Shown here one piece after another: positions 1-64,000 of a DNA stretch of 64,000 nt. The stretch is from a virus. The stretch lies in IMG/VR virus record IMGVR_UViG_3300006141_000001; one strand, 5' to 3'. Below the pieces are notes generated by a model. It was not told the origin of the DNA. It saw only the letters and a program-made list of their open reading frames with translations, and did no database searches. Position numbers and translations under genes: made by a program. Numbering within the stretch: the first letter of the stretch is position 1; every line of letters begins with the position of its first letter.

Positions 1-1
1 A

Positions 2-3000
2 ACGGATGCTTTATTAGAAACATACAATTCTGCTATTTCGGAAGCAAATTCAAATGCACAAACTATTGAATCTCTTGCTTCAAGATATGAAAAGTTATCA
101 AAAGGTGTAAATAACCTTGGAGAAAATGTTTCTTTAACTGCGGATGAATATTCAGAGTATAATGACATAGTAAATCAAATTGCTGATATGTTTCCCACAT
201 TAATTCAAGGTTACACCAATGAGGGAGATGCTATCCTATCATTAAAAGGGAATGTAGAAGAATTGCGTAATGCTTATAAAGAAGCGCAAGAGGAAGCATA
301 TAATTTACTTATTGCTTCTGGTAAAAATTCTGATGGAAATGATATACTAAAAGATGCCAATAATGTTATAAACAATGTCAAAACAGGGGACTGGTTTGGG
401 AAAGGCTCAACACCTGGTGGGAATAAAGAAACTATAGATTATATAGACAAAATTTCTAATATATTTTCAAAAGATAATTATAAGGATATTATTCTTGGAA
501 AAACAGGGCTAGGCACCCCACTTGATCCATCAGATGATGACAAAACATTTAGAAAATGGTTTACTTACCTGACAGGAATACCTACTGATGGCAGTAAATA
601 TATTTCTGATATCACAGATGAACAGGTTGCAGAGATATTAAATAAACTAAAAATATCGAAACAAACCCTAAATGCAGAAATCAATTCTGTTGTTGATAAT
701 GTAGAGACTATAGCTAACGCATACTTAATGACGAATGAAGATTATGAAAAATTAGATGATCAATCTAAGAATGCCACATCTATGATAGTAAATAGTCTTA
801 ATGCAGATACTGTATCTTCTTTTGGCGAAAACAAGGAAAATGTAGGTAAATATGTTGATTCAATTGTTGAAACCATCTTAAACAATCAAGATGCAAAAGA
901 TGCTATAATCGGATTATTCACAATGGATACAACTGATATGTCCATTAGTGATATTGAACAGCAGATTAATGGCTATATCAATACAATTTCTGGAATACTT
1001 GGTGAAAACCCAGCGGAATTAAAAGTCAGGCTTGGATTTGACGATTCAGACACACAACCACTAATCAACAATGTCAGAGAAAAACTCCAAGACGAATTTG
1101 ATGACAAAGTTGGTGAACTCACACTAGAAGACTTACAAATTGCGGCTGAACAGATTGAGGTTCCAGAAGGCACTCTCCTATCTTGGGATGAGTTAATGAG
1201 TAAAATTGAAGATATTAAGAATGGTGTAAGCAATCTTGAAATAAAACCATTCACCGACCAATTCAAAGAGCTATGGGACTCAGACGCATTTGAGGACTCC
1301 AGAAAAGACCTGGAGAAGCTTGCGAAAGAGGCGGGCATAGCAGGAAGCGACATCCAATCATTGGCGGCGGAAAATGAGACTCTTGCATCCTTATTGGATG
1401 AGACAGGGATGTCCGCACAGTTCGCAGCCACATGCTTTAACAGGGTATGTGACGGGGCAGACGGGTTCTCGGCAATCACGGATGACGCACTTGCACTTGA
1501 TAAAGTCCTACATGAGATGGATGGGAGCCTGCAACAGGTGGCGGCATCCAAATCAGAGTATGACAAGGCGATGGAAAAGGATGATTACAATGCGGAATTC
1601 AAAGATTACCAGGAAGCATATGCCAGTGCAATGGAAATGTTTGAGAACGGGGATTACGGAAGGCATTTCCGTTCCACGATGGAATACCTTTTAGGTGACG
1701 ATTCCTTCAATATGAGCATTGAGGAAATGTACGAGTCAATGAAAGACCTGAAAAGCATATTTGGGGAGAAGTCAACGAATGGGCTGGAATTCCTTGACAG
1801 GCTCTACTCTAAGAAGGATATCCTTGACGGCCTGAACTCAACATTGGAAAAGGCTTCTGATGGCAGCTATGTTGCCGACTTTAAGCCGGAGGAATTTGAG
1901 AAGATTGGCGATGCCATGGGCATGACAGCCGAAGAGGTGTCCGCCTGTGTGAATGCGCTTGGGATGTTTGGCGATTTTGTCATGTATGACATTGACAAGC
2001 TGAACGATGCCCTAAAGGAAATGGCCGTGTCCGCAGAGGATGGCGGGAAGTCCCTGCTGTCCCTCCAAGGGGTTGAGACAATGCTTTCCAACCTTGGATA
2101 TACGGGTTATGAGGCATCCAGGATATTAGAGGACATCAAAAAGATGGACGGCATAAAACTGCTTGACTTTGGCAGTGACAGCCAGAAAGAGATTGACGGG
2201 ATCATATCAAAACTGCGTGAGTTGGATATGGTTGAAATCAGCGGGAAGAACATAACCATAGATTCTCTTATCAGCAGCTTAAGGGACGACTTCAACATGG
2301 CATCCGTGGATATTGAGGCATTCGTCAGGAAAGCAAACAACAGCTTCAACTTCTCAGATGCAGAGGGGAAGACACTCTCATTAAAAGAAGCAATCCAAAA
2401 AGTGCAGGAATCAGACGACAGCACTTCTGAAGACAGCATGGAAAGCCTTGGCAAAAAGACAAAAGAGACAGATAAAAACGTTAAGGAACTGAATAACGAG
2501 TCGCTTTCAAAAATACGTGAGGAATTTAGGGTTCTTGGGAATGGCGTTGGGGTTGTTGGGGATAAATTGAATGGCCTATTAAAAACTATGGGGAACATGA
2601 ATAATGTAAAATTCAATACCGAGACAGCCACACCAACAGACCTGCCTGGCAGTGTGCCAACTATGAACCAAGGGACGTTAAAAACCAAGAAGAAAAGTCC
2701 GGAAAAGAAAGGTGTATCACATGCAACAGGCACTGGGGGTATAGGAGTGCCTAAGAATGAGACCGCCCTTATAAACGAGCTTGGGAATGAGACAATCATA
2801 GACCCTAAGAGCGGGCAATATGAAATTGTAGAAGGTGGCGCACAGTTCAGGAAGCTAAAGAAAGGGCAGATTATCCTAAACCATATACAGACAAAGGCAC
2901 TCAAGATGCGAGGGAAGATTTCCTCATTTGGGGAAATGGTTTCAGGTGGGATTGGAAATCTAAAAGGCCGGCTAAAAGGGAAATCCTACGCCGAAGGGAC

Positions 3001-6000
3001 GGTTGGCTCCCATAACCCAGCAATAGGGAATGCGTGGGGAAGCAATAAAAACAGCAACAAAAACGGGAATTCAAACTCAGGTTCAGATTCCTCAAAAGAG
3101 CCTTCTATTGAGATCTTTGACTTCATAGAAATACTCATCTCCCGCATTGAAGCCGCAACAGAACGCCTAAAATCCAAGGCAGAAGAGACATTCACTGCAC
3201 TAAAGACCCGCGCAAACGCCTACAACAAGGCAGTCGCGAAGGTAACGGAGGAAATCAACATCCAGAGCAGGGCATATGACGCATACATGGCCAAGGCAAA
3301 CAGCATAGGTCTGGAAGCCGCATATGCTGCACAGGTGCGTGACGGGAGCATCAACATAGATGAGGTGTCCGATGACGGACTTAAAGAACGTATCAAAAAT
3401 TACCAGGAGTGGTATGAGAAAGCCCTGGACTGCCAGGATGCAATCCGGGAATTAAAAAATACACAGCGCGAACTGTTACAGGAAAAGATTGAGGCATACA
3501 TCACCAAGTATGACCAGATCATAGCCAGGCTGGAATCCGCAAGCACGCGCATCCAGAACAATTTGGACATCAAGGAAGCATGGGGTTTGTCCGCAAGCGC
3601 GAATGATTACAAGAGCCTAAATAAGAACCTCATGAAACAGATGCGCAATATGATGCTACAGAGGAAGAAACTGATAGAACTCCGCGCGACTGTGAAGAAG
3701 GGGACAGAAGCATGGTATGAGTACAATGAGAGGATCGACTCCAATAGCGAGTCCATCCAGGAGCTTACAAAATCCATGGCCGAGAATGCCACTGCACAGG
3801 CCGAACTTGCAAAGGCAAAGGCAGACAGGAGGAATGAAAGAGAGGATACCGAAGACGAAGCCCTTGACGCAAGGCTTTCCACCTCATCATCCGCATCTGG
3901 CAAGAACAGGCTCATCAATGCAAAGGCCAAGAATGCAGACCAGAGGCAGAATAACCTGAAAGTCGCATATGAGTCCTCCAAGAAAAACCGCGTAAAATAT
4001 GGGACAGGCATACAGAAGGCAGGCCAGAAAGGCGTATCCAGGCGGAATAAGAAGCTGTTCCAGAAGGCAATTAAATGCGTGAAGGACAGGAAACTTATTG
4101 GTGTGTCTATCCTAAACAGCATAGCAGACGCAATGAAAAATGCAAAGGGCAATGAATACAATGCATTAGGCAGGCTGCTCTCCTACTGTAATAACTACAA
4201 CGCATATAAGAATGCCGAGGAAGAGAACAGGCTCGCCTATGAAATGTATGCCCTGACCGCGCAGGCCGAGAAGAAATCCATGCGCGAGGAACAGCTACAG
4301 AATAAATTAGACAGCAGGCAGAAAGTTGCTGACCGTGCCACAACTTCCATGGCAGAGACGGCATACGCAAAGAACAGGAACTCCAACATACAGGTAAGCC
4401 TTGCAGAAGGCAATGCAAAGGCATACACGGAAGCAAGGAAGCTGGCATCCTCAGACAGGAAGAAAGCCGCCAAAAAGGCATCCTTCTATACCGGGAAGCA
4501 ATATAAGAAGGCCACGGGCAAGCTGAAATCAAGGCTTAAGAAAGTGGCATCCGCAATCAAGTCTGGGAAAAAGATAAGCAGCGATGGCTTAAAGGCGGTG
4601 AAGGAATACTGCGTAAAATACTTAAGCGGCAATTTATCCTATTACTATAACTGCCGTGCCTACAATGAAGCTGTAGAGAACGAGATAAGCGCAAAGGACG
4701 CAGAAGCAATCGCGAAGGCAGACGCATATGCCGCAAAGCTACAGTCCAGGATGGAAAAGACGGAGAACTCTGTTTCCAAAAGGGACAGTGAGAATGAACT
4801 GTATGAGGCCACTGCAAAGAATGAGAAGACCGCATATGGCAAGAACAAGTATGTGAACATGCGCATCTCTAACGTCAAAAAGAACCTTGCAGACTATAAG
4901 GACACATACACCCAAAACAATTCCAGCCTGAAATCCGCAAGGAAGAAAGTGGACAGCACAAAAGGGACGGACAAGGCATCCAAGAAGACCATCAGCGAGA
5001 TTAAGAAATATACAGCAAAGGGAGCCTTCATCCCACAGAGCCTGGTTAAGAAGGCATACGGGATTTCCAACGCATTCGGCCTTGCATGTGAGAATTACAA
5101 CGAGTCCCTGGAAGCAAGGAATGCGTCCAAGGAGACATATGAACTGTACCAGCAGACGGCAAAGACCGGGATGGAGTCCATGGCCATGGAGAAGCTGGAG
5201 AACATTGGGAAGGAGTATGACAATAAGATTGCCGGGTATGAGCAGAGGGCGGCAAAGCTAGATAGCGCCATAAACCTGACCCAGGCAAAGGGATACCAGA
5301 CGGGCAAAGCATTCTACGAAAATCTCTATGCTAATGAAGAGTCCAGGAACAAGGAACTAAGGAAGAAACGTGAGGACATGGTTAAATCACTGGCAGACTC
5401 CGTTGCCACTGGCAAGATTGAGAAGTACAGCGATGCATGGTATGAGGCCGTTGCCAATATAGATGACGTGACAAATGCGATAGACGAGTCCAGCATCTCC
5501 CTGGAAGAGTATGTGAGCCAGATGCGCCAGCTGGAATGGGACAACTTCGGGTACCTACAGGGACTAATCAATGACACCACGCAGGAAATGGGCTTCCTGA
5601 TCGATGAACTTTCCAGGCAGGACTTGACGAGCGACAAGACCGGGAGCCTGACAGATGAGGGGAACGCCGTGGCAATGCTACATGCAATGAACTACAGCGT
5701 GAAGAAAGACCAGCTGGAAGCCTATGCGGAACAGGTACGGAAGATTGATAAGGAACTTGCAAAAGACCCTTATAACAAGACCTTGATAGACCAGCAGCGC
5801 GAGTACCAGCAGGCAATGCAGGACACCATAAAAGGCATAGAGGATGAGAAGTATGCAGTCATAGACCTATATAAGCAGGGATATGAGGCACTGGTTGCAA
5901 AGATACGTGAGCTGATCAGCGAGTACAGCGGCCTGCTGGATGCCGAGAAGGACGCATTTGACTACAATAACACTATCTCAGACAAGACCAAGGAGATAGC

Positions 6001-7492
6001 GAACTTACGGAAGCAGCTTGCCGCATATGCAAATGATATGTCCGAAGAGACAAGGGCAAAGGCACAGACATTGCGCGTGTCATTGGAAGAGGCCGAGAAG
6101 GACTTGCAGGAGACACAGTATGACAAATATATCTCTGATACCAAGGAAATGCTGTCCGACCTGGGCGATGACTTTGAAGAGGCAATCCAGGAGCTTATCA
6201 GCAATTTACACCTGGAATTTGATAAGCTGGTCGCGGATATCAACACAAACAGGGGCGAGTCCGTAAATACTATCCTGAATAAGATGGAAGAAATTGGATA
6301 TGCCCCAACGGAAGAACTCAAGTCGCTGCTGGAAGGCATCTCTAAAACGGAGACCCCTGGCAGCAATGGGGAAATCCCAGAAATCACATCCGCTGTCAAT
6401 GGCATGGTAGGAACCATTAAAGATTTCTGCGCAGATATGACGGGGTTTGCCGACCTGATCGCAAAGGCGGCATCCGTAATCAAGGCCGTTGCGGACGAGA
6501 TACCAGATAAGAAGCCAGACGGGGGCAATGAAAACAATGGGGGTGCTGGCAATAACGGCAATAATGGGAATGCTGGGAATAACGGCACTGATAACGGTAG
6601 CAATGCAGGGGACACAGGGAAGCCAAAGGGAGGGAAGACGGAGATGTATATTGAACCGCCAAAAACTGTAAACCCTGTCACCATCCCAGACAATGTGATG
6701 ATTGACGAGTCACAGCTTAACAAGGACACATCCCTTATTGACACGTCATACCTGGATAAGTTTAAGCCGATTACGGAAGCGCCAAAGAAAACCGATGGCA
6801 CTAAGAAAAAACCAGATGCGGCCATGAAAAAGGCCGAGCAGAAGGCATATGCCTTGGATTACATAAAGGCACATGCGTCCGCAGCGAAAAAGAAGCCGGC
6901 TTCTGACCTGAATAAGAAAATCTATGACAATTTCGGGAAGAAGGTGCTTTCCTTAAAGGAAGCGAAGGAACTTGCGGAAAACTTGGGGATAAAGTATGAC
7001 AATGCAAAATCCACAGGGAAGCTGTATAAGAAACTGAGGTCGCTGGGCGTGAAAGGGTTTAAGGTTGGATCCCCATATATCCCATATGACCAGCTTGCGT
7101 TCCTGGGCGAAGGGGGCAATGAACTTCACTTTGACAGGGACAAGGGCATACTGCGCGAAGTCGGACAAGGGGACATGGTATTCACGGCTGACATGACAAA
7201 GAACTTATGGGAGATGGCGAATGCCGACCCCTCAAAGATATTTGGCGTAAATATGACGAAGAGCGGGTCTGTACAGGCACAGCCTATGGGAGGTATGGGT
7301 GACGTGAATGTGACATTTGGCGACCTTACACTGCCAGACGTGACCAACAGCGAAGAGTTTGCGGGGAGCGTGAAGCAGGTAATGCGGAAGGCAATCTGTG
7401 ATGATTACAGGACACAGAAATGCTTTTCAGAGGCAATCTCATCCCAGATGCTTGGGAAAGGCGTTGGGATTGCTAGGCATTGGAAGAATTAG
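2..7492 (+). CDS. Tail tape measure protein (5'-partial, >2490 aa)
   Basis: Frame is open from base 2 through the ATG at 188; long helical Ala/Lys/Glu-rich protein with two TMP-type motifs (HATGT...ALINELGNE, FKVGS...AFLGEGGNE); lies directly upstream of tail-tip genes. Confidence 0.88.
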   Translation, partial: TDALLETYNSAISEANSNAQTIESLASRYEKLSKGVNNLGENVSLTADEYSEYNDIVNQIADMFPTLIQGYTNEGDAILSLKGNVEELRNAYKEAQEEAYNLLIASGKNSDGNDILKDANNVINNVKTGDWFGKGSTPGGNKETIDYIDKISNIFSKDNYKDIILGKTGLGTPLDPSDDDKTFRKWFTYLTGIPTDGSKYISDITDEQVAEILNKLKISKQTLNAEINSVVDNVETIANAYLMTNEDYEKLDDQSKNATSMIVNSLNADTVSSFGENKENVGKYVDSIVETILNNQDAKDAIIGLFTMDTTDMSISDIEQQINGYINTISGILGENPAELKVRLGFDDSDTQPLINNVREKLQDEFDDKVGELTLEDLQIAAEQIEVPEGTLLSWDELMSKIEDIKNGVSNLEIKPFTDQFKELWDSDAFEDSRKDLEKLAKEAGIAGSDIQSLAAENETLASLLDETGMSAQFAATCFNRVCDGADGFSAITDDALALDKVLHEMDGSLQQVAASKSEYDKAMEKDDYNAEFKDYQEAYASAMEMFENGDYGRHFRSTMEYLLGDDSFNMSIEEMYESMKDLKSIFGEKSTNGLEFLDRLYSKKDILDGLNSTLEKASDGSYVADFKPEEFEKIGDAMGMTAEEVSACVNALGMFGDFVMYDIDKLNDALKEMAVSAEDGGKSLLSLQGVETMLSNLGYTGYEASRILEDIKKMDGIKLLDFGSDSQKEIDGIISKLRELDMVEISGKNITIDSLISSLRDDFNMASVDIEAFVRKANNSFNFSDAEGKTLSLKEAIQKVQESDDSTSEDSMESLGKKTKETDKNVKELNNESLSKIREEFRVLGNGVGVVGDKLNGLLKTMGNMNNVKFNTETATPTDLPGSVPTMNQGTLKTKKKSPEKKGVSHATGTGGIGVPKNETALINELGNETIIDPKSGQYEIVEGGAQFRKLKKGQIILNHIQTKALKMRGKISSFGEMVSGGIGNLKGRLKGKSYAEGTVGSHNPAIGNAWGSNKNSNKNGNSNSGSDSSKEPSIEIFDFIEILISRIEAATERLKSKAEETFTALKTRANAYNKAVAKVTEEINIQSRAYDAYMAKANSIGLEAAYAAQVRDGSINIDEVSDDGLKERIKNYQEWYEKALDCQDAIRELKNTQRELLQEKIEAYITKYDQIIARLESASTRIQNNLDIKEAWGLSASANDYKSLNKNLMKQMRNMMLQRKKLIELRATVKKGTEAWYEYNERIDSNSESIQELTKSMAENATAQAELAKAKADRRNEREDTEDEALDARLSTSSSASGKNRLINAKAKNADQRQNNLKVAYESSKKNRVKYGTGIQKAGQKGVSRRNKKLFQKAIKCVKDRKLIGVSILNSIADAMKNAKGNEYNALGRLLSYCNNYNAYKNAEEENRLAYEMYALTAQAEKKSMREEQLQNKLDSRQKVADRATTSMAETAYAKNRNSNIQVSLAEGNAKAYTEARKLASSDRKKAAKKASFYTGKQYKKATGKLKSRLKKVASAIKSGKKISSDGLKAVKEYCVKYLSGNLSYYYNCRAYNEAVENEISAKDAEAIAKADAYAAKLQSRMEKTENSVSKRDSENELYEATAKNEKTAYGKNKYVNMRISNVKKNLADYKDTYTQNNSSLKSARKKVDSTKGTDKASKKTISEIKKYTAKGAFIPQSLVKKAYGISNAFGLACENYNESLEARNASKETYELYQQTAKTGMESMAMEKLENIGKEYDNKIAGYEQRAAKLDSAINLTQAKGYQTGKAFYENLYANEESRNKELRKKREDMVKSLADSVATGKIEKYSDAWYEAVANIDDVTNAIDESSISLEEYVSQMRQLEWDNFGYLQGLINDTTQEMGFLIDELSRQDLTSDKTGSLTDEGNAVAMLHAMNYSVKKDQLEAYAEQVRKIDKELAKDPYNKTLIDQQREYQQAMQDTIKGIEDEKYAVIDLYKQGYEALVAKIRELISEYSGLLDAEKDAFDYNNTISDKTKEIANLRKQLAAYANDMSEETRAKAQTLRVSLEEAEKDLQETQYDKYISDTKEMLSDLGDDFEEAIQELISNLHLEFDKLVADINTNRGESVNTILNKMEEIGYAPTEELKSLLEGISKTETPGSNGEIPEITSAVNGMVGTIKDFCADMTGFADLIAKAASVIKAVADEIPDKKPDGGNENNGGAGNNGNNGNAGNNGTDNGSNAGDTGKPKGGKTEMYIEPPKTVNPVTIPDNVMIDESQLNKDTSLIDTSYLDKFKPITEAPKKTDGTKKKPDAAMKKAEQKAYALDYIKAHASAAKKKPASDLNKKIYDNFGKKVLSLKEAKELAENLGIKYDNAKSTGKLYKKLRSLGVKGFKVGSPYIPYDQLAFLGEGGNELHFDRDKGILREVGQGDMVFTADMTKNLWEMANADPSKIFGVNMTKSGSVQAQPMGGMGDVNVTFGDLTLPDVTNSEEFAGSVKQVMRKAICDDYRTQKCFSEAISSQMLGKGVGIARHWKN

Positions 7493-7499
7493 GGGATTT

Positions 7500-7527
7500 G
7501 GGGAGTAGTGGGTTACTGCTACTCTCC
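7500..7527 (+). terminator. Stem-loop after the tape measure gene
   Basis: GGGGAGTAGTGG-GTTA-CTGCTACTCTCC, 12-bp stem with G-U pairs favouring +; weak U-tract. Confidence 0.5.
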
Positions 7528-7566
7528 TACCCTATTTAATTAATCTAACGAAATGAGGTGTTGACT

Positions 7567-7719
7567 ATGTTTAACTGTTTTTTAGTTCTTAAAAATAAAT
7601 CCGAATGGATTGAATATACAAAAAATATACTGAAAAACACTGATAATATCAATGATGATATCATTATTAAAATATTAACTTTTCCATTTAGATTTGGCTC
7701 AGCTAATGAATATTCCTAA
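7567..7719 (+). CDS. Small hypothetical protein (50 aa) or remnant
   Basis: GAGGTG RBS then ATG...TAA; very AT-rich. Confidence 0.35.
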   Translation: MFNCFLVLKNKSEWIEYTKNILKNTDNINDDIIIKILTFPFRFGSANEYS

Positions 7720-7930
7720 TTGCTTTAATTGTTTTTTAAAATCTTCAGCAAATATATTCCATGAATTTACAATAAAAATTAGGATTTTACACAACAAACC
7801 GAATAAAATAAAGTAAGGACTACTAAGTACGACCACTATTTTTAAACCAAAAACTTAGTTTTGAATATTAGTGGTATAGGCTCTTAATTCGCACAATTAT
7901 AATACAATAAAAAAGATTTGAGGTGATAAC

Positions 7931-8200
7931 TTGACTCTACTGAAAACAATTAAAAAAATTGAAATGCAGCAAAAAATAATTCAACAACTAGAAGAAGAAA
8001 ATAAATACTTAAAAGAGCAAATGGCTTTATGCGGAGGCGAGAAGGCTGTTAAAAAAAATGAATTGAAAGAAAAAAATTATTTAGAATTTTGTGAATTGAG
8101 GTATGAATTAGATAAAATAAAAGGACAATATCAAAAACTAATCTCTGATTTAAGGAAGGACAAGCGAAGATTGCGGTTCACAAAATTCATATCAATATAA
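7931..8200 (+). CDS. Hypothetical coiled-coil protein
   Basis: GAGGTG RBS, TTG start, heptad-like sequence. Confidence 0.6.
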   Translation: MTLLKTIKKIEMQQKIIQQLEEENKYLKEQMALCGGEKAVKKNELKEKNYLEFCELRYELDKIKGQYQKLISDLRKDKRRLRFTKFISI

Positions 8201-8287
8201 ATGGACATGGAATATAGACACATGCAAAAACGAAAAATTATATTTTTAATTTAAATTATGATAAAATACGGAAGGAAGGAGGTATAA

Positions 8288-11200
8288 ATGGCGAAAATTG
8301 TTTTAGATAAAAATAATAATGTGGAAATGCCAAGGCTAATCTTACAGAACAGGAATTTTGATACAATAGGGTTAATCACGGATGCTCATGAGTTTTCATA
8401 TAAAGAAAATTTCAATAGTGCAAATGAAATACCACAGTTTGTAACATATAAATATAAAAACGGAAAAATACATCCATTATGGGATAAAATAGTAGATAAT
8501 AAGATTTTGTATATCCCTGAATTCAAAGAACGGTTTGAAATAAGCGTATCCACATCTGAGAACAATCTAACACAAAAAACAATCACATGCACATCTTTAT
8601 GCGAATCCGAATTATCAAATATAAAATTATATGATATAGAAATCAATACAGAAACTGATATATTGAATCCTGATTATGATGAAAAATTCCCAACTTTGTT
8701 TTATAGGGATCCGATAGATTATCCTGAAAAAACAGAAAAAGAAGTAAAACGCGCTTCTTTATTGCATCGGCTATTAGAAAAAGCACCCCATTATTCAATA
8801 AGGTACGTCCAGGAGTCACTAAAAAAATCAGAAAAAGTTGCGACTTTCAGTATTTCAGATACAGATATTTACAGCGAACTTACTGGGGAGATAGCACAGG
8901 AATTTGGATGTATTTTTATATTTGATTCTTTAAAAAGAGAAATTTCTGTTTACGATCTGTATAATACATGCGGGAATAACGAGTGTAAATACCGTGGCGA
9001 TTTTTCTGATAAATGCCCAGAATGTGGAAGCACAGAATTTGGTGGACAGTATGGGGATGATACTACCATATTTATCTCAAATGAAAACCTGTCTACTGAG
9101 ATAAGCCTAACTACCAATAAAGATTCCATGAAAAACTGTTTCTTTGTTGAGGGCGGGGATGATGTCATGACATCTACAATACGTGCCATTAACCCGAATG
9201 GATCTCAGTACATATTTATGATCACGGAAGAAATGAAAAACGATATGCCTTCTGAATTGGTATCTGTGTTAAATGAATATGATGAACTCTATAAAAAATA
9301 TAATGAAACAAATGAATATTCTCTTACGAGAAACTGTGTAGATAATTATAATTCTGTAGTTGATTATGTAAATGAACGGTTCCCATTAATAGCAGATGGG
9401 ACAAAAAAAGATAGGTACTCTAATGTAGATTATGTGCTTGTCGGTTATCCAGCGACTACAAAGGCAATGTATGAAGCGGTTGACCTGTATGGTTTTGTAA
9501 ATGATTCTATGCTGCCAACAGTTGACACCTCTGCACTTGGCATTGATGATTCTATGCAGGCAATTATAGATGGGTTTATGGACGGATTTGGAGGAGATGG
9601 AGAATCTTTTTCCAACGAAGTGGCACTAAACAACCATATGGACGCAATTGTTTCTATCGTAGAAAATGCCATAAAAAACACGGCAAAGGTATTTTATAAT
9701 TCTGCATATTACACTTTTGAGTTAAAAAGGGACTCCTATACTGCCCCCTCTCCCAAAGATACGACAGGGATTTGGACTGGGAAATTTATACTCACCAGCA
9801 TATCTGAACGTGACGAAAATGGGGATAAAATAAAACGTGAAAGCGGAATAGTTGAAATAACAGTCAGTGGGAATGAGGCTTTATTTTTAGAGCAGAAAAT
9901 ATACAGGCTAATGTCTAACAAAGATGAAGTTGCTCTATATGATATTACGAATATTAAAATGGAAGAAAGCACATTTAAAACGCAGCTTGGATACTATTCT
10001 TTAAGTGAATTAACGAATCTTTTAAATTCCTTTAAAGCCTGTTCTGAGCTTCTTTATTCGACTGAGATCACTGTTGATATATTAAGTAAAGACATATTAG
10101 AAAAATACCAGAATTTTTATAAGACAAGAGAATCATACATTGAAGATGAAATAAAGAAACGCCAGGAGATGGTCAATGCAATAAAATTATTTTATTATTT
10201 CAATCCCCTTACAGGCGAATGCTCTGGTGATTTATACGAACACAGGTATAGAACTAATACAATATTAGATTTTGAAAGGTTCATAAAAAATAAGCCAAAC
10301 GGTTTAAAATTATGGAATACTTTTTGCTCCTACCGAATGGAAGATAAATATTCTAACTCTAATTATATTTCTGATGGGCTTACAGATGCCGAAGTAGTTG
10401 ATAAGGCACAAAAATTATTAGAAGATGCAAGGAAGGAGTTGTACAAAGCATCTCATCCACAATATACTTTATCTGCCACAATGAATAATCTTCTTGCATT
10501 AGAAGAATTCCAGCCATTAAAGGACTACTTTTCTGTCGGCAATTGGGTCAGGCTCAAGATTGATGATAATATCTTTAGGTTGCGCCTACTCTCCTATCAG
10601 GTAGATTTTGATGAGATACAGTCGATTGATGTGGAGTTTTCAACAGTCGAAAGTATATGGTCTGGTGAGAGCGATATCAAATCTATTATGGATTCTGCTG
10701 AAAATATCACAAAATCATATTCTGGAGTCGTGCATCAGATGGACAAATCAAAAGGGACGACAACATATGTGCAGAATTGGCTTACTGAAGGCTTCAATGC
10801 CACATTGACAAAATTTGTAAACGACAATGACCAAGATATTGTAATTGATGGGCATGGAATCCTTTGCAGGAAATTTGATGATATATTTGGCAATTATAGT
10901 CCTTATCAGCTAAGGGTAGTAAAGAATGGACTATATACTACTCACGATAATTGGCTTACTATTGACACAGGAATCGGAAGGATATCATACATAGACCCAG
11001 AAACAGGGGAACGTGTTGATGATTACGGAGTAATTGCAAAGACAATTATTGGAAAGCTGTTTATTGGGGAAAAACTTAAAATATATGGTGCAAACAATTC
11101 AGTTATCCTTGATGAAAATGGCATAACCCTGGATGGAGGAACAATAAAGTTTACAAGCAAACTTTCAAAGGACAGCGTTGAAGGCATTGATGACTTCGAA

Positions 11201-13699
11201 AAAAATATTGAGGCATTGATTGGAGATGTTGATGCTATAAAGAACCAGGTGGATGGGAAGATTGACACCTGGTTTTTTGATTATGAGCCTTCTGATGATA
11301 AGGAGCCGACAAAAACATGGATCCAAAACAATGAAGAGGAAAGCCATAAAGGGGACTTATTTTATTGTACATCACAGGACAACCAGCATTCGTACCGTTA
11401 TATCTATAACCAAAATACTGGAAAATATGAATGGATGCTTATTGTCGATTCTGACATCACAAGTGCATTGGAGTTGGCTTCAAAAGCAAAAGATACAGCC
11501 GACAATAAACGCAGGATTTTTGTGGTGCAACCGTCTCCTCCATATGATGAGGGGGATTTATGGGTGCAGGGGAAAGATGGGGATATCCTGCACTGCATAA
11601 TCCCAAAATTAGATATGGAGATTTTTTCACAATCAGACTGGGCAAAATCCAGCAAATATACAGATGACACAAAAGCCCAGGAAGCGTTGGTAAAAGCACA
11701 GGCAGCGATTGACGATGCTGTAAAAGCAGTTACAACATCTAAAAATTATACGAATAATCAATGCAATAATCTCTCAAATAATCTAACAAACGCCTATAAG
11801 TCATATACTGATAGCGAGGTATCTGCTTTGGACAAAGCTGTGTCTGGGTATTTGGGGATTGATGGGGGAACTCTTATTGGTGGTAGCTATATAATCTCTC
11901 CCTATATTGGAGGCGGATATCTTGACATTACTAATGATGATGGAGAAAAACGTGTGATTATAGACCCAAAAGGGTTAAGCAATACAGATTACATATTCCA
12001 GGTACATAACGGAAAAGAAATTTCTGTTGGTATAAAAGCTGATGGCAATGTTGAAATCAGAGGGACGATATATGCAAAAAACGGGGAATTTTCTGGGCAA
12101 TTAAAATCACCTACTGGACAGATTGGAGGATTTTATATAAACGAGAATTCTTTGTTCTGTAATAACCCGACTAGTGAAACAATAAAGATGTCAAGCTCAA
12201 ATTATACAAAAGTGATAAATGGAAAGAGAATAGATAATCTCAGAATGTCTTTTGGAAATAATTTTGGGGTAACAGAAGAAGGCAAGCTGTATTGTGGGAA
12301 TGCTGAAATTTCTGGAAAAGCGAATATAACCGGCGGATATATTGGTGGATGGACAATCAATTCTTCTTCTATTTTTTATGGATTTTTACATGACAACAAG
12401 CCTGGCTATATTGGGCTTTCAACATCTGATTTCACAAGGGTAATTAATGGAGAACAATTATCTGGCTTAAGGTTTGCGATAGCGGATAATTTTGCTGTGA
12501 CAAAAGATGGGAAGTTATACGTGTCAGGAGGATCTATTGGAGGATTTAATATAAATAGTTCTTATTTATCTATCAACACAAGCAGTTTAGGCGGAAACAA
12601 TAATAGCATTTATATTGGAGAAAACGGGATAAGCTGTGGCACTGGTTTTGTCGTAACAAAAAATGGTTTCTGCAAAATAAAAGGAAATATTTCTTCTCAT
12701 GGGTCATTTACGCTTGTAGGAGGCTTATGGGATTATTCTAAGCCATGGGAGCCAGTATTCACAGAAGATGGGAATGCAATAACAATGTATCCACGTCAGA
12801 TTTCGTATACAAGCACTTCCTTGCCTCCTGGGAGGGCGGCAGTTAACCTTTATGTTGACAATGGGATAGAAACACCAGCTATATTTATAGGCACGAGATC
12901 TAAGCCTTTTACTTTGCTTACTGAAAATGGGATGTTTAGGGAAGATGCTAACACAAATACTGGACTGTCCTGTTTTTTAAATTTTAAAAGTGATATCCTT
13001 GGTACACATGGGAACGTTGGAGTAGACGGATTTTTTGATGATGTCACCATTTCTGGCTCCATGAATCCAAAAAACACATCTTCTACAATCGGTCTGTCTA
13101 GCCGCCCATGGAATTATCTCTATGTTAATAAGATACGGCTTGTGGACGCATCCCTAAATTGCGAATGGGCAGATGACAGCATCCATAATATATTGTCTGT
13201 AGAAAATAAGCTTGACATGTATTTAGGATGGAATGGCGTTGCAAATGGAAAGACTTACGATTCAAAATTGATACTTCGTGGGAATTCTATTCGGCTGAAA
13301 AATACATCAGGCACAGTAGTCACATCAGATGAACGCCTTAAAAATTCATTTATGGGTATGGATAGGTATGAAGGGTTCTTTAATGATTTGGAACCATGTT
13401 TTTTCAAATACAATAATGGCGCAAGCGGAAGATATCATAGCGGGTTTAAGGCACAGCAGGTATTGGAATCTTTGAAAAAGAATGGACTGACTTCAAATGA
13501 CTTTGCAGGATTTGTAAAATATGAAGTATCTGAGGACAGTAGCGAATATAATGGGCTTGATGAAGAATATGGCCTAATTTATAGTGAGTTTACAGCATTA
13601 AATACCTATATGGTTCAAAAATTATGGAAAGAAAATAAAGAATTAAAAAAAAGAATAGAAAGGTTAGAAGGCATCTTGGAAGAACAAGGTGCCTTTTAA
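8288..13699 (+). CDS. Tail-associated protein / tail spike (Tal-like N-terminus, GxIGGF repeats, C-terminal peptidase S74 intramolecular chaperone)
   Basis: AAGGAGG RBS; PYDEGDLWV phage tail motif, repeated GQIGGFYI/GYIGGWTI/GSIGGFNI, C-terminal TSDERLKN...GFKAQQV...YSEF plus coiled coil. Confidence 0.85.
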   Translation: MAKIVLDKNNNVEMPRLILQNRNFDTIGLITDAHEFSYKENFNSANEIPQFVTYKYKNGKIHPLWDKIVDNKILYIPEFKERFEISVSTSENNLTQKTITCTSLCESELSNIKLYDIEINTETDILNPDYDEKFPTLFYRDPIDYPEKTEKEVKRASLLHRLLEKAPHYSIRYVQESLKKSEKVATFSISDTDIYSELTGEIAQEFGCIFIFDSLKREISVYDLYNTCGNNECKYRGDFSDKCPECGSTEFGGQYGDDTTIFISNENLSTEISLTTNKDSMKNCFFVEGGDDVMTSTIRAINPNGSQYIFMITEEMKNDMPSELVSVLNEYDELYKKYNETNEYSLTRNCVDNYNSVVDYVNERFPLIADGTKKDRYSNVDYVLVGYPATTKAMYEAVDLYGFVNDSMLPTVDTSALGIDDSMQAIIDGFMDGFGGDGESFSNEVALNNHMDAIVSIVENAIKNTAKVFYNSAYYTFELKRDSYTAPSPKDTTGIWTGKFILTSISERDENGDKIKRESGIVEITVSGNEALFLEQKIYRLMSNKDEVALYDITNIKMEESTFKTQLGYYSLSELTNLLNSFKACSELLYSTEITVDILSKDILEKYQNFYKTRESYIEDEIKKRQEMVNAIKLFYYFNPLTGECSGDLYEHRYRTNTILDFERFIKNKPNGLKLWNTFCSYRMEDKYSNSNYISDGLTDAEVVDKAQKLLEDARKELYKASHPQYTLSATMNNLLALEEFQPLKDYFSVGNWVRLKIDDNIFRLRLLSYQVDFDEIQSIDVEFSTVESIWSGESDIKSIMDSAENITKSYSGVVHQMDKSKGTTTYVQNWLTEGFNATLTKFVNDNDQDIVIDGHGILCRKFDDIFGNYSPYQLRVVKNGLYTTHDNWLTIDTGIGRISYIDPETGERVDDYGVIAKTIIGKLFIGEKLKIYGANNSVILDENGITLDGGTIKFTSKLSKDSVEGIDDFEKNIEALIGDVDAIKNQVDGKIDTWFFDYEPSDDKEPTKTWIQNNEEESHKGDLFYCTSQDNQHSYRYIYNQNTGKYEWMLIVDSDITSALELASKAKDTADNKRRIFVVQPSPPYDEGDLWVQGKDGDILHCIIPKLDMEIFSQSDWAKSSKYTDDTKAQEALVKAQAAIDDAVKAVTTSKNYTNNQCNNLSNNLTNAYKSYTDSEVSALDKAVSGYLGIDGGTLIGGSYIISPYIGGGYLDITNDDGEKRVIIDPKGLSNTDYIFQVHNGKEISVGIKADGNVEIRGTIYAKNGEFSGQLKSPTGQIGGFYINENSLFCNNPTSETIKMSSSNYTKVINGKRIDNLRMSFGNNFGVTEEGKLYCGNAEISGKANITGGYIGGWTINSSSIFYGFLHDNKPGYIGLSTSDFTRVINGEQLSGLRFAIADNFAVTKDGKLYVSGGSIGGFNINSSYLSINTSSLGGNNNSIYIGENGISCGTGFVVTKNGFCKIKGNISSHGSFTLVGGLWDYSKPWEPVFTEDGNAITMYPRQISYTSTSLPPGRAAVNLYVDNGIETPAIFIGTRSKPFTLLTENGMFREDANTNTGLSCFLNFKSDILGTHGNVGVDGFFDDVTISGSMNPKNTSSTIGLSSRPWNYLYVNKIRLVDASLNCEWADDSIHNILSVENKLDMYLGWNGVANGKTYDSKLILRGNSIRLKNTSGTVVTSDERLKNSFMGMDRYEGFFNDLEPCFFKYNNGASGRYHSGFKAQQVLESLKKNGLTSNDFAGFVKYEVSEDSSEYNGLDEEYGLIYSEFTALNTYMVQKLWKENKELKKRIERLEGILEEQGAF

Positions 13700-13710
13700 A
13701 TGGTGATAAT

Positions 13711-14088
13711 ATGGAATTAACTGGGTTACAGGTTATAAATATTTTTAATGCTTTGGAGAATTTATCTGAAAAAGAATTTGACTTAGACACAACCTGCAAT
13801 ATTGTAAAAAACAGCAAAGAGTTATCTATTGCAAAAAAAGTGATTGATGACAGAAGGGACAGGCTATTGGCAGAATATGCAGAAAAAGATGAAGATGGCA
13901 ACATAAAACAGGAAGAAAATGGGATGATCCATATAACTAATATCAATGTATTCCAGGAAGAATGCAATAAATTCCTTTTTGCAAAAACAGATGTGGATAT
14001 TATTAAAATTAGGAAAGGGTCATTGGCTGACGTAAAGATATCCCCTAAAGACTATCATATTTTAGAAGAAATTCTTTCAGAGGATTAA
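13711..14088 (+). CDS. Phage tail-region protein (DUF1617-like)
   Basis: Position among tail genes; LLAEYAEKDEDGN motif. Confidence 0.6.
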   Translation: MELTGLQVINIFNALENLSEKEFDLDTTCNIVKNSKELSIAKKVIDDRRDRLLAEYAEKDEDGNIKQEENGMIHITNINVFQEECNKFLFAKTDVDIIKIRKGSLADVKISPKDYHILEEILSED

Positions 14089-14092
14089 AGCC

Positions 14093-14902
14093 ATGTATTG
14101 CACTAATTTTGAATATGCTGGGGAGAAACTTTCGGATTATGGCATGATTGTATGCTCGTTTGGGGGCAAGGGGCTTGAAACTGTCTCATCTGGGGCAGAC
14201 ATAACATTCACCCAGGCCTCCCCATCAATGTCCAACCATTTCAACCTATATTCGTCTAATTATGAAGAGCCATTTTCATGCACTTTTCAGATATGCAAGG
14301 ATCCGAAGCTTGTGCATTCTGCTGATGAAATGGCAATTTCAATACGTGAAATGTCTGCCGTCCAGCGATGGCTGTGCAGGAAAAATAGGTATTTTAAGTT
14401 CAAAATATTCCAGGAAGGATATGAGCATGTCTACTGGAATGCCACTTTTTCTGCAAAGCAGATAAATGTTGGAGGAGTGCCCATCGGATTAGAAGTTGAG
14501 ATGCATACGGATTCTCCATATGCTTACATGGATGACATTGTAATTGAAAAGGAAAGTGTTGACTTCCTAACTTTCGATATTTACGATCCATCCGATGAAG
14601 TAGGGGATATCCGCCTTAACCTAGAGATTGAGTTCCTTGAGAATGGAAAATTCAATCTTATAAATATGACTACTGGGAAAATAACAGTAATAGACGGATG
14701 TGAATATGGGGAGAAAATAATAATTGACGGAAAGAACTGCATTATAACAACATCTTCTTCTGAACATCTTTTGTCAAATAATTTCAATTATGTTTTTCCA
14801 ACAATCACAAATTCTTATGAAGACAATAAAACAACATTTATGTGCAATATGCCATGCAAAATAAAACTATCCTACTCTCCTATTCGGAAAGTTGGATTAT
14901 AA
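14093..14902 (+). CDS. Distal tail protein (Dit-like)
   Basis: N-terminal FEYAGEKLSDYG, VQRWL, TDSPYAY, GEKIIIDG motifs typical of siphophage Dit. Confidence 0.75.
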   Translation: MYCTNFEYAGEKLSDYGMIVCSFGGKGLETVSSGADITFTQASPSMSNHFNLYSSNYEEPFSCTFQICKDPKLVHSADEMAISIREMSAVQRWLCRKNRYFKFKIFQEGYEHVYWNATFSAKQINVGGVPIGLEVEMHTDSPYAYMDDIVIEKESVDFLTFDIYDPSDEVGDIRLNLEIEFLENGKFNLINMTTGKITVIDGCEYGEKIIIDGKNCIITTSSSEHLLSNNFNYVFPTITNSYEDNKTTFMCNMPCKIKLSYSPIRKVGL

Positions 14903-14922
14903 AATATTAGGAAGGAGGCACT

Positions 14923-17900
14923 ATGGGATTAGAAACAATACAAAAAATAACTTTAGATTTTACTGTCCCCCGCATTAAAAATGTACGCTGTATTGAGGAT
15001 GACAGTAATTCTAGGACAATAAAAATCAATATCACGAATAATGGTGAGGCGTATCCATTGGATAGCGGATCTATGGATGTAAAATATAAGATACATAAGC
15101 CAGACCATACTTACATATATAATGCCGTACCCATAGACAATGATGGAGGTGTCACAATAAAGCTTCCAGACCAGGCAATGGCCGTTCCTGGCATATCAAA
15201 ATCGGAGCTGCAGGTATCTGAGTCTAAAAACGGGAAAATCATTTCTACAATGCCGTTCAATATCATCGTTGAGAAATCTGTATTGACAAGTCAAGATATC
15301 ATATCTAAAAGCGAGTCAGATGTATTTGGCAATATTATCGAACATATCACAGATCATAATAATCCACATAAAGTAACGGCAGAACAGTTAAATATCCATA
15401 TTGCTACTGAAACGGATCCAGGGCTTGTCAAGTCTGGGACTGATATTGAAGTAGATGTTTTTGGCAATGTAAGTGTAAAAGATTATTCTCATCTTCATTA
15501 TGTCAACAATATAAAAGACTTATCTGCTACTTCAACTGAATTAAATTACTCTGTTGGTGTTACAAGCGGGATACAGGATCAGATTGACAGCAAGGCAGAT
15601 ATAGACAGCCCAGTCTTAATAGGAATACCAAAGGCTCCGACACCTCCTCCAGGCACAGAAACTGAACAGATTGCAACGACAGAATTTGTCCAAGATGTAA
15701 AAAACAGTTTAGATACAGATATTAGCGGAAAAGTTGATAAGGTTGATGGAAAAGGGCTTTCCACAAATGACTATACAGATACAGATAAAAACAAATTAGA
15801 TGGAATTGAATCTGGTGCAGAAGTAAACGTAAAATCTGACTGGAATGAAACAGACCAGTCATCTGATTCATATATTGAAAATAAACCAAAAATACCGTCA
15901 AAGCCAGAGGATGTCGGGGCAGCCCCTTCCACCCATGCGCATCCAAATGCAACAATAACTGATCCTGGCTTCATGTCCTCATCTGACAAAGAAAAACTTG
16001 ACGGGATTGAAGCTGGCGCAAATAAATATATCCACCCTTCTACCCATCCTGCGTCAATGATTTCACAAGATTCAACACACAGATTCGTCACGGATAACGA
16101 AAAAACTGCTTGGAATAAAACTTATGAGCAGTCAACAAAATATATTGATGGGAAAATTGCAGATTTGATTGGGACTGCGGATGAGGCAATGAACACATTA
16201 GGCGAATTATCTGATGCTATCAAGAAAAATGGGGACACTGTAAAGGCCATCAATGATGCGATCGGCAAGAAGGCAAACCAATCTGAACTGGATACTCATG
16301 TCAATAACAGCACTATCCATGTAACTGCAACGGATAAAGAGAATTGGAATAAGGATATTGCAGAGCGTGAAATTACATTTGCCCCAGCAACAACAAGGAC
16401 TAATATTTCTACAGGAGATAAATTAAAGACCATATTAGGGAAAATCGCAAAATGGTTTTCTGATTTAAAGACAGTTGCATTTACTGGGAGTTATAATGAC
16501 CTGAAAGATAAGCCTTCGATCCCACCCGAATATACGCATCCAACATATACAGGTAAGACAAGTGGACTGTATAAAATTGCAGTAGACGGCACTGGACATG
16601 TAAGCGCAACGACCGCAGTGAAAAAATCAGATATTACGGCACTTGGAATCCCAGGAACTGATACAGATACCACATATGATGAAGCAACCAGTTCAAAATC
16701 TGGACTTATGAGTGCTGCGGATAAAGCTAAAATTGATGGGATTGCTACAGGTGCGAATAAATATGTGCATCCAAATTATACAAGCAAAGTAAATGGACTG
16801 TACAAGATTACTGTCGATGGTAGTGGTCATGTAAGCGAAACATCGCTCGCAAAAAAAACAGATATTACAGCACTTGGAATCCCTTCTACAGATACCACTT
16901 ATTCTACTGGTACTGCCAGTACAGGTGGAATAACAAAATTATACGGCAATACTGGTTCTAATACAGACGGCACTATGACTCAAAGAGCTATTACAGACGA
17001 ACTGAAGAATAAGGCTTCCAGCAATCATACACATTCTTATAATGACCTAACAGATAAGCCTTCCATCCCTTCTGCGTACGTGCATCCAACCACAAGTGGG
17101 CATAAACATATCCCATCTGGTGGGACTTCTGGGCAGATTTTGCGCTGGGCTGCGGATGGCACTGCCACATGGGGAACAGATAACGATACGACCTATGGCG
17201 TTGCAACTGCAAATAATGCTGGACTTATGAGCGCGGCAGATAAGGCGAAATTAGATACCATTGCATCTGGCGCAACTTCTGATTCTTATACGCACCCTGC
17301 TTATACCAGTCGGACTTCTGGGCTTTATAAAATTACTGTTGATGGGACTGGGCATGTAAGTAATACATCATCTGTAACAAAAAATGACATTACAGCTCTT
17401 GGAATCTCTGATAACAGTCATACTCATAATAATTATCTTCCATTGTCTGGCGGGACTATGACGGGATCTATAATTCTAAATAGAGATGGGACAAATCCCA
17501 CAGCATCAATTATTCAAAAGCAGGCCAATACTTCACATTGCACCGATTTAGCAATGTGGGATGATGGGCTTAATGGAAGCAATAAATATCTTCCGGGCAT
17601 AAACAGATTTAACAAGGGTGGAGATGGTACAGGTTCTATTACATTACTACCATACGCAACAAATGCTACTCCATATAATGGGAATGTGGGCTTGTATATT
17701 GGAAAAAATATTTTGAAGCTGGATGGTGAAAATATTCCTACACAAGATTATTTGGATGCGCATTATGTTGCTGATTATATTTCTGCACACCAAGACACAT
17801 TCCCTTCAAAAGGGTGGTATAGGATTGCATTGTATTCAGCATCAGGATATACTGTTGGTACAGCAAACGCTTATGCAGAACTTTCCTGTGATATAACAAT

Positions 17901-20262
17901 AAAGCGTTCATGGCACAATTCATCTCCTGATTTCCATTGTTTGCAGTTGTTAGTCTCTAATAATTCAACCAAATTTGTATCTATTGCCCATAAAAACACA
18001 AATGCGTTTACAAAGATGCGCCTTACGCTTGCTAATGGAAAAGTATATATTGAAGCGTATTATAATTTAGACACATTCAATAGGGCATATTATTCAATTG
18101 ACAAAGCCAAGGGCTTAGACTCTAGCAAATGGACAGCAATAGCCTTAGAAGCCGTAGGAGATACATATAGCGGGATGACTGTTCTTGCTTCGATAGATTT
18201 TCCAGATGATTTTGATTTAGGGAATCCTGTTGGGTTAGAAAAATTCCACACATACTATCTACAATCTTCTACTGCTAATTTAGACACTGACTTAAAGAAT
18301 TTTTATGATAATCTGACAGATGAAAATTTTGTCGTTTATATGGATGCTGGGGCAACATATAGAGTCGATGGTTATAAAAAGGGACAATATGGGGTTCTGA
18401 GGAAATGTGTGTATGTGTCAAAAGACAATGCAGTTGTAACAGAACAATGTGCCTGTATAAATGGCATATGGGGTGATTGGCACAAAGAATATACAGAGGC
18501 GTATAAGCCTACATCTGATGAAATTGGAGCTGCCGCTGCAGACGGGAGTAATGTCAATGGCATGTGGAGAAATTTGTCCTCTGGCACAGTTTATGGCGAA
18601 TACACACAAAATGGCGGTTCCCAGCCTCCTGCATATATACCAAAAAACCGCGTTAAATTCAATATGATGCGCCAATTCAAGGGATTGGCAGATATATCAA
18701 ACGCTTATATGGACTGTATGCTAATGGATTGCTATGAAGGTAATGATGTGCCATATGTGACGGGGTTTGGCATGGCAAAAGCAGGAGGTATTCCAAGAGC
18801 ATTCATTGCTGTTGGGTCAAAAGGAAACACTACCACATGGGGTTCCCAGGCTGAATTGATTACGACTGCTAATTACCAGGATTATTTGACTGGCGGGGGA
18901 AGTTCAGAAAGTGATTGGATAATTAATTCAGATGCAACAAAAAATGAAATGGACAGTACAGATACATATAAGCCTGGAATTTATGAATTAGCTGATATGG
19001 ATACAGGATTTTCTGGAGTAGGTGGTTGGGGAACAGTTTTACAGATGCCAAGCAGTGCTGCAAGTACTGGGGATAATTCCATGTTCAGAACTCAAATGTA
19101 TTTTGATAGTCTTAATGGTAGCTTATTCTATAGGACTTATACTACAAATAGTACAGAAAATCCGAATGGCTGGCATAGAATCTTAACGAATAATGATTTA
19201 TCTAGTTTGAGTGAGGGAAGCAACTTAATAGGAGAAACTACGAATAATTATACTATTTTAGGAAGTAATTGTAGAAATAATGGGAACAACGTAAGTTCGG
19301 TGGCTATAGGTGTAAATTCATATTTTTCAGGAAATAACTCAATCGCGATAGGGTCTACTTGTAGTTCAGGGATAAATTCGATTGCAATTGGGGGGCAATG
19401 TTATGCCAGCACCTTCAGTAATTCCGTAGCATTGGGATATTATGTTAAAAGTTCTAATAGTTCTGTTGTAATAGGAAGTAATTCAACTGCTACTAATGCT
19501 AGTGGATCTGTAGTCATTGGGAAAGACTCTTTGATAAGGGCAAATTCAAATTATTCAGTTGCAATAGGATATAATGCAATAGTTAGTTCCAGTAATTCCG
19601 TAGCTATTGGTTTTCATTCATTCGTAGGTAGTTCATCTCCCTGGTCAACAGCAATTGGATATAATACAAAAGTTACTCATAAATACTCTACCGCTATCGG
19701 ATATAACGCTGTTTCGTCTGGAAATAACTGCATTCAACTTGGAGACTCTACGGTTTCCTCTCTTCAATGCAAAGTTTCATTGACAATCACATCAGATGAA
19801 CGCGATAAAATTGATATTGAGCCAATTAATAAAAGTGCCGTTAAATTTTTAAACCACATTGAAGCATTTACGTATCAGTCGAATCAACGTATTCTATATA
19901 TTGATGAAGAGGAAAACTTATCAGAAAAAGATAAAGAAAATAAAGCTAAATATGGTATATGTACTTATGATAAAGTGGAACATTCCAAAGGAACTAAAAA
20001 GGGTTCCAGACGAAGGACGGGTGTTTCTGCTCAAAAAGTGCAACAAGCGTTGGAAGAAGTATACGGCACATCGTCATATGCAAATTTAGTGAATGATAAC
20101 TTATTTGATTATGATAAGGATGATATTCCAGAAGATGTGGAAAGCCAGTTGTCTGTAAATTACGAAGGATTTATTCCATTTTTGATTAAAGCAATACAGG
20201 AATTGAACCAAGAAATTGTTGGTTTGAAATCAGAAATTGACTCACTGAAGGGGAATGAATAA
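14923..20262 (+). CDS. Tail fibre / receptor-binding protein: BppU-like N-terminus, repeat shaft, YadA-like head repeats, S74 chaperone
   Basis: N-terminal DSNSRTIKI...KPD; GKGLSTNDYT and GLMSAADKAKLD fibre motifs; ~14-aa S(V/I)AIG repeats; TSDERDK C-terminus. Confidence 0.88.
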   Translation: MGLETIQKITLDFTVPRIKNVRCIEDDSNSRTIKINITNNGEAYPLDSGSMDVKYKIHKPDHTYIYNAVPIDNDGGVTIKLPDQAMAVPGISKSELQVSESKNGKIISTMPFNIIVEKSVLTSQDIISKSESDVFGNIIEHITDHNNPHKVTAEQLNIHIATETDPGLVKSGTDIEVDVFGNVSVKDYSHLHYVNNIKDLSATSTELNYSVGVTSGIQDQIDSKADIDSPVLIGIPKAPTPPPGTETEQIATTEFVQDVKNSLDTDISGKVDKVDGKGLSTNDYTDTDKNKLDGIESGAEVNVKSDWNETDQSSDSYIENKPKIPSKPEDVGAAPSTHAHPNATITDPGFMSSSDKEKLDGIEAGANKYIHPSTHPASMISQDSTHRFVTDNEKTAWNKTYEQSTKYIDGKIADLIGTADEAMNTLGELSDAIKKNGDTVKAINDAIGKKANQSELDTHVNNSTIHVTATDKENWNKDIAEREITFAPATTRTNISTGDKLKTILGKIAKWFSDLKTVAFTGSYNDLKDKPSIPPEYTHPTYTGKTSGLYKIAVDGTGHVSATTAVKKSDITALGIPGTDTDTTYDEATSSKSGLMSAADKAKIDGIATGANKYVHPNYTSKVNGLYKITVDGSGHVSETSLAKKTDITALGIPSTDTTYSTGTASTGGITKLYGNTGSNTDGTMTQRAITDELKNKASSNHTHSYNDLTDKPSIPSAYVHPTTSGHKHIPSGGTSGQILRWAADGTATWGTDNDTTYGVATANNAGLMSAADKAKLDTIASGATSDSYTHPAYTSRTSGLYKITVDGTGHVSNTSSVTKNDITALGISDNSHTHNNYLPLSGGTMTGSIILNRDGTNPTASIIQKQANTSHCTDLAMWDDGLNGSNKYLPGINRFNKGGDGTGSITLLPYATNATPYNGNVGLYIGKNILKLDGENIPTQDYLDAHYVADYISAHQDTFPSKGWYRIALYSASGYTVGTANAYAELSCDITIKRSWHNSSPDFHCLQLLVSNNSTKFVSIAHKNTNAFTKMRLTLANGKVYIEAYYNLDTFNRAYYSIDKAKGLDSSKWTAIALEAVGDTYSGMTVLASIDFPDDFDLGNPVGLEKFHTYYLQSSTANLDTDLKNFYDNLTDENFVVYMDAGATYRVDGYKKGQYGVLRKCVYVSKDNAVVTEQCACINGIWGDWHKEYTEAYKPTSDEIGAAAADGSNVNGMWRNLSSGTVYGEYTQNGGSQPPAYIPKNRVKFNMMRQFKGLADISNAYMDCMLMDCYEGNDVPYVTGFGMAKAGGIPRAFIAVGSKGNTTTWGSQAELITTANYQDYLTGGGSSESDWIINSDATKNEMDSTDTYKPGIYELADMDTGFSGVGGWGTVLQMPSSAASTGDNSMFRTQMYFDSLNGSLFYRTYTTNSTENPNGWHRILTNNDLSSLSEGSNLIGETTNNYTILGSNCRNNGNNVSSVAIGVNSYFSGNNSIAIGSTCSSGINSIAIGGQCYASTFSNSVALGYYVKSSNSSVVIGSNSTATNASGSVVIGKDSLIRANSNYSVAIGYNAIVSSSNSVAIGFHSFVGSSSPWSTAIGYNTKVTHKYSTAIGYNAVSSGNNCIQLGDSTVSSLQCKVSLTITSDERDKIDIEPINKSAVKFLNHIEAFTYQSNQRILYIDEEENLSEKDKENKAKYGICTYDKVEHSKGTKKGSRRRTGVSAQKVQQALEEVYGTSSYANLVNDNLFDYDKDDIPEDVESQLSVNYEGFIPFLIKAIQELNQEIVGLKSEIDSLKGNE
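16531..17406 (+). repeat. Three ~41-codon repeats within the fibre shaft
   Basis: Y(T/V)HPxYT...GLYKIxVDGxGHVS...DITALGI starting at ~16531, ~16762 and ~17287. Confidence 0.9.
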
Positions 20263-20271
20263 GTAATAAAT

Positions 20272-20306
20272 TAGGAATCCTAGTACCAAAATTACTAGGG
20301 TTCCTA
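20272..20306 (+). terminator. Terminator-like hairpin ending the tail operon
   Basis: TAGGAATCCTAGTA-CCAAAAT-TACTAGGGTTCCTA, 14-bp stem 10 bp after the fibre stop. Confidence 0.7.
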
Positions 20307-20329
20307 GTAAATAATTTAGAGGTAAAGAT

Positions 20330-20470
20330 ATGTATAACATTGAAGACGCAATACACTCAGAAAACGAGTTGCAACATAATGAAAATTCTTTTTATGACAT
20401 TTTTGAATAATATATAGATGAGGAAATAATAGAATATAAGCGCATGGGAGGAATACCTATTATAGAATAA
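20330..20470 (+). pseudogene. Small ORF with internal TAA
   Basis: GAGG RBS; MYNIEDAIHSENELQHNENSFYDIFE*YIDEEIIEYKRMGGIPIIE*. Confidence 0.4.
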
Positions 20471-20698
20471 TTACCTTTACATAAAAACAGGAGCAAACGT
20501 TTAAGGTAGGAAAATGGTTTACTCCTGTCTTAGTTAGGGATGAGCAAAAGCATGGAAATGAGAATTAAAAACACTCTTGTCAGCCTTGAAAAGGGTGAAA
20601 TCGTTTTGTCATCATAAATTATAAACAAAAACGGAACTTGAAACGTTGGTGTCATAGATGTTGGTGCTTTCTTTCAATTTAAAATTATAGTAGAAGGA

Positions 20699-20887
20699 AT
20701 GAGAAAAATGAAATATATTTTAAAAGAAAACCTGCAGCCAATTGTACATGGGTTTACAAATGATGATTATGAATCGGATTATGGTTTATTACGCGGTCAT
20801 TTGGTGGATGTTGCTGAGAGGGATTTGGATCAGGAAAATTGCTATGTTAATATTTGCAATAAAAATTTAGGTGAAGCAAGTTTTTAA
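20699..20887 (+). CDS. Hypothetical protein or remnant
   Basis: 62-aa ORF followed by a terminator. Confidence 0.4.
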   Translation: MRKMKYILKENLQPIVHGFTNDDYESDYGLLRGHLVDVAERDLDQENCYVNICNKNLGEASF

Positions 20888-20893
20888 TAATTT

Positions 20894-20932
20894 GGGCATA
20901 TCGGATGAAAAATCTGGTATGCCCATTTTTTT
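20894..20932 (+). terminator. Rho-independent terminator
   Basis: GGGCATATCGGA-loop-TCTGGTATGCCC followed by a T7 tract. Confidence 0.85.
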
Positions 20933-20942
20933 ACGATTTTGT

Positions 20943-20971
20943 TTGACAATGCTTATTCTGTCTGTAATAAT
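20943..20971 (+). promoter_or_regulatory. Sigma-A-type promoter of the Ig-like moron
   Basis: TTGACA-17 bp-AATAAT with TG extension. Confidence 0.65.
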
Positions 20972-21015
20972 AAATATAAAGCCTATAATAAATAGATAGA
21001 AATGGGAGGAAAAAT

Positions 21016-22212
21016 ATGAGATGCTTGAAAGGTACTATATTGTTTGTATTAACCATTGTAAGTTGCATTTTTTTATTTAAAAGTGACGCCAAAGCAGCAG
21101 ATGCAAGTTTTTTCAAAGAATATTCTGGCGATTACTGCGTATATAAAGAATATCATTTTACTTTAAAATACAAATGTAAAATGACAATTTACATGGAATG
21201 TGAAGAGTCCGAAGACGATGGATATTATGATGGATTGTTGATAACTATATATGATAATGATGAAAATTATAAGTTTGGGAAACAGATGTTTTCATCTGGT
21301 ATTTTTCAGAAGACAATCACTCTGATGCCTGGGAAATATACACTGGACATTGAAAGTGACGGTGCATATTATCTCATATTGGACGGAGAATACTGTCCTG
21401 AGTTATCACAAAAAAATATAACTTTGCAAGAAGGAAAATCCAAAACATTAAAAGTGAGTCCCCATACAAAAAAGATTAGATGGTCTAGTTCAAATAAATC
21501 AATTGTGACGGTTAATGGAAAAGGTGTTGTAAAAGCAAAGAAAGCTGGGAAAGCAATTATTACAGCTAAATGTGCTGGGTACACATTAAAATGTAAGGTT
21601 ATTGTAGAAAAGAAACCAGTATCATATAAAGATATTTCGAAAAAAATGAAAGATTTTGCAAGGAGAAACAATGGGTTCAAATTTAAAAATGTAGACGTTG
21701 GAAGAATTTGTAGGGTTTATGCAGGTTCTTTAGGAGATATAGATAATTCAAAAGTTGATAGCGAGTTATATTCTATGTATGCAATTTTATGGCCATATAT
21801 AGAATTAGTAAAAAAAAGTAATAGTAAAACTGAGATACGTATAAAAATATATGGCGAATTATTTGAAAGGGCATTATATGATAGCACTTCATTACATTGT
21901 TGTTCAATAAATACACGTACTTCTAATAGAATGATGGATTTTTCGATGACGCATACATATGGGAAGAATTTTTACAATTATGCAGAAGGATACTATGAAG
22001 GAAAAATGAAGGGGTATTCAACAGTGTTTACATCGTCAAAAGTAGATTCATCAAAACTAAAGAAATTTGAAACCATGTTAGGGCAAAATTCATTATCTAT
22101 GAGGATCGTAAGTTCAGATGGAGCTTATTATCAAATCTCGATACCCTATGATGCAAGAAGTAATTGGAAGAAATTAGTAAAAGAGTATCGGCTGTTATTG
22201 AAACAATTTTAG
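21016..22212 (+). CDS. Secreted protein with bacterial Ig-like (Big_2) domain; moron
   Basis: Signal peptide ending AKA; ITLQEGKSKTL...WSSSNKSIVTVNGKGVVKAKKAGKAIITA Big_2 signature; GGGAGG RBS. Confidence 0.85.
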   Translation: MRCLKGTILFVLTIVSCIFLFKSDAKAADASFFKEYSGDYCVYKEYHFTLKYKCKMTIYMECEESEDDGYYDGLLITIYDNDENYKFGKQMFSSGIFQKTITLMPGKYTLDIESDGAYYLILDGEYCPELSQKNITLQEGKSKTLKVSPHTKKIRWSSSNKSIVTVNGKGVVKAKKAGKAIITAKCAGYTLKCKVIVEKKPVSYKDISKKMKDFARRNNGFKFKNVDVGRICRVYAGSLGDIDNSKVDSELYSMYAILWPYIELVKKSNSKTEIRIKIYGELFERALYDSTSLHCCSINTRTSNRMMDFSMTHTYGKNFYNYAEGYYEGKMKGYSTVFTSSKVDSSKLKKFETMLGQNSLSMRIVSSDGAYYQISIPYDARSNWKKLVKEYRLLLKQF

Positions 22213-22247
22213 GAACTTACGCAAAAAACTGAACTTTTAAAAACTGC

Positions 22248-22378
22248 CATATACATCTGCTTATATGTGCGTAAATCGGGTCTATTTGCCTTCAAAATAT
22301 TTTACGGTAAATTTTATAGCCTGTAATATTCTGACGCAAATTTGCGAGTAATTTTTGCCATATAAGCAGAGATATATG
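22248..22378. repeat. 20-bp imperfect inverted repeat enclosing 91 bp
   Basis: CATATACATCTGCTTATATG (22248-22267) / CATATAAGCAGAGATATATG (22359-22378), 18/20 complementary. Confidence 0.75.
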
Positions 22379-22398
22379 CCTATTTTGCAAATTGGCCA

Positions 22399-22983
22399 TT
22401 ATGTCAATGGTGTCACTATTGCTTCTGCAGCAGATAACGCCGCTTCTTTTGAATCCCATTTTAAGCAGTCTCCATCCCTTACCTGCATGTCGCCTATATA
22501 TGCATACCAGTGCTGGCCACCATTGAATTGTTTGATACGGATATCCTCCTTCTTAAAATCTGGGAAAACAAGGCTCTTCCTTCTACAGAACTGTACTGTT
22601 TCGATCCCGAATGTATGCCCGCCAACCTGGTTGATAAAGACAGCACCATATTCCCGGATCGTGTCAAGTTCTGCTTTTCCTGTATCCATATTTAACAAAC
22701 GAAATCCGTCTATTATAGTCCCTTCTATTTGCTCTGCTAATATGATTGCAGATTGGAGGTATTTATAATCTCTACTTTCCATTAACTTAATTCGCTCCTG
22801 TAATGCGATGCCGTCAAGCAGGTCGTACCATTCTTTCCCGTCTTGCCTTAATTTCATGTATAGTCTTATTGCGCCCTCATACCTGTTTTCTGTCTGTTTA
22901 TGGTAATCTATAACCTGTTCTGGCTCTGTCAGTTTAAGCCACCATGCTTCGCTGTCATAGACAAAAAGATATTCATTTTCCAT
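22399..22983 (-). CDS. Hypothetical protein
   Basis: 194-aa ORF with AAAGGAG RBS. Confidence 0.8.
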   Translation of the reverse strand: MENEYLFVYDSEAWWLKLTEPEQVIDYHKQTENRYEGAIRLYMKLRQDGKEWYDLLDGIALQERIKLMESRDYKYLQSAIILAEQIEGTIIDGFRLLNMDTGKAELDTIREYGAVFINQVGGHTFGIETVQFCRRKSLVFPDFKKEDIRIKQFNGGQHWYAYIGDMQVRDGDCLKWDSKEAALSAAEAIVTPLT

Positions 22984-23005
22984 TTTCTTTGGCTCCTTTC
23001 GTCAT

Positions 23006-23206
23006 TTAAGAATGGAAGTATCTTCCAACCTCATCAACAAACTTGCTTGACTCCTCGTCTGAGAACCTGGTGAATTTTACCATGGAACAATAAAGTTCGT
23101 GTTTTGTCCTGTTTAATATCTTTCTTGTTTCTTCTGGGAACGGATAATCTTTATCATATAAGCCCGTATTATTTTCGGTTACTGTTTTCATCCTCTTTTT
23201 GGCCAC
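23006..23206 (-). CDS. Hypothetical protein
   Basis: 66-aa ORF upstream of the 22983 gene; start uncertain. Confidence 0.55.
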   Translation of the reverse strand: MAKKRMKTVTENNTGLYDKDYPFPEETRKILNRTKHELYCSMVKFTRFSDEESSKFVDEVGRYFHS

Positions 23207-23331
23207 CTTTCGCTTAATTATTTCTTAGTTTAAATTATTAATTTTTACCAGATTATTCTTAAGGATTTCTTTACAAATATTTTACATTTTTACCTGGGTT
23301 TTAGCATACGTGAAAATATCCTCCCGGTTTG

Positions 23332-23591
23332 TACCCTAATTTTTACCCTAATTGTTTCGATTTCAAACGGTCTGGAACGGTCTAAAACGACCCGGAACAT
23401 ACCACACGCAATTAATACAAAAAAGCTACATCCACTGTATCATCAGGGTCTGTAGCATTTTCGTAGGGTTGGGCTATTCTATTTTAGCCAACAGCTCGTA
23501 GGGGAATCGAAAATGTACGCTGCCACGAAAAACCGCCTATTTATGCGGTATTGCAATGCCGTTAGCCCAGATTACCCTAAAATTACCCTAA
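23332..23591. other. attP: core (23492-23511) matches the 3' end of a tRNA-Glu-like gene; tandem arm-type repeats on both sides
   Basis: Minus strand TTCGATTCCCCTACGAGCTG (T-loop, T-stem 3' strand, acceptor 3' strand); (T)TACCCTAA pairs at 23332/23343 and 23572/23583; directly downstream of the integrase. Confidence 0.8.
23418..23457 (-). terminator. Terminator downstream of the att core
   Basis: Minus strand GCTACA...TGTAGC followed by TTTTTT. Confidence 0.55.
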
Positions 23592-23618
23592 TGCTTGAAA
23601 AAGACAGAAATGGCCGAC

Positions 23619-24791
23619 TCATATCATATCTACATACTTTTTCACGTCTGTCACATGCATCAAGTCCATAGCCTCGGCTTTCATCTCATTAATAATGTGG
23701 ATATACCTGTCATATGTGAACTGTACTGTACTATGCCCAAGGATTTCACTTATAACTTTTATGTCGACTCCTTTTCGGATCATGACCGATCCAAATGTAT
23801 GCCTTAAGGCATGTAGCCCTTTATATTCTATGTGGTTCTCCTCGCATATCCTTGAGAAGGTTTGCTCAAGCACCCTGACTAGCATCGGCTTCCCTTCCTT
23901 TGTCGATATGACGTAATCTGACCCTGTGCATGTTTCCGCCTGCCTTTTCTTCAACTCTTTTAATATGAAGTAAGCCGTCTCATTCATCGGGATACACCTA
24001 TTGCTTTTTTTGGTCTTGGCAGTTGTTATTACGTGTACATTTTTGGTGCTTTCATCAAATCTGCCCCTGTTCTTTATTGTAGATACAGTCTTGTTTATCC
24101 TTATGACACGTTTCTCAAAGTCAATATCAGTCCATCTCATGGCAGCAAGTTCCCCAACTCTCATGCCTGTGTTCAGCAATAATATATAGGCTGGTGCATA
24201 GCGATACCTGTTCGTGTTCCTCGTACTTGTCCCATAATATCCCATACATGCCTTGGTCATCTTATGAATCTCGTCCTGTAAGTATATCTTCGGGATATCT
24301 GCATCCTCATTCGTTCCAACCAGATTGTTTTTCCTTGGCATCGCCACGAAATCCAATGGGTTGAATGCCATCTTCTTTTCTATGACAGCGCGTTTTATCG
24401 CTGGGTTTATTATTTCAATGATTTTCTTTAGTGTTGATTCAGAGTATTTTGAGGCAGTGTCATCTATAAAATATTGTATGTCATCTATTGTTATATCTTT
24501 TAGTCTTTTCTGGGAGATTGCGGATCCACAGATCTGGTTTTGGTATACCCTCTCAAGTATGTCATATGACGAATCCTTTATTTTTCCATATTTGTATGTT
24601 GTAAGCCAATTCTCAATATAATTTGAGAATATTTCTTTAGAGTATTCTACTCCTGCCAAATTTTTCCTGTATTCCCTCAGTTTCTTCCTGGCCTCAGCTT
24701 CGTTCTTCCCATAAAACGACTTCTGCTCCCCCCCAATCATTACCCTCAGTTCTGTCCTGCCATTCTTTACCCTTAAACTTCCTTCTTTCAT
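23619..24791 (-). CDS. int: Tyrosine recombinase (phage integrase)
   Basis: TGMRVGE, AKTKKS, HALRHTF, LGHS...TYDRY catalytic motifs; N-terminal arm-binding and core-binding domains. Confidence 0.95.
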   Translation of the reverse strand: MKEGSLRVKNGRTELRVMIGGEQKSFYGKNEAEARKKLREYRKNLAGVEYSKEIFSNYIENWLTTYKYGKIKDSSYDILERVYQNQICGSAISQKRLKDITIDDIQYFIDDTASKYSESTLKKIIEIINPAIKRAVIEKKMAFNPLDFVAMPRKNNLVGTNEDADIPKIYLQDEIHKMTKACMGYYGTSTRNTNRYRYAPAYILLLNTGMRVGELAAMRWTDIDFEKRVIRINKTVSTIKNRGRFDESTKNVHVITTAKTKKSNRCIPMNETAYFILKELKKRQAETCTGSDYVISTKEGKPMLVRVLEQTFSRICEENHIEYKGLHALRHTFGSVMIRKGVDIKVISEILGHSTVQFTYDRYIHIINEMKAEAMDLMHVTDVKKYVDMI

Positions 24792-24844
24792 TTGTGTCCT
24801 CCTTTATTGTCAGAAAAAGGAGGGTATTAACACGTATGATATAC

Positions 24845-24873
24845 AGTATAACATCCTCCACATATAACGTCAA
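24845..24873 (-). promoter_or_regulatory. Integrase promoter
   Basis: Minus strand TTGACG-17 bp-TATACT with TG extension. Confidence 0.75.
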
Positions 24874-24880
24874 CTAAAAC

Positions 24881-25063
24881 TTATTCATAAAACAATTCTT
24901 CACCTATATTATCATTGATCCATTTTTCAACTGCACTTTCAGTTGTAATATAGTCATTCCCTATTTTTACTAATGGGAGTTCCCCAGCCTTCAACAGTTT
25001 ATTGAATTTCGTTTTTCCAAAATGAAGCATATCCATCAGTTCTTTCCCAGTGATTATCTCCAT
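24881..25063 (-). CDS. xis: Excisionase-like HTH protein
   Basis: GGAGGTGG RBS before MEIITGKELMDMLHFGKTKFNKLLKAGELPLVKIG (HTH_17 type); adjacent to int. Confidence 0.85.
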   Translation of the reverse strand: MEIITGKELMDMLHFGKTKFNKLLKAGELPLVKIGNDYITTESAVEKWINDNIGEELFYE

Positions 25064-25141
25064 ATGCCACCACCTCCTTTGGATAGCCCTATATCTATAG
25101 ATTATCCTATGATCCATTCCCTTCATTAATATATCCGTGTA

Positions 25142-25489
25142 TTATATTTTCTTAATTCCTAATTTTTTCATTTCTTTCCTTATGCTCTTTTCAATGTCAT
25201 TCAATATAGGATCATAGTTCCCACAATCAACATGGTAGAATGGATAATATTTGTTCCTTTCTCCAAAATTCCTCCATACATCAACCCTGATTTCATTTGA
25301 CAGTTCGTAATAATTAAACTCACAGTCTAAAGTCGCAGTGTCTTTGTAATATATGGCATGGAACCTATATGTATAAACATTGCCATCTTCTTCATTTGAG
25401 TAAAATTTGTTCGGCTTAAACTTATTTTTGTCAAGCCATTCTTTTGTAATCCCTTCTTTAATATATGTAGATTCTGCAATAGCTCCCAT
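25142..25489 (-). CDS. Hypothetical protein
   Basis: AAGGAGTGA RBS before ATG at 25489. Confidence 0.75.
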   Translation of the reverse strand: MGAIAESTYIKEGITKEWLDKNKFKPNKFYSNEEDGNVYTYRFHAIYYKDTATLDCEFNYYELSNEIRVDVWRNFGERNKYYPFYHVDCGNYDPILNDIEKSIRKEMKKLGIKKI

Positions 25490-25649
25490 AGAAATCACTC
25501 CTTTTCAGGTTTATAATTATTGCACGTAACACATCGCCCCCAATAATATGATTTTTCTTTGCAGCCGCAATAAACCGTTATTTTTGGCCTGTTTTCTTCA
25601 TTGATGGGTGAATAGATATATTTTTCACATTGGCTTGTTACAATTATAT

Positions 25650-26285
25650 TCATTTTAGCTTCCTTTCCAGATGCCTAATAAAGTTATCCCATTCGCCAAT
25701 TGAATGTATGTAGTTCTTACCTTTAAGGCCTTTCAATGCCATATCTGCTTTTATGTCTTCCCAGGTATTCTTTTTAGTGGCTAAGGACTGTATGTATTTT
25801 TTTGTTATATGGCTTAATTCAACCATCCGTTCTAAACCAATTCTGTTTACTATTTCTTTATAAGGCTCCATATCTTCTTCAGATATTTTGTACTCCTTAT
25901 TTTTAGGTAGGTTTTTGGAACTGAATGGGCTGATATTTGCGCCAGATGTTTTAGGCATTAAGTATTTTTTTAACTTATCAAAATCTTTGGCTTTAAAACG
26001 GAACAGGATTTCGGAATCGTTTTCTGTGATGTTGGATATGATGCTGTCCCCAAATTCTTCCATGGACGACCTGATAATATTGCGCCCTCTTTTGGCCGAT
26101 GGTATGTATGCCTCTAAAATTCCTTTTCCATAATGAAAAACCCTGGTGTTCTTATAACAGTCAATATAACAGTCGATATCTTCATATGTCCCATCCAGCT
26201 TTTTAGGGAACATGTTAGTAGTCTTATCATATTCACATTTAATCCGATATTTCCCCTTATAATGAGAAAACAAGTAGTTTGATAT
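25650..26285 (-). CDS. Hypothetical protein (probable ATA start)
   Basis: RBS GAAGGTGAG precedes in-frame ATA at 26285; ORF track starts at TTG 26273. Confidence 0.75.
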   Translation of the reverse strand: MSNYLFSHYKGKYRIKCEYDKTTNMFPKKLDGTYEDIDCYIDCYKNTRVFHYGKGILEAYIPSAKRGRNIIRSSMEEFGDSIISNITENDSEILFRFKAKDFDKLKKYLMPKTSGANISPFSSKNLPKNKEYKISEEDMEPYKEIVNRIGLERMVELSHITKKYIQSLATKKNTWEDIKADMALKGLKGKNYIHSIGEWDNFIRHLERKLK

Positions 26286-26302
26286 ATTCTCACCTTCTTT
26301 CT

Positions 26303-26569
26303 TTAATCTTCTTGCTCTGCTTCATATTCAGTCTTTGGGGCATTTTTCTCGGCATCAAGGACCCTATCCAAAGCAATGCCTCTGTCATAAAATAAAATTG
26401 TGCCAATATCCTGGTAGCCAAATAAGTAAGCATGTTTCTCTCTTTTCTCAATCCCTACGAACCATGTGTCCATGACTGTCCTAATTTTCAATTCGCATAT
26501 TTCGTATAACCCTGCACTTGGTAAAATCCGTGCGTAATATAATATATCGTTCTTTTTCAGTGTTTCCAT
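26303..26569 (-). CDS. Hypothetical protein
   Basis: 88-aa ORF with AAGGAAG RBS. Confidence 0.75.
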   Translation of the reverse strand: METLKKNDILYYARILPSAGLYEICELKIRTVMDTWFVGIEKREKHAYLFGYQDIGTILFYDRGIALDRVLDAEKNAPKTEYEAEQED

Positions 26570-26609
26570 AAAATGGCTTCCTTTTATTTAATAAATTTGG
26601 GTTTATGTA

Positions 26610-26714
26610 TTGCAAAATGTAAGAATGTATGTTATAGTGTATATATGTTTTAGCACCCTTTCCCCCGTAAGGGGGCTTACGGCTGCTTTGGATAAACACC
26701 ATTGCAGCCATTTT
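26610..26714 (+). ncRNA. Candidate ~70-nt small RNA with its own promoter
   Basis: TTGCAA-17 bp-TATAGT (TG-extended); CCCCC-GTAA-GGGGG GNRA hairpin; GGCTGC...GCAGCC-ATTTT terminator-like hairpin. Confidence 0.55.
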
Positions 26715-26735
26715 AAATTCCTGTCCGTCCGTTTC

Positions 26736-27371
26736 CTAATCGCACCATAAAACAACGTCTCCTTGTTGTAGGGATTTTTTAACAGCTATTACCCTTTGGT
26801 TGCTGCTCCCCCTCCACTTAAGGGAAACATTCTTTTTAGAGTCTATGTACCTGCCATCTACAAACACATCGCATTGTGATATTATATTTTTTCTTTTCTC
26901 AAAGCACTCATATGCCATTGCTGTGTAGCCATCAATAATAATTTTTGATTCCTCAAATATCTCCTCCCAGGTATAGCCGGAATAAATCCAGATAGATTTG
27001 CCAGCAAATGAAATTGGCCTTTCATTGCATTTTGGGGCTTCGGAAACCAGTTGTTTTCTTGGGTTTTCTGAACTGGGTGTTTGGAAATTATGCGGATTTT
27101 TTATTTCTGTGACCAAATCAAGCACAGGATCGAGATTCCATGGTGCAAGAGGATCTCCCCCGCTTAAAGTCAGCCCAGATATATGGTCTTTGCCCAGTTC
27201 ATTGAGCAGTTCTTCTTTTGCTTCCTCATCAAACCTGATTCCACCATCTGGATCCCATGTCTGAGGGTTCTGGCAATTTTTGCATTTATGGGTACATCCT
27301 GAAAGCCACAAAACGACCCTCAGTCCGTCACCATTATTCATGTCAGGATATGTAATGTTATGGTAGTTGAT
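26736..27371 (-). CDS. nrdG: Anaerobic ribonucleotide reductase activating enzyme (radical SAM)
   Basis: NGDGLRVVLWLSGCTHKCKNCQN CxxxCxxC, SGGDPL, VDGRY, WRGSSNQR; AAGGAGTGA RBS precedes ATC at 27371. Confidence 0.93.
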   Translation of the reverse strand: MNYHNITYPDMNNGDGLRVVLWLSGCTHKCKNCQNPQTWDPDGGIRFDEEAKEELLNELGKDHISGLTLSGGDPLAPWNLDPVLDLVTEIKNPHNFQTPSSENPRKQLVSEAPKCNERPISFAGKSIWIYSGYTWEEIFEESKIIIDGYTAMAYECFEKRKNIISQCDVFVDGRYIDSKKNVSLKWRGSSNQRVIAVKKSLQQGDVVLWCD

Positions 27372-27395
27372 AAAATCACTCCTTAAAATATAGTG

Positions 27396-30300
27396 TTACA
27401 TTGATTTCCTATCTTTTATCTCCGCATTTTTGGCTTCGTTATATCTTGTTTCCCCATGTACCCTAGTAAACCCAAGGTAACCATTCATCCTGTCTATTTT
27501 TGTAATCATTTCACTTCCGCATTTTGGGCAAACATCCATTTCGACCTGCTGATATCCGCAATCTTCACAATAGCACATGGCGAGATTGACACCTTCATAG
27601 AAACCTTTCTCCATTGCCCTAAGCACGAGTGTCTTAATTGCTTCTACATTATACCCCAAATTATAACGACAATATTGTATTTTCCCCCCGTTGAAGTATG
27701 GCCAGAACCTTTCTTCTTTGTCCTGCTTCTCAATTGGCGACATATCTTCTGATACATGGCAATGGAAACTATTGCTTACATACGACCTGTCAGAAACATT
27801 CTCAATCATCCCATACATTTTCCTAAACTGTTCTATTTGCAGTCCGCAGAGCGATTCTGCTGGTGTCCCATAAATGGCATATAGGATATTATCTTCCTCT
27901 TTAATTCTGTCTACATATTTTTGGATATACTGCATCACCTCCAATGCAAATTCACCGTCTTCACGGATTGATTTTCCGTTATATAGTCTTTGCAATTCGT
28001 TCAACGCAGTAATTCCAAAGCTTATTGTCATTGGAGGCAAGATTGATTTGATTTTCTCTTCTGGCTTAAGCCTTCCTCCATACAGCCCTCCCTCACAGAA
28101 TGCAACCGGATTCACGCTTGCCCGCAATTCTCCAACATAATCGTATGTACGCTTATGCAATCCTCTGATAAGTTCAAGATAATTGTATAATACATCATAG
28201 AAATTTTTTGATTCTTGTTTTGCTTTCGCAAGAATCATCGGCAAATGCAAAGAAACAACTCCCAGGTTAAACCGCCCCTCAAATACTGGCTTGTCATTCT
28301 CATCGAGTGGGTACATACCGCCTTTTTCATACCATGGCGAAAGGAATGCTCTACAGTTGTGGCTATATATTCCACTTACTTCAAAGTGTTCGCTATCAGT
28401 AGTCACATCATAACTATACATTGTTGATTCAACTGGCAAAACCTCAATAACTTCCGCATTTGTATTATAATGGTCTGACACCATCTCTATATAACTATTT
28501 CTTTTTTTCAAACAAACAATATAATTCAATAGTTCTTCAATAGGATAAAATTCTACCCTATACCTGATTGCATTTGGATTCTTCTTAGTGTAATGATTAT
28601 GGTACAATTTTGCTGGCATAGCTAAAGCCTGTGCCAAAGCCATTTGCTGTAATGCCAATTCTTTATTGGTGGAACCAATTTGCACTACAGACCCGCCATG
28701 TGAATCTTTATTAATATATCCGTCTGCATCAATCATTCCTGCCAAAAAAGACAGTTTGCTTTCATAATCCCATGAAAAAACTTCATTTGGAATATGTCTA
28801 TTGTTTTTATTTATTCCTTCAAACTTCTTTGTCAAATAATTGATGGTTCTCTGTAAATTATTATTACAATCTGCAATTGCTGCTAAATCTTTATAAACGC
28901 CTTTTTTCCCACGTTTTTGGAGTATGGTTTTGCTATCTAAATCAAAATATTTTTTAAACACAGCATGGAAATTTTCTTCAATATCATTCTCTTCCTCAGC
29001 AGCTATTGAAGCAAAAACTTTATTGCCTTGATAGCATCCGTCACATAACAGAAATCCTAATAACCATGCCTTATCCTTATTAAAAACAATATTTTCTTGT
29101 GTATATTGAGATGAATTAATAAGAATCTGCTCTCCTTTATCAAGTTCGCCTGCTTTTTTGGTAATATTGTCTGTTGTTGTGATAGGATGATCTGATGTGC
29201 ATAATAATCTTCTCCCATTTGATAAATGCAAATCTACCCAATTATCTGACATATTCCTTATGATTTTTTTAGTATTTACAAATCCCTTTTCTGTATCATA
29301 AATTTCTACATTTTCTAAATCCATATACTGATGCGGTTGCCCACTGATTTGTTGTTTGGGTTCAAAATAATCTGACAGCCTATTCCACATTCTTTCAAAT
29401 GATTCCGCGTATAGCATACTGTTATATTTATATGTAACAATTTCTTTACCATCAACACAGCCCATGGGACTTACCACTCTTCCATATTTTTTATACATGT
29501 CACATACATACCCATTCCCTGTTAAAGACAGCCAGTCTGGATACATAGTCTTGCTGCTACAGTCAATGCCAGCATTAAACACATCAGCGTTTTGATACCT
29601 ATCGCTTCCATCACCATGCAAATTTTTGTCGTATAAGAATACGATTTTAGGGAACAAAACAGGGCGTTTAAACCCATTTTTACCCTGTCCATTCTTATGT
29701 ACATTAAGCAATGTAATGGCTGCCATTTTACCAAACTTTTCTGTCGATAGCCCTATCGTCATTGTTACAAAAGGATAATCTCCTCTGCTTGATCCGACCG
29801 TATTCAACTTGTATTCGATTCCCTGCCAGCCTTGCTCAAAGTCACGCCGCACTTTTTTATTCGCATATTTGTTGCGTTCATTTCGGAAATCATGCTCATA
29901 CTTTGAAATATCATAATCCAAATCTGTGCAAATACTATCAAATTCCTCTAGATACTTTTCATACGATTTTTCAGCATATGGTACTAACATCTTGTCAACT
30001 TCTGGTATTGTAAACCCACCGTACTGTTGTGCTGCTGTAGCTAAAATAATATCTCCCATTACACCAAAAGCGGTATTCAAAGAATTTGGCTCATTATACC
30101 AAATATTCCCCATCTCAAATCCATTTTTCATGACCTCGCCAATCCTAAAAAGGCAGCAGTTAAAAGTATCAAGCCTTGCACTCCTATCATGGATGTAAAT
30201 ATACCCATCTTTCATTGCCTGCTTTTCATCTAATGTCAAAAAGAATTTCTTATAAAGTTCTCCGTTCAATTCATTAAAAATCAGGCTTCTTTTTGTCGCA

Positions 30301-30662
30301 ACTAAGGCAGAATCTGTATTTGCGTTATTTTTATCACCAATATACCTTATTGTCTGGCTTTTTTCGTATACCTTATCCATCATATGAACAAAGTCTTTTT
30401 TATAATTGCGATATTCCTTATACATTTTTGATACAACTGGGTAATGTTCTTCCAGGACAGACTCTACAATATTATGCATATCATAAATTTCTGTGTCCTC
30501 TAAATCATTTTCAACTAACTTATCCCATACCGCATTGCAGATAATTTGGTAGTCATCATTTGTAAGCTTAACCATTGCGCGCCTTGCCGCTTTATTACAT
30601 GCATTGATTATTTTTTGCTCATCATATTGTTCTAGTACTCCATCTTTCTTTATTATTCGCAA
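27396..30662 (-). CDS. nrdD: Anaerobic (class III) ribonucleoside-triphosphate reductase with ATP-cone, intein-containing
   Basis: IIKKDG ATP cone, YIHD, NCC, TPAESL, C-terminal Zn site and RMNGYLG glycyl-radical loop. Confidence 0.96.
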   Translation of the reverse strand: MRIIKKDGVLEQYDEQKIINACNKAARRAMVKLTNDDYQIICNAVWDKLVENDLEDTEIYDMHNIVESVLEEHYPVVSKMYKEYRNYKKDFVHMMDKVYEKSQTIRYIGDKNNANTDSALVATKRSLIFNELNGELYKKFFLTLDEKQAMKDGYIYIHDRSARLDTFNCCLFRIGEVMKNGFEMGNIWYNEPNSLNTAFGVMGDIILATAAQQYGGFTIPEVDKMLVPYAEKSYEKYLEEFDSICTDLDYDISKYEHDFRNERNKYANKKVRRDFEQGWQGIEYKLNTVGSSRGDYPFVTMTIGLSTEKFGKMAAITLLNVHKNGQGKNGFKRPVLFPKIVFLYDKNLHGDGSDRYQNADVFNAGIDCSSKTMYPDWLSLTGNGYVCDMYKKYGRVVSPMGCVDGKEIVTYKYNSMLYAESFERMWNRLSDYFEPKQQISGQPHQYMDLENVEIYDTEKGFVNTKKIIRNMSDNWVDLHLSNGRRLLCTSDHPITTTDNITKKAGELDKGEQILINSSQYTQENIVFNKDKAWLLGFLLCDGCYQGNKVFASIAAEEENDIEENFHAVFKKYFDLDSKTILQKRGKKGVYKDLAAIADCNNNLQRTINYLTKKFEGINKNNRHIPNEVFSWDYESKLSFLAGMIDADGYINKDSHGGSVVQIGSTNKELALQQMALAQALAMPAKLYHNHYTKKNPNAIRYRVEFYPIEELLNYIVCLKKRNSYIEMVSDHYNTNAEVIEVLPVESTMYSYDVTTDSEHFEVSGIYSHNCRAFLSPWYEKGGMYPLDENDKPVFEGRFNLGVVSLHLPMILAKAKQESKNFYDVLYNYLELIRGLHKRTYDYVGELRASVNPVAFCEGGLYGGRLKPEEKIKSILPPMTISFGITALNELQRLYNGKSIREDGEFALEVMQYIQKYVDRIKEEDNILYAIYGTPAESLCGLQIEQFRKMYGMIENVSDRSYVSNSFHCHVSEDMSPIEKQDKEERFWPYFNGGKIQYCRYNLGYNVEAIKTLVLRAMEKGFYEGVNLAMCYCEDCGYQQVEMDVCPKCGSEMITKIDRMNGYLGFTRVHGETRYNEAKNAEIKDRKSM
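28356..29459 (-). mobile_element. Intein with LAGLIDADG homing endonuclease (368 aa)
   Basis: SPMG|CVDGKE...TSDHP...LLGFLLCDG...FLAGMIDADG...YDVT...SHN|CRAFL. Confidence 0.95.
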
Positions 30663-30714
30663 TAATTTATTCCTCCATCATTTTTTAACCTAAGAAACTT
30701 ATTATTTTTTGTTT

Positions 30715-30942
30715 TCATATTTTTACGAATGTATCAAATTGTTTGCAGTTATTACGCATCAATAATATCTGTAAATAAAATTTTTGATATAATCTTAAAT
30801 TAAGGCCAAGCACTGATTCTAAAAAATTAATTTTGTCATTAACATCTTTATTAATACCTTTCATTTTAAACTGCGAAAAAATATATGCAGCACCTGTTGA
30901 TTTTCCAGAACCTGGGACTCCAAATAAATTAACTGCTATAAT
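30715..30942 (-). pseudogene. Truncated P-loop kinase (NadR/AAA_28-like)
   Basis: GGAGG RBS, ATT start, VNLFGVPGSGKST Walker A; kinase-like sequence lost after ~31 aa. Confidence 0.65.
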
Positions 30943-30974
30943 TTTTCCTCCTACTTTTTATCATATTTTTTTAA

Positions 30975-31211
30975 TCAGTTATAAGCACCAATATTCTTTA
31001 TTTCTTCGTAAAAACATTCTATTTTTTTACCATCATCTGTATTTGGTTTTATGCCAACAACATTCCCCAATAAAGAAGCAACTCCTAATACACTACAGCC
31101 ATCAATCGTATATCTTCCATATGTCACGTCAATATCCATCTTATCCCTGTAAGTGTCGCAAATTTTACATAAGTCTTTTACAGTATCTAACGTTTCAAGA
31201 TATAAGAGCAT
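30975..31211 (-). CDS. HPr-like protein
   Basis: IDGCSVLGVASL resembles HPr VDAKSILGLLSL; no His15. Confidence 0.65.
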   Translation of the reverse strand: MLLYLETLDTVKDLCKICDTYRDKMDIDVTYGRYTIDGCSVLGVASLLGNVVGIKPNTDDGKKIECFYEEIKNIGAYN

Positions 31212-31249
31212 CCCATCATCCTTTCTTTTTATAATATTCTCGTGCTTGT

Positions 31250-31687
31250 TTATGTAAGATAAAAATTCTTTACATATTCTATCATCTCATTGATATCAGA
31301 AAAAATCCTATTGCACATTTCTATTTGCCACGGATGTAGATTCTGGCTATTCTCGTCTAATCCAATAATGTCAATGCCTCTGTCATATGCTATTGCTAAT
31401 TCAGCCATTGTGCCTAAAGAGTACATATCATTAAAGTTTACAATTATTAGTTTTGAATCTTTCACCCTTCTTATATCAAAATTCATAACTTCCCTTTCAC
31501 TTTTATATCGTGGCGGGCTATCTTTAAAATTGAAATAATCATTCGGATTGGTGACATAAGCCTTATATTTACTTTCAAAATTCTCTAAACAATGTTTACA
31601 CTGAATGCGCCATTTATTTGCTTTATCAAATTCATTCTTTCCAAATTTCCCCATTCCTCCGCATAGATAAATTTTAAATGTTTCCAT
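31250..31687 (-). CDS. Nucleoside 2-deoxyribosyltransferase-like / nucleotide N-glycosidase
   Basis: IYLCGGM, FDIRRVKDSKLIIV, SLGTMAELAIAY motifs. Confidence 0.85.
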   Translation of the reverse strand: METFKIYLCGGMGKFGKNEFDKANKWRIQCKHCLENFESKYKAYVTNPNDYFNFKDSPPRYKSEREVMNFDIRRVKDSKLIIVNFNDMYSLGTMAELAIAYDRGIDIIGLDENSQNLHPWQIEMCNRIFSDINEMIEYVKNFYLT

Positions 31688-31688
31688 T

Positions 31689-32246
31689 TTATTTCTCCTT
31701 TATTGCTTTTTTGTATATACATAGAATCATTTCTGCTAAAACTCTTGGTTTGATATTTATCCCATCATTTCTGATTACAAAATCAACGTCATTATTGAAA
31801 ATTTCACGAAATATTTGGGTATCATCTTTTAGCCGTCTTTTTATTTCTGTTATGTTATCTCCGCGCTGCTTAATTCTTTCAAAAATTGTATCCTCACTAA
31901 CTAATATGAAAAACGATATTGGATTTAACGATTCCATCTTTTTTAATTTCTTTAATGCATATGGGCTTGCGACCATAACTTTATCTTCTATTAAATCTTT
32001 CATTGCTGTACCATAATACCAGGTATCACCAGATGCAACATTGTATGATGTGGTTTCTATAAAAAAATTATTTTTTTCTTTTTCCTTAAATTCATCTTTT
32101 GTAATAAAGTGGTATGCTGTATTATTAGTTTCATTTTTCCTAGGAGGACGGGTAGTGTATGGAATCACCTTGCCAATCCCCATGTTTGTTAATTCGTTCT
32201 GGATTGTGTCTTTGCCAGAACATGGCTTGCCAACAAGTAAAATCAT
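31689..32246 (-). CDS. gmk: Guanylate kinase-like (d)NMP kinase
   Basis: GKPCSGKDT, YTTRPPRKNE, YHFIT, WYYGT, RGD. Confidence 0.85.
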   Translation of the reverse strand: MILLVGKPCSGKDTIQNELTNMGIGKVIPYTTRPPRKNETNNTAYHFITKDEFKEKEKNNFFIETTSYNVASGDTWYYGTAMKDLIEDKVMVASPYALKKLKKMESLNPISFFILVSEDTIFERIKQRGDNITEIKRRLKDDTQIFREIFNNDVDFVIRNDGINIKPRVLAEMILCIYKKAIKEK

Positions 32247-32248
32247 TT

Positions 32249-33031
32249 CTATTTCCTTTCTTCTTCCAGTTCATCAATAAAAATTAGGTTCTGTGCATAT
32301 GGTAATGTTCTTGCCCATGAAATAAAATTAGGTTTTGTGTTATCGTCTTGTCCTGACCATTCATTTAACTTATGGAATCTTCTTTGTCCTTTACTACACA
32401 TTGCATGTAAGTTTTCATATGACATAGTTACTGTTCTTGTTTGTAACCATGATTCAGGTATCCAACGAATAAGTTCTTTCCAATACTTCTTGTCTTTTGT
32501 TTCCATATATCTTTGCCGCAACTGTTCTAAACAATCAATCATACATAATTCGCCTTCATTCATAAGGGCATTAATTGTAATATCAGAATCATTATAATTA
32601 TCACTATTAATAACTTTTATTTCTGGAGAATAATCATCAATTTCAAAACAATCTAATGTAATAGGTGTAACTGCCAGTTTGTGCATTGTACTTGTGCTAT
32701 TCGCAACTGTCCCAATTTTGTATGTATCAAAATCTTTCCACCAGTACAGTGGTGCTGTAATATCTACAGATACAAATATCTGGTGCATAAACTTTCTATG
32801 CTCAGAACCCGCTTTTATAAGTCTCTGCGCAAGTTTCATGTCATATTTACCAATTTTGAATTTATGGTCAAACGAATGTTCACAGTATTGTTCTGAACAA
32901 TTTTCGCACTGTATCCCATCATCTCCACCTTTGCATATGCCGCTATCTGATTTATCATAATTTTTTACATAATTTTTCATTATCCTTAATGCTATATCAA
33001 AATTTCTTACAATAGTGTTTTCAAATTTCAT
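32249..33031 (-). CDS. ThyX-fold protein A (non-canonical)
   Basis: EHRKFM...ITAPLYWWKDFDTYK...STSTMH...IPESWLQTRTVTMSYENL...HKLNEW aligns with the ThyX core; RHR replaced by TYK. Confidence 0.6.
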   Translation of the reverse strand: MKFENTIVRNFDIALRIMKNYVKNYDKSDSGICKGGDDGIQCENCSEQYCEHSFDHKFKIGKYDMKLAQRLIKAGSEHRKFMHQIFVSVDITAPLYWWKDFDTYKIGTVANSTSTMHKLAVTPITLDCFEIDDYSPEIKVINSDNYNDSDITINALMNEGELCMIDCLEQLRQRYMETKDKKYWKELIRWIPESWLQTRTVTMSYENLHAMCSKGQRRFHKLNEWSGQDDNTKPNFISWARTLPYAQNLIFIDELEEERK

Positions 33032-33049
33032 TATACTCTATCCTCCCTT

Positions 33050-33772
33050 TTAGTTTTTTATTTTTTCAAATAATTCTCTATTAATTTTTGGTTGGAAATT
33101 TTCGATTTGATCAGCGATAATTTCACAACATTCTTTCACTTCTGGGTTGGCATTTCCCTTTTTATTCCTCTCTTTAAATACATGCGCCCATTCCGTTAAA
33201 TTTACTTTAAACATAAATGTGCTTGACAACCCAAGCATATATAAGCCACGCAATGAATCAGGGTTATTTTTATATTCTTCTAAAACATATCCGTTCTGGC
33301 ATTTTACATAATTTTCTCCGTTATATGTTATTTTACCTGGTGTATCTAGTTCAAGATAAGCCAAAGCAACATCTGTAGGAATTACTCTGTCTTGATAAAA
33401 ATCGGATAGTTTTGTATCCATCGTTTTTACTCTGGTTGATAAACGAATAATGCGGTTATCAAATCGTTTCGCATGAGAATCCCAATCGTCTTGCCCTCCA
33501 CGGTGTAAGCCATCAACAGTAATAGAAAAGTCAATAAAGCGGAGTAAAGTAATGTGCTTCCAGCCCCATTTCATTAATTTGCTAAGATAGCCATTAAACC
33601 GTTCCACTTCTTCAAGATCAGCATCTGGTATAAATCTGCCAAACCTATCCAATACTTTATCATGTAAACTTCTAATATCAGTTTCCAATTCTTTGCTCCA
33701 ATTGCCTGTGCTTATAAACATAGATACAATAGCATCATCTAGTCCTGTTATGCGATTCAAATAAATATTCAT
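33050..33772 (-). CDS. ThyX-fold protein B (non-canonical)
   Basis: KHITLLRFIDFSITVDGLHR...WDSHA...LSTR...FKVNLTEWAHVFKER...ANPEV aligns with the ThyX core; RHR replaced by SHA. Confidence 0.6.
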   Translation of the reverse strand: MNIYLNRITGLDDAIVSMFISTGNWSKELETDIRSLHDKVLDRFGRFIPDADLEEVERFNGYLSKLMKWGWKHITLLRFIDFSITVDGLHRGGQDDWDSHAKRFDNRIIRLSTRVKTMDTKLSDFYQDRVIPTDVALAYLELDTPGKITYNGENYVKCQNGYVLEEYKNNPDSLRGLYMLGLSSTFMFKVNLTEWAHVFKERNKKGNANPEVKECCEIIADQIENFQPKINRELFEKIKN

Positions 33773-33908
33773 ATTTTGTTCTCCTTTTCATTTTGGCATT
33801 TAAAGTTTGATCTACCAAATTGTTTGCAATAATATTGTATCCTTCATCAATAATTGTTTCGTTTTTAGTGCTTTAGTTTTCTTTATAGTCTCCATAATTT
33901 TTTGTCTC

Positions 33909-34486
33909 TTAATTAAACATTTTTAATGCTCTCATTGGGACAATATCAATGTCATCATCAATTATTCTTTCATCCGATATTAGCGCATCTACCATTGCTG
34001 CATTAAAGTCATGAATATCTATAAAAACTTGTTTTATATTGTATTGATTGCAAATCACAGGAATAGTAGAAACAACATCATATATTGAATTACAATTGTG
34101 CATACACAGTTTCTCTTCTAACGGATTCATTACCTTTATCACAGATTTATATTTACTTTTACTATTGAAATCCATATCTATATATATGAAACCATTAATA
34201 GTACCTTTCAATTTACGTTTTTCAATTCGTTTATTTTTTTCTTCATTATATTTTTCATTAAACTGGTGTTCCATATAAAGTTGTTTTTTTGAAACTCTTC
34301 TTTCATAAATGCCGCACTTTTAAAAGCATGATAGCAATTTGCATTACAGCCATCACATGGATCCTTCCCTTCCCGTACAAGACAATATACTAATTCTCCA
34401 TCTAAAACACATTCTGATGGCACAAGTCCTTTTTTAATGCATCTATCCAATAACTCTTTTTCATATTGTTCTTCCATATGATCCAC
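33909..34486 (-). CDS. Hypothetical protein split into two overlapping frames at an A7 run
   Basis: ORFs 34208-34486 and 33909-34274 join by a -1 shift at A_AAA_AAC (34283-34289); no RBS before the second ATG. Confidence 0.55.
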
Positions 34487-34590
34487 TCCCAGTTTTAATT
34501 CGACTTTAACTGTTTTCTCTTACTTCCAATCAACATCTACGTCCATTTTTGTATTAGAATCACTTCATTTATAAACCAAAAATTTTATTG

Positions 34591-34800
34591 TCATATATTG
34601 TTAGTGACCTTAGTATCTTCAATCGTTTTAACACAGTAATAAAACCTAATTTTCTTTCCAGATGGTGAAATTGTTTTAGGCTGGCAATTTATATAATATT
34701 TCTTCCCTCTAACTTCTACTATGTCACCAATTTTCAATGTTTTATTTTTCACAATTGCAATTGGAATAATATGATTCCATACGCCATATAATAATTGCAT
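34591..34800 (-). CDS. Hypothetical protein
   Basis: AAAGGA RBS, 69 aa. Confidence 0.6.
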   Translation of the reverse strand: MQLLYGVWNHIIPIAIVKNKTLKIGDIVEVRGKKYYINCQPKTISPSGKKIRFYYCVKTIEDTKVTNNI

Positions 34801-34841
34801 AGTATTTACGTTTCCTTTCTATCTGAATAAAATAAATCTTT

Positions 34842-35555
34842 TTATCTATAAAATGTGTGACCTATACTGTCAGTAAAAACTGCCTTTAAATTATTTTTAT
34901 TCCAAGATCCTCCGTTTGTACGATCAAATGCTACGCAGTCATATGCCGTAGATCCAAACATGTATGTATATTCAACCGCTAAAATTTCTTCTTCTGTCAC
35001 ATCTACAGTATATATCCTCCCATCATATGTTGGTGTGAATTGAGGGCTTCCATTTGTTTCAAAAATTATGCTTAATATGTCATTTGGGTATTTCTGTGAT
35101 TCAAGCCTGTTCCATACGACACTCGCCACATTGCACTTTGATTCAAAATCCCCTCCGCCAGCTTCCGCAGTTACAAGCCTATAGAACATATTGAGCTGGT
35201 CACTACCATAATGCTGGTATACAGAATCAGGGATTCCTATGTATTCTGAATATTCAAGATATTGTTCCCTTATCTCTTTATAAGAAATAAACCAATTTTT
35301 CCTATTTGTGTATTCTATATTATTTACTTTTAATATAAATTCCTGTCTCTTTTTCTCTGGTTCACTAAGAATATTTTCTATTTTTGCAAGATTGGTGTTA
35401 CAATGCTTCGGTAGCCTATATTTACTCATTTCTATTGAAATTTTTATATCCCCAGGCAACTCGCACGGAGATAAAGAGTACTTTGGAATTGCCCCATTCA
35501 ACATAATTGATGATAATGCGGCTAATAAACCTATATTTATAATTTTGTTCTTCAT
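34842..35555 (-). CDS. Cell wall hydrolase, SleB/Hydrolase_2 family
   Basis: Signal-like N-terminus; RLVTAEAGG...VASVVWNRL...YPNDI...QFTP...IGHTFY. Confidence 0.88.
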   Translation of the reverse strand: MKNKIINIGLLAALSSIMLNGAIPKYSLSPCELPGDIKISIEMSKYRLPKHCNTNLAKIENILSEPEKKRQEFILKVNNIEYTNRKNWFISYKEIREQYLEYSEYIGIPDSVYQHYGSDQLNMFYRLVTAEAGGGDFESKCNVASVVWNRLESQKYPNDILSIIFETNGSPQFTPTYDGRIYTVDVTEEEILAVEYTYMFGSTAYDCVAFDRTNGGSWNKNNLKAVFTDSIGHTFYR

Positions 35556-35599
35556 ATATCAATTCTTTCGAATTTATAATCACCTCTTTATTTAGCTGG

Positions 35600-37567
35600 T
35601 TATGTTGGAATCATTTCCAAAAACTGTTCTTCTGAAATAATTGGTATATTCAGTTCATTTGCTTTTTTATTCTTGCCAGAGGTACTTTGGGTGTCATTAT
35701 TTATTAAGAATGAAGTTTTATTGCTGACGCTTCCTGATACCTTTCCACCAAAGTTTTCTATTACAGAAACCAGTTCCTCCCTATTTGTATAATGCTTTAG
35801 CTTGCCTGTAATCACAAATGTCTTTCCATTGAAAATATCATTTCCTATTTCATTATTTTGGATTTTGAAAACAAATTCTTCTGCAAGTTCGTTAAGCGTT
35901 CCTGAGAATTCCTGGAGATAGATTGATACAGATTCGCCCATAGCTTCTCCGAAATCTTCTAGCTGTTTCCAATCAAAATCTACGGAACTAACAAATGATT
36001 TAAAATCATCTCTAAAGTATTTTGAGATTGTTTTGCTTGCTGTCCTGCCAATAAGTGGAATAGACAATGAGTATATGAACCTGTCTAAAGTCGTGTTTCT
36101 TGCCATTTCTATTGCGCCTAAAATCTTCTTAACAGATTTTTCTCCAAATCCATCCAATTTCTCCATTTGTTCTTTATGTTCAGACAGTCGCATAATGTCA
36201 GCAAATGACTTAACCCATCCAAGGTTTATGAATTTCTGTAGTGTCTGTTCAGACAGCCCATCTATATTGATTGCGTTTCTGCTTACAAAGTGAGACATTT
36301 TTCCAAGCAGTTTGCCAGTACATAACCCATTGGAACATACAAGGTTTTCTGTATTGTTTGTTTTTACAATTTTGGTTTCACTTTTGCAAATAGGGCAGTG
36401 TTTAGGAACAGAAATAATATTATCATCTGTTGTTTCAATATCATCAAATTCTACTGAATTAATTTGTGGGATTATTGAATTCGCTTTATAAACATTAACA
36501 GTTTGTCCTTTGTGTGTAATCCCAAGTTCTTTCATTATTGATAGGTTATGTAATGAAGCCCTTCCCACCATAGTGCCGTCAATTTCTATTGGCTCAAATA
36601 TAGCAGTCGGTGTCAAAATGCCTGTTTTCCCCATGGTAAATTCTACATCCAGTAATTTTGTAGGATAGATGTCATCATAAAATTTGAACGCAATCTGTGA
36701 ATTTACATGATGGGATGTTATGCCTAAAGATTCCCCATATTTTATATCATCATAGGAAAATACAATTCCATCTATCGGAAATCCTAATGATTGTGCTTTA
36801 AATTGGAGGGAATCAATGGATTTTTTTATATCATCTTCTGATGCATTTTCATGTATTGTGATATGCGGGACAGTTTCAAACCCAATACTTTGAAGAAATT
36901 CTAATCTTTTCCCAAAACTGTTCGTGTCTGTACCCTCAACGCATTTCCAGGCAATGAATCTCAGACCTCTATCTTTAGTAATATTGCTATCTAATTGCCT
37001 TATTGATCCGCTTGCCAGGTTCCTTGGATTCTTGTATTTATTATCTTCTGATAAACTAAGATTTATTTTTTCGAATGTTTCATAGTCAATAATCATCTCT
37101 CCATCAACGATTACTTCTTCATTAGCGATTTTTATTGGAATATTTTCTACTGTTTTTGCATTATGTAACACATCTTCCCCAATTTCCCCGTTCCCTCTCG
37201 TTTCGGCAGAGACAAGGCTTTGCTTATACATTAGTGAGCAGGTAAGCCCATCCATCTTCAGCATAGCTATTCCTTTTCTTCCATCTAAAAATTTAACTAT
37301 ATCAGATGTAGATTTAGTTTTATCAAGTGACAACATAGGATGATTATGTCTTACTTTTTTTAATTCTGATTTTACTTCATATCCAACTGATTGCGTTGGA
37401 GAGTTTGACATCACAATATTTGTTTCTTCTTCAAGTTTCTTCAACTCGTCAAATAACTTATCATATTCATAATCAGGGATTTCTGATGTTGAATTATTAT
37501 AATACGAATCATTGTATTGATTAAGAAGTTTAACCAGTTTGTTTATTCGGTCTATCTTACTATGCAA
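35600..37567 (-). CDS. ligA: NAD-dependent DNA ligase
   Basis: YY...DYEYD, HPMLSLDK, KMDG adenylation motif, TRGNG, NPRN, Zn finger, HhH, BRCT. Confidence 0.96.
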   Translation of the reverse strand: MHSKIDRINKLVKLLNQYNDSYYNNSTSEIPDYEYDKLFDELKKLEEETNIVMSNSPTQSVGYEVKSELKKVRHNHPMLSLDKTKSTSDIVKFLDGRKGIAMLKMDGLTCSLMYKQSLVSAETRGNGEIGEDVLHNAKTVENIPIKIANEEVIVDGEMIIDYETFEKINLSLSEDNKYKNPRNLASGSIRQLDSNITKDRGLRFIAWKCVEGTDTNSFGKRLEFLQSIGFETVPHITIHENASEDDIKKSIDSLQFKAQSLGFPIDGIVFSYDDIKYGESLGITSHHVNSQIAFKFYDDIYPTKLLDVEFTMGKTGILTPTAIFEPIEIDGTMVGRASLHNLSIMKELGITHKGQTVNVYKANSIIPQINSVEFDDIETTDDNIISVPKHCPICKSETKIVKTNNTENLVCSNGLCTGKLLGKMSHFVSRNAINIDGLSEQTLQKFINLGWVKSFADIMRLSEHKEQMEKLDGFGEKSVKKILGAIEMARNTTLDRFIYSLSIPLIGRTASKTISKYFRDDFKSFVSSVDFDWKQLEDFGEAMGESVSIYLQEFSGTLNELAEEFVFKIQNNEIGNDIFNGKTFVITGKLKHYTNREELVSVIENFGGKVSGSVSNKTSFLINNDTQSTSGKNKKANELNIPIISEEQFLEMIPT

Positions 37568-37695
37568 TATCTTACCTCCTGTTTTTTTATTTTCTTTTTA
37601 ATTACCTTCGTAATCTCTTCTATAATACAAATGCCAATAATAACTTTAATATAAATAATAAGTATATAAATAATACTTTCTAAATATTTAAACAT
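37552..37695 (-). CDS. Small membrane protein (47 aa)
   Basis: GGGGTGG RBS; IIYILIIYIKVIIGICII hydrophobic stretch and basic tail. Confidence 0.5.
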   Translation of the reverse strand: MFKYLESIIYILIIYIKVIIGICIIEEITKVIKKKIKKQEVRYCIVR

Positions 37696-37707
37696 ATTCC
37701 ACCCCGT

Positions 37708-38040
37708 TTAATCTATCATCGAAACAAGTATATTTCCCAGACCGTCACCTCCTTCAATATCAAAAATGACTTTTTCTTTCCTCATTTTATTTACAACTTT
37801 TGATACTTTAGATTTTGGTATTTCAAGGCGTTCAGATACGGACTGAATAAGTTTTTCTTTTATCATTTCTTTCCCTTTTAATACTTCTTTTATTTCATCT
37901 CTAATATTGCCATCATTAATCAAATCCTGTGTATCTACTAATACTAAACTGTAAATTTTATATTTGTTCATGTCTATATCAGGGATGTCGGATACATTTT
38001 CTACAATGATTTTTTCATCCTCATTAAGCAATAAATACAT
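37708..38040 (-). CDS. Hypothetical protein, possible C-terminal winged helix
   Basis: GGAGGG RBS; LEIPKSKVSKVVNKMRKEKVI. Confidence 0.65.
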   Translation of the reverse strand: MYLLLNEDEKIIVENVSDIPDIDMNKYKIYSLVLVDTQDLINDGNIRDEIKEVLKGKEMIKEKLIQSVSERLEIPKSKVSKVVNKMRKEKVIFDIEGGDGLGNILVSMID

Positions 38041-38056
38041 AAAACTGATCCCCTCC

Positions 38057-38356
38057 TTACGTATATAACTGGAATTTTTTCCCTATTTGGTCTATGACTT
38101 CTGATTCCATTGGACGGAACCCAATAACTGTTAGAGTCCGTCCATTTTCTTCTGGCTCTAGTTCTGTAAGGCAATTGTCTTTTATTAGCCAGAAATCTTT
38201 ATTCTCCTTCAACCCCAATTTTTCTGCCATTGTTTTTGCTTTTAGTAACTGATATTTATTCTTTGCCTGGAGGACACATTTTGTAAATACTTGGGCTGAT
38301 AATTTTCCAGGTGACATATTCAAATCTTTACGGGCAATAATACATTGTTTATACAT
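38057..38356 (-). CDS. Peptidyl-tRNA hydrolase Pth2-like, internally deleted
   Basis: KQCIIARKDLNMSPGKLSAQV joined directly to FTKCVL; DNCLTE and TVIGFRP motifs present. Confidence 0.7.
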   Translation of the reverse strand: MYKQCIIARKDLNMSPGKLSAQVFTKCVLQAKNKYQLLKAKTMAEKLGLKENKDFWLIKDNCLTELEPEENGRTLTVIGFRPMESEVIDQIGKKFQLYT

Positions 38357-38372
38357 CTGCTCATCTTCTTTC

Positions 38373-38717
38373 TTATTCAATATATTTATATTTCCATTTG
38401 CAAATATCAACTTGGCTTCTACATCTGTCACAGTCCCCGTTGTCCCACACAATAAAATTATACCAAGCATGTCCCATCCATTGATGATTATCCCATTCTC
38501 TCCCATCTTTATCCTTCACAATAATCCATTTACCCTCTAACGGTTTAATAGATGCGTCAAACCATTGGTCATCATTATCTACTTCGAAACCCACAAAAAT
38601 TCCGTTTTCATATCTAATTTTGTATTCTTTATCTCCTATGAGTACAATTGCATCTTTCGCCCTAGTTACCCTTAATGGCTGCCTGCCTATCCGTTTATAT
38701 ATTTCTAAAAGTTTCAT
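38373..38717 (-). CDS. Hypothetical protein (DUF551-like C-terminus)
   Basis: WFDASIKPLEGKWIIV...DICKW. Confidence 0.65.
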   Translation of the reverse strand: MKLLEIYKRIGRQPLRVTRAKDAIVLIGDKEYKIRYENGIFVGFEVDNDDQWFDASIKPLEGKWIIVKDKDGREWDNHQWMGHAWYNFIVWDNGDCDRCRSQVDICKWKYKYIE

Positions 38718-39184
38718 TATTTTATACCTGTCCTTCCGAATCCACCACGATCCTCATTTCCAAGAGATTCTACTTCAACAAAATTTATATGGGGTTGTTT
38801 TTTCATGATACGGAACTGGGCAATTCTATCTCCACGCATAATCCATGTTTTACCCTCACTTATTGGATTTACACATACTACTGGCATCATCCATTGGTCA
38901 TTATCCCCACAGTATGAATTATCAACAATTCCAATAGAATTTGTCTGCATAATGCCAAAATTCTTAAATGTGGAGCTTCTTGGTGCAATATGTGCTTCAT
39001 ACCCTTCTGGCAATTCCATAGCAATTCCAAGTTTAATCTGCTTATACTCTCCTTGTTTAATTTCAACATTTTCATCAGCGCAAAGGTCAATCCAGTCACC
39101 AATAGCAATTTTTTTTAGCCTTTTACAATCATCTTTAAAATATTTGACTTTTACTTGTAATACCTTGTTATTTTCTGTCTCCAT
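38717..39184 (-). CDS. dut: Trimeric dUTPase
   Basis: [31 protein letters not shown] motifs. Confidence 0.95.
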
Positions 39185-39195
39185 ATTTTCTCCTT

Positions 39196-39612
39196 TTATT
39201 TATAAACTAAAATTTCAATGTCTGTGTCTATAAAAACATCTTCAATGGCATTGATTACATCACTCCAAGATTTTCCGTCTGGAAATAAAGAGATTTTTGG
39301 GAAAGCAATTTTATTGATCTTATGCTCTTCGCAAGCATCTCTTAAATTATGCAAGCATTCTTTAAATACTGGAGTTATTAACAATTCTTCATCAAAAGAC
39401 TTTTTTGTACCAATTAAATATAATAACTTGTCGTCTAAAATACAGTCTCCTATGTTTTTACCATTTTCAAAGATTATGTTGATGTCTGCTACTATGAATT
39501 TCACTTTATAATAATCAGCAGGAATATCTTTATTTAAAAAGGTTCTTTCTTTGTATGTCAATTTATCCCTCCTTGAGACATTGATATGATTGTGATTCCC
39601 ATCTTGCTCCAC
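39196..39612 (-). CDS. Degenerate TARG1-like macrodomain protein
   Basis: YLIGTKK...[22 protein letters not shown]...DGKSWSDV...[12 protein letters not shown] parallels the 42437 macrodomain; N-terminal motifs and GCG loop lost. Confidence 0.7.
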
Positions 39613-39871
39613 AGGTTAGGCAGTTATAGCAATCGCTTCTTATAATTCTTCTTGGGAAGAAGCCCTCGTGCCATTCCAATAGCATCCCTTTCGATATGCC
39701 TTTAATCTCATTACCTTCTGTATAAATATATTTCGTTTCTCCACACTCAGGGCAAATATTGCAGCCTAAATTTGCATTTCTTCTCATAAATTTTGATATT
39801 TTCATATTGCTTATCACAGTCTTGTCTAGGTGTCCATTTGAACTATTATACTTTGTTTTACGTTTTCTCAT
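39563..39871 (-). CDS. Zinc-ribbon hypothetical protein
   Basis: CPECG...CLTCG. Confidence 0.7.
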   Translation of the reverse strand: MRKRKTKYNSSNGHLDKTVISNMKISKFMRRNANLGCNICPECGETKYIYTEGNEIKGISKGMLLEWHEGFFPRRIIRSDCYNCLTCGARWESQSYQCLKEG

Positions 39872-39885
39872 TTTAATCCACGTCC

Positions 39886-40161
39886 TTATTTCCTAGCTGC
39901 AAAACAATTATTATATTGATAAAGTAAGCCAGTCCGCATAAACTCTTTTATAATATCTCTAATATCTTCTTCAGAGAGAAATAGATTATATTGCTCTAGT
40001 TCATGAAGTAACTGGCTTTCTGTAAATATGTATTTTCTTTTCGAAAATATATGGTTATAAATAACAAATTGTATATTGTCTTTTACAGCGTTAGTATTTA
40101 TTTTGGAATATACCATAAAGTTTCCTTCCACACGTTTGGCAACGATATAATACAAATTCAC
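39886..40161 (-). CDS. Hypothetical protein (winged-helix-like)
   Basis: GGGAGG RBS, GTG start. Confidence 0.6.
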   Translation of the reverse strand: MNLYYIVAKRVEGNFMVYSKINTNAVKDNIQFVIYNHIFSKRKYIFTESQLLHELEQYNLFLSEEDIRDIIKEFMRTGLLYQYNNCFAARK

Positions 40162-40294
40162 TTAATTCCTCCCATTTACATCACAACGAATTACCACATT
40201 TCCCATTCCTAAACCTTGCTCTAGTCTACCATCAACTGTGTCGTATGACTTATAATTACACATACTACACATTGTGAAAAATTCTCCTATATTT

Positions 40295-40951
40295 CTACAT
40301 CATATTTTTAAACATATATAAAACTCTATCTACTGCTTCGAAAAACGGATTGTTATTACTCCAATCTTTTAAATTATCAATAGCTTCGGCTACTTCATCT
40401 CTTGTGTATTTTCTTTTAGATGTAATAAGCTCTGTTTCATCACATTTGGTGCGTTCATATAGACTCATGCCTTTATTCCCTTTATTCTTAATGATTTCAT
40501 AAATATAGCTGTCATGATAATTTCCTTTGCTATCCTTACAAACATCATGTAATACCACAACATTCCCATTATATTTATTAAGGAACTTATCGTAATGCTT
40601 TTTAACTGGATTTCCACTTACCATTCTCCATTCTATCCTATGATGAATTTCAACAAGTTCTTCTAATTTTTCATACAGGTCTTTTCCAATGATAGGATTT
40701 CCTTTATCAAATGAATATAGCCCAAAGTTATATACTGAATCAGCATTAGTATCTATCTGATATCCCAAATACCCTATAAGTTTTTTATGGGTATTTACAA
40801 CAGCATATTGATATAGACAATCCTCTGCGCTAATTTTTGGTAATCCATTAGCAGAACCATATCCTTGATAATAGAAATAGTTATCAGTATAAAGTTCTTT
40901 TGCAAATGCCTTCTCTATTTCTTCTTTATATAAAATTGCTGGTACTAACAT
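40295..40951 (-). CDS. Putative GNAT-fold protein, possibly fused to a downstream small gene
   Basis: AAAGGAGG RBS; KLIGYLGY...IEWRMVSGNP...HYDKF...YHDSYIYEI resembles RimJ/RimL-type GNAT. Confidence 0.5.
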   Translation of the reverse strand: MLVPAILYKEEIEKAFAKELYTDNYFYYQGYGSANGLPKISAEDCLYQYAVVNTHKKLIGYLGYQIDTNADSVYNFGLYSFDKGNPIIGKDLYEKLEELVEIHHRIEWRMVSGNPVKKHYDKFLNKYNGNVVVLHDVCKDSKGNYHDSYIYEIIKNKGNKGMSLYERTKCDETELITSKRKYTRDEVAEAIDNLKDWSNNNPFFEAVDRVLYMFKNMM

Positions 40952-41005
40952 CTTGCCTCCTTTCATTGCATTGAATCATAATATTTTCTAAATGAAACAG
41001 GTATT

Positions 41006-41197
41006 TCATCTTCTCGCATTCTTCTCATCCTCTATCATTTTTCTTAATCCTTCTAATGGAATTAGTTTTTGATATGGGTAAATAATATGATAATCCTCAC
41101 GGTTCCCACAGCTATTGCACTTATGAAGCTATAATAGCGGATTTCCACAATTAGGACATTCACATGCTTTTACAATATTTACTTTTTCGTCTATCAT
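41006..41197 (-). pseudogene. Zinc-ribbon gene with premature TAG
   Basis: CPNCGNPLL*LHKCNSCG; TAG at 41129-41131. Confidence 0.55.
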
Positions 41198-41200
41198 GAT

Positions 41201-42430
41201 TTACCTCAGTTCCACCAAGTACCGAATTGTACATTGTTCTTCTTTGTATACTATAATTTCGTCATTTCTTAACATATTACCTGCATGTGCATGTAAGCAA
41301 TTTGCCCCAGGACATGCACTTTGCAATCTTTCATAGTCAAAATTATAATATTTACTATTGAATGAATAGACATCGTATGGCTTGCCATAAGCAACTTCCA
41401 TTAAAGCCATAAAAGCTGAATTTGAATTTCCACCTGTCCAATATGCGCCTTCCAAAGAAGTATATCCTAGAGACTTTTGTGCTTTTGGTGCGTAATAAAT
41501 GCCATATCCGAACATTTTACCTGTTATGACAGCATTGGTTGGTTTTAAAACCAAACCTGTATTAATAATTGACCACCAGTTTTCATTCCTGCTTCCATGC
41601 CATAATAATTTTGTATTTTTGATACCTTCATTTACCACAAAATTTTCAAAACGTTCGCTTGTCCTCTTATTCTTGACTCTCCATGCTGAGTAAAACCTGT
41701 TAGAACAACTGCTCAACGAAGCTTTGATTTTAACAATATCGTCATTGTTACATTCAGAAAATTCCAGCCCCATTACATCCAATATTGTTGTAGGAATATG
41801 ATCTTCTTTATCTGAATCAATAGAGTCCTCCGTTTGTTTCTGGACAACCTGGCCTTTCATTACATCCAACAAATCCTGTTCGTCCGCAATTATTCGTGAG
41901 AAATCTTTATTAGATTTAGCGAGATAGTCTGATACATTCTTCATTTTACGTGGTATGACGGAAAATATATTTAACAATATTTCATTGAATTTTTCCGTGT
42001 TGCTCACGTCAACCAATTCTGCCAATAGATTCTGTGCCTCTTCTACCATTGCCTGAGTCACTTTATTTGAAGAAATTGTATAATTGTCAGAAATTGCTTT
42101 ACGTGCCATTTGTTGTAGCCGTTCTACAATATCTGCAATGGACTTATTTTCAATCTTTTTATATTTTGAGTTTTCAGTATTTCCTTTTTCAACTTGGATC
42201 AAATCTTGGGCTAATCCACTCTGATCTATATACCCTTTTTTAATTTTCTCATTATATTTCTTTTCCCATTGGCTTATGGGATACTCCCTCCTTTGGCATG
42301 AACTGCCGATCCTTCCGTATTCGGCAGTCCATTTATCTCCATGAGGTGTCATATTGTAATACTTATTATTGTTTGCTGTTGCCGTTACCATAATAAGATG
42401 TTTTGGTGTAATTTCTACGCTAATATTCAA
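41201..42430 (-). CDS. Poly(ADP-ribose) polymerase-like protein: WGR + helical regulatory + catalytic domain
   Basis: NNNKYY...YGRIG (WGR); IFSVIPR (regulatory); LLWHGSR...TGKMFGYGIYYA...KSLGY...NDEIIVY (H-Y-E triad as in PARP1). Confidence 0.93.
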   Translation of the reverse strand: MNISVEITPKHLIMVTATANNNKYYNMTPHGDKWTAEYGRIGSSCQRREYPISQWEKKYNEKIKKGYIDQSGLAQDLIQVEKGNTENSKYKKIENKSIADIVERLQQMARKAISDNYTISSNKVTQAMVEEAQNLLAELVDVSNTEKFNEILLNIFSVIPRKMKNVSDYLAKSNKDFSRIIADEQDLLDVMKGQVVQKQTEDSIDSDKEDHIPTTILDVMGLEFSECNNDDIVKIKASLSSCSNRFYSAWRVKNKRTSERFENFVVNEGIKNTKLLWHGSRNENWWSIINTGLVLKPTNAVITGKMFGYGIYYAPKAQKSLGYTSLEGAYWTGGNSNSAFMALMEVAYGKPYDVYSFNSKYYNFDYERLQSACPGANCLHAHAGNMLRNDEIIVYKEEQCTIRYLVELR

Positions 42431-42436
42431 TCCCCC

Positions 42437-42883
42437 CTATAACGTACAGATTAAAATCTCAATATCTGTATTTTCAAACACTTCTTCAATGATATCCTTC
42501 ACCTTATCCCATTCTAATTTATCGTGTCCACATCCAATCTTGGGCATTGCTACTTTTTTAATATATTTTTCCTCCATAATATCTCTCATGTATTCCAGAG
42601 CAGACTTAAGCCTTTTATATTTTGCTTTTTTCCACGGATATTTTTTTGTGATAAGATTAAATACGTTGTCCACAACAAGTGCCATCCCAAGATAAAGCCT
42701 ATCCTTTCCCTCATAATCGTCATATCTGCCATAGCTGTTATGTAATTTATTTTTCATATCATAGACTTCATCCATTTTCTTAGCCACGCCAGCACCTAAA
42801 GAAAAATCTCCTGTAATGCAGTGTGCTAAATAATAACCCTGTGGTACGTTGAATAAATCCATTTTTTGTTCTTTAATTGTCAT
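42437..42883 (-). CDS. TARG1/OARD1-like macrodomain ADP-ribosyl hydrolase
   Basis: MDLF...LAHCITGDFSLGAGVA...FNLITKK...AMPKIGCGHDKLEW. Confidence 0.92.
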   Translation of the reverse strand: MTIKEQKMDLFNVPQGYYLAHCITGDFSLGAGVAKKMDEVYDMKNKLHNSYGRYDDYEGKDRLYLGMALVVDNVFNLITKKYPWKKAKYKRLKSALEYMRDIMEEKYIKKVAMPKIGCGHDKLEWDKVKDIIEEVFENTDIEILICTL

Positions 42884-43065
42884 ATTGTTTTTTTCTCCTT
42901 TTCTTTGATATATTTTTCTAATGCTTCACATGCAAGCAAACACGCTTTATTGACTGCTTCTAATTTTGCATCACACCCATTAAACCCACTAAAATATTCT
43001 ATTTTTGCAAGTGCTTCCATTGTCGTGTCTGGATGCAATATTTCTTTGGCTTCTTCATATGTCAT
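42880..43065 (-). CDS. Hypothetical protein
   Basis: 61 aa; stop overlaps the macrodomain start. Confidence 0.7.
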   Translation of the reverse strand: MTYEEAKEILHPDTTMEALAKIEYFSGFNGCDAKLEAVNKACLLACEALEKYIKEKEKKTI

Positions 43066-43235
43066 ACCAGTTTCTCCATTTCATACTTTTACCTGATGTA
43101 ATTACAGAGATGGTTCATTGCATCAATAATATGCCGATCTTTTGACAAAACTGGGTGCAGGATACAATCACAGGATCCTTTTGCCCCATACTTTTTATAC
43201 TTTAGTAATGAGATTTTTTGTAAATTCTTAGTCAA
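43062..43235 (-). pseudogene. Small gene with premature TAA
   Basis: ...NHLCNYIR*KYEMEKLV*; final TGA overlaps the next ATG (ATGA coupling). Confidence 0.45.
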
Positions 43236-43251
43236 TAATCTCGTAATCGGT

Positions 43252-43587
43252 TTAATCATATTCTACTTGTAACCTATAAGCCCTTTCTACTTGAACAATA
43301 TCATCAAGATTACACCCATGCTTGCACATGAAATGAATAAGTTCTTCTTTTGAAGGTTCGTGTGTAAATATCTTTTCTGCAACGAATTCAAGTTCAGAAT
43401 CTTTATCCCGACTTCCAAAACTGTGCTTATTCATATCTTTTTGGCATGTTGCAATCCATACATCTTCCAGATAAACTCCATCCGATATCACTGTTACCAC
43501 ATCTACGCAGGGAATGTATTCATTCTCGTAATCTATTGAACTATCATCTACTGGCAATACTTTTCCAGACCTGCATACTATTTTCAT
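43252..43587 (-). CDS. Hypothetical protein
   Basis: GGAGG RBS, 111 aa. Confidence 0.75.
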   Translation of the reverse strand: MKIVCRSGKVLPVDDSSIDYENEYIPCVDVVTVISDGVYLEDVWIATCQKDMNKHSFGSRDKDSELEFVAEKIFTHEPSKEELIHFMCKHGCNLDDIVQVERAYRLQVEYD

Positions 43588-43596
43588 GTCAGCCTC

Positions 43597-44340
43597 CTAT
43601 AATTGGGTTAATAATGTTTTAACTGGCTCCTTATGCATATTTGCCTTTGCCCATGCTATATAGCCTGGGTCAATCTTCGCCACATCAATCAGTTTTTCGC
43701 CGTTATATTTGCCAAAATCAAATACATAGTCTTCCAATTTTGGTTCAAATTCCTTAAGGGTTTCATATACTTTATCAGGATATGTCATATCAAGATTGTT
43801 TCTGCTGGCTAAATAATCACATAAATGGACTAAAAACTGCTCATTGTTCTCTGGTTTCGGCAAGACTACTTTACTCCTATTGGAACTACACCATTGCCCG
43901 CTATGGCTTTCACATAATCCTGCAATATATTCTTTTGTATCTTTGTCAATATCATGTTCTACGCTTGTATTCCTAACCCACTCTCCTGCAAGGATTGGAT
44001 GGTTATGCACTGTATATTGTGAACCATTTAAGCCACATTTGATTGCATCATGGAAGATTGACGTACATCGCAAACAGTCTCTTTTCTTTGCATCTGGGAT
44101 CTTTTCAGTAGCATATTCTAGCCCCAAAATATAGTTCATGATTTCTCCAAACATGAGGATATGTAATATCTGGCCATGGGAGCCGCATTGTGTCTTGTTG
44201 TGGTATTTAAGGCTTGTACTACTTGGAATTGTGAAAATATAATCTGGAATATTCTCTATCATATCTTCGCAATATCTCTTCATATCTTCTGTTTCAAACT
44301 TGCATAAGATTGGTTCGAAAATTTTAATTTTATTTATCAT
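43597..44340 (-). CDS. HD-domain phosphohydrolase with C-terminal FGKYxG domain
   Basis: PSSTSLKYH, H...FHDAIK, HP, HSGQW, VHLCDYLAS; FDFGKYNG...DPGYIAW. Confidence 0.85.
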   Translation of the reverse strand: MINKIKIFEPILCKFETEDMKRYCEDMIENIPDYIFTIPSSTSLKYHNKTQCGSHGQILHILMFGEIMNYILGLEYATEKIPDAKKRDCLRCTSIFHDAIKCGLNGSQYTVHNHPILAGEWVRNTSVEHDIDKDTKEYIAGLCESHSGQWCSSNRSKVVLPKPENNEQFLVHLCDYLASRNNLDMTYPDKVYETLKEFEPKLEDYVFDFGKYNGEKLIDVAKIDPGYIAWAKANMHKEPVKTLLTQL

Positions 44341-44386
44341 TTTTCCCCTTTACAATAATTCTTTTTGCTTGAAATTATGGCGTTTG

Positions 44387-46735
44387 CTATTCACCATTCA
44401 CATCTTCATCTAACAACTCCACCAAAAACGTATTTTTATCAGTAATCCCACTGTTTAGTGCCGCATTAAACAATGCTGTATTTTGCGCCACTGTAGTACA
44501 GTCTTTTTCTGCTCGTGTCCATAAAGTGTATAAAAGTTCTTTTGTTCTCATATTAGGAGGTGTTGTATTATCAAAAGCACCGATAATTACCTTTGCAGAT
44601 GAACCTTGGTATTTATGTACAGTGGAAGCATACCCCAATACAACTCCACTTTTTAAATCATTTGTGCCAAATACCATAGTATCATCAATCATTGGGATAT
44701 AGATTTTATGGAACCCAGTTTGTGTATCTACTTCTTTTAAGATCCCGCACCATCCGTTGAACACACCTTTCTTATTTTTCCCACAGATTTTATAGTTATT
44801 TTTAATGCACATTACTTTATCCCCTTCGCGAAGAAAATAGCTTTTATCTTTCCCTATGCTTATCTCAATTTCGTTCTTGTTTGGGCTGTAAGGGTTTACA
44901 TATTCTTGGATATCTAAATTTAAGTTAAATACGCTTGCGTCCCCTCTTTCTTTACAAGGTGCTAAAATTTGGATGTCCATGATATCTTTAACCAAATCGC
45001 TTTCATATTTTTCTTTAAAGCATTTTATAGCACGCTGTCTTGTTGTATTGCCTGTATCACTGATGTTAAAATGCATGTCCTGCAATTCACCAATTGTTTT
45101 TTCCCCTATAAATTTCTTCTCTAAAACAGGCTTCCCCATTCTAATTTGTTGGGACGCGACAATGATTCCTGATTTTTTTGCCTGTCTATGTATTTTTGTC
45201 AATTCAATGGTTGTAACGAACTTGCTGTTATACATGTCAAATGCCAAATTCATGCATCCGATAGATTCCAATTGACCCATATCTCCCAGAATGATCAATT
45301 TTGACCCATCTGGAATGGCTTTTATTAATGATAGGAATATTTCTCCTCCAACCAGAGAAACTTCATCAAGAATAATAATATCGTATGGCAATGGATTCTT
45401 CTCATCAAACTCAAACCCTATATTTGGTTGGTATTTCAACAGCCTATGAATTGTAAAGCCTTCTTCGCCTGTTACTTCTTGTAATCTTGCAGAAGCTTTT
45501 CCTGCCAAAGCAGTCTGGGCGAAACTGTAATTCTTTAAAGATTCAAGGATACCAGATACAAGACTTGATTTTCCAGTCCCTGCTCCTCCAGTGATAAAAC
45601 ATACCTGATTATCCAAACCAAGTTTAATGCCTTTTTTCTGCTCTTCTGTAAATTCCCATCCCTGTTTATCTTCTTGCGTTTTCAGTATTTGCTCCCAATC
45701 TTCATAGTTAAAATTATTCTTTGCGTTGGCAATCCTTTTTAAATGCTTTGCTATATCTTTTTCTAAATCGTAATATTTTTTTAAATAGACCCTACGTTGA
45801 GATTTATTTTCCGCTTCTTCTACGACAATAACGCCTTTTTGCTGTAATTGCTCAATAGCTGCTCCTATATTATTGCCAGTTATATCACCATTTTTATCTA
45901 GGTATACTTCTAAGATATGTTCTTTTCCAGCAAACTCTTCAAATATATAAGCTGTCAATTCACCCGATGTAATGAATGAATTTCCGTTTTCTGCTAAATT
46001 GTGGAGCAGATAATGGATATATCCCTTAATCCTTTCTGGTGATGTCTTACTGATGCCGCTTTCCAAAGCGATATTATCTGCCGTCTTAAAACCAACCCCA
46101 TCTATATCAAAACTTAGCTTGTACGGATTATTTTTAACTGTCTCTATGACCTTATGGGGATTTTTATATTTTTTAATTAGTTTTTGGATAAATTTAGGGG
46201 TCAGCCCATATCCATCCAATTCTAAATAAACCTCACAATTGTCTTTATTATTCTCAAAACGTTCAATGATGCAATTGGCAATATAATCACCTATTCCATT
46301 CACCTTTTTAAGTGCCTCTATATCATGTGCCTCTATAGAAGCCAATGGGTTGTCTAAAACTTTGAACATTTCTGAAACCTGTTTGTCTGTCAAGAAACTT
46401 TTTAAGAAGGCTTTCTGGTTATTTGTGTTGGATAAGTCAATCAACTCCCCTATGAATATCAGCTCATATTGCGTCCCTCGCTGTTCATCGTATATTTCTT
46501 TTGCAATGATTGTGTAATCTATCCTAGGATTAATTTCTTCTTCATAATTGCCTTTTATTACTAAGTTTCCCCAGTTATCTGTCTGTATTTCTCCTTCCAA
46601 AACTGCCATAGGATACCAACTGACAATCCCAAATATATTGTCCCCTTTCCCCAATATCTCAGGATATTTAGGGAAAAGGATCTTGCTCAGCCTTGCTTCT
46701 ATTTTAATAATATTGTTGCTTGTCATCTTCACCAA
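44387..46735 (-). CDS. recD2: RecD2-like SF1B helicase
   Basis: HhH N-terminus, GGAGTGKS, TIHRLL, LDEVS, GDMGQL, HRQA, YASTVHKYQGS; start may be ATG 46726. Confidence 0.93.
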   Translation of the reverse strand: MVKMTSNNIIKIEARLSKILFPKYPEILGKGDNIFGIVSWYPMAVLEGEIQTDNWGNLVIKGNYEEEINPRIDYTIIAKEIYDEQRGTQYELIFIGELIDLSNTNNQKAFLKSFLTDKQVSEMFKVLDNPLASIEAHDIEALKKVNGIGDYIANCIIERFENNKDNCEVYLELDGYGLTPKFIQKLIKKYKNPHKVIETVKNNPYKLSFDIDGVGFKTADNIALESGISKTSPERIKGYIHYLLHNLAENGNSFITSGELTAYIFEEFAGKEHILEVYLDKNGDITGNNIGAAIEQLQQKGVIVVEEAENKSQRRVYLKKYYDLEKDIAKHLKRIANAKNNFNYEDWEQILKTQEDKQGWEFTEEQKKGIKLGLDNQVCFITGGAGTGKSSLVSGILESLKNYSFAQTALAGKASARLQEVTGEEGFTIHRLLKYQPNIGFEFDEKNPLPYDIIILDEVSLVGGEIFLSLIKAIPDGSKLIILGDMGQLESIGCMNLAFDMYNSKFVTTIELTKIHRQAKKSGIIVASQQIRMGKPVLEKKFIGEKTIGELQDMHFNISDTGNTTRQRAIKCFKEKYESDLVKDIMDIQILAPCKERGDASVFNLNLDIQEYVNPYSPNKNEIEISIGKDKSYFLREGDKVMCIKNNYKICGKNKKGVFNGWCGILKEVDTQTGFHKIYIPMIDDTMVFGTNDLKSGVVLGYASTVHKYQGSSAKVIIGAFDNTTPPNMRTKELLYTLWTRAEKDCTTVAQNTALFNAALNSGITDKNTFLVELLDEDVNGE

Positions 46736-49700
46736 CTCTTTCTGACTGCAATTTTAAATTACCGTCTTCATCAATATCTGTTATCAGCTGAAGCGTATGT
46801 CTATACGCAGAATCTACATATTTTTTAGGCACAAACTGATCGCCCCTCCGATATCCAGTAATTAAAAGTTTATTCCCTCTTCTGAACCAAGATTTTTCTT
46901 TTATAACTTTAGATCCTGTTTCTTCATTTTTTTCAGAAATTTGTTTATCATAAAACCCAAATTGTCCTTTATAAAACTTTATGCCAACAACGCCCGAAGG
47001 CGTGAGCAATGTAACAGTGTGTTTATTTTTGTCTTTGTCCAAAACGGTTCCGCATATTCTTGTCAATTTAAACCTAGGTCTTTCTTTTCCTCTGTACATA
47101 TAGTATTCTGAAACTTCTGGCAGTTCTGGCAGCTCACTGAATTCAGATATTAAGTATTTTTCTTTATCTATATGCAACAGTTCATGTTCATGGTAATAAA
47201 AATTTAATGAGTCCATTTCCCATTTTGAAATAGTTTCTCCTGCTTTTTCTTCCCATTTTTCAGTAAATCTTTTCTCATTTACAGCATCTAAATATTTTTT
47301 ATTCTGAAGCACGCCTTCTTTGAAGGAGGCCATTAATTTATTATATTCTCTGTCAAGGCTTCCTCTTTTTACAATAATGTAGCCGTCATCGGCGTAATCA
47401 TAGTCTTTTCCCTCTTCCATGTTTGTTTCGAAATATTTGTAAAAGAAAGGTTCTGAATACTGTCTTTCTAACCTATAATAAAAAGTATTCGGTGATTTCC
47501 CTCGTTTTTCTGCTAAAAATTGGTTATTGTATATGTACTTTCTAAAACTATATAGCCTATACTCGTATTGCTTTTGGTTTTCTGATAATAATCCCATAAC
47601 ATTTAGCGTTTCAATGTCGTCCATCCTGAGAGAAGTGAGTGGCTTAGATATCTTCCGTATATAATCTTTCATAATTTCTATCCTATTTTTCCCTTCAAGT
47701 TGGTCAAAACTGCCTGCTTTAATTAAAGTAATTACTGCACTTTCACCAAACTTATTCTCCTTGTCATTCTTTTTAGATTCTTCTATTTTAGACAAAAAAT
47801 CATCTAAACTTACATACGGCTGGTTTTCAATGATCATCTCTGCTTCTTTGTCGCCAATATCAGAAATACCTTTTAACCCAAAAATAATTTCATTTGTCTC
47901 AATATCTGGTTCAAAGCCAAATTTAGCCTTATTTATATCTGGCAATTCTATTTTTTGCCCCTTTGCCTGGATTTCGCCAATGGCTTTTGCAATTTTCCCA
48001 TAGTTAGTTGTTTTGTTATTTTCATTGTTCTCGTCTGCACCTGCGTTGACAGTCAGGCAGGCCGTGTTCCAAAAAATACGGTTATAATGGTATGCTAAGT
48101 TCATTTCCTGTAAGCAGATTCCTGAATATGGGAAGGTATGGTTTTGGGAGAAAGAATAGCCAAAACTTTTCTTAAACTGCACATACCATACATAATTCAA
48201 TAGTTTCTCACTTGTCTCTAATTTTCTTCCTTTTTCAAAAAATAGGTTTTTGGCTTTTTCAAGCACATCGGCTTTCTTTTTCGCAATAGACTTACGTATC
48301 ATGTTTGCTTCCGCAACATTGAACCCTGCTATATGGTTGTCCATAGATAATCTCATTACAACTTCCTGTGTTTCTGCGACACCATAAACAGGCAATAAAT
48401 ATGGCTCCAATGTTTTTATCTCGCTTTCAGAAAGCCCATAATCCCTCATTTCTTTATACCAAAGAGAAATATCGTTTTTATATTTAATGTATGTGTCGAT
48501 GGGCGACTCATCCCCTTGTTCTGGCATAAGTCTCATAAGAGAGTTTGCCGTTGCAAGTTCTGGCAATGTATGTGGCTTGACCTTTTTAGCTGCTTGCGCC
48601 CCTGTAGGAGTGTCAAACTGGAAAGCGTCAATAATCTCGTTATTTCCAACCAAATCCCACATTTCTTTTGTATCATAATCCAAAACATCTGGATGGATAT
48701 ATTTATCATATGTGGCTTTTATGCTTCCTTGGTCTTGTAAAATACCTTTTTTGATAAGTAAATCTATGCATTTATGCTGTTTGTCCAATCCAAGAATGGT
48801 CAAGCAATCAAATTTTAACGCGCCACACCAATCCGAATCATGCATATTATAGGCTGTAATATCTGTGCCATTTGGTGCTTTCATCCGGCTGTTGTGTTCA
48901 ATGTAACCATTGTCAAAAATATAAACTGCCGATGCGTGGATAGAGCGTCCACATACTAACCCCTCACTTAACAGCATAATTTCTTTCAGCCCGTCATACT
49001 TTTTTACTGTATTGATAAACTCTGTTATGGGCGGCCTGTTTTTCTCTTTATTCCCTTCAAAGCAATCTTTTAGTGACCAATTAGACCCGCGCTCAAACGG
49101 GATCATGTCAGCAATTGTCTGGGCTGTGTCGTTGTCCAGCCCCCACCCCCTGCAGGCGGTGAGAGTACAGTTTTTTGTACCCTCCGTTTTAAGAGTCAAG
49201 GTATTTAATACATTATCATGCCCGAAATATTCCTTCATCAATGAGAATATTTCTTGTCTTTTTGCTGATTCTGAATCTACGTCAATATCGGGCAGCTCCG
49301 GCCTTTCTGCATTCAGGTGTCGCCAATGTGGTAAGTTATATTTCATAGGGTTCATCTGCGTAATGCCAATAGCATATGCCATTAAAAACCCAGTCACTGA
49401 CCCCCTGGCAATTCCTACATAAGAAACTTTCCACATTATTTCAATGATTATATTCCTTACGAGTACATAATAAGTAGCCAATCGCATATGTATTTTTTCC
49501 GAAATTTCCCATACTTCCCCTAATTCTGTGTTCAATCTTTCTACTACTGATTTGACAAGACGTATCTTTCTTTCTTTTACTGCCTGTTCAATCATATATA
49601 GAAGATATCTTTCCTGCTCATCTTCACTTTCTGCAAACTTTTTAATATATGAATAGCTTCCATACCATTCTTTAAAAATATGCCCTAAATTAAATTTTGG

Positions 49701-50807
49701 TATTTTTTTATCCCTTGGGACAATTACAGAATGGCTTAAGTCATATGTTTCGACCATATTATGTATTGCTATAGTATTTTTAAATCCTTGGATAACATCC
49801 TCTTTGGAGAGATGGGAATTTAACAGTCTATATAATTCTGAGATTTCCATCATATAAGTAGTTGCATAAAAATCTCCCAATTCCCTATTGCTCGCATTAT
49901 CTTCATCAGCACGTAAATAGGCTTCATGCACTGTCCTGTGTTCTTTTTTCAAATAATGACTATCTGTCGCAAAAGTATATTTTAAGCCATATGCTTTCGC
50001 AAGCATTATTGCATTTTGGTTGAATGTGATTTGCGGGTGTTGTGACAATATATCCTTGCACGGTTTTTCAAAAGTCGGCTGTAACTCAAGGAAAAAATTG
50101 TCTTTGCCAAATACTTTGATTCCCCATTGTATAAAATTGTGTATTTTTCTTTTCGCTGACTTGTCGCCATCCCTAAAATAAGAAAGGACATAGGAAGGAA
50201 GCTCACCGCCAAGGCAGGCGGTTGTTGCAATAATATTCCCTTTTTCCTTCCCAATGATTTCTTCCAGTTCTTTCTTAATTGTTGGCACGCGTTCCATTTT
50301 TCCCTGCTTGAACCAATTTTTCCATGCACTTTCAGATGAAATCCTTTTTATCTGCTCATACCCTTTAAGATTTTTTGCAATTAAGATAAAATGCCAATAT
50401 TTTGTAACCCCTGGCTCATAATTTTCTTTTACATCTGACAGGCTGTCTATAAGATAAATTTCATTCCCCAGTCCCAGTTTAAAATCATCATCCATCTTTT
50501 CTAATAAATGAAGTTCTTTTTGCACTTCCTTATCATTTTTTAAGCCTTCTTTATCATTTGTTGATAAATATTTTTTATATTTTCCTTGTAGTTTTTTTAG
50601 GTTCTGGAAACGCTGCATTATCCTAATATGAGATGAGACTGTCTCATGGTTTGTTATGCTGACACCTTTGTACCCTAATTCAACAGCCCTATTGATTATA
50701 TCTTCTGCCCTGATAATACAGTCCTTTAGCCTAAAATTCGAATCTTCATCATGATTGTGATTGGACATAAATTCAATTTTTTCATCAATATTGGACATAT
50801 TTTTCAT
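46704..50807 (-). CDS. dnaE: DNA polymerase III alpha subunit
   Basis: PHP domain (HNH...ITNHE...TDSHY), RGS, PDIDVD, KFDCL, GYSFSQNH, C-terminal OB fold. Confidence 0.95.
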   Translation of the reverse strand: MKNMSNIDEKIEFMSNHNHDEDSNFRLKDCIIRAEDIINRAVELGYKGVSITNHETVSSHIRIMQRFQNLKKLQGKYKKYLSTNDKEGLKNDKEVQKELHLLEKMDDDFKLGLGNEIYLIDSLSDVKENYEPGVTKYWHFILIAKNLKGYEQIKRISSESAWKNWFKQGKMERVPTIKKELEEIIGKEKGNIIATTACLGGELPSYVLSYFRDGDKSAKRKIHNFIQWGIKVFGKDNFFLELQPTFEKPCKDILSQHPQITFNQNAIMLAKAYGLKYTFATDSHYLKKEHRTVHEAYLRADEDNASNRELGDFYATTYMMEISELYRLLNSHLSKEDVIQGFKNTIAIHNMVETYDLSHSVIVPRDKKIPKFNLGHIFKEWYGSYSYIKKFAESEDEQERYLLYMIEQAVKERKIRLVKSVVERLNTELGEVWEISEKIHMRLATYYVLVRNIIIEIMWKVSYVGIARGSVTGFLMAYAIGITQMNPMKYNLPHWRHLNAERPELPDIDVDSESAKRQEIFSLMKEYFGHDNVLNTLTLKTEGTKNCTLTACRGWGLDNDTAQTIADMIPFERGSNWSLKDCFEGNKEKNRPPITEFINTVKKYDGLKEIMLLSEGLVCGRSIHASAVYIFDNGYIEHNSRMKAPNGTDITAYNMHDSDWCGALKFDCLTILGLDKQHKCIDLLIKKGILQDQGSIKATYDKYIHPDVLDYDTKEMWDLVGNNEIIDAFQFDTPTGAQAAKKVKPHTLPELATANSLMRLMPEQGDESPIDTYIKYKNDISLWYKEMRDYGLSESEIKTLEPYLLPVYGVAETQEVVMRLSMDNHIAGFNVAEANMIRKSIAKKKADVLEKAKNLFFEKGRKLETSEKLLNYVWYVQFKKSFGYSFSQNHTFPYSGICLQEMNLAYHYNRIFWNTACLTVNAGADENNENNKTTNYGKIAKAIGEIQAKGQKIELPDINKAKFGFEPDIETNEIIFGLKGISDIGDKEAEMIIENQPYVSLDDFLSKIEESKKNDKENKFGESAVITLIKAGSFDQLEGKNRIEIMKDYIRKISKPLTSLRMDDIETLNVMGLLSENQKQYEYRLYSFRKYIYNNQFLAEKRGKSPNTFYYRLERQYSEPFFYKYFETNMEEGKDYDYADDGYIIVKRGSLDREYNKLMASFKEGVLQNKKYLDAVNEKRFTEKWEEKAGETISKWEMDSLNFYYHEHELLHIDKEKYLISEFSELPELPEVSEYYMYRGKERPRFKLTRICGTVLDKDKNKHTVTLLTPSGVVGIKFYKGQFGFYDKQISEKNEETGSKVIKEKSWFRRGNKLLITGYRRGDQFVPKKYVDSAYRHTLQLITDIDEDGNLKLQSERVGEDDKQQYY

Positions 50808-50813
50808 CTCACC

Positions 50814-52640
50814 TTAAAATAGAAAATCATCATCTATATCAACCTTGTTTTTGCTTGTTGGGATATACTCCTCAGTATAATAAAATTTAATTTTTACTTG
50901 TGGATAACGTTGCCCTTCATACTCATTTAATACAAAATTTCCTATTATTGCCATATGAAGAATCTTTTTATTTTCCCCTAAAATATTTCTGTCTCTTAAT
51001 GTCATTGTTTCCCATTCGCCTTTACAGCAATATTTTTTTACGTAATCAACGCCATTGTAATTAAATTTTATAAACCCATTATTTTTCCCATATCCAACAA
51101 TATCTTTTGCTGGTATTTGGATATTTGTAATAGCAAATGTAGGTTCTGGAATCCCTTTCCCCCAAATATCATAAGATTCCGCAACTTTCATTACAGATTT
51201 AGGAGTTAAATTATCTGCATTTACTTCATAATCCACTTCGTGGATAGTGACAAGGCTGTCCAGTTTTAATTTTTGGTTACATAATCTTATTGCTTCTCCC
51301 AAATCTTTTTTCTGCAATTTCACACCGAATGCATTCTCATGTCCTGTGCATTCGAATACCTTTGTTTCATTCAAAAAATCACGTAGATTATCAACCGTCC
51401 CCTTGTCATATCCTCTTCCTGATCCACCATATAACTCTTCTGTCCTACTTCTCAATATAACAATTGGTCTATGATATTTCTCTGCCAATTTGTTTGCGAC
51501 CAATCCTGTTACAGTTTTTTTATCAACAATCTCTGTAGCATCAATTATTATTACACTGTTACAGTCTAAATGCTGTTGTTGGATAGCGTTATCAAGGGTT
51601 TTCATATACTCTCTAACTGCCTTGTCTTGCCTTTCTTTTACATTGCCACAGACCCTTGCCATTGTTTTCTGTAAAGAATGGATTTCGATTGGCGGCTTAG
51701 GGGAATTTTTATCTGCACCTTTTGGGCGGCGCGGCTGGTATTCCCTGTCCTCTTTTTCTCCGCACAAAGCCTTAAATAGATCGTTCTGTTCATCTGGTTT
51801 TCCATAACGGATTAACCCATTCATTTTAGGGGCAATCACCCAGCCAATTGATTCAAGCGTAAATCCCAGCTTCATATCTTCTGCATATTTTAACGCCAGC
51901 TCCTTAATTAGAAGATTGTGTATATTTTCTTTTTTTATTCCTTCAAGCGCATAATACCTCGTTTCCAAATTACGCATATCCATTGAATCTGCTATCATTC
52001 CTAATGACACTAAATCCAAATAATAATTGCATACTTCTTCCTTAATATTATATTTTTCTGCATAGGCTAGGCAAAATTTATGCACTACTCCAACTCCAGA
52101 TAAAGTATGATTGGGGTATTGCCCATCCATGCAATTAATTAAGACTGCATATTCCGTAATTTTGGAATTAATTTCATGATGGTCAATGATTAAAATCGGG
52201 ATGCCATATTTTTCTGTTATCTCTTTGCATTCATTTACACTGCTTGAACCTGCATCAGGAATTATAATCAAGTCAACCTTATCTGCAATATCTTCAATAT
52301 CTTTAATAAAAATCCCGTGTTCCTTTTGGTAATTTGTTTCGCAGATAATCCGAGTATCTGAAGAAATGTCGCTAATAAACCCCTTTAGGTATGCAGAAGA
52401 AGTATATCCGTCTACATCAGGATCCCTTTTGATAAATACTGTCCCTCCTAACTTCTCATGTAATAAATCAATCCCTTTTTCCATATTTTTTAACAAAAAT
52501 GGTGAATGTGTATGTGTTTTATTTACATGTAAGAACTCGTAAATATCTTCTACTCCAGCTTGCATAAGTATTTTTTCTAAATAATCGTCTTCTTTGTCAA
52601 AGTCACAATTATGAATTGTTTTCCATAATAGTTTATCCAA
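50814..52640 (-). CDS. recJ: RecJ-like DHH single-stranded DNA exonuclease
   Basis: DPDVDG, IIPD, IDHH, IADSM, GSGRG, GHENAFG. Confidence 0.92.
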   Translation of the reverse strand: MDKLLWKTIHNCDFDKEDDYLEKILMQAGVEDIYEFLHVNKTHTHSPFLLKNMEKGIDLLHEKLGGTVFIKRDPDVDGYTSSAYLKGFISDISSDTRIICETNYQKEHGIFIKDIEDIADKVDLIIIPDAGSSSVNECKEITEKYGIPILIIDHHEINSKITEYAVLINCMDGQYPNHTLSGVGVVHKFCLAYAEKYNIKEEVCNYYLDLVSLGMIADSMDMRNLETRYYALEGIKKENIHNLLIKELALKYAEDMKLGFTLESIGWVIAPKMNGLIRYGKPDEQNDLFKALCGEKEDREYQPRRPKGADKNSPKPPIEIHSLQKTMARVCGNVKERQDKAVREYMKTLDNAIQQQHLDCNSVIIIDATEIVDKKTVTGLVANKLAEKYHRPIVILRSRTEELYGGSGRGYDKGTVDNLRDFLNETKVFECTGHENAFGVKLQKKDLGEAIRLCNQKLKLDSLVTIHEVDYEVNADNLTPKSVMKVAESYDIWGKGIPEPTFAITNIQIPAKDIVGYGKNNGFIKFNYNGVDYVKKYCCKGEWETMTLRDRNILGENKKILHMAIIGNFVLNEYEGQRYPQVKIKFYYTEEYIPTSKNKVDIDDDFLF

Positions 52641-52643
52641 TAA

Positions 52644-53762
52644 TTATTCTTCACCTTCCCTTTCCGTAGTAATTTCCACCTTATTCCGCATTAAAATTTC
52701 TAATGTTTCTTTTCCTTTGTCAAACGGAGAATCTTTTTTCCCCAGCAGCCCCATATCATCCCATAATATATACGTCCTACAATAAGCCGTAAATTTATGT
52801 GCCAACGAGTAAATACGCTTTATATACCTTAAAAATATCTGGTATTCGGGACTGTTTTCGTCATATCCATCAAAACCCAGCAAGTCATAATCTCGGTCAA
52901 ACCCAAGGATGACCTCTTCAACACCTAGGCTTAATAAAATATCCCTCTGCCAATTTGAAATATTGAAGCCACAGGTAGCTACAACAAACGCATCCTCGCC
53001 ATAATAATCATGGGCAAGCATTACGCTTTTCTCTGATTCTACAATCAGTACTTTTTTTATCTTTAATATACCTTTTATGTGTTTATCTAACCCATATAAA
53101 TTCAAGCCCAATGGGTGGCTGTACTCTATCCCCTCAATCATCTCCGGCATATATTTATTGTTGCTGTCTTTTTCCTGTAAACTCCGCCTCCGTATCCCTA
53201 CTAGCTTCCCATTCAAATTGCAATGCGGAATAATAATATGTTTTTCTTTTTCATACCAGCAGATGCCAAATTCTTGCATGGTTTCTATGCTGATGCCTTC
53301 ATCTAGCCATCCAACATAAAAAACATTGTCTTCAAAATAATTAAGTATCCTGCCATCAATGTATGGCAAATGCCTAATTTCTGTTTTTTTAGGCTTACGA
53401 AGTTTTATGTACCTATCAATTTTTAAAAGTTCTTGCCTAATCATAGGTATGGTAGTGTTAAAACCATACCTATTGCTTATCCCTATTTCATTTGCGATAT
53501 ATTTTATAGATTCAGAAAAGGTGCAGTCCCTAATTTTCATGACCAAACCGAACAAAGACATCCGCCCACAGTTTGTGTAACAATAAAACACCTTTGTATT
53601 ACGGAAATAACATAACTTATGACTGTCCCCATTATGGCAGATTGTTCTGAACCATATTTCATTTTCTTTTATTGCCCCATAAGGAACTGCACCAAATTTA
53701 CTCAGGATTCGTAAAATCTGTTCTTCTGTAATGTGCTCTAGCAAATAATCTTTATCTATCAA
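52644..53762 (-). CDS. DNA primase (Zn-binding + TOPRIM)
   Basis: TICH...CYTNC, IIIP...GIRRR, KY, IVESEKS, LGFDRD. Confidence 0.85.
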   Translation of the reverse strand: MIDKDYLLEHITEEQILRILSKFGAVPYGAIKENEIWFRTICHNGDSHKLCYFRNTKVFYCYTNCGRMSLFGLVMKIRDCTFSESIKYIANEIGISNRYGFNTTIPMIRQELLKIDRYIKLRKPKKTEIRHLPYIDGRILNYFEDNVFYVGWLDEGISIETMQEFGICWYEKEKHIIIPHCNLNGKLVGIRRRSLQEKDSNNKYMPEMIEGIEYSHPLGLNLYGLDKHIKGILKIKKVLIVESEKSVMLAHDYYGEDAFVVATCGFNISNWQRDILLSLGVEEVILGFDRDYDLLGFDGYDENSPEYQIFLRYIKRIYSLAHKFTAYCRTYILWDDMGLLGKKDSPFDKGKETLEILMRNKVEITTEREGEE

Positions 53763-53784
53763 AATTCCACCTCATAAATTACTT

Positions 53785-55407
53785 TCAAAACTCCATTGCT
53801 TCTGTTTTTGCAGTAATTTTAAGATTGTTTACAGGATTCTTTACCGCTTTCGCACTTGCATAATCTTCGTCTAATACATTGATATAGGTTTTACCTATAT
53901 CTTTAATAAGTTTGTATTCGTAATCGGTGACAAACAGGTCATGTACTCTCATTGTTGAATAGTCTATATAGAGCCAAATTTTTATCTTATTCCATTTTCC
54001 CCCACGGTTTTTATATAATGAATACACAAGGTTTGGTGCTGGTTTATTTATTATCTCCCTTGTAATAGACTCAATTTTTTTCAGTTCTTTTTCCGTGGGC
54101 GGCATTGCAATCATCGCGCCATCTGCCTTGTCAATAATGGATTTTGCCCCTCTTACGATTGTTTGGTCACGGTTCATCTCATTTTTAAAATCTCCCGTCA
54201 CTTGTGTAAAAGAGTCAATAGAAATATCAAATTTACGTGTGAAATTTTTTAATTTTTTAGAAAGGTTTGCAAGTACCTGGTCTTCCCTGATAACCATCTT
54301 CGCTTTTGACTCAGATACATATTCACTGTTTAATTCTACAGTGGCACTTATGTAATCAAACCAGACATATTCTATATTATGGTTTAATTTATGCTGCTCA
54401 ATTACTTCCTCCAAGGTATTAGCGTCATATTCTGGCACATATTCAAACCAGATGTTCGCCTCATGCTCCAAAATGTCAATGGCTTTATCTACCCTTTCTT
54501 CTTCTCCTGCCTCGTACATATTGAATTCAATATGGTCTTGCGGGACATCTGCCACATACGCCCAAAGAATAGGGTCAATTTCTTCTAATAATTCCATTTC
54601 TGTCCCAATATATAAGGCTCCATTATGCATACCATTTGGGTTTTCACACCATTTGCCTAAAACTTTGTCATAATAATACGGCGAACAGGAATATCCGATA
54701 TCTGCAATAGAAGTCCTTGTTTTCCCAACCCCTGTCCCAGCAGACTTAACATTAAAACGTCTTTTTCTTATCCCGTGTAGGGCAGTGGTAACATATGCGC
54801 TTGAATAGCCAATCCCCCAGGCAGTGTCCTGTTTCCATTTCTCTTTTTGTTCATGTCCACCTACGCCAGCTTTTTTAGAATCTCTGCCCTCCACAGCAAT
54901 AAAAGGGACTGTAATTTTCAGATGCTTCTTTTTGTAGTGGTTGATAATATCTTGCAAGGAATATTCATCTAATAACTTTCTCTTCGCTTCTATTGCTACT
55001 GGCTCTACCTCGTCTGGATCAAAAAATTCATAGACATCAATTCCATTCTCTGCGTAACTTCTTAGCAGTGAAAATTTTTTTAATTGGTCGTAATAGTATT
55101 TAAAATTACTTTCCAAGGCCATTTCCTGTACTTTCTCTATGAAACTGATGCCCTCATTTTTTTCAAATATACTGTACTGCGTCTTATAGTGGGAGAGATA
55201 TTCATCTATTGCCACTGCATCTATAATTTCCGCACCGTTCTTATAAAGATTATTGATCGCCGCAAAAATTAGTTTATGAAAGGTTTCTGGAAAATCGCCC
55301 TGCACAATTTTATATTCCCTGATTAAAGAAGGGTTCTGCAATAAGCTCCCTAAAATTTCCCTAATTGCCTGTTTGTTCACGTAACTTGCCAGTTTACTTT
55401 TTTTCAA
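53785..55407 (-). CDS. dnaB: Replicative DnaB-like helicase
   Basis: AGTGVGKT, IGTEM, FDYI, TQV, IIDKAD, KNRGG. Confidence 0.9.
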   Translation of the reverse strand: MKKSKLASYVNKQAIREILGSLLQNPSLIREYKIVQGDFPETFHKLIFAAINNLYKNGAEIIDAVAIDEYLSHYKTQYSIFEKNEGISFIEKVQEMALESNFKYYYDQLKKFSLLRSYAENGIDVYEFFDPDEVEPVAIEAKRKLLDEYSLQDIINHYKKKHLKITVPFIAVEGRDSKKAGVGGHEQKEKWKQDTAWGIGYSSAYVTTALHGIRKRRFNVKSAGTGVGKTRTSIADIGYSCSPYYYDKVLGKWCENPNGMHNGALYIGTEMELLEEIDPILWAYVADVPQDHIEFNMYEAGEEERVDKAIDILEHEANIWFEYVPEYDANTLEEVIEQHKLNHNIEYVWFDYISATVELNSEYVSESKAKMVIREDQVLANLSKKLKNFTRKFDISIDSFTQVTGDFKNEMNRDQTIVRGAKSIIDKADGAMIAMPPTEKELKKIESITREIINKPAPNLVYSLYKNRGGKWNKIKIWLYIDYSTMRVHDLFVTDYEYKLIKDIGKTYINVLDEDYASAKAVKNPVNNLKITAKTEAMEF

Positions 55408-55423
55408 ATAAATACTCTCCCTT

Positions 55424-55921
55424 TCATAGTTTTTCTATATCAATCAATGCCATGTTTTTATATTTATTTTCATCCGGCTTACTGGTCTTATGTTTATTTA
55501 TGATGTGCTTTTTGTTTTGCAATTCTTCCAAATCGCATCCCATTACACTCTCTTTAACCGCTTTTTTATCTATATAGAACTTTTTGGCCTCGTCATATAC
55601 AAAAGGAACAATACCAACCCCTATGCTGTCAGATATATCATTCCCTTCCTGTATTTCATAAAAATAATGCAAGGTTGTTCTTATTCCTTTGTATGTGTAA
55701 TTAAATTTTTCTTTAAAATCCTTAATTTGTTTAAGCATCCATCCAGTTGGCTTTTCTATTTGATAAAGTTCACATATATAAGCGATTAAATTTTTATAAT
55801 CCTGTGATTCACTCATTTTGTTCGCGTAACAGACCTGGCAATAATATCTGCAATTGTGATACACTGTATTTTCTTTGTCATTATACATCCCACATTCTGG
55901 ACATTTCACTTTTCTTGCCAT
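55424..55921 (-). CDS. Zinc-finger protein, possible helicase loader
   Basis: CPECG...YYCQVC; GIVPFVYDEA; position between ATPase and helicase. Confidence 0.7.
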   Translation of the reverse strand: MARKVKCPECGMYNDKENTVYHNCRYYCQVCYANKMSESQDYKNLIAYICELYQIEKPTGWMLKQIKDFKEKFNYTYKGIRTTLHYFYEIQEGNDISDSIGVGIVPFVYDEAKKFYIDKKAVKESVMGCDLEELQNKKHIINKHKTSKPDENKYKNMALIDIEKL

Positions 55922-55960
55922 TTCCACACACCTTTTTGTAAGCGGAGGGGTTGCCCCCAC

Positions 55961-56983
55961 TTACTGTTCGATTAAAATCCCTTCTTCTTTGACCAAATCG
56001 TTCAAATCGTCCAAAATAAGCATAAGAAGATCAATCTGTGTAGTATCGCATTCTCTCACTAATTTCCCTTTGCCCAGATGCTTATTTGTGACTGTCTGAT
56101 ACTTGTCTGTCATCCCCTGTTCGTTTAATGCTTTTGCAATTTTACGAATTTCTGACACTGTTTCCTTAAAATCCGAAACTTCCGACTGGTCTTTATAAAC
56201 TTCAATTGGTTTATCAGTTACAACTGCCCCATCTTCTGCTTCCAATTTATCAATAGCTTGTTCCATATCAGCCCTTAGTGCCTCATATGTAAATGGAATT
56301 TTCTTAGACATGTATTTGTTCCTTGTCCCTGCTTCAAGATATTGGTTGCCCCTCAATGTGAGAACCATTTTATTTGTGCCATCTTCCTGTAGTTCATTAG
56401 TCGCAAATCCCACAACATCAACCAAACCAGCCAAAACCTCAAAACCACGCTTATCAATCAATGGCTGAGTTCTTTCATACTTCTCACCATTTTCTTTAAT
56501 TTGCTTCGTTTCAGAGTGTGCGATCACAACAAGGGTATAGCCTGCTTTTACAATTTCTTGAAAAAACATATTAAACTCTTTCTTTACTGCCTTATATCCC
56601 CGTTTTGATTCTGTTTCGTCAAGATATTCCACACCTTCCTTTGCAAGAATATGGTCTTCACACATTAAATAAGCCAAATCTGCCGTATCCACGACAACCG
56701 TTTTAAAAGTTGTTTCTTCTTTCTGCTTTTTTTCCACTCTGTCAACATCTGCCAGTAGCTGCTTCTTTACTTTTAATGCTTCTGACCATTTGTTGATAGG
56801 CTGTCCATATACACCTGAAAGCATATTCCAACCTTTTTCAAATCCCATTACTAACGGTTTAGGGAATTTAACTGCATTCGATGTTTTGCCGCTCTTCCTT
56901 GTCCCATAAATCAAAAAACTTTTCCCTGATAAGTCCCTACTAATTGTGCTTGGTTGTAAACTAAAAATATCAATTTCTGCCAT
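55961..56983 (-). CDS. Sak4-like AAA_24 ATPase (ssDNA annealing)
   Basis: IYGTRKSGKT, FEKG, VVDT, IAH, VDVVGF. Confidence 0.85.
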   Translation of the reverse strand: MAEIDIFSLQPSTISRDLSGKSFLIYGTRKSGKTSNAVKFPKPLVMGFEKGWNMLSGVYGQPINKWSEALKVKKQLLADVDRVEKKQKEETTFKTVVVDTADLAYLMCEDHILAKEGVEYLDETESKRGYKAVKKEFNMFFQEIVKAGYTLVVIAHSETKQIKENGEKYERTQPLIDKRGFEVLAGLVDVVGFATNELQEDGTNKMVLTLRGNQYLEAGTRNKYMSKKIPFTYEALRADMEQAIDKLEAEDGAVVTDKPIEVYKDQSEVSDFKETVSEIRKIAKALNEQGMTDKYQTVTNKHLGKGKLVRECDTTQIDLLMLILDDLNDLVKEEGILIEQ

Positions 56984-57041
56984 TTATTATAATTCTCCTT
57001 TTTATATATTTTTTTATTTTAGAGTATTGGGGATGAGATCC

Positions 57042-57971
57042 CTAAAATGGAATCTCATCATCTGCTACTGACTCTGGCTTGGAAACAGTAAAGTTACTCC
57101 CAGCAGGCTTTCCTTCATTTTTTCCGCCCTGATAGCCTGCTTCCTTCAGCTTGTCTAATTCTGCTTTTCTTTCAGCTAATCCAATCCGTACCGCATCTTT
57201 AGAAAATGCACCTTCTTCATCTTCATCAACGGCAGGATCTGCACCTGTCAAAATCATTTCTACATAAGACTTCCCGTCTGTCGTCCTTTGAACACCAATG
57301 CCACCAGACTTCTTGGGTTTTTCTTCTCCCTTATGTAATGTAAAGTCAACAAATACTTTTGCTGTCTGCCCAACTTCATACCCATCTTCAAATGCTTCTT
57401 TTAATTCTTCTGGAACGATGATATTTTTAATAGGAATGATATTCCCAAAGAAATCATTGGTTAAAATAGTTACCCTTAGCCTTCCTGTTTCAATTTGGTC
57501 TTCGCCTTTAGTTTCTGCCACAATAGATTGGATATATCCCTCAATATCAGCAATTGCCTTATAGTCCCCATCCACGTCATTGATAAAAGCAATCGTACAT
57601 CTTAATGCTTCAATAAGTTTATTTTCCTTGTTCACATAGTCGTTTGTAGAAAACGAACATGTCAGTGACACTTCTGTCGCCTCTTCCCAATTGGTTTTTG
57701 CAACTGACTTGACACTCTTAGCCCATTCAAGTGTTGGAAAATATGCTTTATTTTCATTCTTCTTCCCATCTTTTACACGGTACTCCTGGACATAACGTTC
57801 GAACGAACGTGTCATGGCTTTGTGGTCGCCAAACTGAATTGTGCCTTTAATGCTTACGTAAGGTGCGCCTTTACTATCACCATTTGCAACAGTGCCTGTT
57901 TTCATTTCAAACTCAGTCACTTTTCCTGTTAATATCACTTGGTTTGCCATTTGTCTTACTTTGTCACTCAT
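57042..57971 (-). CDS. ssb: Single-stranded DNA-binding protein (tandem OB folds)
   Basis: NQVILTGKV start, acidic DDEIPF C-terminus, first gene of the replisome block. Confidence 0.7.
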   Translation of the reverse strand: MSDKVRQMANQVILTGKVTEFEMKTGTVANGDSKGAPYVSIKGTIQFGDHKAMTRSFERYVQEYRVKDGKKNENKAYFPTLEWAKSVKSVAKTNWEEATEVSLTCSFSTNDYVNKENKLIEALRCTIAFINDVDGDYKAIADIEGYIQSIVAETKGEDQIETGRLRVTILTNDFFGNIIPIKNIIVPEELKEAFEDGYEVGQTAKVFVDFTLHKGEEKPKKSGGIGVQRTTDGKSYVEMILTGADPAVDEDEEGAFSKDAVRIGLAERKAELDKLKEAGYQGGKNEGKPAGSNFTVSKPESVADDEIPF

Positions 57972-58025
57972 TAAACGAAAATCCTCCTATAAAATTTTTT
58001 GTTTTCATGTTTTATATGACTTCAA

Positions 58026-58127
58026 CAGCTTACTCAAGCTGGAACATAGAATTAAATTTATGTAAAAAATCTATGTTAAACAGTGATTTTTGGCATAATT
58101 TAACCAAGGGTATGCTGTTCACCACCC
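58026..58127 (-). promoter_or_regulatory. Structured 5' leader of ssb
   Basis: Helices GGTGA/TCACT + GCATA/TATGC, AACATAGA/TCTATGTT and CAGCTT/AAGCTG, followed by an A-rich stretch and the RBS. Confidence 0.45.
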
Positions 58128-58216
58128 ATAATACGTATAGCTGTACAGTTGTCATCATTGGAATTTGTCATAGAAGTAACGATATTCAGTATTTACTTAT
58201 TCGACTTTTTATGATA

Positions 58217-58492
58217 AACTATTCTTACACTTAATTCAAAAGGAGGTGTTGAAACTTGCACTTAAAAAAGTTTTTGACATCACCCGCACTTAAATTTCGT
58301 AACTGCCCTGTGGCGGGTTGGTTGTTTTCTTAATTGCGACCTTAAACCAAATCATAGGGCATAGTGTAAGAATAGTTATCTACTACTATCGCCTAGTGCC
58401 ATAGGCAAAAATATTAGCGTTGCATCTCCTGATGCCGGAATTTGAGTATAATTAAGGCGAATTGCATTCAGGTGGCACCCTGGATGTATTTT
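58217..58492 (+). ncRNA. Candidate structured RNA / type I toxin-like mRNA with short ORF (58256-58333)
   Basis: 15-bp perfect long-range stem, SD in a hairpin loop, complementary loops GTGCCA/TGGCAC, terminator ending TTTT. Confidence 0.55.
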
Positions 58493-58516
58493 CGATATAC
58501 ACTTCTTATATGCAAA

Positions 58517-58741
58517 TTATCTTAACTGGCATTTGTATGCCAACTTCTTCTCTGTCCATCCCCTTTTATCTTTTATGTCACATGACAGGTGAAATTCATC
58601 ACACTTCAAATTGGAAATCTCTACATTCCCAGGAATTGAGTTGCCAAGCATATTAGTTTCTGGATAGAAGCCTCCAACTGCCGTTCCATCGTACTCTGTA
58701 TATGCTTTGATGTAATCTTCCCAATTGTCCACAGAAACCAT
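58517..58741 (-). CDS. Hypothetical protein
   Basis: 74-aa ORF. Confidence 0.5.
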   Translation of the reverse strand: MVSVDNWEDYIKAYTEYDGTAVGGFYPETNMLGNSIPGNVEISNLKCDEFHLSCDIKDKRGWTEKKLAYKCQLR

Positions 58742-58772
58742 TCGTGATTGATAATCGGAAATCTTCCCTTCT

Positions 58773-59012
58773 CTAATTAAAACTTGTCTCTATAACTTTT
58801 ACTTCCATTTTCCTCCTATCAGGATATAAACCTTTGTAATATGGTCTAACAACCCTTAAAATTTCATCATATAATTGATTAACACACATATGAAATTGAA
58901 ACCTTCTACAGTCTATATCATTCAATAATGCGCTAACAACCTCTAAAATCAGCCAGTTCCTCATTGCGCTCCTATCAAAGAATACATTCGCTTTTAAATA
59001 ATCATCGACCAA
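58773..59012 (-). CDS. Hypothetical protein
   Basis: 79-aa ORF, start uncertain. Confidence 0.5.
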   Translation of the reverse strand: MVDDYLKANVFFDRSAMRNWLILEVVSALLNDIDCRRFQFHMCVNQLYDEILRVVRPYYKGLYPDRRKMEVKVIETSFN

Positions 59013-59033
59013 ACATGGGAAATCTTTTTCTCT

Positions 59034-59222
59034 TTATGCAAGTTCGTATTTGTAACATTCCTTGTAAGGGACTCCATCTTCGTCCAAAGAAGAACCTGTT
59101 AAAAGTTTAAACATGTTGTCCCAATTATTATATAATATTCGAGACAATTTATCTTTATCGTCTTGGTTTAGTTTTTCCAATATCTCACCTCCTTCATCAT
59201 AGAATCCTAATAATTTGTTCAT
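59034..59222 (-). CDS. Hypothetical protein
   Basis: Probable start MNKLLG overlapping the end of the phosphoesterase gene. Confidence 0.5.
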   Translation of the reverse strand: MNKLLGFYDEGGEILEKLNQDDKDKLSRILYNNWDNMFKLLTGSSLDEDGVPYKECYKYELA

Positions 59223-59967
59223 ATAAGCAGCTACTTCTCTCCCAGTGAAAAGTCTTTGATGTATGCATATGTCCAAACATCCAATGCTTATAATCAACAG
59301 TCTGTTTGATCCCTTGCAGATAATCTGTCAGTCTATCACTCTGATACAATCCAGAACCTCCGTCCATTTGTCTAAGCAATGAAGTATACGGGCTATGAGT
59401 GATGACGTAATCTACTTTATTATCCAGCTTTTTAAGGTTGTCCAATCCTTCATCCATCTCTTCCTCATTTGGAAGTTCCCTTTCCCACCAGCTCACATGA
59501 TTGATCCTGTATAGAGCATATGGGTTCTTATCCAAAGCATTTTTCTTCTCTTTAAATTCTGGATCGTCCAGTTCCAATATACCTGCTGATATATCATGGC
59601 TACTTGCTCCACCAAAGGCAAAGAATGATTTGCCTTCTATATCAAACACCTGCCCCCTCATAAGATGGATCACTGAGGGGCGGATGAAATGCACATTTCC
59701 TCCGTGCCATCTCTCTTCTGGATATGCGTCTAGCCTGTCAAAGCACTCGTGGTTCCCATCGACAAACACCGTTGTAAACGGCTTATTATCCAGCCAGTCA
59801 AGCCAGTATTCCTCTGTCTTGTTTTCTCCCCTACAATCCCAAACAAGGCCAAAATCCCCTAAAATTATTACAATATCATCTTTCGTCATTTCCTTCTGTT
59901 CTGGGAAAATATCTGTTGAAAATCTTTGTGGATTTCCATGGATGTCGCCAGTAATCCATGTTGCCAT
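59197..59967 (-). CDS. Calcineurin-like metallophosphoesterase
   Basis: GDIHG, LGDFG, DGNHE, ITH, FGHMH. Confidence 0.92.
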   Translation of the reverse strand: MATWITGDIHGNPQRFSTDIFPEQKEMTKDDIVIILGDFGLVWDCRGENKTEEYWLDWLDNKPFTTVFVDGNHECFDRLDAYPEERWHGGNVHFIRPSVIHLMRGQVFDIEGKSFFAFGGASSHDISAGILELDDPEFKEKKNALDKNPYALYRINHVSWWERELPNEEEMDEGLDNLKKLDNKVDYVITHSPYTSLLRQMDGGSGLYQSDRLTDYLQGIKQTVDYKHWMFGHMHTSKTFHWERSSCLYEQIIRIL

Positions 59968-60033
59968 AATTATTCACCTCTTATTTGTTTTTGTTTCTTC
60001 TATCACTTCTTTCATAAATTCTATTTTCTCATT

Positions 60034-60399
60034 TTATCCATTCTTTCCTATAGTCGAACAAAAACTTACAGGTGAAATACTTAAACTAGAATTTCTACGA
60101 TAACCAGACACGTCTTCTGAAAACAGATGATATAATTTTAAGTAATCATCGGCGGAAAGACCTTTAATATCTGCATATAAAGTATCAACATTCTTCCAAG
60201 ACTTTTCATATTTTTCAACTTTATGCCTCATGTCTGCAACCTGTTCAACAAGCATTTGCCTTTCTTCTTTATAACTCTGAATCTCTTTATCTTTTTGGAC
60301 ACAAAATTCTGCAAGTTTCTGTTCCTTATATCTCTCCAAATATTCATCAATTGGATTTATTTCTTTTACTCCTTCTGCTATTCCGTTCTCTTCACTCAT
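60034..60399 (-). CDS. Hypothetical coiled-coil protein
   Basis: AAAGGAG RBS. Confidence 0.7.
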   Translation of the reverse strand: MSEENGIAEGVKEINPIDEYLERYKEQKLAEFCVQKDKEIQSYKEERQMLVEQVADMRHKVEKYEKSWKNVDTLYADIKGLSADDYLKLYHLFSEDVSGYRRNSSLSISPVSFCSTIGKNG

Positions 60400-60421
60400 T
60401 TAATTACTCTCCTTTCTTTAA

Positions 60422-60613
60422 CTAATCTACATAATCAGTAAATTCTTCATTGCAACACAAACATTTGACTGTTTGGCATTCTACGATTCCGCTTGGTAAA
60501 AATTCATATACAAACTGTTCGCCTGCTGTTGCATGAGATACACAACCTTGTTTTCTGTGTTTCTCTACCCATTTATCTATCTTTTTACTTGTTTCAAATT
60601 TTATTACTATCAC
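60422..60613 (-). CDS. Hypothetical protein
   Basis: 63 aa, C-terminal CxC; start uncertain. Confidence 0.65.
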   Translation of the reverse strand: MIVIKFETSKKIDKWVEKHRKQGCVSHATAGEQFVYEFLPSGIVECQTVKCLCCNEEFTDYVD

Positions 60614-60633
60614 CTCACATTCCCATATGAAAC

Positions 60634-60894
60634 TTAATAATGTTTTCCTGTTATATCAACACCATCATTCTTCTGTTTATCACTTCTACTTGCTAATATT
60701 TGATATTTTACTTTTGTGCAGTTATGTGGATTCCCTTTGCATTTACTAATATTCCATCCCCGTTCACACCAATATTGACCATTAAATCCTTCATAATAAC
60801 TGCAATGTCCACCCATTTTATTTTGTAGTTTGTCTGAATCGTGTCTTAATTTAGTCTTTCCCCATAAACTATACTTCCTCACTATGGCATCCAT
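60634..60894 (-). CDS. Cys-rich hypothetical protein
   Basis: 86-aa ORF overlapping the upstream gene. Confidence 0.6.
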   Translation of the reverse strand: MDAIVRKYSLWGKTKLRHDSDKLQNKMGGHCSYYEGFNGQYWCERGWNISKCKGNPHNCTKVKYQILASRSDKQKNDGVDITGKHY

Positions 60895-61162
60895 CTGTAA
60901 TCATTACAACTTTATCTGAATTTGCATCTTCAAATAAGTTATAAATATTCTTACAATAACAATGTTCTCCTGTTGTTTCTGTAAGGTTTGTTACATAGAA
61001 ATCATCATTATACTCGCTTTTAGTGTCACCAATTACACCAAAAGCAATAGCTCCTCTTTCTGAATCTCCCAGATAAATACCAATAGGCGTATCATCTGAA
61101 ATATTGTTATCATCACACCACTTCTTTAACTGTCCTATTGTTAATGGATTGCTTGTTTTTAT
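60869..61162 (-). CDS. Hypothetical protein (probable ATA start)
   Basis: GGAGGTGAG RBS precedes in-frame ATA at 61162. Confidence 0.6.
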   Translation of the reverse strand: MKTSNPLTIGQLKKWCDDNNISDDTPIGIYLGDSERGAIAFGVIGDTKSEYNDDFYVTNLTETTGEHCYCKNIYNLFEDANSDKVVMITDGCHSEEV

Positions 61163-61217
61163 AAATCTCACCTCCTCCAAATTCACTCAATAAAATAAGA
61201 ATTTTAACCACTTATCA

Positions 61218-61264
61218 TGTCAATATATAGTATTTATTGTGCTTTTGCATACTATATATTGTGC
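61218..61264. promoter_or_regulatory. Tandem NrdR boxes
   Basis: tgtCAATATATAGtat (61218) and ataCTATATATTGtgc (61249), both matching the CwAtATaTwG core, 31 bp apart. Confidence 0.7.
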
Positions 61265-61269
61265 GCATT

Positions 61270-61917
61270 TCAGTCTCTATGCCACCAGATATGTTGATCA
61301 AAGATTTCCGTCTTCACAAAACCATCTTCATAGTAATCATCACCTTCTTCCTCAGCGAATTCCGCAGGTGTTGTAAATTTTTCAATCCCATCAGGTTCAA
61401 GAATCACACATGCCTGTCCATCATCAATCCAATCAGTTATAATTGCTGGTTCGCTTCGCCACCAAACCTTTCTGCCAATCATTTTCTCTGCGTATCCATA
61501 TTCATTCAAGTCTAACAGATGCTCGTCTAAATGTTTTATTCTCCATTCAGCTTCGTCAATGCCTCCTCTGCAAAAATAGAAGTCTTCTCCATTTCTTGTA
61601 ATCATAGCACCACCGCTTGTATAACATTCTGATTCATCCCACTTATTTCTTACATAATTATGTGGTTCATATTTAATTCCCCAACATACTCCAAAGTCTT
61701 CACACTGAAATTCAATCAGATTTTCATATGTAGGACTCTCATCTCTTGGATACATCCATAAATCATTTTCTCCTCGTCTACCCCCGATTGTATGAACATA
61801 CCCCTTAATACTCACAACCTGATATGGTTTTCCATAAAGCATTACATCCCACGGCATTTTTGACATTTTAAGTTCTGATATGTTTGTATCTTTTTTAATC
61901 AATTTTATAATTCCCAA
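61270..61917 (-). CDS. Hypothetical protein
   Basis: AAGGAG RBS, 215 aa. Confidence 0.8.
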   Translation of the reverse strand: MGIIKLIKKDTNISELKMSKMPWDVMLYGKPYQVVSIKGYVHTIGGRRGENDLWMYPRDESPTYENLIEFQCEDFGVCWGIKYEPHNYVRNKWDESECYTSGGAMITRNGEDFYFCRGGIDEAEWRIKHLDEHLLDLNEYGYAEKMIGRKVWWRSEPAIITDWIDDGQACVILEPDGIEKFTTPAEFAEEEGDDYYEDGFVKTEIFDQHIWWHRD

Positions 61918-61950
61918 TTAGCTATTCTCCTTTTCAAAATTCATATATGT

Positions 61951-62253
61951 TTATATCATTTTATAAATACCTTCCGCAATCTCTTTCATAACTGAATCAA
62001 TCTTTTCTTTTGAAAGATTAGACTTCTCCAAAGCATTTAAAATAGTACATGGCAGTTCTGTCCATATATGATAATTTGCATTCTCTAATTCATTACTAAG
62101 AATCTCCGCATAATTTTCGGCAGTCCATTCGTCACTTTCTATAAATTTGAAATTCGGATCTTGAATATCAAATTCTTCCTTTATTTCTTCAATAGATTCA
62201 TTGTACACATAATAATATTTTCCATCGTTTCCAACTTTCCAATGCTTAAACAT
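61951..62253 (-). CDS. Hypothetical protein
   Basis: AAGGAGG RBS before ATG 62253. Confidence 0.7.
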   Translation of the reverse strand: MFKHWKVGNDGKYYYVYNESIEEIKEEFDIQDPNFKFIESDEWTAENYAEILSNELENANYHIWTELPCTILNALEKSNLSKEKIDSVMKEIAEGIYKMI

Positions 62254-62279
62254 ATATTCCTCCTTCAATAAAATTTGGT

Positions 62280-62495
62280 TCAATCAATAACTTCTAAGCA
62301 CTGTACTGGAATTTCACAACACAAATCCACTGTTGCGTACTCTTGTCCATCATCATTTTTCCATAAAGCAAATATTTCTTGTTCTGTATTTGCAAATCTC
62401 TCGTGCATACTTTCGCAAGTGCCATTATCAAATGTTAATTTCTTTAATTCGTCTTTCAGATTATCTTTTACAATTACCTTATCCCCAACTTTCAA
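62280..62495 (-). CDS. Hypothetical protein (SH3/KOW-like)
   Basis: MKVGDKVIVK start, AGGAG RBS. Confidence 0.7.
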   Translation of the reverse strand: MKVGDKVIVKDNLKDELKKLTFDNGTCESMHERFANTEQEIFALWKNDDGQEYATVDLCCEIPVQCLEVID

Positions 62496-62559
62496 TCTAT
62501 TTTCTCCTTTTCTTTATATTTTTTGCCATGAAAGAACGCTTTCAACTGTCAAATTCAAT

Positions 62560-62910
62560 TTAATTATTATTATTTGCGAACTTTTCATATAGTGATTTAC
62601 TTAATTTATAATGTTGATCATACTCAGGTGTACCAGGAATATGACTTACTCCAAGCCATTCAATCGGATCTTTTTTAATCGCATTCCAATACCATGACGG
62701 ATATCCCCACTTTTTCGATGATGTTTTATCGTCTTTGTAGTTCATTTGTTCCACCAAATCCGCTGCCACACCACCCTTTAATAAATTCTTTGTATCTTGC
62801 TGATAAAAGAAAATTATACTTGACTGCACTAAACAAGCCATTTTTAACTCTTCATATGGTACTTCTTTCCCATCTTTTAAATCTGCTATAATCTCACACG
62901 TTGCTCTCAT
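62560..62910 (-). CDS. Hypothetical protein
   Basis: AGGAG RBS before ATG 62910. Confidence 0.7.
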   Translation of the reverse strand: MRATCEIIADLKDGKEVPYEELKMACLVQSSIIFFYQQDTKNLLKGGVAADLVEQMNYKDDKTSSKKWGYPSWYWNAIKKDPIEWLGVSHIPGTPEYDQHYKLSKSLYEKFANNNN

Positions 62911-62981
62911 CTTTAATTCTCCTAAATCGTTATTTACTACTTCTCTTTTTTTAAATGAAATTTCGGTTTTTAAGTCCATTT

Positions 62982-64000
62982 TCAAGCACAATTCCCCAAA
63001 ATATCTAATACTTTTACTTCACAATCATTTGATGAAATACCAGCTACCAATGCAATCTGTTTCATCATTTCTTTAAAATTTGCCATAATAAACTGATAAT
63101 CAAATATATCTAAATTCGCATCCAAATCATTTCTGAGTTTATTGTTGTTTATAATACTCCTATCTACATAAACCTTATCATTTAATGCATCTTTTAATAC
63201 AACAATATTTGGTTCAACTATTTCTTCTTCAATACCGATAGATTCTACAGATACAGATTTTGTTACCATTAAATCACCGATAGCAAATACATTATGATCA
63301 AAACCTAAAATTCTGCTAATCATGTCAAATATCATTAATGCTCTACTTTCTTTGATAGACAACTCCGTATTTGATAAATATCCTGTAACTGATACTTCTT
63401 CTTTTAACTCGGAAATATGTAACACATTATCAGATTCCTTCATAGATTTTAAGATAGAAGTTTCTACATCATTACGACTTACAATAATTTTCAAATCATA
63501 ATGTTTTGCAATATTTAATTTATACTCATACTGTTCCACTTCATTAAATCCTATAAAGAATATTGGTTCCAGTGAATTAATAATCAAAGAACCTCTCTTT
63601 TTCATTAAATCTTCTTGCTTTATTTCTGGTACTTCTACATACCCATCACTGTGAGAATATGCTGCTTCATGATAAACTCGCCCACTGGCTTCCTTTGGTG
63701 CCGTTTGTAATTTAGGATTTATAGTAACTTCATTTACAATTTGCTCATTTTGTTTGGCCGCATCTTTTTTCAGATATATTTCATAACCTGTAAATGATTT
63801 GATATCTTTGTTTTTACCTCTCGCAATAGCAATTCCTTTTAGATATTTAATGTCATCTTCACTTTTGCTCTTGAATGTCATAAATTTGATGCTATTTTTT
63901 ACATTCTTTTTATTCACATAATGACCAAAGCAAGAAGCATAATCACTAATATTCTCTTCTCCGTTTACCAATAAAGATGTACAGTATTTTTCGACATGCT
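62982..64000 (-). CDS. Hypothetical protein, C-terminal part (5'-partial)
   Basis: Frame is open to the window edge. Confidence 0.75.
   Translation of the reverse strand, partial: HVEKYCTSLLVNGEENISDYASCFGHYVNKKNVKNSIKFMTFKSKSEDDIKYLKGIAIARGKNKDIKSFTGYEIYLKKDAAKQNEQIVNEVTINPKLQTAPKEASGRVYHEAAYSHSDGYVEVPEIKQEDLMKKRGSLIINSLEPIFFIGFNEVEQYEYKLNIAKHYDLKIIVSRNDVETSILKSMKESDNVLHISELKEEVSVTGYLSNTELSIKESRALMIFDMISRILGFDHNVFAIGDLMVTKSVSVESIGIEEEIVEPNIVVLKDALNDKVYVDRSIINNNKLRNDLDANLDIFDYQFIMANFKEMMKQIALVAGISSNDCEVKVLDILGNCA

Follow-up and report, generated by a model that had tools for sequence, protein, structure and literature searches.

PARP2 and PARP3 modify the 5'-phosphates found at DNA nicks, TARG1 removes the PARP3 mark, and that mark has been proposed as a substrate for ligase (PMC8385414). 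Among bacterial PARPs, those that have been assayed belong to clade 2 (PMC5966428), namely CdPARP of Clostridioides difficile CD160 and HaPARP of Herpetosiphon aurantiacus. Both automodify with activated DNA in the assay and make PAR in vitro, and HaPARP requires DNA (PMC5966428, PMC8120803). Clade 1.2, delineated by Garcia-Saura et al. 2018, consists of proteins of Clostridiales that combine WGR with PARP_cat, carry a YGR motif and a modelled helical domain, and give no Pfam PARP_reg hit; its sister group is from Cytophagales (PMC5966428). On the side of the erasers, FmTARG1 of Fusobacterium mortiferum exemplifies bacterial TARG1s, which de-MARylate and de-PARylate (PMC6397177), and in DarT-DarG the mark set by an ADP-ribosyltransferase is reversed by a TARG1-like macrodomain encoded with it. 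The literature already covers bacterial PARP clade 1.2, phage PARPs and TARG1-like macrodomains of viruses. The paper on clade 1.2 (PMC5966428) mentions neither a phage origin nor an adjacent macrodomain, and an incomplete literature search yielded no paper on a PARP-TARG1 operon in phages.

Such an operon is present in the window, by which we mean the whole stretch of 64,000 nucleotides analysed here (IMG/VR record IMGVR_UViG_3300006141_000001). Both genes lie on the minus strand. The upstream one (42437..42883) encodes a TARG1/OARD1-type macrodomain of 148 aa, predicted from Pfam, PDB, PADLOC and PHROG matches to be an ADP-ribosylhydrolase and hereafter called the eraser. The downstream one (41201..42430) encodes the writer, a predicted WGR-helical-ART ADP-ribosyltransferase of the PARP family recognized through Pfam, phmmer, an AlphaFold2 model and alignments. 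Six nucleotides separate the macrodomain stop codon from the TTG at which the writer begins, in agreement with an earlier note on this DNA that had placed the two reading frames at these positions. Read from the TTG, the writer is 409 aa long; from the ATG picked by a gene caller, it would be 396 aa. The TTG directly abuts a G-rich, Shine-Dalgarno-like run and the exact start is uncertain. Translation must nevertheless begin close to the TTG, because alignments with homologues of 404-406 aa already start at residues 1-3 of the writer and the conservation of L12 exceeds 90%.

The ART catalytic domain occupies residues ~222-409 of the writer (41204..41767, minus strand) and is identified by PF00644, which scores 85.6 bits over residues 243-408 (cut-off 26.7). 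The WGR domain, with a YGR motif (Y38, G39, R40), spans residues ~10-70 (42221..42403, minus strand). Its Pfam score of 23.3 bits over residues 12-70 (cut-off 22) is marginal by sequence alone and a phmmer search of the PDB with this stretch found no WGR, so the assignment rests on Pfam together with the model. The helical, regulatory-type domain covers residues ~96-220 (41771..42145, minus strand). A Pfam scan of the open reading frame gave no match to PARP_reg, and this domain was delimited from DSSP helices (residues 96-116, 126-139, 145-158 and 174-205 of the model), from phmmer and from alignment with the HD of PARP1, PARP2 and PARP3, which superpose on model residues 89-220 (Z 26-27; the match to PARP1 runs from model 89-91 and PARP1 662 on). 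Phmmer searches of the PDB matched the helical and catalytic domains of PARP1 to residues 105-353 and PARP2 to residues 264-360 (E 3e-13), and PHROG 23333 matches the full length of the protein (E 2e-58). The model (pLDDT 93.2, pTM 0.89) aligns over residues 3-409 with the DNA-bound human PARP1 WGR-CAT fragment 548-1006 (4dqy_C; Z 27.6, rmsd 3.6, 364 residues aligned), and therefore WGR, helical and ART domains are all present. The three-domain architecture claimed by the earlier note is thus upheld by Pfam, by phmmer and by comparison of the model with PARP1.

The active-site residues picked out in that note are also in place and align as it had claimed. H278 lies in WHGS, M306 and Y312 in GKMFGYGIYYA, K319 and Y323 in KSLGY, and E391 in NDE, aligned to the NE in PARP2 YNEYIVY. 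The triad residues H278, Y312 and E391 are invariant or nearly so in two alignments, of 71 and of 160 homologues. In an alignment of 162 rows, H, Y, E, K319, Y323 and G39/R40 are kept in at least 160 (G39 and R40 in 161), and M306 in 155. This near-invariance of catalytic and YGR residues indicates purifying selection on what would be an active enzyme. PAR synthesis requires the H-Y-E triad, but the triad does not suffice for it, PARP3 being a mono-transferase (PMC8385414), and for that reason poly(ADP-ribosyl)ation by the writer does not follow from the triad alone; its product may be poly- or mono-ADP-ribose.

How does the writer compare with the described PARPs? It has in common with human PARP2, PARP3 and the PARP1 WGR-HD-ART core (4dqy, 6x0l, 7s6m) the three domains and their arrangement, the H-Y-E triad and the acceptor-site Met and Lys. 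It differs from PARP1-3 in being phage-encoded, in its low identity (~20%) and in having neither zinc fingers, BRCT nor N-terminal tail; it also has YGR in place of WGR and Asn (N389) at the position of PARP1 Y986, in addition to the lack of a PARP_reg match. The label 'PARP1-like' therefore stands for the WGR-HD-ART core and falls for the remainder: the protein begins with its WGR, and by its sequence it is a minimal core of the PARP2/3 type and not PARP1-like in the strict sense. It fits bacterial clade 1.2 as judged from the published description, and its nearest relatives in genomes come from Clostridia, followed by Cytophagales and Saprospiraceae. CdPARP and HaPARP resemble it in combining WGR, helical and ART domains within ~400-450 aa (PMC5966428; Slade 2011, cited there), but they have as eraser a DUF2263/PARG from another place in the genome, whereas that of the writer is a TARG1-type macrodomain of the same operon.

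The eraser contains a Pfam Macro domain (27 bits; cut-off 22) and is matched by PHROG 335 (E 7.5e-29) and by the DarG macrodomain model of PADLOC (55 bits). Its closest match in the PDB is human TARG1/OARD1 (4j5r), over the full length and with E 7.5e-20; DarG follows far behind at E 2e-4. Identity to human TARG1, counted from the PDB alignment, is ~35%. The two proteins (4j5r, 2eee) are equal in size, and the catalytic residues coincide: K80 corresponds to TARG1 K84 (LITKK on LITKK) and D121 to TARG1 D125 (GCGHD on GCGLD). The alignment bears out the note's assignment of a TARG1-class macrodomain retaining this Lys and Asp. The surroundings of FmTARG1 are polymorphic-toxin-like and contain no PARP, while the eraser here is coupled to one. 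In comparison with DarTG, the transferase is of the PARP type with a WGR domain, the gene order is opposite, the pair sits in a replication operon, and the eraser is a bare 148-aa domain without the C-terminal toxin-binding domain of DarG. A degenerate macrodomain paralogue of 138 aa is encoded at 39196..39612 (minus strand); it is 46% identical to the eraser over 54 aa (BLASTP) and relates to the macro family with 98.9% probability (hhalign). Its homology is limited to the C-terminal ~82 residues, and SLF stands in place of the GCG loop.

The window comes from a phage of gut-type Clostridia that is large and SPbeta-like. Its YorL-type PolIII-alpha is 44% identical to that of SPbeta, and relatives occur on 111 IMG/VR viral contigs; the phage origin proposed by the earlier note is confirmed on both counts. 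A 20-kb portion of the window, compared by megablast with GenBank phages, gave no match. The pair sits inside a long replication operon, with PolIII-alpha, RecD2, RecJ, DnaB and LigA in the vicinity. LigA (35600..37567, minus strand; Pfam DNA_ligase_aden, OB and BRCT) is NAD-dependent, lies 3.6 kb downstream of the pair in the same transcription direction, and is probably a functional neighbour of it. The replisome and ligase context noted earlier is therefore real. Consensus scans, which are weak evidence, found 28 promoter-like sites against 30.5 expected and no terminators.

Lack of conserved linkage in related phages had been named as an observation that would count against a joint module, and the linkage proved to be strongly conserved. 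When PARPs are dereplicated at 90% identity, a TARG1-like macrodomain is directly upstream in ~44 of 49 clusters. By tblastn a macrodomain is present in 75 of 80 IMG/VR PARP loci, and two more (L063 and L065) have a divergent Pfam Macro of a different type without the Lys. In L061 and L062 the ORFs upstream of the PARP are not macrodomains, and none was found at L070, where only 746 bases precede the PARP and the single ORF before it, of 100 aa, gave no Pfam match. The gap between the two genes is at most 30 bp in 81 of 91 pairs. Partner macrodomains keep the catalytic Lys almost without exception (70/72); the TARG1 Asp is kept in 43 of the 72 and replaced by Asn or Gly in ~40%. On the PARP tree the state of this Asp changes 3 times, as against ~25 in shuffles, and thus PARP and macrodomain co-diverge. 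The H-Y-E triad is intact in the close relatives without an adjacent macrodomain (L061, L062 and L090).

Replication and repair genes recur around these PARPs: PolIII-alpha lies within three genes in 49 loci, an ERCC4 nuclease in 32 and a PD-(D/E)XK nuclease in 10. LigA is found in 24 loci, directly upstream of the pair, and an ATP-dependent ligase in 8; either ligase may directly precede the pair, NAD- and ATP-dependent types alternating at one position. After dereplication a ligase adjoins the pair in only ~10 of 44 clusters and lies within ~5 kb in ~17, and the synteny of ligase and pair is partly inherited, because the carrier phages are related. The immediate neighbours of the cassette differ between phages.

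Beyond these relatives the coupling was not observed. No macrodomain was seen next to the distant chromosomal PARPs of Bacteroidota, where 3 of 73 scanned neighbour ORFs are ADP-ribosylglycohydrolases and none is a PARG; on this survey, a writer-eraser rule for the whole PARP family was rejected. Cellulophaga phi4:1 gp031, Klebsiella FBKp34 gp111 and Xanthomonas XacN1 ORF414 have the full-length architecture of the writer at 25-30% identity (PHROG 23333; PMC4245714, PMC7824862) but no adjacent macrodomain was found in these cultured phages. Genes of ~155 aa beside the phi4:1 and FBKp34 PARPs were considered as macrodomains and rejected by Pfam and hhalign. In FBKp34 a macro-like gene lies 2.4 kb upstream of the PARP, and in phi4:1 an ATP-dependent DNA ligase is encoded one gene away from the PARP. 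Lone TARG1-like macrodomains are found in many cultured phages, for example Fnu1, phage G and LP65, and none of the GenBank phage records has both a writer-type PARP and an eraser-type macrodomain.

What might a writer and an eraser do for a phage? We propose, with a probability of roughly 60%, that the pair forms a reversible ADP-ribosylation module, activated by DNA breaks, for phage DNA replication or nick sealing, a reading drawn from the domain architecture, the conserved catalytic residues, the conserved gene coupling and the replication and ligase context. The two genes, probably translationally coupled, would be expressed together with the phage replication and repair genes. Through its WGR domain the writer would attach to a DNA nick or end, and this binding would loosen the autoinhibitory helical domain. 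The H-Y-E site so freed may then use NAD+ to place ADP-ribose on the writer, on proteins close by, and/or on the 5'-phosphate of the break. The eraser, in turn, is predicted to take ADP-ribose off Glu/Asp or DNA phosphate in one piece, which would reset both the writer and the DNA end and let the phage ligase seal the latter. The phage would profit in that replication nicks and genome ends are marked or protected and that ligation is coordinated. A bolder version, which we regard as unlikely, holds that the DNA break is itself the substrate: the PARP would cap the 5'-phosphate at replication nicks or genome termini, either shielding ends from host exonucleases or pre-activating them for sealing, and the TARG1-type macrodomain would uncap or proofread them for the ligase.

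Other readings have to be weighed against the break-activated module. The cassette might instead serve host take-over or counter-defence, the PARP modifying host nucleases, RNA polymerase or defence factors in the manner of T4 Alt/Mod and the macrodomain limiting collateral modification of phage proteins or recycling the enzyme. Host macromolecules are indeed the usual targets of phage ARTs, with PART/PARP counted among the most frequent ART families of viruses (PMC9503650, PMC7824862); expression would fall with the early and middle genes, and the variable immediate surroundings have an accessory-like character. We consider this explanation possible but doubtful, since the conserved WGR and autoinhibitory helical domains imply a gating by DNA breaks that host-targeting phage ARTs do not need, and since the recurrent neighbours are ligase, nucleases and polymerase and not virion or packaging genes. 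It is also conceivable that the macrodomain is chiefly an anti-defence protein, which would clear phage DNA of DarT-type thymidine marks or break down signals derived from ADP-ribose, and that its position next to the PARP is secondary. The match to the DarG model, the structural similarity of DarG to TARG1 with a catalytic lysine common to both (PMC8385414), and the solitary TARG1-like macrodomains of cultured phages speak for such a role. The eraser is nevertheless nearer to TARG1 than to DarG in the PDB, and the short gaps and few Asp-state changes amount to a tight, co-diverging coupling that is hard to explain unless PARP and macrodomain have a common substrate; this makes a primarily anti-defence function improbable.

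The earlier note had also entertained a toxin-antitoxin-like, NAD-draining system. The PARP would then be a toxin that consumes NAD or modifies DNA once incoming DNA ends set it off, acting in abortive infection or superinfection exclusion, and the macrodomain its antidote. An antidote-first gene order and tight coupling recall type II systems, and pairs of ART and macrodomain with this function are known (DarTG, and Sir2-Macro in actinophages; PMC9503650). Most of the evidence runs the other way and renders this option very improbable. The pair is not set apart from the replication operon by any promoter or terminator signal above background, the writer has no match among the defence systems of PADLOC, and the macrodomain lacks a toxin-binding domain. 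Intact triads persist in the macrodomain-less close relatives, as they would not be expected to if the PARP were a toxin in need of its antidote, and the Bacteroidota chromosomal relatives too are without an adjacent macrodomain. By its very logic, moreover, an eraser cannot halt NAD consumption but would sustain turnover.

What are the implications of a break-activated writer-eraser module for the PARP family? Ever since bacterial and phage PARPs were catalogued it has been asked what they do, and what TARG1 and PARP-mediated DNA-end ADP-ribosylation contribute physiologically is likewise unsettled (PMC8385414). The cassette is in no cultured phage of the GenBank collection searched, and an experimental model therefore has yet to exist; the carrier phages are abundant in gut and rumen Clostridia. 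A co-diverging cassette of two proteins, repeatedly found beside a DNA ligase, is a minimal system in which questions about PARP and TARG1 can be posed. If the break itself were the substrate, PARP-type DNA-end ADP-ribosylation would gain its first physiological role, and the eukaryotic PARP2/3-TARG1-ligase axis might have originated in prokaryotic viruses. The degree of identity between the eraser and human TARG1 is also relevant to the ancestry of the eukaryotic PARP and TARG1 machinery.

On the minus strand, 6 nt apart as the earlier note had placed them, lie a macrodomain ORF of 148 aa (42883-42437) and a PARP ORF of 409 aa that opens on a TTG start (42430-41201). For the latter, Pfam finds a PARP catalytic domain at residues 243-408 (85.6 bits) and a WGR domain at residues 12-70, whose 23.3 bits are barely over the 22-bit cut-off. 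Searched against PDB sequences with phmmer, the 409-aa ORF matches PARP2 and PARP1 at E values of about 1e-13 to 1e-11; where the match is to PARP1 it covers residues 105-353, running from the helical domain into the ART domain. An AlphaFold2 model built from A1, an alignment of 71 diverse PARP representatives, has a mean pLDDT of 93.2 and a pTM of 0.89. Its top Foldseek matches are DNA-bound PARP1 WGR-CAT and PARP2/HPF1, and VIA-align superposes residues 3-409 on PARP1 548-1006 (4dqy_C) with a Z of 27.6 and an rmsd of 3.6 A over 364 aligned residues. This superposition places all three domains (WGR, helical and ART) in PARP1-like relative positions and bears out the domain architecture originally read from the sequence. 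The motifs named in that reading (HGS, GIYYA, NDE, GKMFG and KSLGY) are all real and align with the PDB sequences as claimed, within WHGS (H278), GKMFGYGIYYA (M306, Y312), KSLGY (K319, Y323) and NDE (E391). H278, G279, Y312, K319, Y323 and E391 are invariant in A1; in a wider alignment of 162 rows each of these residues, like G39 and R40 of the 'YGR' motif, occurs in at least 160. The position of PARP1 Y986 is Asn in the window PARP (N389), a residue nearly invariant family-wide; sequence cannot tell a poly- from a mono-ADP-ribose product. The protein is matched along its whole length by PHROG 23333.

The 148-aa ORF encodes a macrodomain (27 bits in Pfam) that is closest, among solved structures, to human TARG1/OARD1, with an E of 7.5e-20 over the full length and about 35% identity. 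Its LITKK aligns on the LITKK of TARG1 (K84) and its GCGHD on GCGLD (D125), so that the catalytic Lys and Asp are both retained, as had been proposed. The DarG macrodomain is a far weaker PDB match (E 2e-4); the PADLOC DarG model also matches, at 55 bits. At 42428-42440 the macrodomain stop TAG, the hexamer GGGGGA and the PARP TTG follow one another with no break, leaving hardly any spacer between the Shine-Dalgarno-like run and the start codon, an arrangement that points to coupled re-initiation or to a start slightly elsewhere. A degenerate second macrodomain paralogue of 138 aa (39196-39612, minus strand) is found 1.6 kb downstream of the PARP gene. Its family match is limited to the C-terminal ~82 residues, its GCG phosphate loop is replaced by SLF and the N-terminal ADP-ribose-binding loop is missing; it is probably non-catalytic, a reader, decoy or remnant, and no counterpart was seen within 6 kb in related loci.

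How far does the pairing extend? The PARP family is very large, with 3352 representatives at E <=1e-3 and 674 at E <=1e-30 (50%-identity clusters), and nearly all of the best 150 listed are about 400 aa long. Relatives occur on 111 IMG/VR viral contigs; in the best 80 of these (PARP identity 56-75%), a TARG1-like macrodomain gene is immediately upstream in 75, two of the remaining five have a divergent Pfam Macro of another kind at that position, and no other neighbour gene of the window is conserved across the 80 loci by BLAST. The intergenic gap is at most 30 bp in 81 of 91 cases (IMG/VR and genome collection), and the macrodomain is kept in about 44 of 49 close-clade PARP clusters at 90% identity; the linkage in related phages anticipated by the earlier note is thus conserved. 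Nearly all genome matches at 57% PARP identity or above, from Clostridia isolates and MAGs including Lacrimispora, Ruminococcus, Lachnospiraceae and Aminipila, have the macrodomain. The coupling is restricted to this clade: distant Bacteroidota PARPs (Cytophagales, Saprospiraceae) lack it, and a mixed set of genes surrounds them, only three times including an ADP-ribosylglycohydrolase. On the PARP tree of 80 pairs the state at the macrodomain Asp position changes 3 times, against about 25 in label shuffles, and therefore the two genes diverged together and were not re-paired, part of this clustering coming from relatedness alone. The partner macrodomains keep the Lys in 70 of 72 and the TARG1 Asp in only 43 of 72 (Asn in 15, Gly in 11), a loss in about 40%; the window protein has both. 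One relative, L062 (IMGVR_UViG_3300032167_003270), carries two tandem WGR-PARP genes separated by a 185-aa non-macrodomain ORF (4071-7209), with no macrodomain within 6 kb; in the upstream of the two copies, the positions of M306 and N389 are occupied by Ala and Arg.

The window is a large phage or prophage of the SPbeta type, with a PolIII-alpha that shares 44% identity with SPbeta YorL over 99% of its length; the contig measures 243 kb. Within the 2001-8000 segment (plus strand), inside an open-ended 2496-aa ORF, GC content is 43-48%, against about 31-39% in the remaining window. The genes that surround the pair on the minus strand code for PolIII-alpha, RecD2 and DnaB-like helicases, a RecJ-like exonuclease, a dUTPase and NrdD (27396-30662), the last interrupted by an intein with a LAGLIDADG homing endonuclease. 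An NAD-dependent LigA with a BRCT domain (35600-37567, minus strand) follows 3.6 kb downstream of the cassette, which bears out the proximity to replisome and ligase first noticed. Also on the minus strand are a gene with a PTH2-type peptidyl-tRNA hydrolase domain between dUTPase and LigA (38057-38506, 53.6 bits) and, between RecD2 and the cassette, one for a 247-aa protein (43597-44340; phrog_5889) that matches an HD domain weakly and carries a clear ExoX-like motif at its C-terminus (PF20600, 44.8 bits); a homologue of this protein adjoins the cassette in three related loci (L001, L040, L042). As consensus scans found neither promoter enrichment nor a terminator around the pair, it looks like part of a long replication transcription unit.

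When the three genes flanking the cassette on either side were clustered, the recurrent neighbours came from DNA metabolism: PolIII-alpha (49 loci), an ERCC4-type nuclease (32), an NAD-dependent ligase (24, all directly upstream of the macrodomain gene), a PD-(D/E)XK nuclease (10), an ATP-dependent ligase (8), and further NrdD and ThyX. Once the loci are dereplicated into 44 clusters, about 10 of them have a ligase immediately ahead of the macrodomain gene, and in about 17 one is found no more than about 5 kb away; the carrier phages are related, and part of the synteny is therefore inherited. A stronger argument for a functional link than synteny is the exchange of ligase type at this constant position, LigA in some clusters and an unrelated ATP-dependent enzyme in others. 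In the distant Cellulophaga phage phi4:1 (3992-7038), a 154-aa hypothetical protein that is no macrodomain comes after the PARP, and an ATP-dependent DNA ligase after that; in Klebsiella phage FBKp34 a 'putative phosphatase' (1025-1564) 2.4 kb upstream of the PARP matches a macrodomain HMM (E 2e-8).

What would such a pair do for a phage? The simplest interpretation is that of a break sensor of the PARP2/3 type, which would work with the phage replisome. The WGR domain would bind a nick or DNA end, the helical domain would release autoinhibition, the H-Y-E site would transfer ADP-ribose from NAD+, and the TARG1-type macrodomain would strip the mark and reset the system. This reading draws on the activation of PARP1-3 (summarised in PMC8385414), on two bacterial PARPs whose PAR synthesis is stimulated by DNA (PMC5966428, PMC8120803), on the removal of mono- and poly-ADP-ribose by TARG1 and FmTARG1 (PMC6397177), and on the modification of nick 5'-phosphates by PARP2/3, where TARG1 reverses the PARP3 mark and a use by ligase has been suggested for it (PMC8385414).

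Modification of host proteins by the PARP is possible, but it leaves the conserved DNA-sensing and autoinhibitory domains unexplained. That the macrodomain is an anti-DarT or anti-signal enzyme is plausible in itself, as phages of Fusobacterium, Bacillus (G) and Lactobacillus do carry lone TARG1-like macrodomains; the tight, co-diverging coupling to the PARP, however, finds no explanation there. Weakest is a toxin-antitoxin or NAD-drain module: the consensus scans do not set the pair apart from its operon, the macrodomain lacks a toxin-binding extension, PADLOC finds nothing for the PARP, close relatives with no adjacent macrodomain (L061, L062, L090) keep every catalytic residue, and an eraser would prolong NAD turnover, not prevent it. 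The earlier interpretation is supported in part: the pairing of a PARP of break-activated architecture with a TARG1-type macrodomain beside the replisome, with conserved linkage, holds, and the toxin-antitoxin or NAD-drain option falls to last place.

A 2014 list of phage PARPs includes those of Aeh1 and Cellulophaga phi4:1 (PMC4245714), and later work reports such proteins from jumbo phages and in a survey of NAD/ADPr across viruses (PMC7824862, PMC9503650). Garcia-Saura et al. described Clostridiales 'clade 1.2' bacterial PARPs, sister to Cytophagales, with WGR and catalytic domains, a modelled helical domain and a YGR motif (PMC5966428), a description that the window PARP and our genome scan fit. 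Phage origin and PARP-TARG1 adjacency go unmentioned in that paper and in the TARG1 paper (PMC6397177), the accessible portions of the Aravind-group surveys hold Sir2-Macro and ART toxin systems and no PARP-macrodomain operon, and none of 50,697 GenBank phage records has both genes. Both proteins thus belong to kinds already described, and their coupling in one phage cassette, with ligases in its neighbourhood, would be a variant on these. The pair is a well-conserved, predicted break-signalling module of gut Clostridia phages, interesting and not unique.
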